Origin: Lachnospiraceae bacterium
GTDB lineage: Bacteria > Bacillota > Clostridia > Lachnospirales > Lachnospiraceae
Length of the DNA: 64,000 nt
Reading direction: 5' to 3'
Assembly (NCBI GenBank): GCA_045576455.1
Contig: JAZNGM010000001.1
Span: 267,604-331,603, forward strand
Shown: positions 1-64,000 of the stretch, one piece after another
How positions within the stretch are numbered: position 1 is the stretch's first letter
Layout of the letters: every line of letters starts with the position of its first letter
Notes under the pieces: model-generated
What the model saw: the letters and a program-made list of their open reading frames with translations, nothing else
Databases searched by the model: none
What the model was told of the DNA's origin: nothing
Program-made: the position numbers and the translations under genes

Positions 1-533
1 TCTGTGGGGGAACTACCTATTATTCCAGTGTAGGTAAACAGGATAAGATAATTAATAATGAAGAGAATATAAGGATTCAGTTTGCAGATAAGAAAGAACT
101 GCTTGAAGGAAGAGAAGAGTTATTGACTTTGGCAAGAGCTTCTTTTGAAGAATATCAGGGACAATATCATATTTCTCCGATTACTGAAAAATATGCCGGC
201 AGCATTTATGAAAATTGGATTGATTCGGAATTGACATTTGAAAGTGAAAAGAAAGTTCTCGTGGCATGGAAGGATGGAAAAATTGCTGGTTTTTGTCTGT
301 TGCATGAAGAAGAGAGTGGTATGGATATGGAACTTATTGCTGTATCAGACGCTTTTCGCGGGCTAGGTATCTACAAGAATATGATAGCAGAACTTTTACG
401 GTATGCAGAAAATAATGGTAAGTCTTTTTATTCTAGCACGCAAATAGATAACTATGCTTCGCAAAGAACTTGGACCGCGCAAGGGATGAAGCCATTTTAT
501 ACTATATATAATTATCATTATGATATGCGTTAA
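1..533 (+). CDS. GNAT-family N-acetyltransferase, 5' end cut by the window edge
   Basis: The frame is open from nt 3 with no stop before the listed TTG at 123, so the gene probably starts upstream of the window. GNAT motif-A-like segment AVSDAFRGLGIYKNMIAELLRYAENNG. Confidence 0.7.
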   Translation, partial: CGGTTYYSSVGKQDKIINNEENIRIQFADKKELLEGREELLTLARASFEEYQGQYHISPITEKYAGSIYENWIDSELTFESEKKVLVAWKDGKIAGFCLLHEEESGMDMELIAVSDAFRGLGIYKNMIAELLRYAENNGKSFYSSTQIDNYASQRTWTAQGMKPFYTIYNYHYDMR

Positions 534-540
534 GTTATTA

Positions 541-572
541 AGGGTGTTTCTTATTTTTCTAAGAAACACCCT
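541..572. terminator. Perfect 13-bp hairpin between convergent genes (candidate bidirectional terminator)
   Basis: agggtgtttctta (541-553), loop tttttc, taagaaacaccct (560-572). It overlaps the last codons of the minus-strand ORF. The U-tracts are weak on both sides. Confidence 0.4.
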
Positions 573-2245
573 CTATTTGTATAAGTCAGTGTATAACCAT
601 ATTTTTGGGCGATGGATTCGTAATCATAGTCCCAGCCTTCTCCATCACTTGCATATATATAATCGGGTATCTTGTCAGGATGAAGATTGAAATAATCAGG
701 TACATATTCTGCCAACCAATAATTTGGCATAAAGTATGAAAATGCAGAAGGGGTGGCATATTCCATGTCTGCATATAAATATAGCCAGGTGCGGTTTGTT
801 ATAAATAATATTTTTTTTGGTTCTTTATTCTTTATGAACTGTATGTCCTCAAGTGTCTTTGTTTCAGTCATGGCTCTTTCGTTAGGAATAATTATCCCTT
901 TCAATGGGCCGGCATTAATAGTGACGTTGGTTTTGTCAAATATTTGAACGCCAAAGCCAGAAGTACTCATGTCCATATATACTTCTGCGCTTAATTGAAT
1001 GACTAAAAAGGAAAGCAGGCATAGGGATATATGTTTACAACTTGAAAGTATACTTTTTTTAATTTCGGTTATATAGTCAAAACAATATATTATAGTATAT
1101 ATTCCAAGAGGTACAGTGTTCATTGCAATCGCATCAACTAGTAATTCGGATGACATGTGCTTGCAGAAAGATGATAGTAATCCGCCGCCAAATATAAAAA
1201 TAAAAGTTGAATAGTCTTTCTTTGGGGTGAGTATAAAAATCAGCAGTCCAAGAAAAATAATAGGTAGCATGATAAAGTTAGAATACTGTAAATAGCAAAG
1301 AAAGATATTATATGAAGTTATGCTTAGACCCATGAGCAAAATGTATATCTTGGAATGCTTTTCTCGTGATTTATCAAAGCAGGCTATAATAATGAGGGCT
1401 AACCAAAATAGCAGGAATATATTATATATTTTAAGTAATGAAGAGAAAAATGTAACAATTTTTGTGAATGGAGAGATTATGTGAACAGTATCTCCTAAAA
1501 TATATTTCAAATTAGTCAAGAAATCGGATAACGAAAGTTTCGAAAAAATGAGCAATAAGTACATAATTGCTGTTATTATACAACTTAACGTAACGTAGAC
1601 CCATGTTTTGGGTGAAAATAAAGGTGGAACTGAGAAATTCCTTTTTTTCTTCAGAATATAAAACGTTAATGTTATAAGCAGAAAGAAAGAATATAAAATA
1701 AGATGGTGTGGGATGGCTAATACACTTATTGCAAAAAATATGCCTGCAATACTGCATCTTAAGCGGCTAGGGGCGGCCTTGGTTGTTAGTAGTAAGAAAA
1801 ATAGTGTGATTGCTCCTAAACCGATTGTGTTATAGCATAGTGCAGGAATGGCATGAGGAATATATAATAAATAAAAAAGGGATGCAATAATTCTTGCATA
1901 TGGTTTTTCTTTGAGTAAAAAGAAAATAGATATAGAAGTAGCTGCGTGGAAAAATAGCCATATATATCGGAAGTTAACTAAAATGCCTTCTGTGGTTTCA
2001 AAAAATAGTCTATAAACATATAGTATGGGGGCTAAAAAAATACCACAAATTTGGCTTAGGTGCCATTCGTGGAAAAATGGAATATCTCCTTTTAAAATGC
2101 GATCGGCATGAGTTAGGTATAGGGGCTCGTCAGTGTTCCCGGTACCAAAAGGAAGTCGCCAAATTAACATAAGTATGGCGGGGAGTAATAGAAGAATATA
2201 TATTAAGTATTCCTTAGTGTAGTGTTTATTGCTCGTACTATTCAT
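551..2245 (-). CDS. Polytopic membrane protein, GT-C-fold (ArnT/PMT-like) glycosyltransferase candidate
   Basis: 564 aa with many hydrophobic helices. Acidic first-loop motif GTGNTDEPLYLTHADRIL, as in GT-C enzymes. Soluble C-terminal ~130 aa. Divergent from the glycan operon and very AT-rich. Confidence 0.5.
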   Translation of the reverse strand: MNSTSNKHYTKEYLIYILLLLPAILMLIWRLPFGTGNTDEPLYLTHADRILKGDIPFFHEWHLSQICGIFLAPILYVYRLFFETTEGILVNFRYIWLFFHAATSISIFFLLKEKPYARIIASLFYLLYIPHAIPALCYNTIGLGAITLFFLLLTTKAAPSRLRCSIAGIFFAISVLAIPHHLILYSFFLLITLTFYILKKKRNFSVPPLFSPKTWVYVTLSCIITAIMYLLLIFSKLSLSDFLTNLKYILGDTVHIISPFTKIVTFFSSLLKIYNIFLLFWLALIIIACFDKSREKHSKIYILLMGLSITSYNIFLCYLQYSNFIMLPIIFLGLLIFILTPKKDYSTFIFIFGGGLLSSFCKHMSSELLVDAIAMNTVPLGIYTIIYCFDYITEIKKSILSSCKHISLCLLSFLVIQLSAEVYMDMSTSGFGVQIFDKTNVTINAGPLKGIIIPNERAMTETKTLEDIQFIKNKEPKKILFITNRTWLYLYADMEYATPSAFSYFMPNYWLAEYVPDYFNLHPDKIPDYIYASDGEGWDYDYESIAQKYGYTLTYTNRGCFLEK

Positions 2246-2371
2246 AGTAAATTTGCTTCCTTATATAGATTTGTATTTTGCGTACGAAAAAATTATAAGC
2301 TATAGTATTATTAAAAATCAATAGGCATTATTTTGAAAGCAGTTGTGCAGAATGAAGTCACTATGTTGAGG

Positions 2372-2400
2372 TTGAAAAAAGCGCATGAAAATGGTATGAT
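2372..2400 (+). promoter_or_regulatory. Candidate sigma-A promoter for the + strand glycan operon starting at 2469
   Basis: -35 ttgaaa (2372-2377), 17-nt spacer, extended -10 tgg-tatgat (2392-2400). Confidence 0.4.
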
Positions 2401-2468
2401 TATGTGATGTTAAAATTAGCGATAATATTTGATAATTATGGACAATCATAATTGGGAGAAAGAATAAT

Positions 2469-4052
2469 ATGCCATCAGCTATTATAAGCAATTTTGTTAA
2501 TAAAGTGAATAAGAATGCGCTGATTGCTTTCTTTTCGGCAATGGTTTCAGGAGTATTAACACATCTGTTTATTATGACTAATAAGGTGTTTAATTATAAT
2601 GAATTCTCTGTATTATTCCTTGATACAGAAGAAATGACACTTGGAAGGATGGCAGAAGGACGTTGGTTTGTAGGCTTTATCGGCCAACTCATTGGTGATA
2701 ATTACAGTATGCAGATGGTGACCGGCATGATTGGTATTATGCTGCTTGCGGTTTCTGCGGGAATGCTTGTGAGTCTGCTTTCCCTTAAGAGCAGATTGTA
2801 TGCAGTCTTGCTTGGCGGTGTGTTGGTCGTATTTCCTGCGGTAACAAGCTTTATGGCATTTACCCAGCTGGGTGATGCATGGTTTTTGTCAGTGTTTCTT
2901 GCGGTATGGGCAGTGTATATTTGTGAAAGATGGAAATGGGGACATTTTGCAGGCCTTGTTATGATAGGCTTATCGCTTGCCATCCATCAGGCATATGTAT
3001 CGGTTGCCATTGCCGTAATGTTTTTGGTTATATTCAAGGCCGTGTACGAACAGGAAGCGGCGTTAAAAGAGCTGTTTAGAAAAATAATAAGATACCTTGT
3101 GATTCTTGTTGGCGGTTTTGTATTTTATTATATTGGTGTTAAGGTAAGTGTGGCAGTTTTTGATTATAGCTTATCTTCGTATCATGGTATTAATGAAATG
3201 ACCAGCTTCACCATAAGAGGGATTGCCAAAGGCATTGTATATTCATACATTTACTTTTTCGAATATTTCTTTACCACTAAATATTTGTTCTCTTATGTCT
3301 GGGTAGTAGTTGATGTATTGTTGGCATTAACACTATTGTATTATGTGGTGCGTTCTTCTGTTTCGGGCTTTAAAGGCGGAAATAAGAGTAACGGAATTCT
3401 GAGAATATTATTAGTTGTCTTGCTTCCTCCTGGAATGAACGGTTTGCCGGTGCTTCTTGCTGACAGGGTCGGCGACGGTGTTGACCGCTACATGATGTAT
3501 TCACTCGTTATGTTGTGGGTGCTTATATTATTTGTGGCAGATAGAATGGAAGCGGTTAAGGAAGAGCAATCTACTTTAAAAACACTTTGTCTTTGGGTAA
3601 TAATAGCAGGAATTTGTCTTCATATAGGACATGACTATGTCATGGATAATCAGGCATATTACAGAGCACAGGCGGTTACGGAACAGACGACCTCTTATCT
3701 TAACCGTATTGCGGCAAGAATGGAAGCGGTAGAGGGTTGGAATAAAGATATTCCGGTACATTTTGTGATGGATGGAGAGCTGTTTGGAAGTCAGGATGTA
3801 GCACTTAAGGAGTTTGAAGAACTTGCTGAGCTACGTGGTACGGCATATGAACCGAATTACAGTGCTTCGGGTGTTGCCCGTTTTATGCAGTATTATTTGC
3901 ATTTTCCTGTAAACTTGGCTACCCGGGATCAGATAGTGGCATTAGAAGAAAATATAGATTATCAGCAGATGAGTTTGTACCCGGCAGAAGATTCGGTTAA
4001 AATTATTGACGGAGTTCTTGTGGTAAAATTATCGGAAACAGAAGTAAAATAA
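2469..4052 (+). CDS. Polytopic membrane protein, putative GtrC/Gtr-type-II-like glycan-decorating transferase
   Basis: 527 aa, ~10+ TM helices plus a soluble C-terminal domain. It lies immediately upstream of a GtrB-like GT2. The family assignment comes from architecture and context only. Confidence 0.45.
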   Translation: MPSAIISNFVNKVNKNALIAFFSAMVSGVLTHLFIMTNKVFNYNEFSVLFLDTEEMTLGRMAEGRWFVGFIGQLIGDNYSMQMVTGMIGIMLLAVSAGMLVSLLSLKSRLYAVLLGGVLVVFPAVTSFMAFTQLGDAWFLSVFLAVWAVYICERWKWGHFAGLVMIGLSLAIHQAYVSVAIAVMFLVIFKAVYEQEAALKELFRKIIRYLVILVGGFVFYYIGVKVSVAVFDYSLSSYHGINEMTSFTIRGIAKGIVYSYIYFFEYFFTTKYLFSYVWVVVDVLLALTLLYYVVRSSVSGFKGGNKSNGILRILLVVLLPPGMNGLPVLLADRVGDGVDRYMMYSLVMLWVLILFVADRMEAVKEEQSTLKTLCLWVIIAGICLHIGHDYVMDNQAYYRAQAVTEQTTSYLNRIAARMEAVEGWNKDIPVHFVMDGELFGSQDVALKEFEELAELRGTAYEPNYSASGVARFMQYYLHFPVNLATRDQIVALEENIDYQQMSLYPAEDSVKIIDGVLVVKLSETEVK

Positions 4053-4094
4053 GCAAAGAATAGGATATATTACAGTAACTATAGGAGGTTTTCC

Positions 4095-5048
4095 ATGGAA
4101 AAGATATCATTTGTAATTCCATGTTATCGTTCGCAAAATACAATTGAAAAGGTAGTGGACGACATATATCAGGTTATGGATGAGCATAAAGAATATGAAA
4201 CGGAAATCGTTCTTGTAAATGACAATTCGCCGGATGATGTTTGGAGTGTAATAAGTGCATTAGGTGAAAAAGATTCACGTATTAAAGCAGTGCGCCTTCT
4301 CCGTAATTTCGGACAGCATGCAGCTCTTATGGCAGGCTATAATATTTGCACAGGTGATTATGTTGTGACGATTGACGATGATGGCCAGACACCGGTTGAT
4401 CAGACTTTCATCCTAATGGAAAAACTTCTTGAAGGATTTGATGTTGTATACGGAAAATATGAAGAAAGAAAAGATAATATTTTTAGAAAAATAGGAACAG
4501 GCATTAATAATATGATGTCCCGTTCACTTTTGGGAAAGCCTAAGAATTTACATCTTACCAGTTTTTTTGTGGCTAGAAAAAATGTTATCCGGGAAATTTG
4601 TAATTATAAAAATGCATTCCCGTATATATGGGGATTAATCTTACGTACGACAAAGAGTATTGCGAATGCAACCATTAAACATAATAACCGTTTAGAAGGT
4701 GAATCGGGTTATACGCTAGGAAAATTGATAAGTCTCTGGATGAATGGATTTACGGCTTTTTCCGTAAAACCGTTACGTGTTTCGGCAGGAATAGGAATTG
4801 CCTTTTCCGGATTAGGTATTATAGGGGTAATATATGTGATTATTGATAAAATATTACATCCCCATATAGCAGCAGGATACAGTTCCATGATGTCGGTATT
4901 GTTGGTTATAGGCGGTTTGCTTTTGCTGTCCATGGGGTTAATCGGAGAATACATCGGCCGTATTTATATGTGCATTAATGCTACACCACAGTATATTGTA
5001 AGAGATACAGTTAATCTTGACGAAGAAGATAAGAAGGAAAAGCAGTAG
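4095..5048 (+). CDS. GT2 polyprenyl-phosphate glycosyltransferase (GtrB/CsbB/ArnC-like)
   Basis: N-terminal GT-A domain (FVIPCYRSQNTIEKVV, VLVNDNSPDD, TIDDDGQ) and two C-terminal TM helices (GIGIAFSGLGIIGVIYVII; MMSVLLVIGGLLLLSMGLIGEYI). This is the typical GtrB architecture. Confidence 0.85.
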   Translation: MEKISFVIPCYRSQNTIEKVVDDIYQVMDEHKEYETEIVLVNDNSPDDVWSVISALGEKDSRIKAVRLLRNFGQHAALMAGYNICTGDYVVTIDDDGQTPVDQTFILMEKLLEGFDVVYGKYEERKDNIFRKIGTGINNMMSRSLLGKPKNLHLTSFFVARKNVIREICNYKNAFPYIWGLILRTTKSIANATIKHNNRLEGESGYTLGKLISLWMNGFTAFSVKPLRVSAGIGIAFSGLGIIGVIYVIIDKILHPHIAAGYSSMMSVLLVIGGLLLLSMGLIGEYIGRIYMCINATPQYIVRDTVNLDEEDKKEKQ

Positions 5049-5071
5049 AACAATAAAAGGGGAGGTTTGGG

Positions 5072-6472
5072 ATGAATCAGATAATGCTTAAGTTACTTGC
5101 TTCGTGGCAGCATAGGGATGGAAATGTAAACACCACGAAGGAATTGCTTGATTGGATTCACGAACTTAATACTACGACAAAGGTTTTAATAGATAAGACA
5201 AGTGTTAATGAAGACTCCTTCTGGTTTTATGATGACTACCGCGGAGAAATATTAAACCGTAAAAGAAGCTTTTTCTCCATAGTAGGAATCCGTTATTTTG
5301 AAAATGAAGAATTTGTAAAAGAACAGCCAATCATCCTGCAAAAGGAGATTGGCTATCTTGGCATTATAGTAAAAGAAATAGACGGCGTGCTTAATTTTCT
5401 TATGCAGGCGAAAATCGAACCGGGGAATGTCAATTGCGTGCAGATTTCACCTACCATACAGGCGACGAAGAGTAATTTTACAAGAGCCCATGGCGGTAGA
5501 ATGCCGTACTATTTTGAATATTTTGAAAAGGCTTCCGAGAACGGAAGAATTATATATGACCAGATACAGTCAGAGCAGGGAAGCCGTTTTTACGGAAAAC
5601 GCAACAGAAACATTATTCTGTTAATTGATAAGGATATTCCTATACATGAGAATTATAAGTGGATGACATTAGGGCAGATTAAAGAACTGATGGCAGTAGA
5701 TAATCTTGTCAATATGGATACCCGTACGGTATTGTCAGGAATACCGTTTGAGACATACCGGTTGAATGCAGAAGATATAGTCAGAGCAGAAGAATATTTT
5801 TCGGATAAAGCATTTTTTAACTCTATTTTCAGGACGGATGTGTCGGAATCCCTTGCAAAAGTGACGCCTGTAATAAATGATTATAAAATGTTCTGTGATG
5901 TGGAACGTATTATGGTGCCGTTGAATCAGCTTGTGGATTGGAAGGTTAATGAATATGGAGTGACTTGTAAGAAGGACGCTGATTTTTCTGTGGGATATTA
6001 TGATATTCATATAAACGGAAGAGAAGTCCAACATTGGCTGCAACCGCTTTTCTGTGCTGAGAGGCAGGCACTTTTTGCCTTGTTTACTTGTGTGGAGAAT
6101 GGGGTTCGTAAATATCTGATATCGCTTTCTCCTGAAATAGGGTGCTTTGATAAGGCTGAGTTCGGACCTACCATCCAGGAAGGTGGAGAATTACACGGTA
6201 GAAGTGAAGAAGAAAAGACTTTATGCAAAGTTCTTGATAAGCATTTGAAAGAACAAAAAGGCATAATGAAGGATGTAATCCTTTCTGAAGAGGGCGGACG
6301 CTTCTATCATGAGCAAAATAGAAACATTATTATTGAAATCGATAAGTCTGAGTTGCCGGTACTTTCTAAGAACTATGTTTGGGTAGATTACAGTTGTCTT
6401 AATTATTTGGTGCAGGTAAATAATGTGCTTAATATTCAACTTAGAAACCTTATGTCGTTGCTAGATTTATAA
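5072..6472 (+). CDS. NDP-hexose (dTDP-4-keto-6-deoxyglucose) 2,3-dehydratase, EvaA/OleV/TylX3 family
   Basis: Signature core EQPIILQKEIGYLGIIVKEIDGVLNFLMQAKIEPGNVNCVQISPTIQATKSNFTRAHGG. Internal two-half duplication (SEQGSRFYGKRNRNIILLIDKD vs SEEGGRFYHEQNRNIIIEIDKS). The ~466 aa size is typical of the family. Confidence 0.85.
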   Translation: MNQIMLKLLASWQHRDGNVNTTKELLDWIHELNTTTKVLIDKTSVNEDSFWFYDDYRGEILNRKRSFFSIVGIRYFENEEFVKEQPIILQKEIGYLGIIVKEIDGVLNFLMQAKIEPGNVNCVQISPTIQATKSNFTRAHGGRMPYYFEYFEKASENGRIIYDQIQSEQGSRFYGKRNRNIILLIDKDIPIHENYKWMTLGQIKELMAVDNLVNMDTRTVLSGIPFETYRLNAEDIVRAEEYFSDKAFFNSIFRTDVSESLAKVTPVINDYKMFCDVERIMVPLNQLVDWKVNEYGVTCKKDADFSVGYYDIHINGREVQHWLQPLFCAERQALFALFTCVENGVRKYLISLSPEIGCFDKAEFGPTIQEGGELHGRSEEEKTLCKVLDKHLKEQKGIMKDVILSEEGGRFYHEQNRNIIIEIDKSELPVLSKNYVWVDYSCLNYLVQVNNVLNIQLRNLMSLLDL

Positions 6473-6509
6473 TGGATATCGGGATTATTAGGTAAGGGAG
6501 AAATATTGG

Positions 6510-7535
6510 ATGCGGATTGGAATTATATGTCCGTCGGAAATTGCTTTCAGACGATTTATGCCGGCGGTGTTAAAAGTAGAAGAAGTCGAATATATTGGCG
6601 TAGCGTATGCTACTCTTTCGGAGTGGTATGGTAAAGATACAAAGATTCAAGAGGGTATGGAAAAAGTAATTGAATCGGAAAGAGAAAAAGCAGAGAACTT
6701 TAGAAATACTTATGGCGGTAAGGTTTTTGAAGGTTACGAAGCCATGCTTAAAAGCGGTGAAATTGATGCTGTTTATATACCTCTTCCACCGGCATTGCAT
6801 TATGCTTGGGCAAAGCTTGCTCTCGATTGCGGATTGCATGTATTTGTGGAAAAGCCATCAACAACAAGACTGGCAGATACAGAGGATTTAATTTTAGTTG
6901 CGTCCCAAAAAGGTCTGGCACTTCATGAGAATTATATGTTTGCATATCATACGCAGCTTGATACGGTTGAAAGCGTAATTAAGGATGGCACTATTGGTAA
7001 GGTAAGGCTAATCCGTATTGATTTTGGATTCCCTAAGCGTCCTATGGGTGATTTCAGATATAACAAAAAGCTTGGTGGCGGAGCACTGCTTGATTGTGGA
7101 GGATATACATTAAAATATGCGGATATGCTTCTTGGCGGCAATGCTAAGATAGCTGCTGCAACGGTTATGAATGACGAAGACTTTGAAGTAGAAATCTTCG
7201 GAACCGCAATATTGTCAGATGACAGCAATAAAACAGTGCAAGTTGCATTTGGTATGGATAATGATTACCGTTGTTCCATTAATGCATGGGGAAGCAAAGG
7301 AACGCTTATCAGTAACCGTATTCTTACGGCACCGGAGGGATTTGCTCCGACTTATTCCATATTTGTAAATGGTAAAGAGGAAGTATATACCATGGAAGCG
7401 GATGATACATTTTATAAATCCATTATGCACTTTGTAAAGTGTGCGAAGGATGAGAAAGTAAGAACCGGAAATTATGAAGCACTTCGTCGTCAGGAACAAC
7501 TGGTTGATGAATTTATGAAAAAAGCAGGCATGTGA
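6510..7535 (+). CDS. Gfo/Idh/MocA-family oxidoreductase, putative NDP-hexose C-3 ketoreductase (KijD10/OleW-like role)
   Basis: N-terminal Rossmann MRIGIICPSEIAFRRF, and the EKP motif in HVFVEKPSTT. Directly follows the 2,3-dehydratase. The family call is firm; the substrate is inferred from context. Confidence 0.65.
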   Translation: MRIGIICPSEIAFRRFMPAVLKVEEVEYIGVAYATLSEWYGKDTKIQEGMEKVIESEREKAENFRNTYGGKVFEGYEAMLKSGEIDAVYIPLPPALHYAWAKLALDCGLHVFVEKPSTTRLADTEDLILVASQKGLALHENYMFAYHTQLDTVESVIKDGTIGKVRLIRIDFGFPKRPMGDFRYNKKLGGGALLDCGGYTLKYADMLLGGNAKIAAATVMNDEDFEVEIFGTAILSDDSNKTVQVAFGMDNDYRCSINAWGSKGTLISNRILTAPEGFAPTYSIFVNGKEEVYTMEADDTFYKSIMHFVKCAKDEKVRTGNYEALRRQEQLVDEFMKKAGM

Positions 7536-7564
7536 TATAAATTTAGTCATTTAGAGAGGGCGAT

Positions 7565-8560
7565 ATGAAACTGAAACGGGATGAGTCATTAGACTTTTTA
7601 AGAGGATTCGGAATTCTCTTGATGGTAATAGGACATATAGGCTTTACTACGGCAGATATATACATATATGCCTTTCATATGCCTTTGTTTTATATGATAT
7701 CCGGTTATCTTGTAAAACCTGATGTTAGAAAGAAGTTTTCTGCCCATGTGGTTTCCAGGGCAAAACGCTTATTGATACCATATTTTTTGTTTGGCTTTGC
7801 GCAGTATATTATATATTTGGGAATTCATGCGTTTAATACCCCGGATGCCAAAGAGTTATTGGTTAATCTGCTTTTGTTTCCAACTAAGGGATTGGCAATA
7901 GCAGAGGCTTTATGGTTTTTGTTTTCTTTATTTTTGATAGAAATAGTCTTTGAATTGTTGCTTAGAATCAAGAATGAGGGATTACGCTTTGTTGTAGTTG
8001 CCGTTGTTGTGGTGGCAGGATTTTTTGTTAATGAAATGCAGTATGAGTTGTTATTTGCTTTGGAAACGGCAATGGTTGGTATACTGTTTTATTATACGGG
8101 TTACCTTATACGCCGGTATAAATTGTTTGATTGTATTCAAAAGGGAAAGACGAAGTTCGTGTTTGGCGGCGTTGCGATGATTTTATTTATGCCTATTACA
8201 TGGCTATGTTATAAAAATGGGCAGATTGCTATGTATTATGGTGTGTATCAAAATGAGTTTATATTTATTTTGGCGGCTTTATTTATGACGGTTTTCTGGT
8301 GGTGTGTAGCCAAGCAGGTTGTTAAAATAAATAAGTTATCGTGGTTTAATGGCTATTTTGTTTTCCTTGGTAAAAATTCAATGCTATTTTTATTACTAAA
8401 TCAGTTTTTTATTTTCTTTTACCGGAAAGTACTTCTGATGGTAATAGAAGATAATAAATGGTTAGTGCATGCAGCAGAGTTATTATTGGTACTTTTATCG
8501 CTTCATGTATTTGCACTTATAACAAATCGTTTGAAGGTATCAAAAATTTGGAGAGGCTGA
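7565..8560 (+). CDS. Acyltransferase-3 family membrane O-acyltransferase
   Basis: LDFLRGFGILLMVIGHIG, then HMPLFYMISGYL, with ~10 TM helices. Confidence 0.8.
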   Translation: MKLKRDESLDFLRGFGILLMVIGHIGFTTADIYIYAFHMPLFYMISGYLVKPDVRKKFSAHVVSRAKRLLIPYFLFGFAQYIIYLGIHAFNTPDAKELLVNLLLFPTKGLAIAEALWFLFSLFLIEIVFELLLRIKNEGLRFVVVAVVVVAGFFVNEMQYELLFALETAMVGILFYYTGYLIRRYKLFDCIQKGKTKFVFGGVAMILFMPITWLCYKNGQIAMYYGVYQNEFIFILAALFMTVFWWCVAKQVVKINKLSWFNGYFVFLGKNSMLFLLLNQFFIFFYRKVLLMVIEDNKWLVHAAELLLVLLSLHVFALITNRLKVSKIWRG

Positions 8561-8563
8561 TAT

Positions 8564-9613
8564 ATGGCTAGAAAGTCTAATTTTGAATTATTGAGAATTA
8601 TAGCAATTATTATTATTATTATGCATCATTATGCGCAAATAGGGTGTAGTGAATTATTGGTTACTAATGTTGTATCCGGGCAACGCTTATTCTCGCAGTT
8701 CCTGTTTATGGGAGGGAAAGTCGGTGTTAATCTGTTTGTGCTTATTTCGGGTTATTTTTTATGCAAGCAGGAATTCAGATTATCTAAGCTTGTAACATTA
8801 TTGCTTTGGATTTTTACTTATTCCGTAGTGTTCATGTGCGTTTTAACGGTATTTTTTGATTATAGGTTTGGCATATTTGAGATTGTACAGAGTTTATTTC
8901 CGGTTACTTTTAACCGATATATTTTTCCGAGTACATATGTCCTTATGTACCTTTTTGTACCGTTTATAAACCATTTTATTAATACTGTTGATAAAAAAAT
9001 GTATCAACGATTTATTTTATTAGGTGGAGTAGTTTTTGTAATATTACCTACGCTGACTGCAATGGATTTTATGGCACCTGATTTGGTGTGGTTTATATAT
9101 TTATATTTGCTTGCAGCGTATATACGTATATATGAACCGTTAAGTAAAATAAAGGCAAAGCATTGGTTATTAGCAGGAAGCGGAATGTATGTCCTATTGT
9201 TCTTATCAATGGTTTTTATGGATTTTGTGGGCTTGTATATTCCGGCGGTAGGTGTTAAAGCAAGTTATTTTATTGGTCAGAATAAGCTGCCTGCAGTATT
9301 AAGTGCAGTATTACTTTTTGTCGGTTTTAGCCGTTTGGAAATGAAAACCATCAAGTGTATTAATTATATAGGTGGATGTACGTTTGGTATTTTTTTGTTC
9401 CACACATTTCCTTGGGATTATAATTTTTTGTGGATACGCTTGCTAAAAACTACGGACTATATTGGAAAGACATCGTTCTATCTGCATGCCGTGTTAAGTG
9501 TTCTTTTGGTGCTTTGCTTAGGACTTTTATTTGAAAGTATACGAAGATTTTTATACAAAAAGACACTGGGAAAACTGGTTGCAAGATTAGATAAGAAAGG
9601 TATAAAAGAATGA
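8564..9613 (+). CDS. Acyltransferase-3 family membrane O-acyltransferase
   Basis: FELLRIIAIIIIIMHHY, then VNLFVLISGYFL. Polytopic. Confidence 0.8.
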   Translation: MARKSNFELLRIIAIIIIIMHHYAQIGCSELLVTNVVSGQRLFSQFLFMGGKVGVNLFVLISGYFLCKQEFRLSKLVTLLLWIFTYSVVFMCVLTVFFDYRFGIFEIVQSLFPVTFNRYIFPSTYVLMYLFVPFINHFINTVDKKMYQRFILLGGVVFVILPTLTAMDFMAPDLVWFIYLYLLAAYIRIYEPLSKIKAKHWLLAGSGMYVLLFLSMVFMDFVGLYIPAVGVKASYFIGQNKLPAVLSAVLLFVGFSRLEMKTIKCINYIGGCTFGIFLFHTFPWDYNFLWIRLLKTTDYIGKTSFYLHAVLSVLLVLCLGLLFESIRRFLYKKTLGKLVARLDKKGIKE

Positions 9614-10497
9614 GAATAACAATCCTTGGAGCTAACAGTTATATAGCAAGAAATCTAATCCATTATATAAATGTACAGGGAAAAGATGAGCTTTTTCTTT
9701 ATGATTATCAGGAAGAACATCTTGATAATGCTCCTAATTATCAACAACTCAATATTCTTGATGCAGAAAAAGTACAAGCAGTTCGTTTAGATGTGGATAT
9801 TGTCTACATGTTTGTGGGTAAAACAGGAACCATGCAGGGATTTGAAGATTATTCTTCCTACATTGATATAAATGAAAAGGCCTTGCTTAATGTGTTAACT
9901 GCGTATAGAAAATGCAATTCCAAAGCTAAAATTGTGTTCCCGTCAACACGCCTTGTATACCATGGCGTGGAAGGTCCGCTCAAAGAAGAGGCGGAAAAGG
10001 AATATAAGACTATTTACGCAATCAATAAGTATGCATGCGAACAATATCTTAAGATGTATAATGCGGTGTTTGGTGTGCAGTATGTAACGGTAAGGATTTG
10101 CGTGCCTTATGGCACCATGATTGCAAATGCGTCTTCTTACGGTACGGCAGAATTTATGCTTTCCAAAGCAAAAGAAGGTGCGGATATCACACTATATGGT
10201 GGTGGTACGGTAAGAAGAACACTGATTCATATGTTGGATTTATGCGCGGTTCTTTATCTTGTGGGAAAAACAGACCAATGTAAAAACGATACTTATAATA
10301 TCGGTGGTGAAGACTATAGCTTAAAAGAAATGGCAGAAAAAATTGCCGTTAAGTATGGTATACATGTAACCGATGTGCCGTGGCCGGAAGCAGCGCTTAA
10401 GATTGAGTCCGGAGATACGGTGTTTGACGATACTAAATTACAACGATGTATAAATTATCAATATCAATATAGTTTTGATAAGTGGATTGAAGCGTAA
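9610..10497 (+). CDS. Extended SDR, RmlD-like NDP-4-ketohexose 4-reductase
   Basis: ILGANSYIARNL (compare RmlD TGANGQLGREL), PSTRLVYHG (compare STDYVFDG), and the catalytic YAINK (YxxxK). 295 aa. ATGA start/stop overlap with the upstream gene. Confidence 0.6.
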   Translation: MRITILGANSYIARNLIHYINVQGKDELFLYDYQEEHLDNAPNYQQLNILDAEKVQAVRLDVDIVYMFVGKTGTMQGFEDYSSYIDINEKALLNVLTAYRKCNSKAKIVFPSTRLVYHGVEGPLKEEAEKEYKTIYAINKYACEQYLKMYNAVFGVQYVTVRICVPYGTMIANASSYGTAEFMLSKAKEGADITLYGGGTVRRTLIHMLDLCAVLYLVGKTDQCKNDTYNIGGEDYSLKEMAEKIAVKYGIHVTDVPWPEAALKIESGDTVFDDTKLQRCINYQYQYSFDKWIEA

Positions 10498-10511
10498 GTT
10501 GGAGATTAATA

Positions 10512-11645
10512 ATGAAGCAGAGACTGGATTATATCGACGGAATCAGAGGAATCGCCTGTATTCTTGTTATGGCGTATCACTATAATGTATTTTTTGGTAA
10601 TGCCTTCTGGGGAACGGATTTTCTCGCAGATAAATTGGATATAGTATATAACGGTGCTTATTATGTAAGATTCTTCTTTATGATAAGTGCGTTTTTTGTG
10701 GCTCTTTCCTTTTTCCGGTCAGTATCGGAAAATAAAGTGGCGCTGACGGTTGTGAAAAGGTACCTTCGGTTATCCGTTCCGGTTTTTGCTGCATCCCTGA
10801 TTATATTTGTTATGGAGCATTGCGGTGTTTTTACAAATCATTTATTGGGGGCGCTTACAAATGATCCGGACATTTTGACAAGTTTTCAGAAAAAGCATAC
10901 CCTTTTCGAGGTGTTTTCTACCTCCTTCTGCAGAACTATTTTTATGGGAGAATGTAGCTTTAATAATAACTTCTGGATGATGGAGTGTCTTTTCTGGGGT
11001 GATTTATTTGCAATGTTGCTTGCGCTTATCACCAGAGGGCAAGGAAAAATAAAAATCGCCATTTATACCTTGGCAATTACTTTTTCGCTTCTTATGAATG
11101 ATAATTATCTGCCGTTTATTGTAGGAACAGTGGTGGCGGATTGGTATTATAATTCATCAAAAGGTGCAGAGAAAAATAGTGCTAAATCTGTGTTATGCTA
11201 TGGATTGCTAATGCTTGCCGGTATTGTGTTTGTTGAATTGAAACCGGAAATGTATGGTTATATATATACACATAATCTTGCTAAATTGCCGGAAACGCAA
11301 TTTTTGTTAAATGGAAATTTCTACAATACGATTTCACTGTCCATGGTTTTTGTAGCTGTGTTACGTCTGAAATTTGTGCAAAAAGTCCTGGCGTTTAAAC
11401 CATTTGTATCGATCGGGAAAATATCATACTATGTATTTTTACTGCATTGGCCTATTATCTGCTCATTGTCTGCCGGATTGTTCAGAAGATTTGCGACGGT
11501 AGATAATCAGGTGACGGCTGTAAGAATAATTTTTGCGGTTACGTTACTTGTGGTTATTGCGGTATCTACATTAATGACATATCTTTTCGACCGCAAGGTG
11601 AATAAATTTACGGGCATTGTGTTAAGAAAGTGGGAAAAGGAATAA
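10512..11645 (+). CDS. Acyltransferase-3 family membrane O-acyltransferase
   Basis: LDYIDGIRGIACILVMAYHY, then RFFFMISAFFV. Polytopic. Confidence 0.8.
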   Translation: MKQRLDYIDGIRGIACILVMAYHYNVFFGNAFWGTDFLADKLDIVYNGAYYVRFFFMISAFFVALSFFRSVSENKVALTVVKRYLRLSVPVFAASLIIFVMEHCGVFTNHLLGALTNDPDILTSFQKKHTLFEVFSTSFCRTIFMGECSFNNNFWMMECLFWGDLFAMLLALITRGQGKIKIAIYTLAITFSLLMNDNYLPFIVGTVVADWYYNSSKGAEKNSAKSVLCYGLLMLAGIVFVELKPEMYGYIYTHNLAKLPETQFLLNGNFYNTISLSMVFVAVLRLKFVQKVLAFKPFVSIGKISYYVFLLHWPIICSLSAGLFRRFATVDNQVTAVRIIFAVTLLVVIAVSTLMTYLFDRKVNKFTGIVLRKWEKE

Positions 11646-12698
11646 ATGAAGAAAAATTATCCGGAAATAACCAAATTAAGAGGGTTCGCTATTTTGATGG
11701 TTTTGTTATACCATTCAATAATCGTATATCCTATTGATTTACGCGCCATCGGCTGGTGTGCTAATTTAGCCGATGTTTTGTGGCATATTGAGATGCCGCT
11801 CTTCTTTTTGGTGTCCGGTTTTTGCTTTTCGTATGAAGGGAAATATTCTTCGTACATCGTAAAAAAAGTAAAAAGAATATTAATACCCCATTTGGTATTT
11901 GGAATAGTAGACTTATTGTTCCGCGTATTGCCGCAGTATGTGCCTTTCATGAGTAAACTGGTTAACAAGGAAGCAGATGTAATAGATGGTGCGAAAGACT
12001 TTTTGGTTTATGCAAGCATTGATCCGTTCTTACGTTCCTTATTTATTATGTTTTTGGTATTTCCTATTGTTTCCCGGTTGATTAATAAAGGAAAGATATA
12101 TAAATACCTTGTATGTGCAGGCGCATTGCTGCTATATGTTTTCTGCGATAATATTACTAATATAATGGCGTTATCTTATTTTGCCAGATTTTTTGTTTTT
12201 TTCCTGGTTGGACATGTTATCAGGGAAAATGGTTATGAGAAAATTAAGACAATTTTATTGCGCCCGCTTATTATTCTGTCAGGCATGGTGCTTTCCGTAC
12301 TTTCGTTTGTGTGCTTTTTGCTTCCGGGAATGAAAACGGTAAGAGAAATATCCGGTATAGAATCGATGCTTATACTAATTGCTGCCTTATCTGGAGCACT
12401 GGTGATTTATGCGGTTGCGAACATGCCGATGGGAATAGTGGACCGTTTTGTTAATATGGCAGGTAATTATTCATTGCAGCTCTATTTGCTGGGTGGTTAT
12501 GTACTGGTACTTTCGCGGGTAATAGTGGTTACCTATATGAAGATTACATTGCCGGTGCCGGTGATTTTGTTAAATTTTATTATTGATGTATCAGTAATGT
12601 ATGTATTGATTCATTTTATCATCAGAAAAGTAAGCTTGTTCTGCTTTTTGACGGGTCTTACATATAAGAAGAAAAGTAAAACGGAAAGGATATCGTAA
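11646..12698 (+). CDS. Acyltransferase-3 family membrane O-acyltransferase
   Basis: ITKLRGFAILMVLLYHS, then EMPLFFLVSGFCF. Polytopic. Confidence 0.8.
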   Translation: MKKNYPEITKLRGFAILMVLLYHSIIVYPIDLRAIGWCANLADVLWHIEMPLFFLVSGFCFSYEGKYSSYIVKKVKRILIPHLVFGIVDLLFRVLPQYVPFMSKLVNKEADVIDGAKDFLVYASIDPFLRSLFIMFLVFPIVSRLINKGKIYKYLVCAGALLLYVFCDNITNIMALSYFARFFVFFLVGHVIRENGYEKIKTILLRPLIILSGMVLSVLSFVCFLLPGMKTVREISGIESMLILIAALSGALVIYAVANMPMGIVDRFVNMAGNYSLQLYLLGGYVLVLSRVIVVTYMKITLPVPVILLNFIIDVSVMYVLIHFIIRKVSLFCFLTGLTYKKKSKTERIS

Positions 12699-12700
12699 TC

Positions 12701-13735
12701 ATGGGATATGCACTTTTGGCGGTACTGCTTATAGTTGTGCCGTTTGTTTGCGGGATGATTCCTTTATCTCTTATGCATGAAGAACACAAGAGTATACTGG
12801 GTACATATGTGTATGGATGGTTTGTTGTTTTTGCCCTGTTCCAGCTTACGGCCATTCCTTGCATAATACTAAAAACGCGGTTTACGACGCTTTGCATTGT
12901 ATTTGGTATTGTGTTATTGCTCTATATGGTTTTGTCCTGTTTTAAATTTAAGATTGTGCCGGACTTAGTGTCACGTGCCATGGCAGGATATAAAGAATTG
13001 CCGCTCATTGCCAAAATCGGCTGGGCTGTAGTTATAATCGCCTTGGCTGTCCAGATGGTATTTTTGGTATTTAATGAATATATCGATGGGGATGATGCGT
13101 ATTATCTGGTGGTATCGCTTGACTCCATTAAATTTGAAACGATGTATTTGAGAAATCCGTATACAGGCTATCCGTATGGCGGCGTAGATATACGGCATGC
13201 ACTTTCCCCGGTACCGCTTTTTATAGCGTTTTTATCTAAGGTGACAGGTGTGCATTCAACGATTGTAGCGCATTCTGTTTTGGGACCGGCATTTATCGGC
13301 CTGATGTATGGTATTTATACGTTGCTTGGCAGAAAATTGTTTAAGGATAACCGCAAGTGGAACTGTGTGTTTGTGCTGTTTGTTATGGCTTTTTATGTGT
13401 TCGGACATGTATCCTTATATACGGCGGAAACTTTTGCATATACAAGGACCTGGCAGGGAAAATCAATGCTTGCCAATCTGGTTGTGCCGGCATTGTTTTT
13501 ATCCATCCTTTACCTACATGAAAAGTATGCGCGCACCGGTGAGTGGATATTTCTTTTCCTCTTGACTATTGCAGCAGTATTTACTACGAGTGTTGCGGTA
13601 GTGTTTGTTCCGGTAATGTTGTTTATTACTGCGATATTATTGTATCTTAATAAGGGTAATAAAAAGGATTTATTGAAGATGGCAGTTTTACTGGTGCCGT
13701 GTCTGATATTTGGCTTTTTATACATTATGAATTGA
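12701..13735 (+). CDS. Polytopic membrane protein of unknown function (GT-C-like or polymerase-like candidate)
   Basis: 344 aa, ~9-10 TM helices, acidic loop motif NEYIDGDDAYYLVVSLD after the early helices. Packed tightly in the operon. Confidence 0.45.
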   Translation: MGYALLAVLLIVVPFVCGMIPLSLMHEEHKSILGTYVYGWFVVFALFQLTAIPCIILKTRFTTLCIVFGIVLLLYMVLSCFKFKIVPDLVSRAMAGYKELPLIAKIGWAVVIIALAVQMVFLVFNEYIDGDDAYYLVVSLDSIKFETMYLRNPYTGYPYGGVDIRHALSPVPLFIAFLSKVTGVHSTIVAHSVLGPAFIGLMYGIYTLLGRKLFKDNRKWNCVFVLFVMAFYVFGHVSLYTAETFAYTRTWQGKSMLANLVVPALFLSILYLHEKYARTGEWIFLFLLTIAAVFTTSVAVVFVPVMLFITAILLYLNKGNKKDLLKMAVLLVPCLIFGFLYIMN

Positions 13736-13748
13736 TAGGAGAAAAAAC

Positions 13749-14552
13749 ATGACGGATATTATTAAGTCTGTTTTAACTATATATCGTGATTATGCCGGTG
13801 CCAGTGCGTACATGATTATTGCACTGGTTGCGCTTGTGTACTTATTTGTTACGGAAAAAGATAAAACGGTCAAAATGGCACTGATATATGTGTCAATGGG
13901 ATTGTTGGTTCTCTTCTTTATTCCGGTTTATGCTTACGTGGTAATAGAGTTCTTTTTGGAGTATGAAGTTTATTATCGTATGTTATGGTTTGTTCCGTAT
14001 GCAGCATTGGTTGCCTATGCGGGAGTCAGATTATTAATGCGTACAATGGGATTAATAAGAAGAGTGGTGCTGGTGGTTCTTTTTGCGGCGATGCTTTTAG
14101 GAACCGGTAGCTGTGTGTTTACGGATGGAACTTATAAGCGGGCAGAGAATGCTTATCATGTGCCGCAGGTAGTTATCGATATCGTAGACATGATAAAAAT
14201 TGGGGATTGTACTAATATTTGCGCTTTTCCGCCGGAGATAGTACAATATATCCGTCAGGTGGATCCGGACATTGTTATGTGTTACGGGCGTGAAATGCTG
14301 GTGCCACGATGGGGATATGTCAATCCTGTTTATGCAGAAATGGCGGCTCCGGAATATGATATATGGAAAATACAAAGTGAGGCCAGAAGGCAGCAGGTTA
14401 CTTGTATTGTTCTTGATAACCGTAAGAAGGCAGAGGGAGATTTGCGTAATGAACTATATGCATATCTCGGAACGGCCGGTTGTTATGATGTGTATGTAGA
14501 TGAGTCGTTTTATGATACTTATTATAAAGATTATTTATCGGAGGGGAAATGA
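13749..14552 (+). CDS. Membrane protein with ~4 N-terminal TM helices and a soluble C-terminal domain, unknown function
   Basis: 267 aa. Canonical RBS taggag 8 nt upstream of the ATG. Its stop overlaps the next start (ATGA). Confidence 0.45.
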   Translation: MTDIIKSVLTIYRDYAGASAYMIIALVALVYLFVTEKDKTVKMALIYVSMGLLVLFFIPVYAYVVIEFFLEYEVYYRMLWFVPYAALVAYAGVRLLMRTMGLIRRVVLVVLFAAMLLGTGSCVFTDGTYKRAENAYHVPQVVIDIVDMIKIGDCTNICAFPPEIVQYIRQVDPDIVMCYGREMLVPRWGYVNPVYAEMAAPEYDIWKIQSEARRQQVTCIVLDNRKKAEGDLRNELYAYLGTAGCYDVYVDESFYDTYYKDYLSEGK

Positions 14553-15553
14553 TGAAAGCATTTGATAAAGATTTAAAAATATTGGTTACAGGTGGTGCGG
14601 GATTTATAGGGTATCATCTTTCAGTGCGTTTGCTTGAGGCAGGTGCCAAAAAAGTTATCGGTTTTGATAACATGAATGATTATTATGATACGAATCTCAA
14701 AAAAGACCGTCTTCAAATTCTTAGTAAGTATGAGAATTATTCTTTTATTGAAGGGGATTTGGCAGATGCGGCAAAAATTAATGAGATATTTGCAGAATGT
14801 AAACCGGATGTAGTTATTAATCTGGGGGGACAGGCAGGTGTCCGTTACAGTATTGATAATCCGGAATCATATATACAGTCTAATATTGTAGGATTCTTTA
14901 ATATTCTTGAGGCATGCCGTCATCAACCTGTAAAGCATCTTTTATATGCTTCTTCAAGCTCAGTATACGGAGGAAATGAAAAAGTTCCGTTCTCTACGGA
15001 GGATAAGGTGGACAGGCCGGTAAGCTTATATGCAGCAACCAAAAAGACGGATGAGCTTATGGCGTATGCTTATTGTAAGCTTTATAAGATTAAGGCAACA
15101 GGACTCAGATTTTTTACGGTATATGGTCCTATGGGACGACCGGATATGGCATATTTTAAGTTTGCCAAGAAGATTATGGAAGGGCAACCGATTCAGGTAT
15201 ATAACAATGGAGATATGATGCGTGATTTCACGTACGTGGATGATATTGTTACCGGAATATTCAATATAATAAACAACCCACCGAAGGAAGACTCCCTGGG
15301 GGCTGCCTATAAAGTTTATAATATTGGTAATAACAAACCGGAAAAATTAATGGATTTTATCACTATATTGGAAGAGTGCCTGGATAAAGAAGCAGTTAAG
15401 GAGTTTTTACCGATGCAACCGGGGGATGTATACCAGACTTATGCGGATGTAACAGACTTAATGAATGATTTTGGATTTAAGCCTGATACATCGCTCCGTG
15501 AAGGTTTATCTAAATTTGCGAAATGGTTTAAGGAATACTATCACTATAATTAA
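14549..15553 (+). CDS. UDP-glucuronate 4-epimerase (UDP-GlcA to UDP-GalA), extended SDR
   Basis: VTGGAGFIGYH, YASSSSVYGGNEKVPFSTED, PVSLYAATKK, GLRFFTVYGPMGRPDMAYFKF, RDFTYVDDIV. Closely matches the Gla/Cap1J-type epimerase pattern. Confidence 0.85.
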   Translation: MMKAFDKDLKILVTGGAGFIGYHLSVRLLEAGAKKVIGFDNMNDYYDTNLKKDRLQILSKYENYSFIEGDLADAAKINEIFAECKPDVVINLGGQAGVRYSIDNPESYIQSNIVGFFNILEACRHQPVKHLLYASSSSVYGGNEKVPFSTEDKVDRPVSLYAATKKTDELMAYAYCKLYKIKATGLRFFTVYGPMGRPDMAYFKFAKKIMEGQPIQVYNNGDMMRDFTYVDDIVTGIFNIINNPPKEDSLGAAYKVYNIGNNKPEKLMDFITILEECLDKEAVKEFLPMQPGDVYQTYADVTDLMNDFGFKPDTSLREGLSKFAKWFKEYYHYN

Positions 15554-15561
15554 TACGCATG

Positions 15562-16539
15562 CTAATACATGCGGTTTAATAATACGTCCGCAATATGCTC
15601 TGCAATAAGCTTTCTTCCCTGTTCATTCGGGATGTAAGAACTTATTTCAAAATCAAAGTATTGGGATGCGTTTTCTGAATTAATACCCGTATTAATATAG
15701 TTATCTATAAAAGTGACGCCGGCGGAAACGGCGGCACTTTTTATATTGCCCCAATAACCACCGAGGTTTTCGCTGGTTTGCGTTCCGGTATTTCGTACAT
15801 CGCCGCCGACAAGTTCTCCGTCATCTTCCGTATAAAAAGCATACGAAGGACTGGAGATGACTACTTTAATATGCGGGAAATGCTCCCTGATAATTTCAAC
15901 TCCGCTATGAATGGAGCCATATACACTTCCGACACTGGATTCATCATTAACATCGGTGGTTATGTGCCCGCTAAGATAATCATTTATGCCGTAGCTTACC
16001 AAAATAATGTCAACCGTGTTTAAATCAATTGTCTTAATAAGTTCAATGGTTTCTTCAAAATAGGAAGGAACCGCATCAAGGTTATTCAGTGCAAGCTCAA
16101 GCGTGTAATAGTCGTCTGCCTTTAAGTTGGTAAGCAACCGGTAAAAAGAGAAGCATTCCATCGGATAATCATCGTAATTTAGCACTTTGGTTTCTCCGGC
16201 GAAGGAACTTCCTTCAAAGGCACAGTTATACACTGTGGCACCGGTTTTTTCTGAAATCATTGCGGCAAGACCGGTTTCACCACGTTCTAAAGCAAAACTA
16301 TCATCGCCCAGCACCAGAATGGTCATGACACCATCATCTTCCTGCTCCTTTACGTCCTGTATGCAGTAATAATCTTCGGATTCAGGTATGAGATCTGCGG
16401 GATCTATTTTTATCTGCTCTGTTTTTCTTGGCCTGAATACATCGTTTATTTTCCAGATAGTTAAAATAATTATAAATAAAATAATTCCCAGAATAATAAA
16501 CACGGCAAGATTGGATTTAGACCATTCTCTTTTTTTCAT
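15562..16539 (-). CDS. Membrane-anchored SGNH/GDSL-family hydrolase-like protein
   Basis: N-terminal TM (LAVFIILGIILFIIILTIW). Block I ILVLGDDSFA, block II FEGSS, block III VSYGINDY. Block V looks atypical (SSYIPNEQG instead of DxxHPN). Confidence 0.65.
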   Translation of the reverse strand: MKKREWSKSNLAVFIILGIILFIIILTIWKINDVFRPRKTEQIKIDPADLIPESEDYYCIQDVKEQEDDGVMTILVLGDDSFALERGETGLAAMISEKTGATVYNCAFEGSSFAGETKVLNYDDYPMECFSFYRLLTNLKADDYYTLELALNNLDAVPSYFEETIELIKTIDLNTVDIILVSYGINDYLSGHITTDVNDESSVGSVYGSIHSGVEIIREHFPHIKVVISSPSYAFYTEDDGELVGGDVRNTGTQTSENLGGYWGNIKSAAVSAGVTFIDNYINTGINSENASQYFDFEISSYIPNEQGRKLIAEHIADVLLNRMY

Positions 16540-16693
16540 ATGCTGTAAATCTCCGGTTTTTATGATTTTTTGTTATCCTATTTTACAGTAAAACAGGTGT
16601 AGTGTCCATACACATGGTTTTTGAACTTGTATCTTTAGACACTATCAAGTAATATGGTAAGGTAAGAAAACATGTACAATATGGGAGGAAGAG

Positions 16694-17062
16694 ATGAAAA
16701 AGGTTTCCCTTAAACGTATCATTGCATTGCAAATAATAGTAATCATATATACATTTTCTACCGTCTTTGCAAAGCTTGCAGCACAAGAAAAGTTTTTTTC
16801 GTTTAAATTCATCATTTTTATAATGCTTGAGCTTCTTATATTGTTTATATATGCAGTTTTGTGGCAGCAGATTATTAAGAAAACAGAATTATCCATTGCC
16901 TATATGAATAAGTCTTTGGCACTTTTCTGGTCTATGCTCTGGTCCTTTTTTATATTTGAGGAAAAAATAAGCATAAATAATATAATTGGTGTAGTCATTA
17001 TTTTGCTCGGAATTGTGATAATTAATACAGAGAAAGAGGAGGAAAAGGAATATGTGGAATGA
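16694..17062 (+). CDS. Small 4-TM DMT/EamA-like protein (ArnE/ArnF-like flippase subunit candidate)
   Basis: 122 aa with four hydrophobic helices. Overlaps and pairs with a second small DMT-like ORF. Confidence 0.6.
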   Translation: MKKVSLKRIIALQIIVIIYTFSTVFAKLAAQEKFFSFKFIIFIMLELLILFIYAVLWQQIIKKTELSIAYMNKSLALFWSMLWSFFIFEEKISINNIIGVVIILLGIVIINTEKEEEKEYVE

Positions 17063-17396
17063 TTTGTTTCCGTATGTACTGCTTGTCTTGTCTGTAACGA
17101 TAGCGTCTTTTTCACAGGTGTTGCTTAAGAAAAGTGCGTTAATACAATACGATAATAAGATAAGGGAATATCTTAATATATATGTTATCGCAGGTTATGG
17201 GATGACATTTTTGTCAATGTTGTTATCTCTTTTTGCGTATCGGCTGGTGGCTTATAAAAACGGTCCGCTTATTGAGTCTGCGGGGTTTGTCATTGTAATG
17301 ATATTGAGTCTTTTGTTTTTTAAAGAGAAGATAACCGTGAGAAAGTGGCTGGGAAGCTTTTTAGTTGTAATCGGAATGGTTGTTTTTTATCTGTAA
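17052..17396 (+). CDS. Small 4-TM DMT/EamA-like protein (ArnE/ArnF-like flippase subunit candidate)
   Basis: 114 aa with four helices. 11-nt overlap with the preceding paralogous-type ORF. Confidence 0.6.
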   Translation: MWNDLFPYVLLVLSVTIASFSQVLLKKSALIQYDNKIREYLNIYVIAGYGMTFLSMLLSLFAYRLVAYKNGPLIESAGFVIVMILSLLFFKEKITVRKWLGSFLVVIGMVVFYL

Positions 17397-17419
17397 TAGC
17401 ATAATGAAATAAAAATAAA

Positions 17420-17453
17420 TTGAGGCTGTCACATCCCGGTGTGGCAGCCTCAA
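17420..17453. terminator. Rho-independent terminator between convergent genes
   Basis: ttgaggctgtcaca / tgtggcagcctcaa, a 14-bp stem with one mismatch and loop tcccgg. A long T-run follows on the minus strand (complement of aaataaaaataaa). Confidence 0.6.
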
Positions 17454-17463
17454 AATATCCCAT

Positions 17464-17775
17464 TTAGCTAACATTACTTACACTTATCTGGCATTTTTCC
17501 GATACATACGGATTATCAAAGATAGTACATTGCTGGTATGTACGGAACCATTTACAATACTTAATCATGCTGTATGAAGTTGAAATATGATTAAGGGTAT
17601 TCGGATTAGAACATTTGCCAAGAAGCAATTCACGTTCAATCCGGTTCATATTAACATATGATGAATAGGGGACTTCTAATTCTACCAATCTGGTGCTGCA
17701 TTTTGGGCAAAAAGCTTTATGCCCGTTTAGCATATGTATGAAGTGACATCGCTTGCAGTAATGCATATACAACAT
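17464..17775 (-). CDS. Small cysteine-rich zinc-ribbon protein, unknown function
   Basis: 103 aa. CKRC...CPKC (CxxC-x17-CxxC) at the N-terminus. Has its own terminator. No family recognised. Confidence 0.45.
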   Translation of the reverse strand: MLYMHYCKRCHFIHMLNGHKAFCPKCSTRLVELEVPYSSYVNMNRIERELLLGKCSNPNTLNHISTSYSMIKYCKWFRTYQQCTIFDNPYVSEKCQISVSNVS

Positions 17776-17855
17776 ACATTATCCCTTTTCATAAGTGCTT
17801 GTAAATGTTACCATGCCATTGTGTCATGATTTGGAAGATAAGTCAAGAAGTATTT

Positions 17856-17885
17856 CTTGTCATAAGTATGGTATCAATGGTATAA
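17856..17885 (+). promoter_or_regulatory. Candidate sigma-A promoter for the long operon beginning at 17994
   Basis: -35 ttgtca (17856-17861), 18-nt spacer, extended -10 tgg-tataat (17877-17885). This leaves a ~100-nt leader. Confidence 0.4.
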
Positions 17886-17993
17886 TATCCGTTGTATGAT
17901 GAAATGTATTAGGTTGACATAAGATTAGAACTGAATCCATTATTACAAAGAGTATTATCAATTGTAAGAATAGGAGGATTAGAATTCAGTATT

Positions 17994-20900
17994 ATGAAGC
18001 ATTTTGTGACGAATAAGAAATTACTCAAGCAGTTAGCTGAGGAAGAACTTGATGATTTATATGAAGATGATTTGTTAGATGATGAAGACATCGACGATGA
18101 AGATATTGATGATGAAGATATCGATGATGAAGATATTGACGACGAAGATATTGATGACGAAGATATCGATAATGAAGATATTGACGACGAAGATATTGAC
18201 GATGAAGATATCGATGATGAAGATATTGATGGCGAAGACATCGGCGATGAAGAGTTTGAAGGTGAGGTTCTTGAACCGGAGGATGATTTGGCTACAGTAG
18301 CCGGTGCGGAAGCTGGAGAAGAAATGCTGGCTGAGGAACGAATGGTCAGGGAAGCTTTAGAGGCAGATATGGAACTTACATCCCAACCACCTGTGTATAT
18401 GACCGGGGGAGGAGCTGCGCAAGAAACCGATGAAGCGGATTCTGATATTGAGGCTGAGGAATACGATGATATCGACGATGAAGATTATGATGACGATGAT
18501 GACATGGATGATAATCTTTTAAGTGCCGTGGCAGCACGTAAGGCCATGAAACAGCGTAAGCGTGATGGCGGGGATGAGGACGAAGAAAAGCGGGGTTTCC
18601 ATATCGGTCCTGTTGAAATAGGACTTGCTTTGGGGGCGGTACTTATAGTAGCGCTTGCTATCTTTGCATTTATAAGATTTGGTTCTCTTAATCGTGGCCC
18701 GGCAGATAAGGAAGCAGTTTCCTTGAACGGAAATGCTTTGCTGGCGGTAGAGTCTGTTGGTAAAGAAGGTATTGAAGCGGTTATGAACGCGGTCAAGGAT
18801 AAGCTTCAACAACAGATTGAAGAACAGGAACGTCTTGAACAACTTGAAAAGGAAGAAGAGGAAAAAGAGAAGAACAAGCTTAGTGCGACGCTCAATTATA
18901 CTTCCATAGAAAAAGATATTAAACTTAAGTTTATTAATTTAAAAACAGGAAAGTTGATTTTAAACGTACCGTTTGAAGTGGAGTTTATATCATCGTCCGG
19001 TAAGAAGACCGTTTATAAGGATGATGATATGGATGGTGTTATTTACCAGTCCGGACTGAATGCGGGAAAATATACTGTTGTAATTCAGGAAACAGACGAG
19101 TACAAGTTTAATAAAGAGTCTTATGAGGTTGTTATTAAAGACACTATTGTATACGATAAAGTCGACGTAACCGATGAGATTAAAAAAGAAGAAGATGTTA
19201 ATGTATCGGAAGAAGATACGGAAGAAAAACCGGAAATAGAAGAAGTGCTTAAAGATACCGTGGAATGGGTAGAGTCTTCTAAAACGGTTATTGCCTATGC
19301 AGATGGATACAAGCAGATAGATAAGTCGCTTTTGGTGGAACCATCGGTAGTCAAGGCGATGCTTGAGGGAACCAATACCGCAATGGTGTACGCAATGACC
19401 GAGGAAATTGCAAGTTATATTAGCAATGTGACCATTACATCGCCTGTAAGCGAACCGGTTATTTTAGGAAAGGGAGAAACTGTTCAGCTGGGTTGTGATG
19501 TTGTAACGCAGGGAGATGCTGTAACAACAGTACAATGGACTACCGACAATCCTATTATATCAATAGTAGATGGTCTTGTTACGGTTGACAGTAACCTATC
19601 CATTACTTCGGATGCTACGGTTACGGTAACGGCAACCGCGGACGGATTTGCACAGGATGGTATAACGCACCCTTCATCAACGTTGACAATTACCGTAAAG
19701 GCACCGGAAGTTGCGGATGGCAATGGCGGCGAAAGTGGAAGCGGAAGCGAAAGCGGAAACGGAAGTGAAGACGGAAGCGGAAGCGAAGGCGGAAACGGAA
19801 GTGAAGGCGGAAGCGGAAATGAAGGCGGAAGCGGAGAAGGAACAGAACCGGATCCGGCAGCAGTGTATGCAAGTAAGATAACTATTGATAAAGAGTCTGG
19901 TAAGATGAAGATAGGGGATATCACACTTCAATTGCTTGCGACCATTTTTAAAACCGACGATACTACGGTTACGAGTGCCAATAAGGGATTCATTACATGG
20001 AAGAGTTCTGATGAAAAAATTGCAACCGTTACGGAAGACGGAATTGTTAAGGCATTAAAAACCGGAAAAGTAACCATTACGGCAACAAGTACGATTGCAC
20101 TTAAGGATGAAACACCGGATAATACAGAGGACGACGTATATCCGTCAGTTGACTGTGAGATAACCATAGTAAACGCTTCTCTCAAGCTTGAGATTAAAGA
20201 TAAAGAAACAATTTATCTTGGAAAAGATATTCATATACCTGTAAAAGTGGAAATGAATGGTGAAACTACCACAACTGATGGCAAGGATGCAACAAACGGA
20301 TTGGTAACATGGGAAAGTTCTGATACAAAGATTGCAACGGTAGATGCAAAAACAGGTATGATAACACCGGTTTCCAAGGGAACCTTTACTTTGACGGCAA
20401 CATCCGTTGAAAAAGATGAAAACGGGGAAGCGGTTGAAGCAAGCTGTGTTATTACAGTAGCGGAAGATCCGAAAAATGATACGAAAACATTGCTTAAAGA
20501 TGTGAATGGTGAGCAGGTATTCGTATTTAAGGATGGAAAATATGTTGAAGCAGTAAGTGCCGACTATTTTACCCAGACGGCTTTCTATGTTAAGGCGGCG
20601 CCAATTTACCGTTATACCGGATGGCAGACCATAGACGGAAAAACTTACTATTTTGATAAGAATGGTAATTATGTAACAGGTACGCAGGTTATTCTGGGAT
20701 CAGAATACAAATTTAACAGCGACGGTACACTTAATCTTGGAGATGCGGTTCTTGGTATCGATGTTTCCAGCTGGAACCGTGATATTGATTGGAAGAAGGT
20801 TAAGAACTCCGGAGTATCCTTTGTTATAATAAGGGTAGGTTTCAGAGGTTCATCATCAGGCTCACTGGTGGAAGATTTGTATTTTGAAAAGAATATTAAG

Positions 20901-21338
20901 GGTGCGACGGAAGCAGGATTGAACGTAGGTGTTTATTTCTTCTCGCAGGCGATTACGAAAGCGGAAGCCGTTGAAGAAGCATCCATGGTACTTGACAGGA
21001 TTAAGAATTACAAAATAACATATCCTGTATTTATTGATACGGAGCCGAGTGGCGGACGTGCCGACAGTATGTCTAAGGCACAGAGAACGGAAGTATGCAA
21101 GGCATTCTGTGAGACAATAAAGAAAGCAGGTTATGATGCGGGTGTTTATTCATCCAAGAATTACTTTAATAACAAGCTGAATGTAAGTGAACTGAGCTCT
21201 TATAAGATCTGGGTAGCACAATATGCATCAGCGTGTGATTACAAAGGAAAATATGACATGTGGCAGTTCTCATCAACAGGAAATATTAGTGGTATTTCAG
21301 GAAATGTTGATTTGAATTACAGCTATATGGGCTACTAA
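17994..21338 (+). CDS. Membrane-anchored multidomain GH25 muramidase (autolysin-like)
   Basis: Domain order: acidic N-terminal ~200 aa; one TM (GLALGAVLIVALAIFAFIRFG); coiled coil; Ig-like Big_2-type repeats (WKSSDEKIATVTEDGIVKALKTGKVTITAT, WESSDTKIATVDAKTGMITPVSKGTFTLTAT); GS-rich linker; cell-wall-binding repeats (GWQTIDGKTYYFDKNGNYVTG); C-terminal GH25 (LGIDVSSWNRDIDWKKVKNSGVSFVIIRVGFRG). Confidence 0.85.
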   Translation: MKHFVTNKKLLKQLAEEELDDLYEDDLLDDEDIDDEDIDDEDIDDEDIDDEDIDDEDIDNEDIDDEDIDDEDIDDEDIDGEDIGDEEFEGEVLEPEDDLATVAGAEAGEEMLAEERMVREALEADMELTSQPPVYMTGGGAAQETDEADSDIEAEEYDDIDDEDYDDDDDMDDNLLSAVAARKAMKQRKRDGGDEDEEKRGFHIGPVEIGLALGAVLIVALAIFAFIRFGSLNRGPADKEAVSLNGNALLAVESVGKEGIEAVMNAVKDKLQQQIEEQERLEQLEKEEEEKEKNKLSATLNYTSIEKDIKLKFINLKTGKLILNVPFEVEFISSSGKKTVYKDDDMDGVIYQSGLNAGKYTVVIQETDEYKFNKESYEVVIKDTIVYDKVDVTDEIKKEEDVNVSEEDTEEKPEIEEVLKDTVEWVESSKTVIAYADGYKQIDKSLLVEPSVVKAMLEGTNTAMVYAMTEEIASYISNVTITSPVSEPVILGKGETVQLGCDVVTQGDAVTTVQWTTDNPIISIVDGLVTVDSNLSITSDATVTVTATADGFAQDGITHPSSTLTITVKAPEVADGNGGESGSGSESGNGSEDGSGSEGGNGSEGGSGNEGGSGEGTEPDPAAVYASKITIDKESGKMKIGDITLQLLATIFKTDDTTVTSANKGFITWKSSDEKIATVTEDGIVKALKTGKVTITATSTIALKDETPDNTEDDVYPSVDCEITIVNASLKLEIKDKETIYLGKDIHIPVKVEMNGETTTTDGKDATNGLVTWESSDTKIATVDAKTGMITPVSKGTFTLTATSVEKDENGEAVEASCVITVAEDPKNDTKTLLKDVNGEQVFVFKDGKYVEAVSADYFTQTAFYVKAAPIYRYTGWQTIDGKTYYFDKNGNYVTGTQVILGSEYKFNSDGTLNLGDAVLGIDVSSWNRDIDWKKVKNSGVSFVIIRVGFRGSSSGSLVEDLYFEKNIKGATEAGLNVGVYFFSQAITKAEAVEEASMVLDRIKNYKITYPVFIDTEPSGGRADSMSKAQRTEVCKAFCETIKKAGYDAGVYSSKNYFNNKLNVSELSSYKIWVAQYASACDYKGKYDMWQFSSTGNISGISGNVDLNYSYMGY
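18081..18260 (+). repeat. In-frame 15-bp tandem repeat, 12 units, encoding (D/N/G)EDI(D/G)
   Basis: Units gat gaa gat att/atc gat/gac were read directly. Units 1-10 are near identical at the protein level but differ at synonymous positions. Units 11-12 are degenerate (GEDIG, DEEFE). Confidence 0.9.
19716..19841 (+). repeat. Low-complexity Gly/Ser/Glu/Asn linker repeat (GSGSE/GNGSE) in the GH25 protein
   Basis: Reiterated ggaagcggaagcgaa / ggcggaaacggaagtgaa motifs encoding DGNGGESGSGSESGNGSEDGSGSEGGNGSEGGSGNEGGSGEG. Confidence 0.85.
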
Positions 21339-21362
21339 TAAGACAGAAAAGGAGAATTATTC

Positions 21363-22454
21363 ATGGACAACATGAACAGAAGAACATATCTTGTAACAGG
21401 TGGTGCCGGTTTTATTGGTTCCAATTATATCCATTATATGTTCAAAAAATATGGCGACAGTATTAGAATTATTAACGTAGATGCGTTGACTTACGCAGGA
21501 AATCTTGAAAATCTTAAGGATATAGAACAGAAGGAAAACTATTCTTTTGTGCATGCTAATATCTGTGATAAAGAAGCGATAGCTAAGATTTTTGAAGAAA
21601 ATGATATTGACAGGGTAGTACACTTTGCTGCGGAAAGTCATGTTGACAGAAGTATAAGAAATCCGGAGGTTTTTGTACAAACCAATGTTATTGGTACTGC
21701 GGTTATGCTTAATTGTGCAAAAAATGCATGGGAGCTTGAAGACGGAACTTTTAAGGAAGGTAAGAAATTCCTTCATGTATCTACTGATGAAGTGTACGGT
21801 TCCCTTGAAAACGAAGGAGAGTATTTCTACGAAACGACGCCGTATGATCCACATTCTCCTTATTCTGCAAGTAAAGCAGGATCAGATATGCTTGTAAAGG
21901 CATATATGGATACGTACCATTTTCCGGCAAATATTACGAATTGTTCCAATAACTATGGACCATATCAGTTCCCGGAAAAACTGATTCCGCTTATTATTAA
22001 TAATGCACTTCACGGTAAAAAACTTCCGGTTTACGGTGACGGTAAAAATGTACGTGACTGGTTATACGTGGAAGATCATGCAAAGGCCATTGATATGGTT
22101 CAGGAGCAGGGAAAACTGTTTGAAACGTATAATATCGGTGGTCATAATGAAAAGCAGAACATCGAGATTATCAATATTATTATTGAAACGCTCCAGGAAA
22201 TGCTTTCTGATGATGACCCAAGAAAGAGCCTTGTTTCTAAGGATCTTATAACATACGTTGAGGACCGTAAGGGACACGACAGAAGATATGCCATTGCACC
22301 GGACAAGATTAAAAGTGAAATCGGATGGGAGCCGGAAACCTATTTTAAGGAAGGCATCAAACTGACAATTAAATGGTATTTTGAACATGAAGACTGGATG
22401 AAAAATGTAACCAGTGGTGAATACCAGAAGTATTATGAGCAAATGTATAAATAA
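21363..22454 (+). CDS. rmlB: dTDP-glucose 4,6-dehydratase
   Basis: VTGGAGFIGSNY, HVSTDEVYG, YSASKAGSDMLV, NCSNNYGPYQFPEKLIP, RDWLYVEDH. AAGGAG RBS 7 nt upstream. Confidence 0.95.
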   Translation: MDNMNRRTYLVTGGAGFIGSNYIHYMFKKYGDSIRIINVDALTYAGNLENLKDIEQKENYSFVHANICDKEAIAKIFEENDIDRVVHFAAESHVDRSIRNPEVFVQTNVIGTAVMLNCAKNAWELEDGTFKEGKKFLHVSTDEVYGSLENEGEYFYETTPYDPHSPYSASKAGSDMLVKAYMDTYHFPANITNCSNNYGPYQFPEKLIPLIINNALHGKKLPVYGDGKNVRDWLYVEDHAKAIDMVQEQGKLFETYNIGGHNEKQNIEIINIIIETLQEMLSDDDPRKSLVSKDLITYVEDRKGHDRRYAIAPDKIKSEIGWEPETYFKEGIKLTIKWYFEHEDWMKNVTSGEYQKYYEQMYK

Positions 22455-22528
22455 ATACCAGATGGGGACGGGGACACCGTTCCCATTCGGTGTGTAAAAG
22501 TTTAATATATTAACGGGAGGATAGAGAG

Positions 22529-23398
22529 ATGAAAGGTATTATTTTGGCCGGAGGTTCCGGAACAAGACTATATCCGCTTACAAAAGCCATATCAAAACAA
22601 ATAATGCCGGTTTATGATAAGCCGATGATTTATTATCCGCTTTCTACATTAATGTTAGCGGGAATTAGAGAGATTTTAATTATTTCCACACCAAGAGACC
22701 TGCCTGTTTTTAAAGAATTATTTGGAACGGGTGAGCAGTTAGGACTTAGAATGGAATATGCCATACAGGAGTATCCGAGAGGACTTGCAGATGCATTTAT
22801 TATTGGTGCTGATTTTATCGGGGATGACAGTGTGGCACTTGTTTTGGGAGATAACATTTTTTACGGACAGAGCTTCTCAAGAGTGCTTAAGGAGGTTGCT
22901 TCCCGTGAAAGCGGTGCTACGATTTTCGGTTACTATGTTAGGGATCCGAGAGAATACGGCGTAGTGGAATTTGATGAAAACGGCATGGCTATTTCTATCG
23001 AAGAAAAGCCGGAAAAACCAAAGAGTAATTATGCGGTACCGGGATTATATTTTTATGATAATGACGTTGTTGAAATTGCAAAAAATGTTAAACCGAGTGC
23101 ACGTGGTGAAATAGAAATAACAAGTATTAACAACGAGTATCTTAACAGGGGAACATTACGTGTTGAGACACTTGGCAGAGGCTTTGCATGGCTTGATACG
23201 GGAAATCATGATTCGCTTTTGGAAGCGGCTGATTTCGTTGCGGCATTCCAGAAGAGACAGGGACTTTATATCTCTTGTATAGAGGAAATTGCCTATAAGA
23301 GAGGATTTATCACGAAAGAGCAGTTGATAAAGCTTGCAGAACCTTTGCTTAAAACGGATTACGGTAAATATTTGATTGAGGTTGCGAATGGACTCTAA
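22529..23398 (+). CDS. rmlA: Glucose-1-phosphate thymidylyltransferase
   Basis: [18 protein letters not shown]...[56 protein letters not shown]. Confidence 0.95.
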
Positions 23399-24674
23399 AT
23401 TGAAAAAGAGGGCAGTGGCGATATCTACGTTAGGGATACTGTTGCTCATTACCGTTGTATTGTTTATTAATTTTCCACGGAGTGAAAAGACGGGAAGAAA
23501 ACCTACGGATATTAACGACGTTGCGTTAGATGAACAGGGCGATGAACAAACAGAGGTTGAGACTGACTCATTACGTGATTTTTTAGAGGATGAAGATTTC
23601 TTTGATGAAGAAACAGAAAAACCTATTTTGATAGATTCACAAAATGCTGTCAGGGTAACCATGTCCTGTAATTCCGTTTACAAAGATATAAGAATACAAA
23701 TTCTCAATTCCAATAAGGAACTTGTAACCGGAGAAAAATTCGAAGTGATTGTTACATCGCCAAAAGACAAGTCGTTGAATGCGGTTTATACCGATGGAGA
23801 CAATAACGGTATAGTAGTTATCAGCGATCTTACACCGGGAGATTATGAGGTGCGTCTGAATGAAAAAGAAGGATATCGGATGCCCCGGGCTCCTATTAAG
23901 ATTAATGTTACGGATGTAATTGCATTTGAATATATCAGTGATATTCATCTGTTTGTACGACAGGAAAAAGATATTAACACTATGGCAGAGGACGCCGGAA
24001 ACCTTTACATCGGAAAAGATGAGGATGATACGAAATCCTTGGAACTTATTAAGCTTAACGATGGTGAAATGCTTGGTATCGATATCTCTAGTTTGAATGG
24101 GGAGATTGATTTTACAAAAGTACAGGCAGCAGGGGTTCAATTTGTCCTGATACGTTGCGGTTACCGTGGAATGACAATGGGGCAGCTTATAGAGGATGCT
24201 TATTTCAGGCAAAATATTGAAGATGCACTTGCGGTCGGAATGAAGGTCGGTGTTTATGTAACCAGTCAGGCGGTAACGGAACTGGAGGCTGTGGAAGAGG
24301 CAAGCATGGCAATTAAAATGTGCCGGGAATATGCGGTTTCTTATCCGATATTTATTGAACAGCACAGTTCTTTTTCAGAAAATGGTAAGGAAAGCAGAGC
24401 TGATATTTTGGATCCGGTAACGAGAACGGCTTTGGCGGCTGCTTTTTGTGAAACCGTTGAAAATGCGGGATACAGAACCGGCATTATGGCAAGTCCTACA
24501 TGGCTTGCGGATGAAGTAAAAATGAATGCGTTAAATAAGTATTATACATACCTTGCAGAGTATAGGGAAAAACCTACATATGAGGGTAGTTATGTATTCT
24601 GGAGATATACCGATGAGGCGTGGGTTAACGGTGTAAACGGAAGATGTAATGCGGTTTTGGGATATTATGAATAA
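23388..24674 (+). CDS. Membrane-anchored GH25 muramidase, shorter paralogue of 17994-21338
   Basis: N-terminal TM ([21 protein letters not shown]), a beta-sandwich-like domain shared with the large protein, and GH25 ([33 protein letters not shown]). ATG 23388 is preferred over TTG 23376. Overlaps the rmlA stop. Confidence 0.8.
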
Positions 24675-24736
24675 CAGGAGAACGTCACAAATTAGCTTTT
24701 GTGTAGTAAAAAAACGTTCCCGGAATGGAGATTGTT

Positions 24737-25294
24737 ATGGGAAAAATTACAGTTGAAACATGTGAGATTGAAGGATTAAAAATAATTACACCACAAGTAT
24801 TCGGGGATGCAAGAGGATACTTTTTGGAGTCTTATAATTATGAGGACTTTAAGGCAGCGGGAATTGATCCGGTATTTGTACAGGATAATCATTCTGCTTC
24901 TAAAAAAGGCGTTATCAGGGGACTTCATTTTCAGATCAAACATCCACAGGATAAGCTTGTAAGAGTTGTTATCGGTGAAGTATTTGATGTGGCTGTAGAC
25001 ATGAGGGAAGGCTCAGAAACTTACGGAAAATGGCATGGCGTCTTGCTTTCTGCCGAAAATAAAAAGCAGTTCTTTGTACCAAAGGGATTTGCACATGGTT
25101 TTGTTGTATTATCCGATTACGCAGAGTTTGAATATAAATGCAGTGATGTTTATCATCCGGAAGACCAGGGCGGAATTATGTGGAATGATCCGGATATAGG
25201 CATTGAATGGCCGATTCCAAGCGATATGGAACTTACATTTTCCGACAGGGATACAAAATGGCCGGGAATCAAACAATATAGGGAGAGTAAATAA
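24737..25294 (+). CDS. rmlC: dTDP-4-dehydrorhamnose 3,5-epimerase
   Basis: FGDARGYFLESY, VQDNHSASKKGVIRGLHFQ, KLVRVVIGEVFDVAVD, GFAHGF. ATG 24737 is preferred (GGAG RBS) over 24725. Confidence 0.9.
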   Translation: MGKITVETCEIEGLKIITPQVFGDARGYFLESYNYEDFKAAGIDPVFVQDNHSASKKGVIRGLHFQIKHPQDKLVRVVIGEVFDVAVDMREGSETYGKWHGVLLSAENKKQFFVPKGFAHGFVVLSDYAEFEYKCSDVYHPEDQGGIMWNDPDIGIEWPIPSDMELTFSDRDTKWPGIKQYRESK

Positions 25295-25299
25295 TTTAG

Positions 25300-26295
25300 A
25301 TGCGTACTAACCTTAAGAAAAAAACAATTATTATAGCGACAGTACTAGTGTTGTTAGCAACTATGGCAACATTAATTGTGCTTCATAATAATCCGCTGGC
25401 AAATCCTAAGGAAGAGCTTGTGAAAAAGATTGTGGCCTGCGTGTTAATCTTTTTGGGAGGAACCGTATTTGTAGCTTTATACGATAAGCTCATGGTACTT
25501 CCGGTAGAATTATGGCAGAGCAGAAGACTTATATTAAAGCTTGCAAAAAATGACTTCAAGACCCGTTATGCAGGTTCATGGATGGGTATGATTTGGGCAT
25601 TTGTACAGCCGGTGGTTACCATAGCATTATATTATTTTGTGTTTGAAGTGGTATTTACATCAAGAGCCCAGCTTGTTTCGGGCGGGATTGAGACACCGTA
25701 TGTCTTATGGCTTACCGCAGGACTTGTTCCGTGGTTTTTCTTTTCGGAAGCACTTAATAACGGAACAACGGCGCTTCTTGAATACAACTATCTTGTTAAA
25801 AAAGTAGTATTTAAGATTAGTATTTTGCCGATTATTAAGATTATTGCGGCAAGCTTTATACATGTATTTTTTGTTGCATTTATGATGGTGATATATTTCC
25901 TGTACGGTTATCCGCTTGATTTATATCTGCTCCAGATAGTTTATTACAGCTTATGTATGTTTATATTTGTGCTGGCACTTTCCTATTCTACTTGTGCAAT
26001 CGTTATCTTCTTCAGGGATTTAACACAGATCATAGCGATTTTCTTACAGGTAGGAATGTGGGCAACACCAATTCTTTGGAATATTAATACATTTTCACCA
26101 AGCATACAGATGATCTTTAAATTAAATCCGATTTATTACATTGTCAACGGATATCGAAGTGCTTTGTTTGAAAAAACATGGTTTTGGTCTGACTTCTACT
26201 CTACAATGTATTTCTGGATTTTTACGGCGGCGCTGTTTGCAGTAGGAACGTTGATATTTAAGAAATTAAAAGTGCATTTTGCGGATGTTCTGTAA
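25300..26295 (+). CDS. ABC-2 type polysaccharide/teichoic-acid export permease (Wzm/TagG-like)
   Basis: LAKNDFKTRYAGSWMGMIWAFVQP followed by 6 TM helices. The first ~65 aa are an unusual hydrophobic extension; an alternative start is the Met in KLMVLPVELW. Confidence 0.85.
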   Translation: MRTNLKKKTIIIATVLVLLATMATLIVLHNNPLANPKEELVKKIVACVLIFLGGTVFVALYDKLMVLPVELWQSRRLILKLAKNDFKTRYAGSWMGMIWAFVQPVVTIALYYFVFEVVFTSRAQLVSGGIETPYVLWLTAGLVPWFFFSEALNNGTTALLEYNYLVKKVVFKISILPIIKIIAASFIHVFFVAFMMVIYFLYGYPLDLYLLQIVYYSLCMFIFVLALSYSTCAIVIFFRDLTQIIAIFLQVGMWATPILWNINTFSPSIQMIFKLNPIYYIVNGYRSALFEKTWFWSDFYSTMYFWIFTAALFAVGTLIFKKLKVHFADVL

Positions 26296-26316
26296 GCACA
26301 TGGGAAAGGAGCCGTT

Positions 26317-27609
26317 ATGGTTCAAAAAGATAATGATATTGCAATAAGGGTTCAAAACCTTTCGAAAATATATAAATTATATGATAAGCCATCTGACCGG
26401 TTAAAGGATGCACTGGGACTTTCCCGTAAGAAGCCGAAGGAACATCATGCACTTAATGACGTCAGCCTTACGATAAAACAGGGTGAGTGTATCGGTATTA
26501 TCGGAACAAACGGTTCGGGAAAATCAACTATTCTTAAGATTATTACCGGTGTTTTATCAAAAACGGCAGGAGAAGTGGAGATAAACGGACGTATTTCAGC
26601 CCTTCTTGAACTCGGTGCCGGCTTTAACATGGAGTATACCGGACTTGAAAATGTATATCTGAACGGTACGATGATTGGTTTTTCAAAAGCAGAGATAGAC
26701 GAACGTCTTGATGATATTTTGGAATTTGCGGATATCGGGGAATTTATTCACCAGCCGGTTAAAACTTATTCAAGCGGTATGTTTGTGCGCCTTGCTTTTG
26801 CAGTGGCCATTAATATTGAACCGGAAATTCTTATTGTTGATGAAGCACTTTCGGTAGGTGACGTATTCTTCCAGTCGAAGTGTTATCATAAGTTTGAAGA
26901 GTTTAAACGACAGGGAAAAACCATTTTGTTTGTAAGTCATGATTTAAGTACCATCAGTAAATATTGTGACCGGGTTATCCTTTTAAACAAGGGAACGAAG
27001 CTTGGAGAAGGAACCCCTAAACAGATGATAGATGTTTATAAGCAGGTGCTTGTAGGCCAGTATCAGATGGACGAAAAGCAGGATGTTAATGCGAATACAT
27101 CAGAAATTCCCGAGGAACAGCAGGAACCGCTTGAATATGGTACAAAGCAGGCGGTAATAACGGAATATTATATTGAAGATACCAAGAAAAACCGTTCCAA
27201 TACGATAATTAAGGGGGACGAGTTTTCCGTTCATATGAAGGTGGAGTTTATGGAAAATCTGCCAAGTCCTATTTTTGCATTATCGATTAAAAATGCAAAG
27301 GGCATAGAGATTACAGGAACAAACACCATGATAGAAAAAGCCTTTTTGGAACCGGTAAATGCGGGAGATAAGAAAGAGATTACCTTTACCCAGAGAATGG
27401 ATTTACAGGGTGGGGACTATTTGATTTCACTCGGACTTACAGGCTTTGAGGGAAATGATTTTAAAGTTTACCACAGATTATATGATATTATGAGCATATC
27501 AGTGGTATCAGATAAAAACACGGTGGGATATTTTGACATGAATTCTTCCATTACGGTAAGTGATGTAAAGAATTCGAGGGAAAACATTATTAATTACCGT
27601 AACGCGTAG
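26317..27609 (+). CDS. ABC export ATPase (Wzt/TagH-like) with a C-terminal ~180-aa extra domain
   Basis: Walker A GTNGSGKST, ALLELGAGFNMEYTGLENVYLNG, signature YSSGMFVRLAFA, Walker B ILIVDEALSVGD. The beta-rich C-terminal extension is consistent with a Wzt-type glycan-terminus-binding domain. Confidence 0.9.
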   Translation: MVQKDNDIAIRVQNLSKIYKLYDKPSDRLKDALGLSRKKPKEHHALNDVSLTIKQGECIGIIGTNGSGKSTILKIITGVLSKTAGEVEINGRISALLELGAGFNMEYTGLENVYLNGTMIGFSKAEIDERLDDILEFADIGEFIHQPVKTYSSGMFVRLAFAVAINIEPEILIVDEALSVGDVFFQSKCYHKFEEFKRQGKTILFVSHDLSTISKYCDRVILLNKGTKLGEGTPKQMIDVYKQVLVGQYQMDEKQDVNANTSEIPEEQQEPLEYGTKQAVITEYYIEDTKKNRSNTIIKGDEFSVHMKVEFMENLPSPIFALSIKNAKGIEITGTNTMIEKAFLEPVNAGDKKEITFTQRMDLQGGDYLISLGLTGFEGNDFKVYHRLYDIMSISVVSDKNTVGYFDMNSSITVSDVKNSRENIINYRNA

Positions 27610-27626
27610 CAGGAGATAAGAAATCT

Positions 27627-29666
27627 ATGACAGAAAAAATCGGAAAAGTAACGCTCGACAAGAAGTTTTATCCGGGAAAAGATTTATATAGCGATGGCGT
27701 AATCGAGGATGAAATCCTTACAATCGTTAAAAATAATGAAGTGTCAGCATTTGACAGGATAATTGAAGAGAAGGCAAACTGGCCGGTGTTGTATCATCTG
27801 TCTGAGAAGCGTGCCAATATTATCGAATGGCTTCCGATAGATAAGTCCATGAAAGTATTGGAAGTGGGCAGCGGTATGGGCGCCATTACCGGAACGTTAG
27901 CTAAAAAAGCAGGTAGTGTTACCTGTAATGATTTATCCTTAAAAAGAAGTACGATTAATGCATACCGCAATAAAGAGGCGGATAATGTTCTGATTCATGT
28001 AGGAAATTTTAAGGATGTGGAAAAAACACTTCCGGATGATTTTGATTATATTTTCCTGATTGGCGTTTTTGAGTATGCCCAAGGCTATATGGGCTCGGAT
28101 ACGCCGTATGAAGATTTTTTAACTATATTAAAAGCGCATTTAAAGCCTGAGGGACGCATGGTTATAGCGATTGAAAATCTCTGGGGCTTAAAGTATTGGG
28201 CAGGATGCAGGGAAGACCACTTAGGTTCCTACTTTTCCGGCTTGGAGGGATATCCAAAAGACTGTGGTGTAAGGACTTTTACAAGACGTGGTTTAGAAGA
28301 AATATGTAAAAATACCGGTGTGACGGATTATAATTTCTATTATCCGTATCCGGATTATAAATTTATGACAACGCTATATTCTGACGACAGACTTCCAAAC
28401 GTAGGGGAGTTGTCCCAGAATATGAGAAATTTTGACAGGGAACGCATGCTTTTATTTGATGAAAAGAATGTGTTTGATAACATTATCCGGGAAGGATTGT
28501 TTCCGCTTTATTCCAATTCGTACTGTCTTATTATCGGTCCGAAGGTGGAACAGGCATATGTGAAGTATTCTAATGACAGGGCAAGCCGGTATGCGATTAA
28601 GACAGAAATATGTATGGATAATGAAACCGGTGCACGCCGCGTGGTAAAAAAGGCAATGAGTCCGGATGCTGCAAAACATATGAAGGCGATAAAGGATGCT
28701 TTTGTTTCTCTTGCCGATACCTTTAAAGAGACCGGTGTTAGTGTAAACTATTGTGAGGAAAAAGAGGACGGTTTGTATTTTGAGTATCTGGAGGGCATTA
28801 CCCTTGAAGAAAAACTGGATACTTTCATGGAACATAAGGATGATGAGGGCTTTGTTGCAATGTTAAAAACCTATCATCAGTTGCTTTTAAAAAATGCAGA
28901 TGCGCCTATTAAAGATAAAGATTTAATATTTGCCAATATAATCGTTAATGACGGAAAGTGGAGCATTATAGATTATGAATGGAGTTCGTCTGCTGCATGT
29001 CCTTATGACGAATTGTTTACAAGGGCAATGTATTGCTATACGCTTGGTTCCCATAAGCGTAAGCTGTTTGTGGATGAAATAGCAGATAAGCTGGAAGCAT
29101 TCGGATATTCGGAAAGACTTTTAACAAAGATTATGGAAGAAGAAACGGCGTTCCAGAAAAATGTAAACGGCCAGGGATTGTCCATGGTGGAAATCCGTGA
29201 CAAAATAGGTATGCCGGTGGTTAATCCGATAAGATATATGGAGGAGAACCGTTTAGAGCCTTGTGTACAGGTGTATGTAGATAATGGAAATGGTTTCTCT
29301 GAAGCTAATTCTTATTTTCTTGCATTAAAAAATAAGAATGCTGTACAGGAATTAGAGATTGATTTCCCGAAAGGTGCCGTGGCATTACGTGTAGATCCTT
29401 GTATGGAGCCGGTTATGCTGTATGTGAGTAAGCTTGCGGTCAGAGCGGAGGGTAACGAAATTGAAGTGCCTCAGTTAAAGCCGAACCGAAAAGGACAGTA
29501 TAAGCAGGGAAAAACGGGATATTTTTCCAATGGAACGGTTCTGAATGACGGCTTCTTTGCATTTAATACGTCAGACCCTAATTTGACGGTACAATATCAG
29601 GCAAAAGAAGAGAATACCAAACTGGTTCTCACGATGGAACTTATGAAGTTACCGAAGAGCCTATAA
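27627..29666 (+). CDS. SAM-dependent methyltransferase fused to a kinase-like domain (WbdD-like putative chain terminator)
   Basis: Methyltransferase motif I VLEVGSGMGAITGTLA. Later kinase-like elements: RRVVKKAM, FEYLEGITLEE, DLIFANIIV (D-x4-N), SIIDYEW. ~200-aa C-terminal region of unknown fold. Confidence 0.65.
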   Translation: MTEKIGKVTLDKKFYPGKDLYSDGVIEDEILTIVKNNEVSAFDRIIEEKANWPVLYHLSEKRANIIEWLPIDKSMKVLEVGSGMGAITGTLAKKAGSVTCNDLSLKRSTINAYRNKEADNVLIHVGNFKDVEKTLPDDFDYIFLIGVFEYAQGYMGSDTPYEDFLTILKAHLKPEGRMVIAIENLWGLKYWAGCREDHLGSYFSGLEGYPKDCGVRTFTRRGLEEICKNTGVTDYNFYYPYPDYKFMTTLYSDDRLPNVGELSQNMRNFDRERMLLFDEKNVFDNIIREGLFPLYSNSYCLIIGPKVEQAYVKYSNDRASRYAIKTEICMDNETGARRVVKKAMSPDAAKHMKAIKDAFVSLADTFKETGVSVNYCEEKEDGLYFEYLEGITLEEKLDTFMEHKDDEGFVAMLKTYHQLLLKNADAPIKDKDLIFANIIVNDGKWSIIDYEWSSSAACPYDELFTRAMYCYTLGSHKRKLFVDEIADKLEAFGYSERLLTKIMEEETAFQKNVNGQGLSMVEIRDKIGMPVVNPIRYMEENRLEPCVQVYVDNGNGFSEANSYFLALKNKNAVQELEIDFPKGAVALRVDPCMEPVMLYVSKLAVRAEGNEIEVPQLKPNRKGQYKQGKTGYFSNGTVLNDGFFAFNTSDPNLTVQYQAKEENTKLVLTMELMKLPKSL

Positions 29667-29702
29667 AAAATATAGATTAGTAAGTCAGGAACAGGTGACA
29701 AG

Positions 29703-31691
29703 TTGTTAAAGGGATTAAAAAGAAAAGTACAAAACAGGCTTCTGGCGCAGTCAGATGCTTTATATAAAGACAAATTGGCAAAGAAAAGGGATAGATACAA
29801 TGAGCTTCTTGCTGTTATGTTTGAAGACGTACCGCCTGCGGCAACAACCACGGACGGACAGCTTGAAGCAGGTATGGAAATTCCTGTGGTATTTATCGAA
29901 GAATTTACAAAAGGCTGTGCTATCAATTTAAATGCAGACTTTGTAATTTTTACATCTAAAAACGGGGAATTAAACAAAGCGGCACCGGAGATTATGCGCG
30001 AAATATTTAGTAATCCTGAGGTGGTACTTATCTATGCGGATGAAGACTATCTTAAGGGCCCGCAGCATATGAAACCATGGCTGAAGCCGGATTATTCACC
30101 CGATACGTTGATGTCATTTTTATATATGGGAAATCCTGTGGCAGTAAAAACGGAAATGCTTAAGAATACCATGAAAGAAATGAATTTGTCCGAAGATGGT
30201 GAGATAAATTACTATGACTTTTTGCTTCGGGTGACGGAACAGATAACCGGCAGTCAAATTATACATTGTAATAAAGTACTTTTCAGTAATTATTTATCCA
30301 ATGACGATATCATACGGACGACACTTTGGGGTGCGGACGAAAAATTTAATGCAATCAAAGAAAATGCTGCAACCCGCAGAGGGCTTACCGCGGCTATGTA
30401 TTGTGATCAAAAAGACAGGTGGCAGGTAATTTATAAGCCGGCGGAAACGGAAAAACCAACCGTCAGCGTGATTATTCCCTCGAAGGATCAGCCGGAATTA
30501 ATGCAGGAATGTATTGAGTCACTTTATGCTAAAAATCCGGGTGCATCTTTTGAAGTAATTGTAATTGATAACGGAAGCGCCGGTGCAAACCGCTTGAGGA
30601 TGACGAGCCTTAAGGAAAAATTTGGTTTTGATTATTATTATGAGCCGGGTGAATTCCACTTTGCAAAAATGTGTAATTTCGGTGCACAAAAAGCAATAGG
30701 ACAATATCTCCTTTTCCTAAATGACGATACAAAGATGCTTATGGATAATACCCTATTAACAATGGCAGGCCAGTGTGAAGTGAGCCATGTCGGCGCTGTG
30801 GGGGTGAAGCTTCTGTATGCAGATGGGGAAACGATACAGCATATCGGGGTTGCCAATTCCAAGATAGGTCCTATTCATAAGTTTATGGGTAAAAAAGATG
30901 ATGTAACCTATTATTACGGACAGAATGCTTATCCAATGGATGTCCTGGCGGTGACTGGCGCATGTATGATGATAAAGGCGGCACTTTTTGAAAGTATAGG
31001 GGGATTTGAAGAAATCTTTGCCGTGTCGTATAATGATGTTGACCTATGCTATAAGCTTCATAAGGCAGGATATTATAATGTAGTAAGAAATGATATCAGC
31101 GTTATCCATTACGAATCTATGAGCCGTGGGGATGATGCAGCTACCAATATAAAGCAGGAACGCCTTAAAAAAGAGCGTGCTGCATTGTATGAAAAGCATC
31201 CTGATATGATGGAAGTGGATCCTTATTACAGTGTGTATATTGATGCGACACAGGATGAATTCACAATACAGATTCCGGGGTTAAATAAACAATATAACTT
31301 GTATGAACTGAAAAAGGAAACGCTTCCTGTTATCGAAAATGAAGTGTTGAAAATAGTTCCCGATTGTGTGAAAGCAGACGACAAAGCCGTACGTCTTGAA
31401 GGCTGGTGGTATGTGGCAGGATATAATAATGCAAGGTATAAAGCAAGCCTTATACTAAAAAACAAATCGCAAAACAGGACTTTTTGTATTGATTTTGAGC
31501 CGGTATTGCGGGAGGATGTGGCTTTGGCAATGCAGGGAGAAACGAATATAGAGCTTTCGGGATTTTCCGTAATGTTGTTAAACAGTGAATTGCCGGCAGG
31601 AGAATACGAAACGGGAATGCTTGTAAAAGACACCTGCTCAAGACAGAAACTTTTCAGATTTTTGGGTAAGGATTATAATATTACGATTTAA
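29703..31691 (+). CDS. Two-domain GT2 glycosyltransferase (degenerate N-terminal half, intact C-terminal half)
   Basis: Intact GT2: VSVIIPSKDQPELMQECIESL, EVIVIDNGS, LLFLNDDT, AVTGACMMIK, YNDVDLCYK. The N-terminal half keeps IYADEDY...KPDYSPDTLMSFLYMGN but lacks a DxD. TTG start as listed; the start is uncertain. Confidence 0.75.
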   Translation: MLKGLKRKVQNRLLAQSDALYKDKLAKKRDRYNELLAVMFEDVPPAATTTDGQLEAGMEIPVVFIEEFTKGCAINLNADFVIFTSKNGELNKAAPEIMREIFSNPEVVLIYADEDYLKGPQHMKPWLKPDYSPDTLMSFLYMGNPVAVKTEMLKNTMKEMNLSEDGEINYYDFLLRVTEQITGSQIIHCNKVLFSNYLSNDDIIRTTLWGADEKFNAIKENAATRRGLTAAMYCDQKDRWQVIYKPAETEKPTVSVIIPSKDQPELMQECIESLYAKNPGASFEVIVIDNGSAGANRLRMTSLKEKFGFDYYYEPGEFHFAKMCNFGAQKAIGQYLLFLNDDTKMLMDNTLLTMAGQCEVSHVGAVGVKLLYADGETIQHIGVANSKIGPIHKFMGKKDDVTYYYGQNAYPMDVLAVTGACMMIKAALFESIGGFEEIFAVSYNDVDLCYKLHKAGYYNVVRNDISVIHYESMSRGDDAATNIKQERLKKERAALYEKHPDMMEVDPYYSVYIDATQDEFTIQIPGLNKQYNLYELKKETLPVIENEVLKIVPDCVKADDKAVRLEGWWYVAGYNNARYKASLILKNKSQNRTFCIDFEPVLREDVALAMQGETNIELSGFSVMLLNSELPAGEYETGMLVKDTCSRQKLFRFLGKDYNITI

Positions 31692-31705
31692 GATGGAGAC
31701 CAATA

Positions 31706-33667
31706 ATGGGACAAGACATAATTGATTACAAAGTGGCTTATGAGGCGGAGAAACGGAAAAATGCAGAACTTACAGCAAGGCTTGCAGAAGCCAATATGCA
31801 GATTGAAGATTTGGATAATAAGCTGAAACGTATTAAGAACAATCTGTTTTGGAAAATGACGAAACCGTTCCGGGTAGTAATACACGCAATGATCCGTACG
31901 AAAGACAGATTGAAACGTCTGGGTTCGCTTCGGGGACTTAAAATAAAATTGAAACAGAAAAAAGCAGAGAAAAAGGCGCGTTATCTGCATGGGAAAGCAA
32001 GTTTTCCAAATGCGGCAAGAAGACAATTGGAGGAAAATACAAAATTTTCTAAAGATATTACGGTCAGTATTCTGGTTCCGCTTTATAATACGCCCAAGAA
32101 TTTCCTTATTGAGATGATTGATTCCGTAAAAGCACAGACTTACGCAGGATGGGAATTATGTCTTGCGGACGGATCGGATAGTGATCATGCTTATGTAGGT
32201 GAAATTTGCCGTGAATATATTAATAAGGATGCAAGAATCCGCTACGAAAAGCTTGAAAAAAATGAAGGTATTTCCGGTAATACCAATGCCTGCTATAAGA
32301 TGGCAACCGGTAATTATATAGGTCTTTTTGATCATGATGATTTACTTCATCCGAGCGCTTTATATGAATATATGAAAGCTATTTGTGAGCAGGATGCCGA
32401 TTATATCTATTGTGATGAGTTGACCTTCGAAGGTAAAGATGTGGATAACATGGTAACACTCCATTTTAAACCGGATTTTGCCGTAGATAACCTCAGGGCG
32501 AATAACTATATATGCCACTTCAGCGTCTTTTCCAGAGAATTGCTGGAAGGAACGGAATTGTTCAGGAGCCAGTTTAACGGAAGCCAGGATCATGATATGA
32601 TATTACGCCTTACGTCTAACGCAAAAAATATTGTGCATGTACCGAAGATTTTATATTACTGGCGTTCCCATAAGGCAAGTGTGGCAAGCGGTATCGAGGC
32701 TAAGCCATATGCTATTCAGGCTGCTAAGGGAGCTGTATCCGCGCATCTTGAAAAGGCCGGTTTTAAAGATTTTTCAGTGGAAAGTACCCGGGCGTATGCT
32801 ACTATTTTCAGGGTACGCTATGCATTAACCGGTACACCTAAAATTTCCATAATTATTCCAAATAAAGACCACGAGGAAGATTTAAGAAGATGTATAGAGT
32901 CTCTCCTCAATGTGGCTACCTATGAAAATTTTGAAATTATTGTGGTTGAAAATAATAGTACGTCACCTGAAATTAAAAATTATTACAAAGAACTTGAAAA
33001 TGAAGCAAACGTAAAAGTAGTAACCTATAAGGGTGAATTTAATTATTCCGCCATTAATAATTTCGGTGTTTCATTTGCAACAGGAGAGTACATACTTCTG
33101 TTAAATAACGATACACAGGTGATTACACCAAATTTCCTGGAAGAAATGCTTATGTATGCACAGCGTGAAGATGTAGCTTGTGTAGGTGCAAAACTGTATT
33201 ATGAAGATGATACCATACAGCATGCCGGTGTCATTATCGGTCTGGGTGCCCACAGAAGTGCAGGACACGGGCATTATCGTGTGAGCAAAGAAAATTTAGG
33301 TTATATGGGAAGGCTTTGTTATGCACAAAATGTTTCTGCGGTAACCGGAGCATGTCTCATGGTGCGTAAGGAAATATATGACAGACTTTCGGGACTTGAT
33401 GAAGGTTTTGCGGTAGCGTTGAATGATGTTGATTTTTGCTTAAGGGCGCGTGAGCTTGGTTATCTTAATGTATTTACACCGTTTGCGGAGCTTTACCATT
33501 TTGAATCAAAGTCCAGAGGTTTGGACGAAGCACCGGCAAAGGCAGAACGTTATCAAAAAGAATGCGATGCATTCAGGGCACGCTATAAAGCATTAATTGA
33601 AAAAGGAGATCCGTATTTTAACCCAAATTTCTCTTTAGATAGCAGCAGTTTTGAGTTAAAATATTAA
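31706..33667 (+). CDS. Dual-GT2 glycosyltransferase with an N-terminal coiled coil (candidate polymerising enzyme)
   Basis: Coiled coil AEKRKNAELTARLAEANMQIEDLDNKLKRIKNN. GT2 number 1: VSILVPLYNTPKNFL, LADGSDSD, LFDHDD. GT2 number 2: ISIIIPNKDHEEDL, IIVVENNS, LLLNNDT, LNDVDFCLR. Confidence 0.8.
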   Translation: MGQDIIDYKVAYEAEKRKNAELTARLAEANMQIEDLDNKLKRIKNNLFWKMTKPFRVVIHAMIRTKDRLKRLGSLRGLKIKLKQKKAEKKARYLHGKASFPNAARRQLEENTKFSKDITVSILVPLYNTPKNFLIEMIDSVKAQTYAGWELCLADGSDSDHAYVGEICREYINKDARIRYEKLEKNEGISGNTNACYKMATGNYIGLFDHDDLLHPSALYEYMKAICEQDADYIYCDELTFEGKDVDNMVTLHFKPDFAVDNLRANNYICHFSVFSRELLEGTELFRSQFNGSQDHDMILRLTSNAKNIVHVPKILYYWRSHKASVASGIEAKPYAIQAAKGAVSAHLEKAGFKDFSVESTRAYATIFRVRYALTGTPKISIIIPNKDHEEDLRRCIESLLNVATYENFEIIVVENNSTSPEIKNYYKELENEANVKVVTYKGEFNYSAINNFGVSFATGEYILLLNNDTQVITPNFLEEMLMYAQREDVACVGAKLYYEDDTIQHAGVIIGLGAHRSAGHGHYRVSKENLGYMGRLCYAQNVSAVTGACLMVRKEIYDRLSGLDEGFAVALNDVDFCLRARELGYLNVFTPFAELYHFESKSRGLDEAPAKAERYQKECDAFRARYKALIEKGDPYFNPNFSLDSSSFELKY

Positions 33668-33696
33668 TGAATCTTATAAATGAGGAGGTATACGAA

Positions 33697-35418
33697 ATGA
33701 GTTATATGGAGCAGTATAATTTCTGGAGAACCAATCCGTATTTTGATGAGGCTACCAAGAAGGAGCTTGAAGAAATCAAAGACAATGAGAAAGAGATTGA
33801 AGATCGTTTCTATAAGGAGCTTGCTTTTGGTACAGGCGGACTCCGCGGAGTTATAGGAGCAGGAACCAACAGATTGAATATTTATACGGTAAGAAAAGCA
33901 ACACAGGGACTTGCTAATTACATTATTATGAATAATGCACAGGATAAGGGTATTGCAATTGCGTATGACTCCCGTTTTATGTCTCCGGAGTTTGCGGATG
34001 AAGCTGCGTTATGTATGGCAGCAAACGGCATTAAGGCGTATGTGTTTGAATCACTCCGTCCTACGCCGGAATTATCTTTTGCAGTTAGAAAGCTGGGATG
34101 TACTGCAGGTATTGTTATTACGGCAAGCCATAATCCGCCGGAATACAACGGCTATAAGGTGTATTGGGAAGATGGTGCACAGGTTGCCACACCAAGAGAT
34201 ATGGAGGTTATTGCAGAAGTTAATAAGGTTACGGATTACAATACCGTAAAAACCATGGATAAGGATGAGGCGGTTAAAGCCGGATTATACAATGTAATCG
34301 GTAAGGAAATTGACGATGCATATATGGTTGAATTAAAGAAACAGATTATCCATCCGGAGATTATTAAAGAAGTCGCAGAGGATGTGAAAATTGTATATAC
34401 ACCGCTTCACGGAACAGGTAATGTGCCGGTAAGAAGAGTTCTTGAGGAATTAGGCTTTAAGAATGTGTATGTTGTGCCTGAGCAGGAAATGCCGGATCCT
34501 AAATTTTCAACCTTGGATTATCCGAATCCTGAAGACCCGAAAGCATTTAAGATGGCACTTGACCTTGCACGTAAGGTGAATGCCGATGTTGTACTTGCAA
34601 CAGACCCGGATGCCGACAGACTTGGTATATATGCTTTAGATACAAAATCAGGCGAATATATTCCGTTTACGGGAAATATGTCCGGTATGCTGATTGCGGA
34701 TTATATTATGAGAGAAAAAACTGCGCTTGGTACTATGCCTGAAAATCCGGCCCTTGTTAAGACGATTGTAACAACCAATATGGCAGATGTAATCGTTAAG
34801 AAGTTTGGCGTGACATTGATTGAAGTGTTAACAGGATTTAAATATATCGGAGAGCAGATTAAACTTTTTGAGCAGAATAACACGTATAACTATGTGTTCG
34901 GTTTAGAGGAAAGCTATGGTTGTCTTGCCGGAACCCATGCAAGAGATAAAGATGCCTGCGTTGCAGTAATGTGTCTTTGTGAAGTGGCTGCCTGGTGTAA
35001 GAAAAACGGCATAACCGTATGGGATCAGATGCTCCGTATGTATGAAGAGTACGGTTATTTTAAAGAAGAGCTTTATACCATTACCTTAAAAGGTATTGAC
35101 GGCTCTAAGCAGATCGATGCGCTTATGGAGAAACTCCGCAGCAATCCGCCGAAAGAATTTGGTGATCTTAAGGTTGTGAAAGTACGTGACTATGAAAATG
35201 ATACGGTACTGGATGTTGAAACCGGTGCCATAACATCGACAGGACTTCCAAAATCCAACGTACTCTATTTTGACCTTACGAATGATTCCTGGTGCTGTGC
35301 AAGACCTTCCGGAACAGAACCTAAGATTAAGTTTTATATGGGTGTTAAAGGAACCAGTCTTGAAGATGCCAAGAAGAAAGTAGATGAATTAACAGAGAAT
35401 TTGAAGGCTAAATTGTAA
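33697..35418 (+). CDS. Phospho-sugar mutase (phosphoglucomutase, PgcA-like)
   Basis: FGTGGLRG, active-site TASHNPPEYNGYK, TDPDADRLG, GLEESYG. ATG 33697 with a GAGGAGG RBS is preferred over the listed 33667. Confidence 0.9.
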   Translation: MSYMEQYNFWRTNPYFDEATKKELEEIKDNEKEIEDRFYKELAFGTGGLRGVIGAGTNRLNIYTVRKATQGLANYIIMNNAQDKGIAIAYDSRFMSPEFADEAALCMAANGIKAYVFESLRPTPELSFAVRKLGCTAGIVITASHNPPEYNGYKVYWEDGAQVATPRDMEVIAEVNKVTDYNTVKTMDKDEAVKAGLYNVIGKEIDDAYMVELKKQIIHPEIIKEVAEDVKIVYTPLHGTGNVPVRRVLEELGFKNVYVVPEQEMPDPKFSTLDYPNPEDPKAFKMALDLARKVNADVVLATDPDADRLGIYALDTKSGEYIPFTGNMSGMLIADYIMREKTALGTMPENPALVKTIVTTNMADVIVKKFGVTLIEVLTGFKYIGEQIKLFEQNNTYNYVFGLEESYGCLAGTHARDKDACVAVMCLCEVAAWCKKNGITVWDQMLRMYEEYGYFKEELYTITLKGIDGSKQIDALMEKLRSNPPKEFGDLKVVKVRDYENDTVLDVETGAITSTGLPKSNVLYFDLTNDSWCCARPSGTEPKIKFYMGVKGTSLEDAKKKVDELTENLKAKL

Positions 35419-35864
35419 TGAAAAAATTAGTAGAACAACTGATAAAATTCGGTATGGTAGGAGCATTGTGCTTTGCTATTGACTATGGGCTTTATACTGC
35501 ACTGTTGTTTGTGGGAGTGCACTATCTTCTTGCCGCATTAATCGGATTCCTTGTGTCCGTAGTGGTTAATTATATCCTCAGTATGAAATTTGTATTTGTA
35601 CGCAGGGATGATATGGATAAGAAACGGGAATTCATGGTGTTTTTTATCTTAAGTGTCTTTGGACTTATATTAAATGAGATACTGATATTCGCCTGCTATG
35701 ACGGACTTTATGTCAATGTCAAAGCAATGCAGAATATGATGACAGACAAAACGGCACAGCTTATCGGTAAGCTTATAGCAACCTTTATTGTCATGGTGTT
35801 TAATTTTATAACCCGTAAGATCTTTTTGGAAAAGAAGGAAACGGCACAGAATGAAGCGAATTAA
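35418..35864 (+). CDS. GtrA-family small membrane protein
   Basis: 148 aa, 4 TM, IKFGMVGALCFAIDYGLY. TAATG overlap with the mutase gene. Confidence 0.85.
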   Translation: MKKLVEQLIKFGMVGALCFAIDYGLYTALLFVGVHYLLAALIGFLVSVVVNYILSMKFVFVRRDDMDKKREFMVFFILSVFGLILNEILIFACYDGLYVNVKAMQNMMTDKTAQLIGKLIATFIVMVFNFITRKIFLEKKETAQNEAN

Positions 35865-37215
35865 TTTAAATAATATGCGGAAAACCTTCAGATATATGAA
35901 GAAAAATGGTATAAAATCCGCTGTTTATGCTGTGCGGGAACGCCTGGATAAAGGGAACTTTTCTGATTATACTTATGTTCCGCTGACGGAGGATATATTA
36001 AAAAGTCAACAGGGAAAAAGTTTTAATCAGTATATAAAGTTTAGTATTCTGGTTCCCTGTTATGAGACAGAACAGAAGTATCTTAAAGTGCTGATTGACT
36101 CGGTCCTTGCACAGACCTATGGTGAATGGGAATTGATTCTTGCGGATGCGAGCAGCACGGACAAGGTAAAAGATACCGTGTCAGAATATACGGATGAAAG
36201 AATCCGTTATGTTAAACTTGCAGAAAACCGCGGGATTTCAGAGAATACCAATGAAGGCTTAAAGGCAGCTCAGGGAGATTATGTTGTACTGCTTGATCAT
36301 GATGATATTTTAACGGAAGATGCTTTGTATCAGATGATGGAAGCAATTGACAAAAGCAAGGTACTTCCTGCGTTCCTTTATTCGGATGAGGATAAAACAG
36401 ATTCTTCGCAGGAGAATTTCTTTGAACCGCATATAAAGCCGGATTTTAACTATGATTTATTATTGACAAATAACTATATTTGCCATTTACTGGTTATCCG
36501 TACCGGTATATTAAAAAGACTTAAATTCAGAAAAGAATATGACGGTGCACAGGATTATGATCTTGTGCTCCGTTTGGTTGCGTATATACAGGATAAAATG
36601 GAGAAGAAGGTAAATGAGCTTGAAGAATTGATATGTCATGTACCAAAGGTATTATATCATTGGAGATGTCATGAACTTTCTACGGCAGCCAACCCTGCCA
36701 GTAAACAATATGCCTATGAAGCGGGATTACGTGCGCTTAAGGATTATGTTGTGAGCCGTGGATATACGGCAGATGTAGTACATGCAAAACACCTGGGATA
36801 TTATGAACTGATAGAAGAGATACCGGATATCTTATTTAACAGAACCGAAATTGGTGCGGTAGGTGGTGTAGTCTACCATCGTGGCAGAATCAGTGCCGGT
36901 CCCATGGATGCGCAAGGTTTACTATTGTGGCCCGGGGCAAAGAAGCATTACAGCGGCTATATGAACCGTATTGCTTCGCGTCAGAATATGAAAGCACTCC
37001 ATACCGATAAGCTTTATTTGAAAAAGGATATTATTTTCAAATTTATAGAAGAAAAAGTGGCAGGATGCCCGAAATTTGACATAGTTGAAACAAAATGGGA
37101 TGGCATTGTAAGTATACAGCCCAAAGACGGTAAAAGAGCAGTTGAATTGAGCCTTATCTTATCCGATTATCTTACCGGAAACGGATATTTGTTATTATAT
37201 CTTCCAACACTATAA
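35851..37215 (+). CDS. GT2 glycosyltransferase (intact N-terminal domain, remnant C-terminal half)
   Basis: FSILVPCYETEQKYL, LADASSTD, LLDHDD, YSDEDK...KPDFNYDLLLTNNYICH. Paralogous to the first domain of 31706-33667. Confidence 0.8.
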   Translation: MKRINLNNMRKTFRYMKKNGIKSAVYAVRERLDKGNFSDYTYVPLTEDILKSQQGKSFNQYIKFSILVPCYETEQKYLKVLIDSVLAQTYGEWELILADASSTDKVKDTVSEYTDERIRYVKLAENRGISENTNEGLKAAQGDYVVLLDHDDILTEDALYQMMEAIDKSKVLPAFLYSDEDKTDSSQENFFEPHIKPDFNYDLLLTNNYICHLLVIRTGILKRLKFRKEYDGAQDYDLVLRLVAYIQDKMEKKVNELEELICHVPKVLYHWRCHELSTAANPASKQYAYEAGLRALKDYVVSRGYTADVVHAKHLGYYELIEEIPDILFNRTEIGAVGGVVYHRGRISAGPMDAQGLLLWPGAKKHYSGYMNRIASRQNMKALHTDKLYLKKDIIFKFIEEKVAGCPKFDIVETKWDGIVSIQPKDGKRAVELSLILSDYLTGNGYLLLYLPTL

Positions 37216-37228
37216 GGAGAGGATTCGT

Positions 37229-38194
37229 ATGTATCAGGTTTCTGTAGTGATACCTAATTATAATGGAAAAGCACTTTTATATGATTGCCTTAAAACGCTT
37301 CCACAGAGTGAGTGTTTTGAAATTATTGTAGTGGACAATGGTTCCGATGATGGCAGCATTGATATGCTTAATGCGGAATTTCCCTATGTTGTGAAGATTT
37401 GTAATGCAGATAATTTGGGTTTTTCAGCAGCAGTTAATATGGGAATAAAAGCAGCCCGTGCACCTTATGTAGTGTTACTTAATAACGATACCAAGGTTGA
37501 AGAAGGTTTTCTGGAAGCTTTGCAGGAAGTACTTGATAAAGATCCGCGTATTTTTTCAGCATCTTCCTGTATGGTAAGTATGAAAGAACCGGATATTATT
37601 GATGATACGGGAGATTATTATAATGCACTTGGCTGGGCATTTACTTTAGGAAAAGGAAAAAACGTTAAAAAATACCAAAAAGCACGTAAGGTGTTTTCGG
37701 CCTGTGGCGGTGCTTCCATTTACCGCAAAGAAGTGTTTGAACAGATAGGCTATTTTGATGAAAATCATTTTGCGTACCTTGAAGATGTAGATGTTGGATT
37801 CAGGTCACAAATTTACGGCTATAAAAACGTATATATAAACAGAGCGGTATGTCACCATGTCGGAAGTGCATACAGCGGTTCAAGATATAATCCGTTTAAA
37901 ATACAACTTTCCGCGCAAAACAGCATCTATATAGTATATAAAAATATGCCGTTATTAATGTTTATTATCAACTTGCCGTTTTTATTGTTAGGCTTTTTGG
38001 TTAAAATATTATTCTTTACTTTAAAAGGCCAGATAAAACCTTATTTTGCAGGACTTGGAAAGGGATTTAAACTATGCTTTTCCAAGAAAGGACGTGCTAA
38101 AAAAGTACGGTTTTCTTTTAAACATTTAGGCAATTATTGTAAAATTCAGGGGAATTTGTGGTTAAACCTTTTTAGGCGGTTCATCAATTCGTAG
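37229..38194 (+). CDS. GT2 glycosyltransferase (WbbL-type rhamnosyltransferase-like) with a C-terminal TM segment
   Basis: VSVVIPNYNGKALL, IIVVDNGSDDGS, NLGFSAAVNMG, VLLNNDT, EDVDVGFR. Confidence 0.8.
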   Translation: MYQVSVVIPNYNGKALLYDCLKTLPQSECFEIIVVDNGSDDGSIDMLNAEFPYVVKICNADNLGFSAAVNMGIKAARAPYVVLLNNDTKVEEGFLEALQEVLDKDPRIFSASSCMVSMKEPDIIDDTGDYYNALGWAFTLGKGKNVKKYQKARKVFSACGGASIYRKEVFEQIGYFDENHFAYLEDVDVGFRSQIYGYKNVYINRAVCHHVGSAYSGSRYNPFKIQLSAQNSIYIVYKNMPLLMFIINLPFLLLGFLVKILFFTLKGQIKPYFAGLGKGFKLCFSKKGRAKKVRFSFKHLGNYCKIQGNLWLNLFRRFINS

Positions 38195-38249
38195 GTTGAG
38201 TTTTTACGTTTATTATTGTAAGATACTCGTAAGTATGAGAAGCAGGTGA

Positions 38250-39653
38250 TTGAATTTGATTAAAGATAATCAGAAGTATTTTAACAGACTTCAGGTCTTG
38301 TTGGATGCAATAGTTATTTGTGCAAGTTATGCGTTGGCATTCTATGTTAAATTCATAAGCGGATTAGTTGAAAGCTATCTGGTGTTATCGACAGCAGAAT
38401 ATTTTGAACTGCTTCTTTTTGTAGTACCCGGATATCTTTTATTATACTATACTTTTCATTTATATTCCCCTAAGCGGGTATCGGCACCCGGCGAGGAGAC
38501 CCTTGGTGTAATTGGTGCCAATATAGTGGGAATTGCATTGTTAATTGTATGTATATATGCGTTTAAGCTGATACACTATTCCCGTAGCATGATACTTATG
38601 TTTTTTGTGATTAATGTAGTTCTTGAAGCCTTTGTAAGACGTCTTGTACGTTATTTCCTGCGTCTTGCCCGTAAAAAAGGTTACAACAAAAAGTTTGTGC
38701 TTTTGGTAGGTTATTCCAAAGCCGCAGAAGAATATATTGACAGAATTAATGAAAATCCGCAGTGGGGATATGTGGTAAGAGGAATTCTGGACGATAAGAT
38801 ACCAAGTGGTACTATTTACAAGGGTGTTAAAGTAATGGGAAGAATTGATAATCTCCTTGTTATTTTGCCGGAAAATAAGCTTGACGAAATAGCGATTACG
38901 CTTGCGTTGGAAGATTATGGAAGATTGGAAGATATTGTTGGCTTATGTGAAAAATCAGGTGTACATACTAAATTTATACCCGATTATAACAGAGTTATTC
39001 CGAGTAAACCTTATACGGAAGATTTACATGGACTTCCGGTAATCAATATACGGCATGTGCCGCTTACCAATACGGTAAACTGGGTGATGAAGAGAATTGT
39101 AGATATAGTGGGTTCTCTTTTGGCAATTATTATTTTTTCACCGGTAATGCTTATATGTGCCGTGTTAGTAAAGTGCTCCGGAAAAGGACCTGTTATTTTT
39201 AAACAGGAAAGAGTGGGGCTTCATAACCGTACATTTTGTATGTACAAATTCAGGTCTATGCGGTTGCAGGCACCTGATGAGACGAGAGACTGGACTACCA
39301 AGGATGATCCGAGAGTTACGGGAATCGGTAAGTTTATGAGAAAAACGAGCATAGATGAGCTTCCGCAGTTGTTTAATATTTTGAAGGGGGATATGAGTCT
39401 TGTGGGACCACGTCCGGAACAACCCTCTTATGTTGAACAGTTTAAAGAGAGTATTCCGCGTTATATGATTAAGCATCAGGTAAGACCGGGTATGACCGGC
39501 TGGGCACAGATTGAAGGATATCGTGGGGATTCTTCCATTAAGAAGCGCATTGAATGCGATTTATATTATATAGAGAACTGGACAATGGGATTTGATATCA
39601 AGATTTTGTTCTTGACGATTTTTAAAGGCTTCATTAACAAGAATGCCTACTAA
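38250..39653 (+). CDS. Polyprenyl-phosphate hexose-1-phosphate transferase (WcaJ/CpsE-type initiating enzyme)
   Basis: N-terminal TM bundle, central Rossmann-like domain, C-terminal sugar-transferase domain (KRIVDIVGSLLAIIIFSP, PVIFKQERVG, DELPQLFNILKGDMSLVGPRP). TTG start at 38250 or 38256. Confidence 0.9.
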   Translation: MNLIKDNQKYFNRLQVLLDAIVICASYALAFYVKFISGLVESYLVLSTAEYFELLLFVVPGYLLLYYTFHLYSPKRVSAPGEETLGVIGANIVGIALLIVCIYAFKLIHYSRSMILMFFVINVVLEAFVRRLVRYFLRLARKKGYNKKFVLLVGYSKAAEEYIDRINENPQWGYVVRGILDDKIPSGTIYKGVKVMGRIDNLLVILPENKLDEIAITLALEDYGRLEDIVGLCEKSGVHTKFIPDYNRVIPSKPYTEDLHGLPVINIRHVPLTNTVNWVMKRIVDIVGSLLAIIIFSPVMLICAVLVKCSGKGPVIFKQERVGLHNRTFCMYKFRSMRLQAPDETRDWTTKDDPRVTGIGKFMRKTSIDELPQLFNILKGDMSLVGPRPEQPSYVEQFKESIPRYMIKHQVRPGMTGWAQIEGYRGDSSIKKRIECDLYYIENWTMGFDIKILFLTIFKGFINKNAY

Positions 39654-39666
39654 GGGAGATTGCAGC

Positions 39667-40836
39667 ATGAGTACACAAAAAAATAGAACTGAGTCATCTT
39701 CAAAAAAGATGATGACACCGCGTGAAAAAGCAAAAAGACGCAGAAGGAATACCATTCTGATTATTATTGAAGTGGTTGTACTGTTGGCGGTATTGGCAGC
39801 GTGTATATGGATATTTAAATTGCTTGACCCGCCGGGAGATGACCAGAGCGGAATGGTAACTGAAAAGGTACAGGATAGTAACGGTATCCCACAGGGCGCC
39901 AATGAAGAAGTTATAGAGAAAATGGAAAACGAAGAGCATAATCCTATGAAGGATTACACACTGATAGCACTTTTTGGTGTGGATTCCCGTGCGGCAAATC
40001 TTAACAAAGAAAATAGCCGTTCCGATACTATTATGCTTGCGGCTATCCATAAACAAACAAGTGAGGTAAAGCTTGTATCCGTATATCGTGATACCTACCT
40101 CAACACAGGTGATGATTATTATGCAAAGTGTAATACCGCGTATGCCCTGGGCGGATATACGCAGGCTGTTGCCATGCTGAATGCAAATCTGGATTTATAT
40201 ATTGAAGATTACATTACCATTGGTTTTAACGGTTTGATAGAAACTATTGATGCACTTGGCGGTGTATATGTTGATGTGGATTCGGCAGAGATTAAGCATC
40301 TTAACAATTACCAGATAACGATGGCAGCAGACCTTAACAGGACTTATACGGAAGTGACTGAAACAGGATACCAGTTGTTGAATGGTATTCAGGCTACTGC
40401 ATACTGCCGTATACGATATACAAAAGGTGATGACTACAAACGTGCGGAACGTCAGCGTGAAGTTGTAATGGCCATCCTTGAGCAGGCTAAAAAAGCATCT
40501 TTATCAGAGCTTACAGAGGCCGTTAACGGAATTATTAAGCAGGTATCCACTTCTCTTACCTTGGATGAAATCTTAAACGTTGTGGCAGCGGTCAAGGACT
40601 TTAATATATCTGAGCAGGATGGTTTCCCTAACAGCAAGATGCGTACTTCAGGTACCATTACCGGTAAAGGAAGCTGTGTTGTTCCGGTTTCACTTGCCAA
40701 GAATGTAAAATGGTTGCATGAGTTCTTGTTTGATGATACGGATTATCAGGTTTCATCAACGGTACAGTCATACAGTGATACTATTTACGGACAGGTTTAT
40801 CCGTATCTTGGAGAACTTGTTAATGAAAAGGAATAG
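39667..40836 (+). CDS. LytR-CpsA-Psr (LCP) family wall-polymer ligase
   Basis: Cytoplasmic basic tail, one TM, then ALFGVDSR...NSRSDTIMLAAI...LVSVYRDTY and FNGLIETIDALGGV. ATG 39667 with an AAGGGAG RBS is preferred over 39643. Confidence 0.85.
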   Translation: MSTQKNRTESSSKKMMTPREKAKRRRRNTILIIIEVVVLLAVLAACIWIFKLLDPPGDDQSGMVTEKVQDSNGIPQGANEEVIEKMENEEHNPMKDYTLIALFGVDSRAANLNKENSRSDTIMLAAIHKQTSEVKLVSVYRDTYLNTGDDYYAKCNTAYALGGYTQAVAMLNANLDLYIEDYITIGFNGLIETIDALGGVYVDVDSAEIKHLNNYQITMAADLNRTYTEVTETGYQLLNGIQATAYCRIRYTKGDDYKRAERQREVVMAILEQAKKASLSELTEAVNGIIKQVSTSLTLDEILNVVAAVKDFNISEQDGFPNSKMRTSGTITGKGSCVVPVSLAKNVKWLHEFLFDDTDYQVSSTVQSYSDTIYGQVYPYLGELVNEKE

Positions 40837-40847
40837 TTCTTAAAAAG

Positions 40848-40873
40848 AAGGGAGCTAAAAAGCTCCCTTTTCC
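40848..40873 (+). terminator. Rho-independent terminator ending the long glycan operon
   Basis: aagggagct / agctccctt 9-bp stem, loop aaaa, followed by tt(cc). Confidence 0.55.
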
Positions 40874-40890
40874 ATAATAAAGGAGCGTAT

Positions 40891-41826
40891 ATGCAGAAAG
40901 TTGATGTGGTGATTCCGATGTATCATTCCAATGACCGGATGATACATATGCTGGAATTGTTAATAAGCCAATCCTTATGTCCTAATAAAGTAATACTGAT
41001 GAATACGGATGAAAGTTTCTATAAGGCCGATGTCGGTTTTCAGAAGGTTGTCGAAAAGTATAATAGCGACGGCAAGATGAAAATCGAGGTGCACCATGTT
41101 TCGCCGGAAGAATTTGACCATGGACGTACGCGTGATGAAGGAATTTTACACTCCGATGCAGAATATGTTTTGCTGATGACAGATGATGCGGTTCCTTATG
41201 ATAATAAACTCATTGGGCATATGCTGCGGGGATTTGATGATAATACAACAGGAGCGGTATATGCAAGGCAGCTTGCCCACAAAAACAGCGGTATACTTGA
41301 AAAATTGACAAGAGAGTTTAACTATCCTGATAAATCTTGTAAAAAGACGAAGGAGGATGTTAAAACACTTGGTATAAAAGCATATTTTTGTTCCAATGTA
41401 TGTGCTATGTACAGAAAAGATTTGTATATGGAATTGGGCGGCTTTGTTAAAAAAACGATTTTTAATGAGGATATGATTTATGCAGCAAAACTCATTCAAA
41501 ACGGATATGCGGTTTATTATGAAAAAGATGCAGCCGTATATCACAGCCACAAATATTCGCTTATGAAGCAGCTTAGAAGAAACTTTGATTTAGGGGTATC
41601 GCAAGCCGATCATCCGGAAGTTTTTGATAATGTACCTTCTGAAGGTGAGGGTAAAAAACTGGTGGGTTTTGTTTCCAAAAGAATAAAAGGAAAAATTTTC
41701 CATCTGTTTTATTTTTATATGCAATGTGCCTTTAAGTTGGTTGGCTATAAGCTTGGTAAGAAATATAAGAAGCTTCCGAAAGCTATTGTAAGGAAGCTTA
41801 CCATGAACAAAAATTATTGGCGTTAA
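40891..41826 (+). CDS. GT2-like glycosyltransferase (stand-alone transcription unit)
   Basis: VDVVIPMYHSNDRMIHML, LLMTDDAVP. 311 aa. Confidence 0.65.
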   Translation: MQKVDVVIPMYHSNDRMIHMLELLISQSLCPNKVILMNTDESFYKADVGFQKVVEKYNSDGKMKIEVHHVSPEEFDHGRTRDEGILHSDAEYVLLMTDDAVPYDNKLIGHMLRGFDDNTTGAVYARQLAHKNSGILEKLTREFNYPDKSCKKTKEDVKTLGIKAYFCSNVCAMYRKDLYMELGGFVKKTIFNEDMIYAAKLIQNGYAVYYEKDAAVYHSHKYSLMKQLRRNFDLGVSQADHPEVFDNVPSEGEGKKLVGFVSKRIKGKIFHLFYFYMQCAFKLVGYKLGKKYKKLPKAIVRKLTMNKNYWR

Positions 41827-41934
41827 TTCTTAATTAGTTTAACAGTTTTGGCATAGTTTAATCACACAAAAAACACAATTGATAATTATACTAGCCATAT
41901 GATGAAAGACTGTACAACGAAAAGAGGTATTTTT

Positions 41935-43365
41935 ATGAACGAACAGAATAACCAATACGAACAATATAATACTTATGGGCAGTATACGCAGATGCCGTTT
42001 GATGAAAAAATACGTAAAAAGAATGATAAGCTGGCTAAAAAGCTTGCGAAAAAACAGGCCAAAAGAGAGGCTAAAAAAGCAGGAACGTATCGTATGGGTA
42101 TTCCTAAAAGAATAGGCGTTGTTATTTTGACGGCGGTATTATTCGGTACGTGTGCAGGCGGCACTTTTTTGGGCGTAAAATATATTGGGGAACGTTTCTT
42201 TGATGAAGATTCCAAGAAGGATGACAAGGGACTTGCAAATGTTGAAGCCGGAAAGTTGGAGAACGGCGGAAAAGACAATAACGGCAAGGAAAATGCAGGA
42301 CAATTAAATGAGGTAAGGCCTCCGGTATCTTCTACGGTGGATGGTTTTAGCGCAAATGTGCCTCAAAATCCGCTGGTTGCTTATGATGTCTCCGATGTGG
42401 CAGAAATGTGTATGCCTTCTGTTATTTCAATTGTCAATGATTTTACGGAAACGTATACCATCTACGGTCAGCGTTATGAACAGCCGGGTCAGTCGAGCGG
42501 TTCGGGTATTATTATAGGACAGAGTGAAACGGAACTTCTTCTTGTGACTAATTATCACGTAGTAGCGGGTGCAGATAAACTAACTATTACTTTTATTGAT
42601 AAAACAACGGCAGAAGCAAGTATCAAGGGATATGAAGAGGAGATGGACATTGCGGTTATTGCCATTCAGCTTTCTGATTTGACCGATGAGACGCTTGGAA
42701 ATATTGCAATTGCCGTATTAGGTGATTCGGATACACTTAAAGTAGGAGAAGCTGCTATTGCCATTGGTAATGCACTTGGATACGGTCAGTCTGTAACGTT
42801 AGGTGTTATCAGTGCACTTAACAGGGAACTTGAGATAGAGGGAACTTATCATACACTTTTACAGACAGATGCAGCCATTAATCCTGGTAATTCAGGAGGC
42901 GCACTTCTTAATACACGCGGAGAAGTTATCGGTATTAATTCCAATAAAATCGGTGGCTCAGTAGTAGAAGGTATGGGCTATGCCATTCCGATTTCATTGG
43001 TAAAGGATTTAATCGAAGAATTGTCTTTAAAGGAAACTTTAATCAAGGTTGAGGATGGACAGGAAGGATATCTAGGCATATACGGAATGGACGTTTCAGA
43101 GGATGTTGCGGCCATGTATGATATACCGAAAGGAGTATATATTTCCCAGCCTATCGAGGGTGGTGCAGCAGATGCGGCAGGACTGTTGAGAGGCGACATT
43201 ATTACCGCTCTTGAGGGAAATAAAGTACGTGGTATGACCGACCTTACCAATCTTTTACAGTATTATGCGGTAGGAACAGAAGTTGAGGTTACGATTCAAC
43301 GTAAAGAAAACGGATATTATGTTGAAAAGTCTGTTAAGTTAATATTAGGCAGTAAAATGGAGTAA
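41935..43365 (+). CDS. HtrA/DegP-family serine protease with a PDZ domain, membrane anchored
   Basis: TM (IGVVILTAVLFGTCAGG). Catalytic triad in TNYHVV, MDIAVIAI, GNSGGALLN. C-terminal PDZ (GYLGIYGMDV...GDIITALEG). ATG 41935 with an AAGAGG RBS is preferred. Confidence 0.85.
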   Translation: MNEQNNQYEQYNTYGQYTQMPFDEKIRKKNDKLAKKLAKKQAKREAKKAGTYRMGIPKRIGVVILTAVLFGTCAGGTFLGVKYIGERFFDEDSKKDDKGLANVEAGKLENGGKDNNGKENAGQLNEVRPPVSSTVDGFSANVPQNPLVAYDVSDVAEMCMPSVISIVNDFTETYTIYGQRYEQPGQSSGSGIIIGQSETELLLVTNYHVVAGADKLTITFIDKTTAEASIKGYEEEMDIAVIAIQLSDLTDETLGNIAIAVLGDSDTLKVGEAAIAIGNALGYGQSVTLGVISALNRELEIEGTYHTLLQTDAAINPGNSGGALLNTRGEVIGINSNKIGGSVVEGMGYAIPISLVKDLIEELSLKETLIKVEDGQEGYLGIYGMDVSEDVAAMYDIPKGVYISQPIEGGAADAAGLLRGDIITALEGNKVRGMTDLTNLLQYYAVGTEVEVTIQRKENGYYVEKSVKLILGSKME

Positions 43366-43459
43366 ATAATTTAGAAAAAGTTAACTTGTACTCGTTGTTT
43401 ATATGCCGTATACTGATATCATATATTGAAAGGAAGGCTATATAAGCAAGGAAATAAGT

Positions 43460-44929
43460 ATGAATCAGAATTTTGATGAAATAGATTTAGAAGAAGAAAA
43501 AGAAAATCTTGATAAAATGATGCAGGAGAAGACTAAAAAGGAGTCTGATGCCGCGGATAAGAAAGAGGACGACAAAGATAAACAGTACGAGGATGTATGC
43601 TTTATCTGCAGACGTCCTGAGAGTAAAGCAGGAAAGATGTTCCATCTCCCAAATAATATTTGCGTGTGTAATGATTGTATGCACAAGACAATGGATACGG
43701 TTACACAGTATGACTATCAGGGAATGTTAAATTCGCCGAATATCAGTTTTATGAATATTGCTGATTTGCAGGGGGACGGAGCAATTCCTAATAAGCAGAA
43801 GCTTAAGAAAAAGAGTAAGGATAAGGAAAGTGCGCCGGTATTGGATATTAAGAAAATTCCGGCACCCCATAAGATTAAAGCAAGCCTTGATGAATATGTT
43901 GTAGGTCAGGAACATGCTAAAAAGGTAATATCCGTAGCCGTTTATAATCATTATAAGCGTGTGGCAACGGGCACAATGGATGAAATAGAAATTGAAAAAT
44001 CCAACATGCTGATGATCGGACCGACAGGTTCCGGTAAGACATATCTTGTTAAGACATTGGCAAAGCTTCTGGATGTTCCGCTTGCTATTACAGATGCAAC
44101 ATCGCTAACGGAAGCTGGCTATATCGGCGATGATATTGAAAGTGTCGTAAGTAAATTGTTGGCAGCAGCTGACAATGATGTTGAAAAAGCAGAACAGGGT
44201 ATTATTTTTATCGATGAAATTGATAAAATTGCAAAGAAGAAAAATACAAACAGCCGTGACGTAAGCGGAGAGTCCGTTCAGCAGGGAATGCTTAAACTTT
44301 TAGAAGGCGCTGAGGTAGAGGTTCCGGTTGGGGCTAACAGCAAGAATGCCATGGTTCCGCTTGCAACGGTTAATACTAAAAATATTCTATTTATCTGTGG
44401 AGGTGCTTTCCCGGATTTAGAGGAGATTATTAAGCAACGTCTTAATAAGCAGTCTGCTATCGGTTATAATGCAAGTCTTAAGGATAAGTATGATAAAGAT
44501 AAGAATATTCTTTCTAAGGTAACGGTAGAAGATATTAAGAAGTTTGGTATGATACCGGAATTTGTGGGCCGTCTTCCGATTATTTATACATTGGAAAGTC
44601 TTGATCTTGAAATGATGAAGAAGATTATGACGGAGCCGAAAAATGCCATATTAAAACAATACGAGAAACTGTTGGCATTAGATGAAGTTAAACTTGTTTT
44701 TGATGATGGTGCTGTAGAAGCTATTGCTAAAAAGGCTATAGAAAATGAAACAGGTGCCCGTGCATTAAGAGCTATTATTGAAGAATATATGCTGGATATC
44801 ATGTACGAAATACCTAAAGATGACAATATCGGTACAGTAACGATTACTAAGGATTACATTGAAGGGACAGGGGGACCACAGATTGAAATCCGTGGTATAC
44901 AGCATGACGCCCTTCCAATGAATGAATAA
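43460..44929 (+). CDS. clpX: ClpX-type AAA+ unfoldase with an N-terminal acidic extension
   Basis: C4 zinc-binding domain CFICRR...CVCNDC begins only at ~residue 47. Walker A GPTGSGKT, Walker B IIFIDEIDKI, IPEFVGRLP. No clpP or tig is adjacent. Confidence 0.85.
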   Translation: MNQNFDEIDLEEEKENLDKMMQEKTKKESDAADKKEDDKDKQYEDVCFICRRPESKAGKMFHLPNNICVCNDCMHKTMDTVTQYDYQGMLNSPNISFMNIADLQGDGAIPNKQKLKKKSKDKESAPVLDIKKIPAPHKIKASLDEYVVGQEHAKKVISVAVYNHYKRVATGTMDEIEIEKSNMLMIGPTGSGKTYLVKTLAKLLDVPLAITDATSLTEAGYIGDDIESVVSKLLAAADNDVEKAEQGIIFIDEIDKIAKKKNTNSRDVSGESVQQGMLKLLEGAEVEVPVGANSKNAMVPLATVNTKNILFICGGAFPDLEEIIKQRLNKQSAIGYNASLKDKYDKDKNILSKVTVEDIKKFGMIPEFVGRLPIIYTLESLDLEMMKKIMTEPKNAILKQYEKLLALDEVKLVFDDGAVEAIAKKAIENETGARALRAIIEEYMLDIMYEIPKDDNIGTVTITKDYIEGTGGPQIEIRGIQHDALPMNE

Positions 44930-44961
44930 ATATTTTGAAGTACATGAGGGAGGATTTACTA

Positions 44962-45675
44962 ATGAAATGTTTATTATGTGGAAGTGAGAATAATGACGGA
45001 ATGAAGTTTTGTACCCAGTGTGGTGCGATGCTGACACAACCTGAAGAGGTTAAACAGGAAAAAGAAGAAACAGTGGAAACGGTAGAAGTTGCAGAATCTG
45101 CAGAATCTGTAGTTGAAGTACCAACGGAAGCTGTTGCAGCGGCTGTGGAGACACCGGTTATGGAAACTCCGGTAGCGGACGTGGTAGTGCCGGAAGCAAC
45201 TGTTGTTGAAGAAGTAATGACACCGGAAACACCTGTTGTTGAAGAAGTAACGGCACCGGAAGTACCTGTTGTTGAAGCGGTAGCAGCTCCGGTACCACCT
45301 ATGCCGCCGGTAACACCTATGTCGCAGGTGCCACCTATGATGCCGCCGATGCCAAAGCCGGTGACAATTACGGATAAGGAACTTATGCCGGTTAGGGAAA
45401 ACGCGTGGACAGGAATTTTAAAAGGTGTGGCGCTGTTTTTCTACATATTAGAGCTGGTAGCAGTGGTGATTATTACGGTACTGCGTGTTATGGGTACAGA
45501 TGTAATACCTATTCCCCGTATGCCAATGGTGGCATTGATAATATTTGCAGTAGGCGCTGTCCTTGTATTAACCTTGGTGTTTGTTATAACAATGTGCTTA
45601 CTTAATGTGGCAAGTGATATTACCAAATCAAGAAAACATATGCGGAATATTGAATATATTTTGAGAAAGAAATAA
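44962..45675 (+). CDS. Zinc-ribbon membrane protein with an acidic/Pro-Val-rich linker and two C-terminal TM helices
   Basis: CLLCGSENNDGMKFCTQCG; repetitive TPVVEEV/PEVPVVE and PPMPPVTP segments; two TM helices. GAGGGAGG RBS 8 nt before ATG 44962. Confidence 0.6.
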   Translation: MKCLLCGSENNDGMKFCTQCGAMLTQPEEVKQEKEETVETVEVAESAESVVEVPTEAVAAAVETPVMETPVADVVVPEATVVEEVMTPETPVVEEVTAPEVPVVEAVAAPVPPMPPVTPMSQVPPMMPPMPKPVTITDKELMPVRENAWTGILKGVALFFYILELVAVVIITVLRVMGTDVIPIPRMPMVALIIFAVGAVLVLTLVFVITMCLLNVASDITKSRKHMRNIEYILRKK

Positions 45676-45685
45676 GATGCTTTTG

Positions 45686-45731
45686 AAAGGCGACATTAAT
45701 GGATAGCATTAGTGCCCGCCTTTCTTTTTTT
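45686..45731 (+). terminator. Rho-independent terminator
   Basis: aaaggcg...cgccttt outer stem with an imperfect inner stem, followed by ctttttttg. Confidence 0.6.
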
Positions 45732-45767
45732 GAATATGATATAAAAAAAGAATAAGGACATAGCGTT

Positions 45768-47480
45768 ATGACATGTCGTGAAAAGGTTATTTCTGAAGAC
45801 TATGCAGATATTTTATTAGACTATGTTCTGCCACCGGATTTACTTGCCCTAACCCGTGTGGATTACTGTTATACCCGCGTAGAAGGGGATTTAGGAGTAG
45901 CATATATCAGGATTTCAGATGTGGATGATTTATCTATACAACCGCTTACTTACAGGGAAATACCTGCCGTATTTGGTCTAATGGCAAATGGTGATATGCC
46001 GGGTGGTTTTGACCCGTCTACCCTTATTAATTCCGGTATTCTGCCGGTGCAGGGCGAACCGCTTCAGCTAACGGGAAAAGATGTGACGATAGCTTTTATA
46101 GATACCGGTATTGATTACCGGTCGCCGTATTTTCAAAACGCTGATGGTACTACAAGAATAACGGCAATATGGGATCAGACGATACACACAGGAGAGCCAC
46201 CGGAAGGTTTTTTGTACGGAACGGAATATAGAAAGGACTTAATTAATGTAGCCTTGGGTTCTTCAGATCCTTACAGCATCGTTCCGAGTAGGGATGAAAA
46301 CGGACACGGAAGCAGCGTGGCAAGCGCTGCGGCAGGGAGCCGGCTTGATGATGGTGTTACCTTTAATAGTGCGGCACCGGATAGTAATATACTTGTTGTG
46401 AAACTACGGGAAGCAAAACAATATTTGAAAGATTACTATCTGATTCCGGAAGGCGAAATTTGTTACAGTGAATCGGATATTATTTTGGCATTAAAGTATG
46501 TAATGTCTTTCTGGACGCCTTTTACCAGGCCATTGGTTATTTGTTTTGCATTAGGAAGTAATATGGGAGATCATGCAGGGAATTCTGTCTTATCTGATTA
46601 CATGAATTTCCTTGCGGGCAGAAAAAGTGTGGCTTTGATCGTGTGTGGCGGAAATGAAGGAAATGGTGCAAGGCATTATCAAAATACATTGCCTTCCGTA
46701 AGCGGGGAGGCGCAAGACGACGTGGAAATACGGGTTGCAGAAGGGGAAACCGGATTTGTAATGGAATTATGGGGAAATTCTCCGGCGCTATTTACCATAC
46801 GGATTAGAACTCCCGGTGGGGAAAGTGTAGCACAAGAGACTTTTAGGACGGAGCAAACGTTATCGTACCGCTTTATTTATGAAAGAACCGTCATTACATT
46901 GGATTATATTTTTGTTGAGCAGGGTTCGGGAGAACAGCTTATTTTTTTCCGGTTTGAAAATCCTACGCCGGGGATATGGACAATAACCGTTACGAATGAA
47001 ACCGGTAACATACAGGCTCCTTTTTTTATGTATTTACCTATTGAACAACATCTTAAAACCGATACGGTTTTTTTAAGACCGAACCCGTACACTACATTGA
47101 CGGAACCGGGGTATGCGGACCGGGTTATAACCGTATCAAGTTATGATGACAGAAACGGCAGTTTTTCCGTAAATTCGGGGAGAGGCTATTCAAGGCTTTC
47201 CGATATAAAACCGGATTTTGCTGCACCGGGAATCATGGTACCGACGCTTAAAGGGAAGCAAAGCGGTTCGGGATTTGCGGCTGCTCTTACGGCAGGTGCG
47301 GTTGCGGATTTTATGCAGTGGGCAGTAATAAGAGGAAATGCCATACAAGTGGATAGTAATGATATAAAAAGCTATTTTATACGTGGAGCTACGCGGGATG
47401 CAGATAATGTATATCCAAATAGGGAGTTTGGTTTTGGTACATTAAACTTACAGGGGATTTTTGACGTGCTTGCCCGCTAG
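45768..47480 (+). CDS. Subtilisin-like S8 family protein, Csp (germination protease)-like, no signal peptide
   Basis: Asp box IAFIDTGIDY, His box DENGHGSSVASAAAG, oxyanion CGGNEGN. The Ser box reads GSGFAAALTAGA instead of GTSxAAPxVAGA. Confidence 0.75.
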   Translation: MTCREKVISEDYADILLDYVLPPDLLALTRVDYCYTRVEGDLGVAYIRISDVDDLSIQPLTYREIPAVFGLMANGDMPGGFDPSTLINSGILPVQGEPLQLTGKDVTIAFIDTGIDYRSPYFQNADGTTRITAIWDQTIHTGEPPEGFLYGTEYRKDLINVALGSSDPYSIVPSRDENGHGSSVASAAAGSRLDDGVTFNSAAPDSNILVVKLREAKQYLKDYYLIPEGEICYSESDIILALKYVMSFWTPFTRPLVICFALGSNMGDHAGNSVLSDYMNFLAGRKSVALIVCGGNEGNGARHYQNTLPSVSGEAQDDVEIRVAEGETGFVMELWGNSPALFTIRIRTPGGESVAQETFRTEQTLSYRFIYERTVITLDYIFVEQGSGEQLIFFRFENPTPGIWTITVTNETGNIQAPFFMYLPIEQHLKTDTVFLRPNPYTTLTEPGYADRVITVSSYDDRNGSFSVNSGRGYSRLSDIKPDFAAPGIMVPTLKGKQSGSGFAAALTAGAVADFMQWAVIRGNAIQVDSNDIKSYFIRGATRDADNVYPNREFGFGTLNLQGIFDVLAR

Positions 47481-47499
47481 ATGCAAAAGGAGTATAATT

Positions 47500-47530
47500 A
47501 AAGGTAACAATATGATTTGTTACCTTTTTA
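47500..47530 (+). terminator. Rho-independent terminator
   Basis: Perfect 11-bp stem aaaggtaacaa / ttgttaccttt, loop tatgat, then ttta. Confidence 0.7.
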
Positions 47531-47571
47531 CTACATAACGGAGAACGTACAACGGATAAAGGGTGATTAAC

Positions 47572-49710
47572 ATGAAGAGAAAGATAAAAACAATACGTTT
47601 TTACGGATTAGAAAAAGATGAATTTATGTATGTCATGCCGGAAATCAAGGCTTTTGTTTTCCGGTCAATACAGAAGTGCAGTTTATTGGTAGTCGCTATT
47701 ACCGTGATGATTATGGTGGCGTCGTTTATTATTAAATTGCCGTTAAATTCTTTCCCCTGTTATATAGCCTTGGCTATATATAATGTAGTACTTTATTTTT
47801 TGTCTGACAGAAAAGGTATGCGAAGGCATGCCATGGTATTCCAGTATGCATTTTCTTTTGCCCTATTTATCTACGGCATTATATTGGATGTTTTTTACCG
47901 CGATGCCATGTTTGGCGGTGTTTCGCTTATATTAGCCATTACGCTTTTGGGAATCGTAGTAATGGACCGTCCAATCAGGGTGTTTATCTGTATGGGATTT
48001 GCTTATATCGTGTTTTACCTGTTACGCTATGCGGTACATGATTATGCAGTAACCATCGGGGATGCTATCACTAGCTTTACCATGGTAGTAGTAGGCGGGT
48101 TGATTCATCTTGCAACGGTTTCTGCCAGATTACAGTCAATGTTATCGAAAAAGATGCTTAGGGCTGAAAAACAGCAGGCATTGAATCTTATCAGTAATAT
48201 ACCGGGCGGTATTAGTGTATTAAGATATGACGGCAGGTTTTTTGAAGTAGTAACGCAGACAAAGCGTGTAAATGAGCTTCATGGTATCAATGCTGATGAT
48301 AAGGTAAATATTTTTGAGTGCAGTGATGTTGATTATATTGTGACGGAAGATATACAACCGTTAAGAAAAGCAGCCTGGGAAGCATTAAAGACAACACATT
48401 ATCTGGATCATGCTTACAGGGTAAGGCGTAGTACAGGAATTGCCTGGATTAAGGTGCGTGCATATATAGAAAGAGAAACCGGCGGCAGTAGTGAACTATG
48501 CTATGTGAATTACACGGATATTACTGCTGACGTAGAAATCCAGCAGGCAAGAGAAGCCAATGCGGCTAAAACTGATTTTCTTGCCCGTATGAGTCATGAT
48601 ATAAGAACACCTATGAATGCTATTATGGGAATTGCGGGGTTGGCACTTGACGAAGAAAGGAATGAAGAAAAACTTCGGGAAGATATGGAAAAAATCCATG
48701 CCTCAAGTCAGTTTTTGTTAGGTTTGGTAAATGATATTCTTGATATGTCAAGAATTGAAAGTAATAAGCTGGAATTACACCCGGAAGGATATGATTACGA
48801 AGAATTTATCAGTGTACTCCGTACCATGTTTGAACCGTTGTGCAGTAGAAAGAATATTACGCTATCTATTAAGGCGGGACAGATAAAAGATAAGATATTG
48901 GTTGATAAAGTGCGTTTTAACCAGATATTCTTTAATGTACTTTCCAATGCCGTTAAGTTTACCAAGAAGGGCGGTAAAATTGAATTTATTCTTTCAGATC
49001 TTATAGAAACGAATGAGGGGGCAATTGGAAAATTTCTTGTCCGTGATAACGGAATCGGCATGAATGACCGGTTTAAGAGTAAGATTTTCCAACCGTTTTC
49101 ACAGGAGCATACTGATTTGATAAACCAGACCCAGGGAACGGGTCTTGGACTTGCCATTGTTAAGAATATTGTAACGCTTATGAAGGGTAACATTACGGTT
49201 GAGAGTGAGGAAGGCAAGGGTACCAGTGTATTTATTGAACTTCCGTTGCAATTTGTTACGGCAGAACAGGAAGAAACCAAGGCGGTTTCTTCAGGGGATA
49301 TATCAGGTAATTTTAATAATATGCATGTGCTGTTGGTGGAAGATAACCTGATTAACCGTGAAATAGCCGTGAGAATTCTTGAACGTAAAAATATAGCGGT
49401 TACTACTGCAGAAAACGGACAGGAAGCAGTAGATACCTTTATTAATGCAAAAGATGGTGATTTTTCGGCAATTATCATGGATATCCGAATGCCGGTTATG
49501 GATGGTATTACGGCAACCCGTAAGATAAGAGGAATGAAGAGAGAGTATGCAAAAAGTATTCCGATCATTGCCATGACGGCAAATGCATTTGATGATGATA
49601 GGCGGGAGTGCCTTGATGCCGGGATGAATGCGCATATTTCTAAACCGGTTAATCCGGTTGAAGTATATGAAATATTGAACCGAATAATAACAGGGGATAA
49701 TTATAGATAA
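47572..49710 (+). CDS. Hybrid sensor histidine kinase / response regulator
   Basis: N-terminal multi-TM domain, PAS-like region, H-box [16 protein letters not shown], HATPase ([15 protein letters not shown]), receiver VLLVEDN...[12 protein letters not shown]. The stop overlaps the next start (TAATG). Confidence 0.85.
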
Positions 49711-50384
49711 TGGCGGAATATAAGATATTAATTGTGGAAGATGACTTGACTATTGCAGGTGTCATAGCCAGACATTTTGAAAAGTGGAATTATCAGGTGG
49801 AATGTATAGAGGATTTTAAAAATGTCACACAAAAAGTGGCAGAATATGAACCGCACCTTATTTTACTTGATATTTCATTACCGTTTTATAACGGGTTTTA
49901 CTGGTGTGGAGAAATCAGAAAAATATCGTCCGTACCGATAGTCTTTTTATCTTCTTCTGATGATAACATGAATATTATTATGGCTATGGATATGGGAGCA
50001 GATGATTTTATCTCAAAACCATTTGAGTTATCTGTTCTTACCGCTAAAGTTGGCGCACTTATGCGTAGGACATATTCCTTTAAGACGAATACTAACCTGA
50101 TGGAACACAAGGGAGTAATCCTCAATATATCCGAGGGCAAAATATTCTGTGGCGAAAAAACGGAAACGCTTACTAAAAATGAGTTCTTTATTATGCAGCT
50201 TTTGATGGAAAATGCAGGAAAGGTAGTCTCCAGGGATAGTATCATGTTACGTCTGTGGGAAGGCGATGATTTTGTGGATGATAATACCCTTACTGTTAAT
50301 ATGACACGGATCCGTAAAAAACTTGCAGAGATTGGAGCAGAAGATTACATTGTTACGAAAAAAGGAATAGGCTACATGGTGTAG
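49710..50384 (+). CDS. OmpR-family response regulator (BceR/GraR-like)
   Basis: ILIVEDD, LILLDISLP, winged-helix C-terminus (LTKNEFFIMQLLMEN...VDDNTLTVNMTRIRKK). Confidence 0.9.
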   Translation: MAEYKILIVEDDLTIAGVIARHFEKWNYQVECIEDFKNVTQKVAEYEPHLILLDISLPFYNGFYWCGEIRKISSVPIVFLSSSDDNMNIIMAMDMGADDFISKPFELSVLTAKVGALMRRTYSFKTNTNLMEHKGVILNISEGKIFCGEKTETLTKNEFFIMQLLMENAGKVVSRDSIMLRLWEGDDFVDDNTLTVNMTRIRKKLAEIGAEDYIVTKKGIGYMV

Positions 50385-50413
50385 CAGGGTGAGAATAAGG
50401 TTACGGAAAAACA

Positions 50414-51409
50414 ATGAAAAAAAGTATTTTTGGATTAATCAAAGCGTATATATGGGAGAAAAAAATGGCTGTAATTGCTTTTTTGGGAATTATGGCTATT
50501 TATTATGTTGTTTTTTCACTATATCATTTACCGGCATATTATTATCTGTATCCGTCCATGCTTAGCTTTTTGTTGCTTAGCCTGATAGGATTCATATCTT
50601 TTTACCATTATCAGAAAGCCCATAAGGTAAGAACGGAGGCGTTGGAAAGTATCGATATTACCTTAGACAGATTAAAGAATACAGACAATCTTACTGGGCA
50701 GGACTACTTTAATCTGCTTGAAAAGCTGGATGCAATCCGAAAAGAAGAAACCATGCGCTGTGAAAATAAAGTAAATGAACTTCAAGAGTACATTACTTTA
50801 TGGACACATCAGATGAAAACGCCGATTACGGCAATGAACCTGGTTGTGCAGGAAGAAACGGAGAGCAACTCAAGGGAACTGAGCATACAATTATTTGAAA
50901 TGAACCGTTACGTGGATACCCTGTTACAGTATATGCGCCTTGATAATATGAATAAGGATCTAATTTTTCAGGAATATCTTGTCCGCGATATGGTTAAAGA
51001 GGCTGTCCGTTATTATTCCATGACTTTTATCCATAAGCATCTTTCCGTAGAGATGAGAGATCTTGATGTAAAAGTGGTTACGGATGAAAAGTGGCTTGTT
51101 TTTTGTTTGAAACAGATTCTTTCCAATGCACTGAAATATACCAAGCAAGGGAAAATAGAAATATATATGGAAGAAAAAGTATTGGTTATTCAGGACACGG
51201 GCATCGGAATAAATGCGGAGGACTTGCCGAGAATTTTTGAGATGGGATTTACCGGCTATAACGGGCATAAAGACAAACGTGCCACGGGAATCGGTCTTAG
51301 CTTGACCAAAAAGATATTGGATAAGTTGGGACACGGTATTAGTATTACATCCAAACCGGGTGAAGGAACAAAAGTATCTATAGATTTATCAAACCTTACA
51401 AATATGTAA
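50414..51409 (+). CDS. Intramembrane-sensing histidine kinase (BceS-like)
   Basis: Two N-terminal TM helices with almost no external loop, H-box LWTHQMKTPITAM, HATPase (DTGIGI, GIGLSLTKK). Confidence 0.85.
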   Translation: MKKSIFGLIKAYIWEKKMAVIAFLGIMAIYYVVFSLYHLPAYYYLYPSMLSFLLLSLIGFISFYHYQKAHKVRTEALESIDITLDRLKNTDNLTGQDYFNLLEKLDAIRKEETMRCENKVNELQEYITLWTHQMKTPITAMNLVVQEETESNSRELSIQLFEMNRYVDTLLQYMRLDNMNKDLIFQEYLVRDMVKEAVRYYSMTFIHKHLSVEMRDLDVKVVTDEKWLVFCLKQILSNALKYTKQGKIEIYMEEKVLVIQDTGIGINAEDLPRIFEMGFTGYNGHKDKRATGIGLSLTKKILDKLGHGISITSKPGEGTKVSIDLSNLTNM

Positions 51410-51414
51410 GGTTT
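51391..51414 (+). promoter_or_regulatory. BceR-type operator candidate (also a terminator-like hairpin)
   Basis: aaaccTTACAaataTGTAAggttt has perfect 10-bp arms. The core matches the TNACA-N4-TGTAA box reported for Bce-like regulators. It spans the kinase stop codon, ~115 bp upstream of the ABC ATPase start. An extra TGTAAGG half-site lies 21 bp downstream (51426-51432). Confidence 0.5.
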
Positions 51415-51525
51415 TTACTTTATACTGTAAGGTAAAGTTAAGGCAGGGGAATTAATAAATGATTAGAATGATACTGTAATAAATGATATGTAAGTCGCGT
51501 AGCGATAAAGGAGAGGAAAAGAAAA

Positions 51526-52293
51526 ATGAGTTTATTAGCAGTAAATAATCTTCGGAAAGTTTATACAACAAGATTCGGAGGTAATAAAGTAGAAGCTTTA
51601 CGTAATGTAAATTTCACGGTGGAAGAGGGAGAGTATGTAGCAATTATGGGAGAATCCGGTTCAGGGAAAACGACATTGCTTAACATACTGGCATCACTTG
51701 ATAAGCCGACAGCAGGAGAAGTACTGTTGCAGGATGAAAAAGTTACTTCCATTAAGGAAGCAGAACTTGCGAAATTCAGAAGAGAACATCTGGGATTTGT
51801 GTTCCAGGATTTTAATCTATTAGATAATTTTACGGTGGAAGACAATATTATGCTTCCGCTGGTACTTGCCGGTAAAAAGTACAAAGAGATGTACAACCGT
51901 ATGATTACTATAACCGATATGCTTGGTATCGGCGATTTATTAAAGAAGTTTCCTTATGAAATATCGGGAGGCCAGAAGCAGCGTGTGGCGGTTGCCCGTG
52001 CTATGATTACAAACCCTGAAATCCTGCTTGCCGATGAACCGACCGGAGCGCTTGATTCAAAATCAACAGGTGATTTGTTAAATATATTTGAAAAGATTAA
52101 TGAGACCGGACAGACTATCCTTATGGTTACCCATTCGGTAAGAGCGGCATCACATGCAAACAGAATCCTGTTTATCAAAGATGGTGAGATTTACCATCAG
52201 ATTTACAGAGGAAATATGGATAACAGCGAGCTTTATAAAAAAGTATCCGATACGTTAACAATCTTATTGGCGGGCGGTGATTTACATGAATAA
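51526..52293 (+). CDS. ABC transporter ATP-binding protein (BceA/MacB-type)
   Basis: GESGSGKTTLLN, FVFQDFNLL, LSGGQ-like ISGGQKQRVAVARA, LLADEPTGALD. Confidence 0.9.
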   Translation: MSLLAVNNLRKVYTTRFGGNKVEALRNVNFTVEEGEYVAIMGESGSGKTTLLNILASLDKPTAGEVLLQDEKVTSIKEAELAKFRREHLGFVFQDFNLLDNFTVEDNIMLPLVLAGKKYKEMYNRMITITDMLGIGDLLKKFPYEISGGQKQRVAVARAMITNPEILLADEPTGALDSKSTGDLLNIFEKINETGQTILMVTHSVRAASHANRILFIKDGEIYHQIYRGNMDNSELYKKVSDTLTILLAGGDLHE

Positions 52294-54298
52294 ATTATAT
52301 ATGAAATTGTCTGTAACCAATATCAGAAAAAATAAGACTACATTTATTCCTTTTATTTTGGCTTGCTCCGTTATGACAATGATGTTCTATATGTTGTCCT
52401 CCATTACTTTTAATATTTCGAACGGACAATTTAAAGGAGCTGACGATACACGGGTAATGCTTGATTTGGGGCTTAAAGTAGTTGGGTTTATATCTGCCAT
52501 TATTCTGTTTTATTCCAATAACTTTCTTATGAAACAGCGTAGCCGCGAATTTGGCCTTTATAGCGTGCTTGGAATGGAAAAGAAGCATATCGGCAAAATT
52601 ATATTTGGTGAAACTTTTATTATCGGTTTAGTAAGCTCGGTCATTGGAATCGGATGCGGTATTATTTTCAGTAAACTTATGTTTTTGCTTTTTATTAATC
52701 TGTTACACATACCTCTTAACATTCCGTATGTGATTGATTTGGAAGGAATAGGAATTACCGCAGCAGTATTTGCCGGAATATATGTGTTGCTTATACTAAT
52801 TAATCTGGTAAGAATATACCGGTTGAATGCGCTTTCTATGCTAAGTGAAAGTAAAACCGGTGAGCGTGAACCAAAACTCAGGGTTCTTACAACGATGTTA
52901 GGTGTTGTATGTCTTGCTGCAGGATATTTTCTTGCATTAAAAGTAGATTCTCCGATAGATGCAGCATTGCTTTTCTTTGTAGCGGTAATGTTGGTAATAA
53001 TAGGAACCTATTGTCTGTTTATGAGTGGCAGTATTGCTTTTTTGAAGCTGCTAAAGAAAAATAAGAAATACTATTATCATAAGACGCATTTTATTACCGT
53101 TTCGGGAATGATGCACCGTATGAAGCAGAACGCATTGGGACTGGCGACTATCTGCATCTTATGCACAATGGTATTTGTATCCCTTTCGTCAACCGTTGCG
53201 TTGTATGTTGGTATGAAAGACCAGTTAGATACGGTATGTCCTAAGGATGTAATGATAGAGTATTTGGCCGGTGAAGATACTGCCGGAATTAAAAAGGAAA
53301 AAATTGAAAAATGGTTATCTCAAAATGCACAAGAGTATAATGTGTCAATTAAAGATGTGGCTGGGTTCTATTCATTTACCGGAGAAGGTAAGCTTGCGGA
53401 CAAAATATATAATTATTCCAGAGAGGATGATGATATAATTGTTTATTCCGGTTACCGGTTAGAAGATTATTATGTATTGAGCAATAAGCCTGAGGGAGAA
53501 CCGGAACCGCTCTTGGATAATGAAATATATATCTTCTGTAATAATGAAAGACTGGCGGATGCAATGAAAGTATTAGTCGAAAAATCTGATTTTAACGTAA
53601 AACAGATTTTTAATGATTATCCGAAAGCCTTAACTGCTAAATTGGACCGTTCTGTTTATGATGTTACAGAGATCGCATTAATCGCGAAGGATATAGAGGC
53701 TCTTGGGAATCTGACATTGGCAGTACCGAGAATTACTGCTTCGGGAAACGAAAATGTATATTCTGTTTATTACAATTATACCTTTGATTTACAGGGAAGT
53801 AAAAAAGATAAGCGGGAGTTTTCGGTAGCATGTAATGATTATGTGTCTGAAAATATCGTTCCGTACGGCTGTGATACGTACTATACTTTGCTGGAAGACT
53901 ATTATTATATAAATGGTTCGTTCCTGTTTATAGGAATCTTCCTCGGAACCTTGTTCCTTCTTGCAACAGCACTTATTATTTATTATAAACAGCTTTCGGA
54001 AGGATATGATGACAGAAACCGGTTTAAGATTATGGAAAATGTCGGTATGAGCCATCTGGAAATATCCAAGGTAATCAAGAACCAGATTGTTACCGTTTTT
54101 GCACTTCCAATATTGGTAGCAGTAGTGCATATCATATTTGCTTTCAGTATGATTAAGAAGATTCTTAAGATATTTTCGCTTACCAACGTACCGCTTTTTG
54201 TAGCTTGTACTATCGGAACGGTTGTTGTATTCAGTATCATTTATGGTATTGTATATGTTTTGACGGCACGTGTATATTATAGAATTGTAAAAGCATAA
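52286..54298 (+). CDS. FtsX-domain ABC permease (BceB-like, 10 TM with a large extracellular loop)
   Basis: N-terminus LSVTNIRKNKTTF, two FtsX modules, ~200-aa loop between TM7 and TM8. The start is ambiguous (GTG 52277, ATG 52286, ATG 52301). Confidence 0.85.
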   Translation: MNKLYMKLSVTNIRKNKTTFIPFILACSVMTMMFYMLSSITFNISNGQFKGADDTRVMLDLGLKVVGFISAIILFYSNNFLMKQRSREFGLYSVLGMEKKHIGKIIFGETFIIGLVSSVIGIGCGIIFSKLMFLLFINLLHIPLNIPYVIDLEGIGITAAVFAGIYVLLILINLVRIYRLNALSMLSESKTGEREPKLRVLTTMLGVVCLAAGYFLALKVDSPIDAALLFFVAVMLVIIGTYCLFMSGSIAFLKLLKKNKKYYYHKTHFITVSGMMHRMKQNALGLATICILCTMVFVSLSSTVALYVGMKDQLDTVCPKDVMIEYLAGEDTAGIKKEKIEKWLSQNAQEYNVSIKDVAGFYSFTGEGKLADKIYNYSREDDDIIVYSGYRLEDYYVLSNKPEGEPEPLLDNEIYIFCNNERLADAMKVLVEKSDFNVKQIFNDYPKALTAKLDRSVYDVTEIALIAKDIEALGNLTLAVPRITASGNENVYSVYYNYTFDLQGSKKDKREFSVACNDYVSENIVPYGCDTYYTLLEDYYYINGSFLFIGIFLGTLFLLATALIIYYKQLSEGYDDRNRFKIMENVGMSHLEISKVIKNQIVTVFALPILVAVVHIIFAFSMIKKILKIFSLTNVPLFVACTIGTVVVFSIIYGIVYVLTARVYYRIVKA

Positions 54299-54314
54299 TA
54301 TATTTTGGTATAAT
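54285..54314 (+). promoter_or_regulatory. Candidate sigma-A promoter for cysK
   Basis: -35 ttgtaa (54285-54290), 18-nt spacer, extended -10 tgg-tataat (54306-54314). It overlaps the 3' end of the permease gene. Confidence 0.4.
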
Positions 54315-54379
54315 AACATGTAGTATGGCAAGAACATAGTTTCTTGCCCTATTGCATGTAAGGAAAAAGGGAGGCAGTT

Positions 54380-55315
54380 ATGGCAAATATCAAAGAAAAA
54401 GCAACGGACTTAATTGGAAAAACACCTTTATTAAAGGCGAATCATTATGCAGAAAAATATGGTATTACAGCCAACCTTTTGCTAAAGCTGGAGTACCTTA
54501 ATCCGGCGGGCAGTATAAAAGACAGAGTGGCATTGTCCATGATTGAAGATGCTGAAAAAAAAGGATTAATTTGTGAAGGCGCAACGATTATAGAACCGAC
54601 CAGTGGGAATACGGGAATCGGAATTGCTATGGTGGCTGCTGCCAAAGGATATAAAACAATTCTTACACTTCCGGATACGATGAGCCTTGAACGGCGCAAT
54701 CTGCTTAAAGCATATGGTGCAGAACTTGTGCTTACGGAAGGTAAGCTCGGAATGAAGGGAGCTATTGAAAAGGCAGAGGAATTGAAGGAAAGCATTCCCA
54801 ATTCCATTATTTTAGGACAGTTTGACAATCAGGCAAATCCGGTTATTCATACCATGACAACAGGACCGGAGATATGGAATGATACCGATGGTGCCATTGA
54901 TTATTTTGTTGCCGGGGTAGGTACGGGTGGAACGATTACCGGGACGGGCGTTTATCTTAAATCCCGAAATCCAAAGATTAAGATTATTGCGGTGGAACCG
55001 GCAACTTCCCCTCTTTTGTCCCAAGGGACGGCAGGACCTCATGGATTGCAGGGAATTGGTGCTAACTTTGTGCCATCTGTATTAAATAGGGAAGTTATTG
55101 ATGAAATTGTGACGGTAACGGATGAGGAAGCCTATATAACGGGACGGGATATAGCAAGAAATGAGGGTATCTTAGTAGGAATAACTTCCGGCGCGGCTTT
55201 ATATGCTGCCCGTAAAATTGCCATGAGACCCGGAAATGAAAATGCTAATATAGTCGTTTTATTGCCGGATTCAGGAGACAGGTATTTGTCTACACCGATG
55301 TTTGCGGAAGAATAA
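54380..55315 (+). CDS. cysK: Cysteine synthase A (O-acetylserine sulfhydrylase)
   Basis: LEYLNPAGSIKDR (PLP lysine), EPTSGNTGIGIA, GVGTGGTITG, LLPDSGDRYLST. Confidence 0.95.
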   Translation: MANIKEKATDLIGKTPLLKANHYAEKYGITANLLLKLEYLNPAGSIKDRVALSMIEDAEKKGLICEGATIIEPTSGNTGIGIAMVAAAKGYKTILTLPDTMSLERRNLLKAYGAELVLTEGKLGMKGAIEKAEELKESIPNSIILGQFDNQANPVIHTMTTGPEIWNDTDGAIDYFVAGVGTGGTITGTGVYLKSRNPKIKIIAVEPATSPLLSQGTAGPHGLQGIGANFVPSVLNREVIDEIVTVTDEEAYITGRDIARNEGILVGITSGAALYAARKIAMRPGNENANIVVLLPDSGDRYLSTPMFAEE

Positions 55316-55323
55316 AAATAGAA

Positions 55324-55365
55324 AAGGTATCATGCATTAAGTTTGCATGATACCTTATTTTTTTT
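55324..55365. terminator. Bidirectional rho-independent terminator between convergent cysK and the ABC-2 permease gene
   Basis: Perfect 13-bp stem aaggtatcatgca / tgcatgatacctt, then an 8-T run on + and a T-rich run on the minus strand. Confidence 0.8.
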
Positions 55366-56974
55366 ATAAGTGCTCAAAGCGTCGGCAACCTTTCGTTACA
55401 ATATATCGGTACAGAATAAACGATACAAGTAAGAGGAACAGTGTTATTATTCCGGTATATACCGGTAATGTCAGTGTACCAAAGAACAGGAATGCATACA
55501 AAAGAACTGCCACAATAATAAGTGTAAATCCTGCAAACATGGTAATCATAGGGCTTGCAGACTGCTTAACGGCAACGGCTTCAGATGCCCATTCAAGTTT
55601 TGGCAGCAACAAATTCATATATAATCCGAAAACGGCTATAAATATATTCATAGCTGCCGGTAATATAAGTATTAATATGCTGCATAGTATATCCGCTCTA
55701 AATAAAACTAATATTACTATGGAACTGACAAGGGTTAACGGTTGTGTAATCAACAGGTGCATGTTAAGTTTTGCCACAAGTATGTCTTTGGTTTTTACCG
55801 GCATAGAACGTAACAAAGGAAGCGTTTTTCCTTCCAGTGAAACAGAAGTTGAGCTGATGGTGTTGGTAGTAGCCATGAAAGCTACGGCAGCTGCCAACAA
55901 CAATGCCATTAATCCTTCCGTTTCCGGCTTTTTAGCTATCAATGAATAAAGTACATCAACCTTAACAATGCAGGCTACTATTGCAACGACTAAGAATATA
56001 ATGCCCAAGCCGGTATTAAGCATATATACCGGAGAGTTTGTAAAATGCTTGAGTTCCCGTGATAAAAGGGCAGTTTTTATACCTTTTACCTTCATATCCT
56101 TTGCCTGATATTTCTTTTTTGTGGCGCCCCTTTTTTTGGTGACCAGTTTTATAAAGGATGCTGAAAGTGCCATATATACCAAGCAAAATGGAATAATGCA
56201 TATTAAAGCGACGAATAACAGGTATAAAAGGTTTCCGTCTGTAATTGATTTACCAAACCAATATAACGGGGTAAGCGCTTTTAGCTTTCCTGCAAAAATA
56301 GCGCCATTATTCACAAGTAGTGTCAGGTAATTGTTCATATTACTATAGAAATAGAAATATAAAAGCATAAAAGCGATTGAAAAAATCATGGTAAACAGAC
56401 TTTTGTTTTTAAGCCTTGAAGATATGGCCATGAGTAAAAATCCAAGTACACATGAAAGCGCAAGTGCCAACAGCGGAAACAGAAGTAATACAACAACGAA
56501 TCCCAGAATCTGCATTGCGTTTACACCTATAAAATACACATACAAAGCGCCCGCCGGTAACATTACCAATATTTCAAAAAGAAGATTATACAAATATAGC
56601 GTAATTATGCGGCTGCCAAGAATATACTTTGGCGGAACGGGCATGGACAACAACAGTTCATTGTCCTTGGCATCATATAGCTGGGACTGTGTCATAAATA
56701 TGCTGCCGATAAACATAAAGGCAAAGGAAAGAATTCCCGCAAAGGCAAAATAGAACCAGTCTATGCCTGCTGCATGGTAAGGCTCGCATAATGAAAAGAA
56801 AACCATTCCAAATGCAAGGAAGAGTACTGCAATAATATATATTGCCAAAATACCGATAAGAATCTTTTTGCCGATTGAGTTAGCCGTAACTTTTTTCTTT
56901 CCGTTTTTCTTTTTATTTTTTCCCGGGGAGGCAAAAAGCGATAAAAGCCGGGCTTTAATAAGAGTCTTTAACAT
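55364..56974 (-). CDS. Large polytopic permease of an ABC-2-type exporter
   Basis: 536 aa, ~12 or more TM helices. Placed 4 nt downstream of an ABC ATPase gene on the same strand. Substrate unknown. Confidence 0.6.
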   Translation of the reverse strand: MLKTLIKARLLSLFASPGKNKKKNGKKKVTANSIGKKILIGILAIYIIAVLFLAFGMVFFSLCEPYHAAGIDWFYFAFAGILSFAFMFIGSIFMTQSQLYDAKDNELLLSMPVPPKYILGSRIITLYLYNLLFEILVMLPAGALYVYFIGVNAMQILGFVVVLLLFPLLALALSCVLGFLLMAISSRLKNKSLFTMIFSIAFMLLYFYFYSNMNNYLTLLVNNGAIFAGKLKALTPLYWFGKSITDGNLLYLLFVALICIIPFCLVYMALSASFIKLVTKKRGATKKKYQAKDMKVKGIKTALLSRELKHFTNSPVYMLNTGLGIIFLVVAIVACIVKVDVLYSLIAKKPETEGLMALLLAAAVAFMATTNTISSTSVSLEGKTLPLLRSMPVKTKDILVAKLNMHLLITQPLTLVSSIVILVLFRADILCSILILILPAAMNIFIAVFGLYMNLLLPKLEWASEAVAVKQSASPMITMFAGFTLIIVAVLLYAFLFFGTLTLPVYTGIITLFLLLVSFILYRYIVTKGCRRFEHL

Positions 56975-56977
56975 AGG

Positions 56978-57688
56978 CTATTTATCCTCCGCAAGTTCAA
57001 GAAATACGCTTTCCAGTGACTGGTTACCTTTAACTTCGTCCATACTTCCCGATACAAGTAATTTACCGTCTTTAATAATGGCTACTTTATCACAAAGCTT
57101 TTCGGCTACTTCAAGAACATGGGTTGAAAAGAAGATAGCACCGCCATTATTGCAGATATCACGCATAATCAGCTTTAAGCTGTGTGAAGCCTTTGGATCA
57201 AGACCGACAAAAGGCTCATCCATAATAACAAGCTTTGGATCATGGATTAAAGCGGATATTATGGCAAGCTTCTGTTTCATACCGTGTGAGTAAGCAGAAA
57301 CCGGTTGTGCAAGATCGCTTGTTAATTCAAAGATATCCGCATATTTTTGAATTTTGTCTTCGCGTTCCTTTTTGGGGATGCCATAGATATCTGCTACAAA
57401 ATTTAGGTACTTGATACCGCTCATGAATTCGTACAAATCCGGATTGTCAGGTATATATGCCATAAGCTTTTTACATTCAATCGGGCGTTCCTTAATCGAC
57501 ATACCATTTACATAAATTGTGCCGTTTTCAAAATCAAGAATACCACAGCAAGATTTAATGGTAGTTGTCTTTCCGGCGCCGTTGTGGCCGATGAAAGCAT
57601 ATATTTCTCCGGGATTAATCTGTAATGAAAGATTATCTACTGCATTTTTAGTCCCATAGGTTTTGGTTAAGTTTTCAATTCTTAACAT
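56978..57688 (-). CDS. ABC transporter ATP-binding protein (ABC-2/BcrA-like)
   Basis: GHNGAGKTTT, SHGMKQKLAIISAL, LVIMDEPFVGLD. ATG at 57688 with a GAGGAGGA RBS is preferred over 57715. Confidence 0.9.
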   Translation of the reverse strand: MLRIENLTKTYGTKNAVDNLSLQINPGEIYAFIGHNGAGKTTTIKSCCGILDFENGTIYVNGMSIKERPIECKKLMAYIPDNPDLYEFMSGIKYLNFVADIYGIPKKEREDKIQKYADIFELTSDLAQPVSAYSHGMKQKLAIISALIHDPKLVIMDEPFVGLDPKASHSLKLIMRDICNNGGAIFFSTHVLEVAEKLCDKVAIIKDGKLLVSGSMDEVKGNQSLESVFLELAEDK

Positions 57689-57721
57689 GTTACTTCCTCC
57701 TCTTTTACATTTCAATATATT

Positions 57722-58540
57722 TTACCGGATTGCAGTACCTATCTGCATTCCGCATTTTACGTTGGTTTCAATCCCTTTTTTAGTATTTTCAAAATAGAAA
57801 TCAGGAATATTAACGGTGTCTTTTTCAAGTAGCAGTACGATGGTAGAACCACCATAGAGAAACATTCCTTTTTCATTTCCTTTTTTGACGGCACCTTTTT
57901 TATGATGATTTTTTATCTTGCCAATCATCATGGCACCTACTTCTATTTGTGAAATTGTTTTGAAATTTTCAGTTTCAATTACGGTATATTCTCTGCTGTT
58001 TTGTATAAATACGGGATATTTGTTAACGGCAATCGGACGTACGGTATGTAATATTCCGTCAATGGCCCTGTTTTCCAGAATAGTACCGTTATCAATATAA
58101 TGATATCTGTGATAGTTATCTACACATAAGCGGAATATAAGACATATACCGTCTTTATAATCAGGTGCCTTTTTGCTACCCTTGATTAAATCCTTTATCC
58201 GGTAATGGCTCCGCTTGATATAGAAATCAGATTCTTCTGTAATTTTGTAGGCAGAGAGTAAACCGTCGGAAGGAGATACCAAAATATCTTTTTCAATGTT
58301 AAAAGGTCTTTCTTCTGCTTTTACTTTTCTTGTAAAGAAATCATTGAAACAATGATAGTCCTGTTTTTCGTATTGGGACATATCGATAGCATTGTTTTTA
58401 ATAAACCCTGCGATATGTATTTTAGAAATGGGAGAATCCATATAAACCCCGCCAATTTTTGAAATTGCGGGGCTTGTAAGTATTTTAAGTATTTTTCTTC
58501 CTAAAGGGGTATCGTATAAAAAATCTAGTATTCCACTCAT
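57722..58540 (-). CDS. psd: Phosphatidylserine decarboxylase proenzyme
   Basis: C-terminal self-cleavage motif FLYGGSTIVLL, FLSPSDGL-like VSPSDGLLS. 272 aa. Confidence 0.9.
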   Translation of the reverse strand: MSGILDFLYDTPLGRKILKILTSPAISKIGGVYMDSPISKIHIAGFIKNNAIDMSQYEKQDYHCFNDFFTRKVKAEERPFNIEKDILVSPSDGLLSAYKITEESDFYIKRSHYRIKDLIKGSKKAPDYKDGICLIFRLCVDNYHRYHYIDNGTILENRAIDGILHTVRPIAVNKYPVFIQNSREYTVIETENFKTISQIEVGAMMIGKIKNHHKKGAVKKGNEKGMFLYGGSTIVLLLEKDTVNIPDFYFENTKKGIETNVKCGMQIGTAIR

Positions 58541-58542
58541 AA

Positions 58543-59217
58543 TTATCTACTCTTCATCCATAATACTGCAAGAATAATCAGAAACTCAATAAGGCCGAAA
58601 CCAACCATCATCATAATCTCTTTAAATCCCGGTTTTTTGAGTCTGAATTTTACTATAAATAAAACGGCAACCAGCACTAATAATATGTAGTAAATAAAGG
58701 AAAGGCTGTCAAAAAAGTGAATCAGTAACAAGCATGCCGGGAAAATAAGTGATGCTGATGTTACCGGCAATCCATAATAGAATTTCTTACCGGTTGCTTT
58801 AGTTCCCTGGGTTTCCTCCATTGTAATATTAAAATATGCCAATCGGATTAACGCACATAAAACAAAAACGGCTCCCAGTAAAAGCACTAAGATAAACGGA
58901 AACTTACCGAGTAAACTTGTGCCAAAGAAGTGTTCGCGGCGGTATAACGCCAAACCGATACATGCCGGAAGCACACCAAATGCAACTAAATCAGAGAGCG
59001 AATCAATCTGTACGCCGAAATCCTTTTCTTTATCGCTACGGTCTTTTTTAGACCGTGCAACGGTACCGTCAAAGGCATCACACAGACCGCAGATCATTAA
59101 GAAAAGTGCACCGAAAAACGGATGACCGCCGTCACTTAATGAAAACATAATGCCTATGCATGCTGAAATCAGTGATAAATATGTCAATATAACTGTATAA
59201 TTATAAAACCCTATCAT
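58543..59217 (-). CDS. pssA: CDP-diacylglycerol--serine O-phosphatidyltransferase
   Basis: CDP-alcohol phosphatidyltransferase motif DAFDGTVAR-x-GVQIDSLSD. Polytopic. Confidence 0.9.
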   Translation of the reverse strand: MIGFYNYTVILTYLSLISACIGIMFSLSDGGHPFFGALFLMICGLCDAFDGTVARSKKDRSDKEKDFGVQIDSLSDLVAFGVLPACIGLALYRREHFFGTSLLGKFPFILVLLLGAVFVLCALIRLAYFNITMEETQGTKATGKKFYYGLPVTSASLIFPACLLLIHFFDSLSFIYYILLVLVAVLFIVKFRLKKPGFKEIMMMVGFGLIEFLIILAVLWMKSR

Positions 59218-60256
59218 TTTTTTTCTGTTTTATTCCTTTCACACCCTCATTTATATAAATCGCTAAATTGATTATAGCACAAATTATGATACAACAGTAG
59301 AATGAAATTCCTCTGCTGAAAAGTTCCAGGTTCGTCGGATCGTTAATGAATAAATCAAAGCCATCAAAGAACAGATAATCGGCAACGCCTACAGAACCGG
59401 GAATCGGCACACTGTGGGAACCAAGTACGACATAACCCTGTGTAATAAAGATATCCCACATTTTGGAAAGGATACCGCCGGTTGCCATAAATACGCATAC
59501 GGAAATCATCAACTGGGAAACTCTTTGCAAAATATTAAATATCAAAGCTGTCAGTAACGCTTTTTTATGATTCTTAATGGCGGCAGCGCATTCCTTATAT
59601 TGTTTTTCAACTTGGATAAGGTGCTCCTGTTTCTTTGCCCCGTTACGCATTAAGTGAAGTTTGGTTAATACCTTTATACCACCCGAAGCTATTTTTATGA
59701 CTATTTTTTCTTTGTATACCAACAAAATAAAGATGGATATTAAAACAAATTGAAATAAAAAGCCAATAAAAATTAATATCTTTGAAAACGGTGTAAAATG
59801 TATTAACAGCTCCGGTTTCGTTAAAAAGCATATCACACCAATAATAATAATAGATATGGTATATAGTGTCAAATTAACGAGTAATATAATAGTTGTGGTT
59901 GCCCCCGGTATTTTATCCTTCATCATAAGATATGCGGCGGCAGGCTGACCACCGGTCGCCGAAGGAGTGATGGCGGAAAAACAAATATCAGATGAAGCAT
60001 AACCGATGGACCTTGTGAATCTGATTTTGTAACCGAAAGCGTGGCATAATACCCTGATGGCGAGGCCTTCAAATAAAATAAAGCCAAACATGCCGGCAAA
60101 CGCCAGGAGAACCCATTTTAAAGAGGAATTTTTAATAAATGCTATAAATTCCTTAAAGGTAAAGGTATCGTTCTGCTTAATAATTATATATATCGTTATA
60201 ATTACCAGTAACACAAACAGTGCAATCCACAGTAATTTTTTGTTGTTTTCTTTCAT
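59201..60256 (-). CDS. UPF0104 / lysyl-PG-synthase-TM-like (flippase-like) membrane protein
   Basis: 351 aa, ~8 TM, basic N-terminus MKENNKKLLW. Assigned from architecture and lipid-operon context only. Confidence 0.5.
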   Translation of the reverse strand: MKENNKKLLWIALFVLLVIITIYIIIKQNDTFTFKEFIAFIKNSSLKWVLLAFAGMFGFILFEGLAIRVLCHAFGYKIRFTRSIGYASSDICFSAITPSATGGQPAAAYLMMKDKIPGATTTIILLVNLTLYTISIIIIGVICFLTKPELLIHFTPFSKILIFIGFLFQFVLISIFILLVYKEKIVIKIASGGIKVLTKLHLMRNGAKKQEHLIQVEKQYKECAAAIKNHKKALLTALIFNILQRVSQLMISVCVFMATGGILSKMWDIFITQGYVVLGSHSVPIPGSVGVADYLFFDGFDLFINDPTNLELFSRGISFYCCIIICAIINLAIYINEGVKGIKQKKNDRVL

Positions 60257-60259
60257 GTG

Positions 60260-60910
60260 TCACCCATTTATACTTAATAGACTGTATATTTTCAAATATT
60301 TGCACTTCTTTACAAGGAAGAGACTGATCTCGACTACCGCTATGCCACCTAAAATGTCAACCAGGACATGTTGTTTTACAAGCACGGTGGAGGCAAATAC
60401 CAAAAGTGCAAAAATCAGCATAAAAGCCTTATATTTATGGCCTACCTTTTTGCAACGCATGGCACCTCTGAAACACATCCAACTTTCCAGACAATGGATA
60501 GAAGGAAAAAGATTGTCCGGTTGGTCTGCAAAATAAATCAAACGTGTCAACCATTCAAAAAAACCGTTACCGCTAATTTCTGCCCGGACCATTGTGGTAG
60601 GTATGGCAATATAGCAGACAAGGCATAATAGCTTGGCGAGTTGTTCCGCCGACATTATTTCATAACACACTTCCTTACTTTCCCTTGCGATTACGACAAA
60701 GCCGATTACCCAGGCAATATAAGAGAGGACGTAGAATATAATCATCGGTGCCACAAACGGTATTTTTTGGTCCGGTAAAATACTAAAATTATAGTGATAC
60801 ATATTGGTAGTAATAAACCGGTTTCCTGAGTATACTAAAATATTCAACAAGACAGATGCGATAAGAGGTATCCACGCATATCTTGGAAGGATTTTTGTCA
60901 ATCTGTTCAT
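60260..60910 (-). CDS. PAP2-superfamily membrane protein (PAP2_C / sphingomyelin-synthase-like)
   Basis: FPSIHCLES (PSGH-like) and STVLVKQHVLVD (S-x6-H-x3-D). ATG at 60910 (MNRLTKILP, GGTGG RBS) is preferred over the 61060 start of the listed ORF. Confidence 0.55.
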   Translation of the reverse strand: MNRLTKILPRYAWIPLIASVLLNILVYSGNRFITTNMYHYNFSILPDQKIPFVAPMIIFYVLSYIAWVIGFVVIARESKEVCYEIMSAEQLAKLLCLVCYIAIPTTMVRAEISGNGFFEWLTRLIYFADQPDNLFPSIHCLESWMCFRGAMRCKKVGHKYKAFMLIFALLVFASTVLVKQHVLVDILGGIAVVEISLFLVKKCKYLKIYSLLSING

Positions 60911-61067
60911 AATTCCACCATTACACAATAATACGTCCATTATATAATATTTTTCACAAAAAGAATATAGCAAAAATTCATAATATTTTATGAAGATAAG
61001 AAAAAAGACAAAATTCCTTGTAAAATAGGAATTTTGCCTTTTAAAACTCTTCAAAATCAAGTGGTTT

Positions 61068-62264
61068 TTATAATAACTTGTTCAATCTGTCAATAGCTTC
61101 CAGTGTATTTTCACGGCTTCCGAAGGAAGTGAGTCTGAAATAGTAAGTACCGTTGGTTCCGAATCCGGCACCCGGTGTTCCTACTACCTGGATTTCATTC
61201 AACAGGTAATCAAAGAACTCCCAGGATTCCATATTGTTAGGGCACTCAAGCCAGATATACGGAGAATTGATGCCGCCATAAAAGTTAATACCTTTTGCTT
61301 TTAAGCATTCGCCTAAGAGACGGGCATTTTCCTGATAGTAAGCAATGTTTTTCTTACATTCTGCCATACCTTCCTCAGAGAAAACAGCTGCAGCACCACT
61401 CTGTACAATATAGGATACGCCGTTGAATTTAGTGGATTGACGACGGTTCCACATGGAATTTAAGTTCATAACGGTACCGTTTGAAGTACTAAATTCAAGT
61501 TCGGCAGGAACAATGGTATATCCGCATCTTGTTCCCGTAAATCCTGCTGTCTTTGAAAGAGAGCAGAACTCAATGGCACATTTACGGGCTCCTTCAATGG
61601 CAAAAATACTTCTTGGAAGTTCAGGGTCTGTAATGAAGCATTCATATGCAGAATCATATAAAATGATTGCTTCATTTTCAAGTGCATAATCAACCCACTC
61701 TTTTAACTGCTGTTTATTATAGGCTGCACCGGTAGGATTATTTGGGGAGCAGATATAAATAATATCTACTTTCTTGGATTTGTCCGGCATCGGAAGGAAA
61801 TTATTTTCCTTGGTAGCATGAATATATTCGATTTTTCTGCCGTTCATCGTATTGGTATCTACATAAACAGGATAAACCGGATCAGGAATAAGTACCACAT
61901 TATCCTGTGCGAAGAGGTCGGTTATATTACCGGTATCGCTTTTGGCACCATCAGATATAAAGATTTCTTTTGCGTCGATCGTAACGCCGTTACGGTTATA
62001 GTAATCTACAATCGCGTCTCTTAAAAAAGCATAGCCTTGTTCCGGACCATAACCTTTAAAGGTATTCTGGTTTTCCATGGCGTCTACTCCTTCGTGGAGA
62101 CCCTTGATTACGTTAGTTCCGAGTGGGAGGGTTACATCTCCGATTCCGAGTCTGATTATTTTCTTATCAGGATTTGCCTGTGCATAAGCATTTACTCTCT
62201 GTGCAATCTCGCTGAACAGATAGTTAGCTTTCAGGTTAAGATAGTTTTCATTCAATTTTGGCAT
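61068..62264 (-). CDS. dapL: LL-diaminopimelate aminotransferase
   Basis: N-terminus LNENYLNLKANYLFSEIAQRVNAY, IRLGIGDVT, PLP-lysine region SLSKTAGFTG. 398 aa. Confidence 0.88.
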   Translation of the reverse strand: MPKLNENYLNLKANYLFSEIAQRVNAYAQANPDKKIIRLGIGDVTLPLGTNVIKGLHEGVDAMENQNTFKGYGPEQGYAFLRDAIVDYYNRNGVTIDAKEIFISDGAKSDTGNITDLFAQDNVVLIPDPVYPVYVDTNTMNGRKIEYIHATKENNFLPMPDKSKKVDIIYICSPNNPTGAAYNKQQLKEWVDYALENEAIILYDSAYECFITDPELPRSIFAIEGARKCAIEFCSLSKTAGFTGTRCGYTIVPAELEFSTSNGTVMNLNSMWNRRQSTKFNGVSYIVQSGAAAVFSEEGMAECKKNIAYYQENARLLGECLKAKGINFYGGINSPYIWLECPNNMESWEFFDYLLNEIQVVGTPGAGFGTNGTYYFRLTSFGSRENTLEAIDRLNKLL

Positions 62265-62301
62265 ACATTATACCTTCTTTCTAGTAGTTCTATATAGGAA
62301 C

Positions 62302-62330
62302 ACTGTACCTAAGTTAAAAGGCTTTGTCAA
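62302..62330 (-). promoter_or_regulatory. Candidate sigma-A promoter for dapL
   Basis: On the minus strand: -35 ttgaca (62330-62325), 17-nt spacer, -10 tacagt (62307-62302). Confidence 0.4.
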
Positions 62331-62392
62331 CACAATAATATACAAAAAGCCCTCCTTGATTTTGTTAAAAAGAGAGAAAATATAGAAATGAT

Positions 62393-62421
62393 TTGAAAGT
62401 ATGTTGGTAGGGTGCTACAAT
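62393..62421 (+). promoter_or_regulatory. Candidate sigma-A promoter for the TetR gene
   Basis: -35 ttgaaa (62393-62398), 17-nt spacer, -10 tacaat (62416-62421). Confidence 0.4.
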
Positions 62422-62465
62422 CAAGGAAACTGGGAAACTAAAAACGGTTTCCTAGTTTCCTTGAT
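62420..62465. promoter_or_regulatory. Long inverted repeat, candidate TetR operator abutting the -10
   Basis: atcaaggaaactgggaaac (62420-62438) and ggtttcctagtttccttgat (62446-62465) form 19-20-bp arms with one mismatch. It starts at the end of the -10 hexamer, 37 bp before the TetR ATG. Confidence 0.5.
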
Positions 62466-62502
62466 AAATTATGCATAAGAATATGAAGAGGAAATACCTA
62501 AT

Positions 62503-63072
62503 ATGGAAAATGTGGTAAAGATTCAGACTACAGTGTATGAAGCCGTAATTGAAGAGTTTAACTTAAAGGGACTTAAGTTCACAATGGATGACATTGCAAA
62601 ACGTATGGGGATGAGCAAGAAAACGTTATACCAGCTTTTTTCGGATAAAGAGGAATTGTTTTTAAAAACCATCCACTACGGATTTGATGTTGTTAAGCAA
62701 AGCGAATTTGAAATACTTAATAATCAAAAATTAGATGTCATCGAGAAAATACGCCGTATCATCATTGCTATGCCGGAACGATATAGAAATGTGGATTTCA
62801 GAAAACTATCCGAGCTTAGGGAACGTTATCCTAAAGTGTACCGCCAGGTGGAGGAAAGAATTGAAAATGACTGGGATGCTACCCTGGATTTACTTAAAAC
62901 AGGTATGGAACAAGGGAAGATACGAAAGATTAACCTTGTGGTTCTTAAAGCAATGATAGAAGCCAGTATAGAACATTTTCTTGAGACAACGCTTCTTATT
63001 GAAGAAAAGATATCATATGAAGAAGCTTTAAATGAAATGATAGAGATTATTATGAAAGGAATTGTGCTATGA
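62503..63072 (+). CDS. TetR/AcrR-family transcriptional regulator
   Basis: N-terminal HTH FTMDDIAKRMGMSKKTLYQLFSDKEELF. 189 aa. Confidence 0.85.
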   Translation: MENVVKIQTTVYEAVIEEFNLKGLKFTMDDIAKRMGMSKKTLYQLFSDKEELFLKTIHYGFDVVKQSEFEILNNQKLDVIEKIRRIIIAMPERYRNVDFRKLSELRERYPKVYRQVEERIENDWDATLDLLKTGMEQGKIRKINLVVLKAMIEASIEHFLETTLLIEEKISYEEALNEMIEIIMKGIVL

Positions 63073-64000
63073 GAATTTACTTAAATGACGGGTGGAAATT
63101 TACCAAGGAATTTACGCCTGATTTGTGTGAAGCGGACTACGCTAATGAAACGCTTACAGAAGTCAGGCTGCCGCACACGGTTGCTGAGACAGCGTATAAC
63201 TATTTCGATGAAACCGAATATGAGATGGTAAGCGGTTACCGCAAAGAATTCGATGCGCCTAAGGAATGGGAGGATAATCATGTGTTTATTACCTTTGAAG
63301 GTGCAGCGCATAGGGCAACAGTGTATTTAAACGGTCAGAAAGTATATACGCATAATTGCGGTTACACGGCATTTTCCTTTGAAATGAATCCTTATTTACG
63401 TTATGACGGTAAGAACGTGCTTGTGGTAGAACTGGATAGCCGTGAGAGTCTTAACCAGCCTCCGTTTGGCAATGTTATTGACTATATGACATATGGCGGA
63501 ATATACCGGGATGTTTATATGGAGATAAAACCCAAAGTATATATCAAAGATGTGGATATAAAGTGTGACAGTCTGTTGGATGTAACAAAGATTATGAATG
63601 TTGAGGTTAAGTTAAGTGAGGAAGTTGGCGGTTTTGTGATCCGCCAGAGTCTTTTGGATCAGGACGGACATTGTATCATGCATTATTCGGATATTACTTC
63701 CTTAAAAACGTCTTATGGAGTAACGGATATAGTTTTGTGGTCGCCGGATGATCCACGGATGTACATATTCAAGACAGAGTTATTAATTGACGGAGAGGTT
63801 AGGGATGTAAAACTAACTAAAAAGGGATTCCGGGAAGCGATATTTAAAGCAGACGGTTTTTATCTTAATGGAAAGAAAATGAAGCTTCGTGGTCTGAACC
63901 GGCACCAGAGTTATCCTTACGTCGGTTATGCCATGCCGGAGAGAGCGCAGCGCAGGGATGCCCGCATATTAAAAGAAGAACTTTCCGTTAACATGGTACG
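63069..64000 (+). CDS. Glycoside hydrolase family 2 (beta-galactosidase/glucuronidase-like), 3' end cut by the window edge
   Basis: Not in the ORF track because it has no stop in the window. My reading from ATG 63069: MRIYLNDGWKFTKEF...VRLPHTV...HVFITFEGAAHRATVYLNGQKVYTHNCGYTAFSFE...GGIYRDVYMEIKP...LRGLNRHQSYPYVGYAMP. ATGA overlap with the TetR stop. Confidence 0.85.
   Translation, partial: MRIYLNDGWKFTKEFTPDLCEADYANETLTEVRLPHTVAETAYNYFDETEYEMVSGYRKEFDAPKEWEDNHVFITFEGAAHRATVYLNGQKVYTHNCGYTAFSFEMNPYLRYDGKNVLVVELDSRESLNQPPFGNVIDYMTYGGIYRDVYMEIKPKVYIKDVDIKCDSLLDVTKIMNVEVKLSEEVGGFVIRQSLLDQDGHCIMHYSDITSLKTSYGVTDIVLWSPDDPRMYIFKTELLIDGEVRDVKLTKKGFREAIFKADGFYLNGKKMKLRGLNRHQSYPYVGYAMPERAQRRDARILKEELSVNMV

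Follow-up and report, generated by a model that had tools for sequence, protein, structure and literature searches.

What sugar is made by a set of deoxysugar genes that lie in a cell-wall glycan locus, and how would that sugar reach the cell surface? These questions arise from a 64,000-nucleotide stretch of Lachnospiraceae DNA (the window). A sequence-only reading had placed a dTDP-2,6-dideoxyhexose pathway (RmlA, RmlB, a 2,3-dehydratase, a ketoreductase, and a terminal SDR) in an ABC-transporter/LCP wall-glycan locus, and this core reading holds. Taking all parts together, we lean slightly towards the explanation that the window encodes a wall-polysaccharide decoration module built around a 2,6-dideoxyhexose, which would travel by a lipid-linked route to an LCP-anchored acceptor.

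A predicted deoxysugar pathway in a wall-glycan locus

The following genes make up the proposed pathway and its rml neighbours:

5072–6472, + strand: NDP-hexose 2,3-dehydratase, 466 aa
6510–7535, + strand: KijD10-type C-3 ketoreductase (Gfo/Idh/MocA), 341 aa
9610–10497, + strand: extended SDR of an uncharacterised subfamily, 295 aa (PF01370, synteny)
21363–22454, + strand: rmlB (TIGR01181, 486 bits, cut-off 365)
22529–23398, + strand: rmlA (TIGR01207, 493 bits, cut-off 361)
24725–25294, + strand: rmlC, dTDP-4-dehydrorhamnose 3,5-epimerase (TIGR01221, 258 bits, cut-off 156)

In a Pfam profile search the dehydratase matched PF03559 (Hexose_dehydrat) with an E-value of 5.4e-121, in two stretches that represent the internal duplication. 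Its sole PDB relative is EvaA (4j7g, E 1.3e-74), which aligns over both halves. Two of its residues, E116 and E168, line up with the EvaA catalytic residues E139 and E190 and do not vary across 26 relatives. With this strong match and the catalytic glutamates intact, the two-half protein of the EvaA/OleV/TylX3 family that had been proposed here is confirmed, at the level of sequence, as a two-domain dTDP-4-keto-6-deoxyglucose 2,3-dehydratase.

The neighbouring protein contains both the N- and C-terminal GFO_IDH_MocA domains (Pfam), and the earlier reading had asked whether it would group with KijD10 or with inositol dehydrogenases. It groups with KijD10 (3rbv, E 5.7e-57); the runner-up in the PDB, at 1.7e-23, is 33 orders of magnitude behind. 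K115 (in an EKP motif) and Y199 are conserved in 100 per cent of the orthologues (73/73). These matches confirm its predicted identity as a KijD10-type dTDP-3,4-diketo-2,6-dideoxyhexose C-3 ketoreductase. Inositol dehydrogenase was rejected as an identity for this protein, which scores 61 bits against the iolG profile (cut-off 355). RmlA, RmlB, and RmlC, already named at 21363–25294, each exceed their NCBIfam equivalog cut-offs.

Homology together with conserved residues shows the early steps: dTDP-4-keto-6-deoxy-D-glucose comes from RmlA and RmlB, the EvaA-type dehydratase takes off its C-2 hydroxyl to give dTDP-3,4-diketo-2,6-dideoxyglucose, and the KijD10-type reductase reduces C-3. Synteny suggests that the extended SDR would then reduce C-4 to yield a stable dTDP-2,6-dideoxyhexose. 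A 2,6-dideoxyhexose is the probable product.

The genes for a surface polymer follow downstream:

25300–26295, + strand: Wzm of the ABC exporter (PF01061)
26317–27609, + strand: Wzt of the ABC exporter, with a C-terminal glycan-binding domain (PF00005; PF14524 Wzt_C, E 7.5e-41)
27627–38194, + strand: polymer assembly genes, including a methyltransferase-domain protein, several GT2s (two of ~650 aa), and a phosphoglucomutase (Pfam)
38250–39653, + strand: initiating phosphoglycosyl transferase (Bac_transf, PF02397, E 4e-73)
39643–40836, + strand: LCP ligase (PF03816, E 6e-33)
40891–41826, + strand: GT2 (PF00535)

Weak matches to rhamnosyltransferase subfamilies occur among the assembly genes. 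A Pfam profile search of the 64-kb window found no PKS, NRPS, or DegT aminotransferase. The profile matches bear out the view that the deoxysugar genes sit among an initiating transferase, GT2s, Wzm/Wzt, and an LCP ligase rather than in a polyketide cluster. In this scheme the GT2s would build the polymer, Wzm/Wzt would carry it out of the cell, and the LCP ligase would attach it to peptidoglycan.

We compared 80 species-level loci with a related dehydratase. The ketoreductase adjoins the dehydratase in 71 of them; 33 have an SDR orthologue, and in 28 the dehydratase, ketoreductase, and SDR form a contiguous triad. The neighbours of 31 triad loci (137 genes) are surface-glycan genes, most commonly AT3 acyltransferases (15/137), then GT1/GT4, GT2, Wzx, and Wzy, with no PKS or NRPS among the 137.

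Predicted route of incorporation

The sequence-only reading overlooked two genes just upstream of the dehydratase, one ArnC/GtrB-like and one GtrII-like, and an ArnE/F-like pair downstream. These genes change the predicted route by which the sugar is incorporated:

2469–4052, + strand: GtrII-type polytopic membrane glycosyltransferase (GT-C-like)
4095–5048, + strand: ArnC/GtrB-type polyprenyl-phosphate glycosyltransferase (GT2, two C-terminal TM helices)
16694–17062 and 17052–17396, + strand: two overlapping small 4-TM EamA-type proteins (PF00892, E 2-3e-7)

The GT2 matches the structures of ArnC (9bhc, E 5e-41) and GtrB (5ekp, E 3e-34) over its full length and has TM segments at 232–250 and 265–283; its NCBIfam scores for ArnC (170 bits) and PgfS (155 bits) are both under the equivalog cut-offs. 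The GtrII-type protein matches PF14264 (Glucos_trans_II; E 4e-34, 118 bits, cut-off 30), with ~11 hydrophobic segments and a soluble C-terminal part; no solved relative was found among known structures. Its counterpart is kept upstream of the dehydratase in L001–L007, and only 4 of the 80 loci combine the cassette with a GtrII homologue. The EamA pair weakly resembles ArnE/ArnF (E 3e-8, below cut-off), is again found close to the cassette in L009, L027, and L047, and is a candidate flippase for a lipid-linked sugar.

Lipid-linked side-chain glycosylation with three components is an established mechanism (PMC11127046). By synteny, the ArnC/GtrB-like GT2 would load the deoxysugar onto undecaprenyl phosphate, the EamA pair would flip the lipid-linked sugar across the membrane, and the GtrII-type transferase would move it from the carrier to a polymer side-chain. 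This gene set suggests a lipid-linked donor, with transfer of the sugar on the outer side of the membrane.

The remaining genes of the array are as follows:

7565–8560, + strand: AT3 membrane acyltransferase a (PF01757, E 9e-32, ~8 TM segments)
8564–9613, + strand: AT3 membrane acyltransferase b (PF01757, E 1e-18)
10512–11645, + strand: AT3 membrane acyltransferase c (PF01757, E 5e-25)
11646–12698, + strand: AT3 membrane acyltransferase d (PF01757, E 1e-20)
12701–13735, + strand: DUF6077 polytopic membrane protein (PF19554, E 6e-94, ~9 TM segments)
13749–14552, + strand: 267-aa membrane protein with 3-4 hydrophobic segments
14549–15553, + strand: UDP-glucuronate 4-epimerase-like SDR (5u4q, E 3e-115; Bacillus cereus UDP-GlcA 4-epimerase 6zl6, E 2e-53)

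Together with the GtrII-type, ArnC-like, dehydratase, ketoreductase, and extended-SDR genes, these make twelve genes on one strand (2469–15553), in which neighbours are no more than 43 bp apart or overlap by 4 bp. Judging from synteny, up to four AT3 enzymes may then add O-acyl groups to the glycan, possibly on the deoxysugar. There is a precedent for AT3 acetylation of 2,6-dideoxysugars in CmmA, which acts on D-oliose (PMC9558356). Gene b is missing from the near-identical strain L002, where window positions 8571–9558 have no counterpart and the rest is 96–99 per cent identical; orthologues of c lie beside the ArnC-like/dehydratase cassette in eight other species loci. A DUF6077 gene also adjoins a dehydratase gene in L009. 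The 267-aa protein had no match in Pfam or NCBIfam, and the epimerase-like SDR is outside the deoxysugar pathway.

The same pathway could also feed direct incorporation, with a cytoplasmic Leloir GT2 putting dTDP-2,6-dideoxyhexose into the chain or repeat while the ArnC-like, GtrII-like, and EamA genes handle another sugar, such as glucose, or galacturonic acid from the UDP-GlcA 4-epimerase-like enzyme. We consider this unlikely, though it has several points in its favour. The UDP-GlcA 4-epimerase-like gene is in the same array, so that the ArnC-like enzyme could make Und-P-GalA instead; Rhizobium RgtE reportedly makes a lipid-linked GalA donor. Known polyprenyl-phosphate glycosyltransferases use UDP-sugars, and none is known to use a dTDP-sugar. 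Glc, Gal, and pentofuranoses are the donors given in PMC11127046. About half of the triad loci (~16/33) lack an ArnC-like gene, and their flanks hold Leloir glycosyltransferases (GT1/GT4, GT2) and Wzx/Wzy, so direct use of the dTDP-sugar is clearly predicted in those loci. However, the dehydratase is the conserved neighbour of this ArnC-like orthologue group (45–82 per cent identity), whose genes immediately precede it, often with an overlap, in 22 of the 80 species loci, and the complete cassette of ArnC-like gene, dehydratase, ketoreductase, and SDR occurs in 12. The UDP-GlcA epimerase orthologue co-occurs in just one other species locus (L054). For the window, we rate a polyprenyl-phosphate donor for the 2,6-dideoxyhexose as a little better than an even chance.

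We give about even odds to the LCP-anchored polymer of the locus as the acceptor. With the sugar made and lipid-linked as proposed, lipoteichoic acid, a glycolipid, or surface proteins (Pgf-like or of the flagellin/S-layer type) would be improbable acceptors. The resemblance of the GT2 to PgfS, from streptococcal protein glycosylation, would fit a protein acceptor, as would the one documented surface 2,6-dideoxyhexose, which is on a Tannerella forsythia glycoprotein. The module also adjoins nonulosonic-acid genes in L001 and L003, and such genes often serve flagellin glycosylation in Clostridia. In the window, however, the module is contiguous with the rml/Wzm-Wzt/LCP locus, no flagellin or S-layer gene was found near it, and enzymes of the GtrII family are known for polysaccharide side-chain glycosylation.

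The terminal SDR and the sugar series

The SDR at 9610–10497 matches PF01370 (Epimerase, E 5e-31), and its Ser-Tyr-Lys triad (S112, Y136, K140) is invariant. An AF2 model (pLDDT 92) has a generic nucleotide-sugar SDR fold, and identity to solved structures is at most 22 per cent. The coordinates and three motifs given earlier (GANSYIARNL, 7–16; STRLVYHG, 112–119; YAINK, 136–140) stand. We rejected the accompanying label, RmlD-like: the PF04321 score is 31.9 bits, compared with 321 bits for a genuine RmlD of a related locus, and the rmlD equivalog TIGR01214 gave no match. On sequence grounds it is a separate extended-SDR subfamily. Its cofactor motif, GANSYIA, is unusual. Neither sequence nor fold separates reductase from epimerase for this protein, and its role as candidate dTDP-4-keto-2,6-dideoxyhexose 4-ketoreductase is read from gene context alone. 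No aminotransferase or other reductase that would resolve the 4-keto group was found in the window.

The absence of a separate canonical rmlD from the 64-kb window, as stated before, was borne out by both searches: no ORF scores high enough for TIGR01214, and three canonical Lachnospiraceae RmlD sequences, used as tblastn queries, gave just one weak match, inside rmlB. The rmlD of the source organism probably sits elsewhere in the genome, and rmlC is predicted to serve the rhamnose branch. In Firmicutes, rmlD is often unlinked from rmlABC, as in streptococci. The suggestion that the SDR serves both an L-rhamnose and a 2-deoxy branch is without support, since six related loci contain both an SDR orthologue and a canonical RmlD.

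That suggestion belongs to a wider analogy with the six activities used for L-olivose, in which RmlC would epimerise the 2-deoxy intermediate and a single SDR, replacing RmlD, would reduce both dTDP-4-keto-rhamnose and its 2-deoxy analogue. The presence of RmlC without rmlD in the window agrees with this analogy, and an RmlC homologue touches the triad in L022 and L035. Against it, besides the six loci, the SDR profiles, and the frequent unlinking of rmlD, 26 of the 28 contiguous triads have no adjacent epimerase, and L058, L083, and L084 have a separate architecture in which the dehydratase and ketoreductase are joined by a diverged RmlC-like gene (43–44 per cent identity) and a different SDR. 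The analogy is possible and not indicated; we give it a low probability. The usual lack of an adjacent epimerase and this separate architecture are instead hints that the predicted sugar belongs to the D series.

A DegT aminotransferase accompanies the dehydratase-ketoreductase pair in 36 of the 80 loci, with a TPP enzyme as well in ~11, and FdtA-like, ATP-grasp, or acetyltransferase genes are found in others. A further point against the proposed module is that in the closest relative (81 per cent identical; L003/L006) the SDR is missing, while genes for an aminotransferase and a formyltransferase lie close by. That the end product here is not a 2,6-dideoxyhexose, with the SDR acting as an epimerase or on another nucleotide sugar and the product of the pair aminated or branched by enzymes encoded elsewhere, would accord with the loci that have such companion genes and with an SDR not classed as a reductase, but it is the least likely of the alternatives, as all of these companion genes are absent from the 64-kb window, and aminotransferase and SDR loci are largely alternative architectures (DegT makes up only 2 of the 137 triad neighbours).

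Comparison with known systems

The cassette is present in at least 325 species genomes. Hundreds of Clostridia from gut and rumen have it, and acid-labile 2,6-dideoxy sugars may therefore be an overlooked component of commensal cell surfaces. A list of 24 monosaccharides from gut commensal glycans contains no 2,6-dideoxyhexose, and we found no literature description of a dideoxysugar cassette in Firmicute wall glycans. The claim that such a sugar is undescribed in a wall polymer of a gut-type Firmicute has to be qualified: we found nothing on Firmicute wall polymers, but there is a precedent in another surface glycan. Digitoxose, a 2,6-dideoxyhexose, occurs in the S-layer/general protein O-glycan of T. 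forsythia (PMC5420450, PMC6120980, PMC8550257). This is likewise a surface glycoconjugate of a host-associated anaerobe, but it is a glycoprotein O-glycan of a Bacteroidota, whereas a Firmicute wall polysaccharide is proposed here; biosynthetic genes are not discussed in those three papers.

Both signature enzymes are common to the window and to the actinomycete antibiotic pathways for oleandomycin (OleS/E/V/W/L/U; L-olivose), kijanimicin (KijD10; L-digitoxose), and chloroeremomycin (EvaA): the Nudix-type two-domain 2,3-dehydratase with both catalytic Glu residues and the Gfo/Idh/MocA C-3 ketoreductase with its Lys and Tyr. RmlA and RmlB feed in, and an SDR comes afterwards, in each case. Unlike those pathways, the window comes from a low-GC gut Clostridium-type bacterium and has a surface-glycan locus, not a PKS cluster. 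Its terminal SDR is from a different, uncharacterised subfamily, a dedicated epimerase is usually missing, and the cassette is coupled to a polyprenyl-phosphate glycosyltransferase rather than a GT1 natural-product glycosyltransferase.

The module also resembles three-component glycosylation systems (GtrA-GtrB-Gtr* of Shigella/Salmonella, streptococcal GacI/J/K/L, ArnC-ArnE/F-ArnT, and the pentofuranose systems of PMC11127046) in its GT2 synthase with two C-terminal TM helices, small multi-TM candidate flippase, and polytopic GtrII-family transferase, adjoining an ABC-transporter-dependent polymer locus. It differs in that the predicted donor derives from a dTDP-activated 2,6-dideoxyhexose, unreported for this enzyme class. 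Its candidate flippase belongs to the ArnE/F (EamA) type rather than to GtrA, and its GT2 stays under the equivalog cut-offs for both ArnC and PgfS. Finally, the rhamnose-rich, LCP-anchored polysaccharides of Firmicutes (streptococcal Rgp/GAC, lactococcal rhamnan, and Ruminococcus gnavus glucorhamnan) share with the window rmlABC, GT2s, Wzm/Wzt, an initiating transferase, an LCP ligase, and side-chain decoration genes in the locus; the side chains described for them consist of Glc, GlcNAc, Gal, or glycerol phosphate, whereas a 2,6-dideoxyhexose is predicted here.

Organization of the gene array

The candidate deoxysugar genes belong to a packed array of 12 same-strand genes running from 2469 to 15553, in which neighbours are separated by gaps of no more than 43 bp or overlap by 4 bp. 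The members discussed here, and a gene pair lying past the end of the array, are listed below.

2469-4052, array strand: GtrII-family polytopic transferase, first in the array, about 11 TM segments (PF14264, E 4e-34, 118 bits against a cut-off of 30)
4095-5048, array strand: ArnC/GtrB-like GT2, 317 aa, second in the array, 24 bp upstream of the dehydratase
5072-6472, array strand: predicted NDP-hexose 2,3-dehydratase of the EvaA family, 466 aa (PF03559 and EvaA alignment)
6510-7535, array strand: predicted sugar C-3 ketoreductase of the KijD10/TylC1/OleW type, 341 aa (Gfo/Idh/MocA N- and C-terminal domains)
9610-10497, array strand: extended SDR, 295 aa (PF01370, E 5e-31)
12701-14552, array strand: DUF6077 protein (344 aa, about 9 TM segments) and a 267-aa membrane protein with no family match
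14549-15553, array strand: UDP-glucuronate 4-epimerase-like SDR closing the array (5u4q, 3e-115; 6zl6, 2e-53)
16694-17062 and 17052-17396: two overlapping EamA proteins of 4 TM segments each, 1.1 kb past the array and beyond a convergent GDSL-like gene

Four AT3 acyltransferase genes are interleaved among the pathway genes. The second of these (8571-9558) is cleanly missing from a metagenomic strain (locus L002) that is 96-99 per cent identical on both sides, a case of strain-level variation in glycan acylation. A DUF6077 gene also follows a dehydratase in another related locus (L009).

Dehydratase and ketoreductase

The product of 5072-6472 matches the Pfam profile PF03559 with E 5.4e-121 (401.9 bits against a cut-off of 25). 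Two stretches of the protein match this profile, reflecting an internal duplication into tandem Nudix-like halves, and both halves align to EvaA (4j7g, E 1.3e-74), the only relative with a solved structure. EvaA requires Glu139 and Glu190, in pocket A, for activity (2022 review, PMC8987622). The aligned residues here are E116 (in MQAKIEPGN) and E168 (in IQSEQGS), and both are invariant in 26 relatives of 60-98 per cent identity. With a strong family match and both catalytic glutamates kept, the 2,3-dehydratase call of the sequence-only reading is borne out, and the enzyme is predicted to convert dTDP-4-keto-6-deoxyglucose to the 3,4-diketo-2,6-dideoxy product.

The adjoining Gfo/Idh/MocA protein (6510-7535) had been singled out for a check against inositol dehydrogenases, and it sides with KijD10. 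KijD10 (3rbv) is its best solved relative (E 5.7e-57), and the next match (1.7e-23) trails by 33 orders of magnitude. Given this lead and an iolG score of 61 bits, where the curated cut-off is 355, we reject inositol dehydrogenase and other Gfo/Idh/MocA functions. We take the catalytic residues of KijD10 to be K102 and Y186, and the PDB chain numbering fits an 18-residue tag offset. The corresponding positions here, K115 (in an EKP motif) and Y199, are conserved in all 73 of 73 orthologues. Enzymes of this group differ in the C-3 hydroxyl they leave, which is axial with TylC1 and KijD10 and equatorial with Gra-orf26 and OleW.

The SDR partner

All of the motifs quoted in the sequence-only reading are present in 9610-10497, but the label 'RmlD-like' that was attached to them did not hold. 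PF04321 scores 31.9 bits, barely over threshold, versus 321 bits for a genuine RmlD from a related locus (L011). The rmlD equivalog TIGR01214 gives no match at 1e-5, and neither the sequence nor the fold comparison ranks RmlD among its top matches. Searching the PDB with a profile of 29 orthologues brought up nothing but generic extended SDRs (best E 1e-19). The AlphaFold model (pLDDT 92) has as its top fold neighbours Pal, GalE-type epimerases, 4,6-dehydratases, and GDP-4-keto-6-deoxymannose reductase, all at 22 per cent identity or less, with TM 0.88 to the Pal and GalE-type structures.

S112, Y136, and K140 form an invariant Ser/Thr-Tyr-x3-Lys triad, while the cofactor motif is atypical (GANSYIA). 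In 4,6-dehydratases an Asp-Glu pair comes next after the catalytic Thr; the SDR sequence does not contain this pair. About 1500 homologues in the protein collection belong to this family; the few with a name go by 'NAD(P)-dependent oxidoreductase' or 'UDP-glucose 4-epimerase' and nothing more specific. Because sequence and fold are generic, we class the protein no more finely than as a predicted nucleotide-sugar SDR, compatible on both counts with a reductase or an epimerase, and take a putative reductase role from its context: it completes 28 contiguous triads of dehydratase, ketoreductase, and SDR, and the window holds no alternative C-4 enzyme.

Six related loci carry a canonical RmlD together with an orthologue of this SDR. 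It is therefore a dedicated partner of the dehydratase-ketoreductase pair and not a stand-in for RmlD, an identity that the profiles and the fold search also exclude. The same six loci argue against the earlier proposal that it doubles as the enzyme of a rhamnose branch.

Supply genes, export, and the surrounding locus

Every feature that had been listed from sequence was found in the window. The rmlB, rmlA, and rmlC genes exceed their NCBIfam equivalog cut-offs, and GT2s, a phosphoglucomutase, Wzm/Wzt (with a Wzt_C domain), a Bac_transf initiating transferase, and an LCP ligase were confirmed. A single locus thus combines PF01061, PF00005 with PF14524, PF02397, and PF03816, the set expected of an ABC-transporter-dependent, LCP-anchored wall polysaccharide. 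The earlier remark that the window has no separate canonical rmlD also stands: tblastn with three genuine Lachnospiraceae RmlD proteins returned only a weak match inside rmlB. No PKS, NRPS, or DegT aminotransferase is present in the 64-kb window. For want of a DegT gene we reject an amino-sugar end product in this window; the sole aminotransferase (61068-62264, class I/II) lies on the other strand beside a lipid gene cluster. A promoter scan gave promoter-like sites no commoner than in shuffled sequence. A strong terminator-like hairpin at 541-572 separates convergent genes.

Several neighbouring features were also recorded. At 26317-29666, the Wzt with its C-terminal glycan-binding domain is followed by a 679-aa protein with an N-terminal methyltransferase domain. 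By analogy this pairing suggests that chain length may be controlled by an exporter-recognized methyl cap, a feature of some O-antigen and S-layer glycan systems. The glycan locus also contains two GH25 muramidase genes (17994-21338 and 23376-24674). One encodes a 1114-aa protein with Big_2 and choline-binding repeats, and the other, with a SpaA-like domain, sits between rmlA and rmlC. On the minus strand, 551-2245 encodes a 564-aa protein with about 12 TM segments and no Pfam or NCBIfam match, GT-C-like in appearance, with a 'TDEPLY' loop behind its first helix.

The nearest metagenomic loci are 87-99 per cent identical to the window in DNA from position 2362 on. The DNA at 534-2361 is not alignable to the related loci L001 and L002, which carry a protein-level homologue of the 551-2245 product at the same position on the opposite strand. 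The window opens inside a GNAT acetyltransferase gene (123-533). Upstream of its counterpart, L001 (1-7231) encodes a CBS-nucleotidyltransferase, a PglD-like acetyltransferase, a UDP-GlcNAc 2-epimerase-like protein, and a PseB/LegB-like SDR, so the glycan locus probably extends upstream into a nonulosonic-acid pathway.

Distribution and synteny

We surveyed one genome per species by scanning with two conserved dehydratase peptides. This identified 325 stretches encoding the dehydratase, the best 80 of which are 51-81 per cent identical to ours. These 80 come mostly from Lachnospiraceae and other gut or rumen Clostridia, with a minority from Erysipelotrichaceae, Pelosinus, Synergistaceae, and Treponema MAGs. 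A protein search with the dehydratase gave at least 7999 homologues below 1e-10 among the matches listed.

Within the best 80 of the 325 loci, the ketoreductase adjoins the dehydratase in 71. Using a threshold of at least 45 per cent identity, an orthologue of the SDR is present in 33 (directly after the ketoreductase in 28), one of the ArnC-like GT2 immediately precedes the dehydratase in 22, and 12 have the complete four-gene cassette of GT2, dehydratase, ketoreductase, and SDR. The neighbours of 31 triad loci, 137 genes in all, have surface-glycan functions: 15 encode AT3 acyltransferases, the most frequent family, ahead of GT1/GT4 (13), GT2 (9), Wzx-type flippases (6), IspD (4), and Wzy (2), and none of the 137 is a PKS or NRPS gene. 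Since 26 of the 28 contiguous triads have no adjacent epimerase, there is a faint hint that the product of the SDR-type triad may belong to the D series.

Two other architectures are found. In 36 of the same 80 loci a DegT aminotransferase takes the place of the SDR. About 11 of these 36 also have a TPP enzyme, and some others have FdtA-like, ATP-grasp, or hexapeptide acetyltransferase genes; the probable products of the DegT architecture are amino or branched variants. A third arrangement (L058, L083, L084) consists of dehydratase, ketoreductase, a diverged RmlC-like gene (43-44 per cent identity), and a different SDR, resembling the OleV/W/L/U order.

The TPP-containing array recurs in about 11 species of Eubacterium/Clostridiales MAGs (L041, L043, L045, L046, L048, L049, L050, L053, L055, L056, L057; dehydratase at about 10001-11386). 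It comprises DegT, TPP enzyme (636 aa), SDR, GT2, an unknown, dehydratase, 3-ketoreductase, and three unknowns. The pairing of a TPP enzyme with a deoxysugar pathway brings to mind YerE-type two-carbon branching, as in yersiniose, and by analogy the product of this array could be a branched amino-dideoxysugar. In L003/L006 (12467-18044, dehydratase 81 per cent identical), the GtrII, ArnC-like, dehydratase, ketoreductase, and AT3 genes are kept and the SDR is absent. After the module come genes for CTP_transf_3, NeuB, a formyltransferase of 195 aa, an unknown product, and a DegT aminotransferase; they make up a nonulosonic-acid pathway or else a variant for 4-formamido-2,4,6-trideoxyhexose.

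One MAG labelled 'uncultured Bacteroides sp.' (L068, 34.7 per cent GC) carries the GT2, dehydratase, ketoreductase, and SDR cassette. The best 120 relatives of its dehydratase are all of Firmicute type and none is from Tannerella, which gives no link through this contig between the cassette and Tannerella digitoxose. The contig may be mis-binned or horizontally acquired.

A predicted lipid-linked route and its alternatives

The GT2 upstream of the dehydratase aligns over its full length with two solved polyprenyl-phosphate glycosyltransferases, ArnC (E 5e-41) and GtrB (E 3e-34), and like both it has two C-terminal TM helices. It falls under the equivalog cut-offs of both ArnC and PgfS, and we therefore regard it as a predicted relative of these enzymes with its own specificity. 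The EamA pair is a candidate flippase, its similarity to ArnE/ArnF being weak and sub-threshold. Together with the GtrII-like transferase, these proteins are predicted parts of a three-component extracytoplasmic system of the Gtr/Arn type (for background on such lipid-linked glycosylation, see PMC11127046), and this putative system is joined physically to those for the deoxysugar. A GT-C-like partner did not serve to tell loci apart, as large polytopic proteins occur in loci both with and without the ArnC-like gene.

Our boldest reading, which we put forward tentatively and hold to be somewhat less likely than not, is that the four-gene cassette, common in Clostridia of gut and rumen, makes an undecaprenyl-phosphate-linked 2,6-dideoxyhexose. 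Among three-component systems it would be the first to draw on a dTDP-sugar, and it would place acid-labile, O-acylated 2-deoxy sugars on commensal walls. In the mechanism that we favour for the window, by a small margin, RmlA and RmlB would provide dTDP-4-keto-6-deoxyglucose, and homology and conserved catalytic residues support its conversion by the dehydratase and C-3 ketoreductase to dTDP-4-keto-2,6-dideoxyhexose. Synteny and the want of another candidate enzyme suggest that the SDR would reduce C-4, and adjacency to the dehydratase in 22 species points to the ArnC-like GT2 as the enzyme that would load the sugar onto undecaprenyl phosphate. The EamA pair would then flip the lipid-linked sugar, the GtrII-like enzyme would move it to the Wzm/Wzt-exported, LCP-anchored polymer, and the AT3 enzymes would O-acylate the glycan. 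CmmA, which acetylates two 2,6-dideoxysugars of chromomycin, D-oliose and L-chromose B, is an AT3 enzyme (PMC9558356).

The dTDP-sugar could instead be used directly in the cytoplasm, in which case the ArnC-like system would handle a different sugar, for instance GalA. The gene at 14549-15553 favours this: rejected as a second pathway reductase on account of its UDP-GlcA 4-epimerase-like sequence, it lies in the same operon and would imply galacturonic acid in the glycan. However, its orthologue accompanies the cassette in just one other species, and we consider direct use unlikely. (No UDP-glucose dehydrogenase was seen in the window.) We give a rather small chance to a different acceptor, for example LTA or protein, a possibility to which the PgfS similarity of the GT2 and the nonulosonic-acid genes adjoining the module in L001 and L003 both lend weight. 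Less probable again is the original model of an L-olivose pathway with a dual-role SDR, given the coexisting RmlD genes, and we doubt most of all that the end product is something different. The sequence-only interpretation keeps its core, with corrections to the class and dual role of the SDR, to the route of incorporation, and to the question of precedent.

Comparison with known systems

On that last point, we searched for literature on 2,3-dehydratases or 2,6-dideoxy sugars in Firmicute polysaccharides and found no paper. A surface 2,6-dideoxyhexose as such is known: the protein O-glycan of Tannerella forsythia contains digitoxose (PMC5420450, PMC6120980, PMC8550257). A 2022 review mentions 2,3-dehydratases solely in antibiotic biosynthesis (PMC8987622), and among the 24 monosaccharides catalogued in a 2025 review on gut commensal surface glycans there is no 2,6-dideoxyhexose (PMC12413058).

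The cassette is widespread and unstudied, and its product, a deoxysugar for the wall, is wholly a prediction from sequence. If our boldest reading is true, undecaprenyl-phosphate-linked 2,6-dideoxyhexose would be a donor type so far undescribed, and a sugar class seen as a hallmark of secondary metabolism would be a common building block of surface polymers in Lachnospiraceae and other Clostridia. 2-Deoxy sugars do not survive hydrolysis in strong acid, which would explain their absence from the commensal catalogue and would bear on the practice of wall sugar analysis. Immune and phage recognition would be affected too, the epitopes being hydrophobic, O-acylated, and acid-labile. The known substrate range of polyprenyl-phosphate glycosyltransferases would change, and an SDR subfamily of about 1500 generically annotated homologues would gain a function. 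The enzymes could also serve glycodiversification.

Set against the antibiotic pathways of actinomycetes, the dehydratase and ketoreductase described here are ordinary members of the same families. The differences lie in the host, the surface-glycan context, the new SDR partner, and the predicted coupling to a polyprenyl-phosphate glycosyltransferase.
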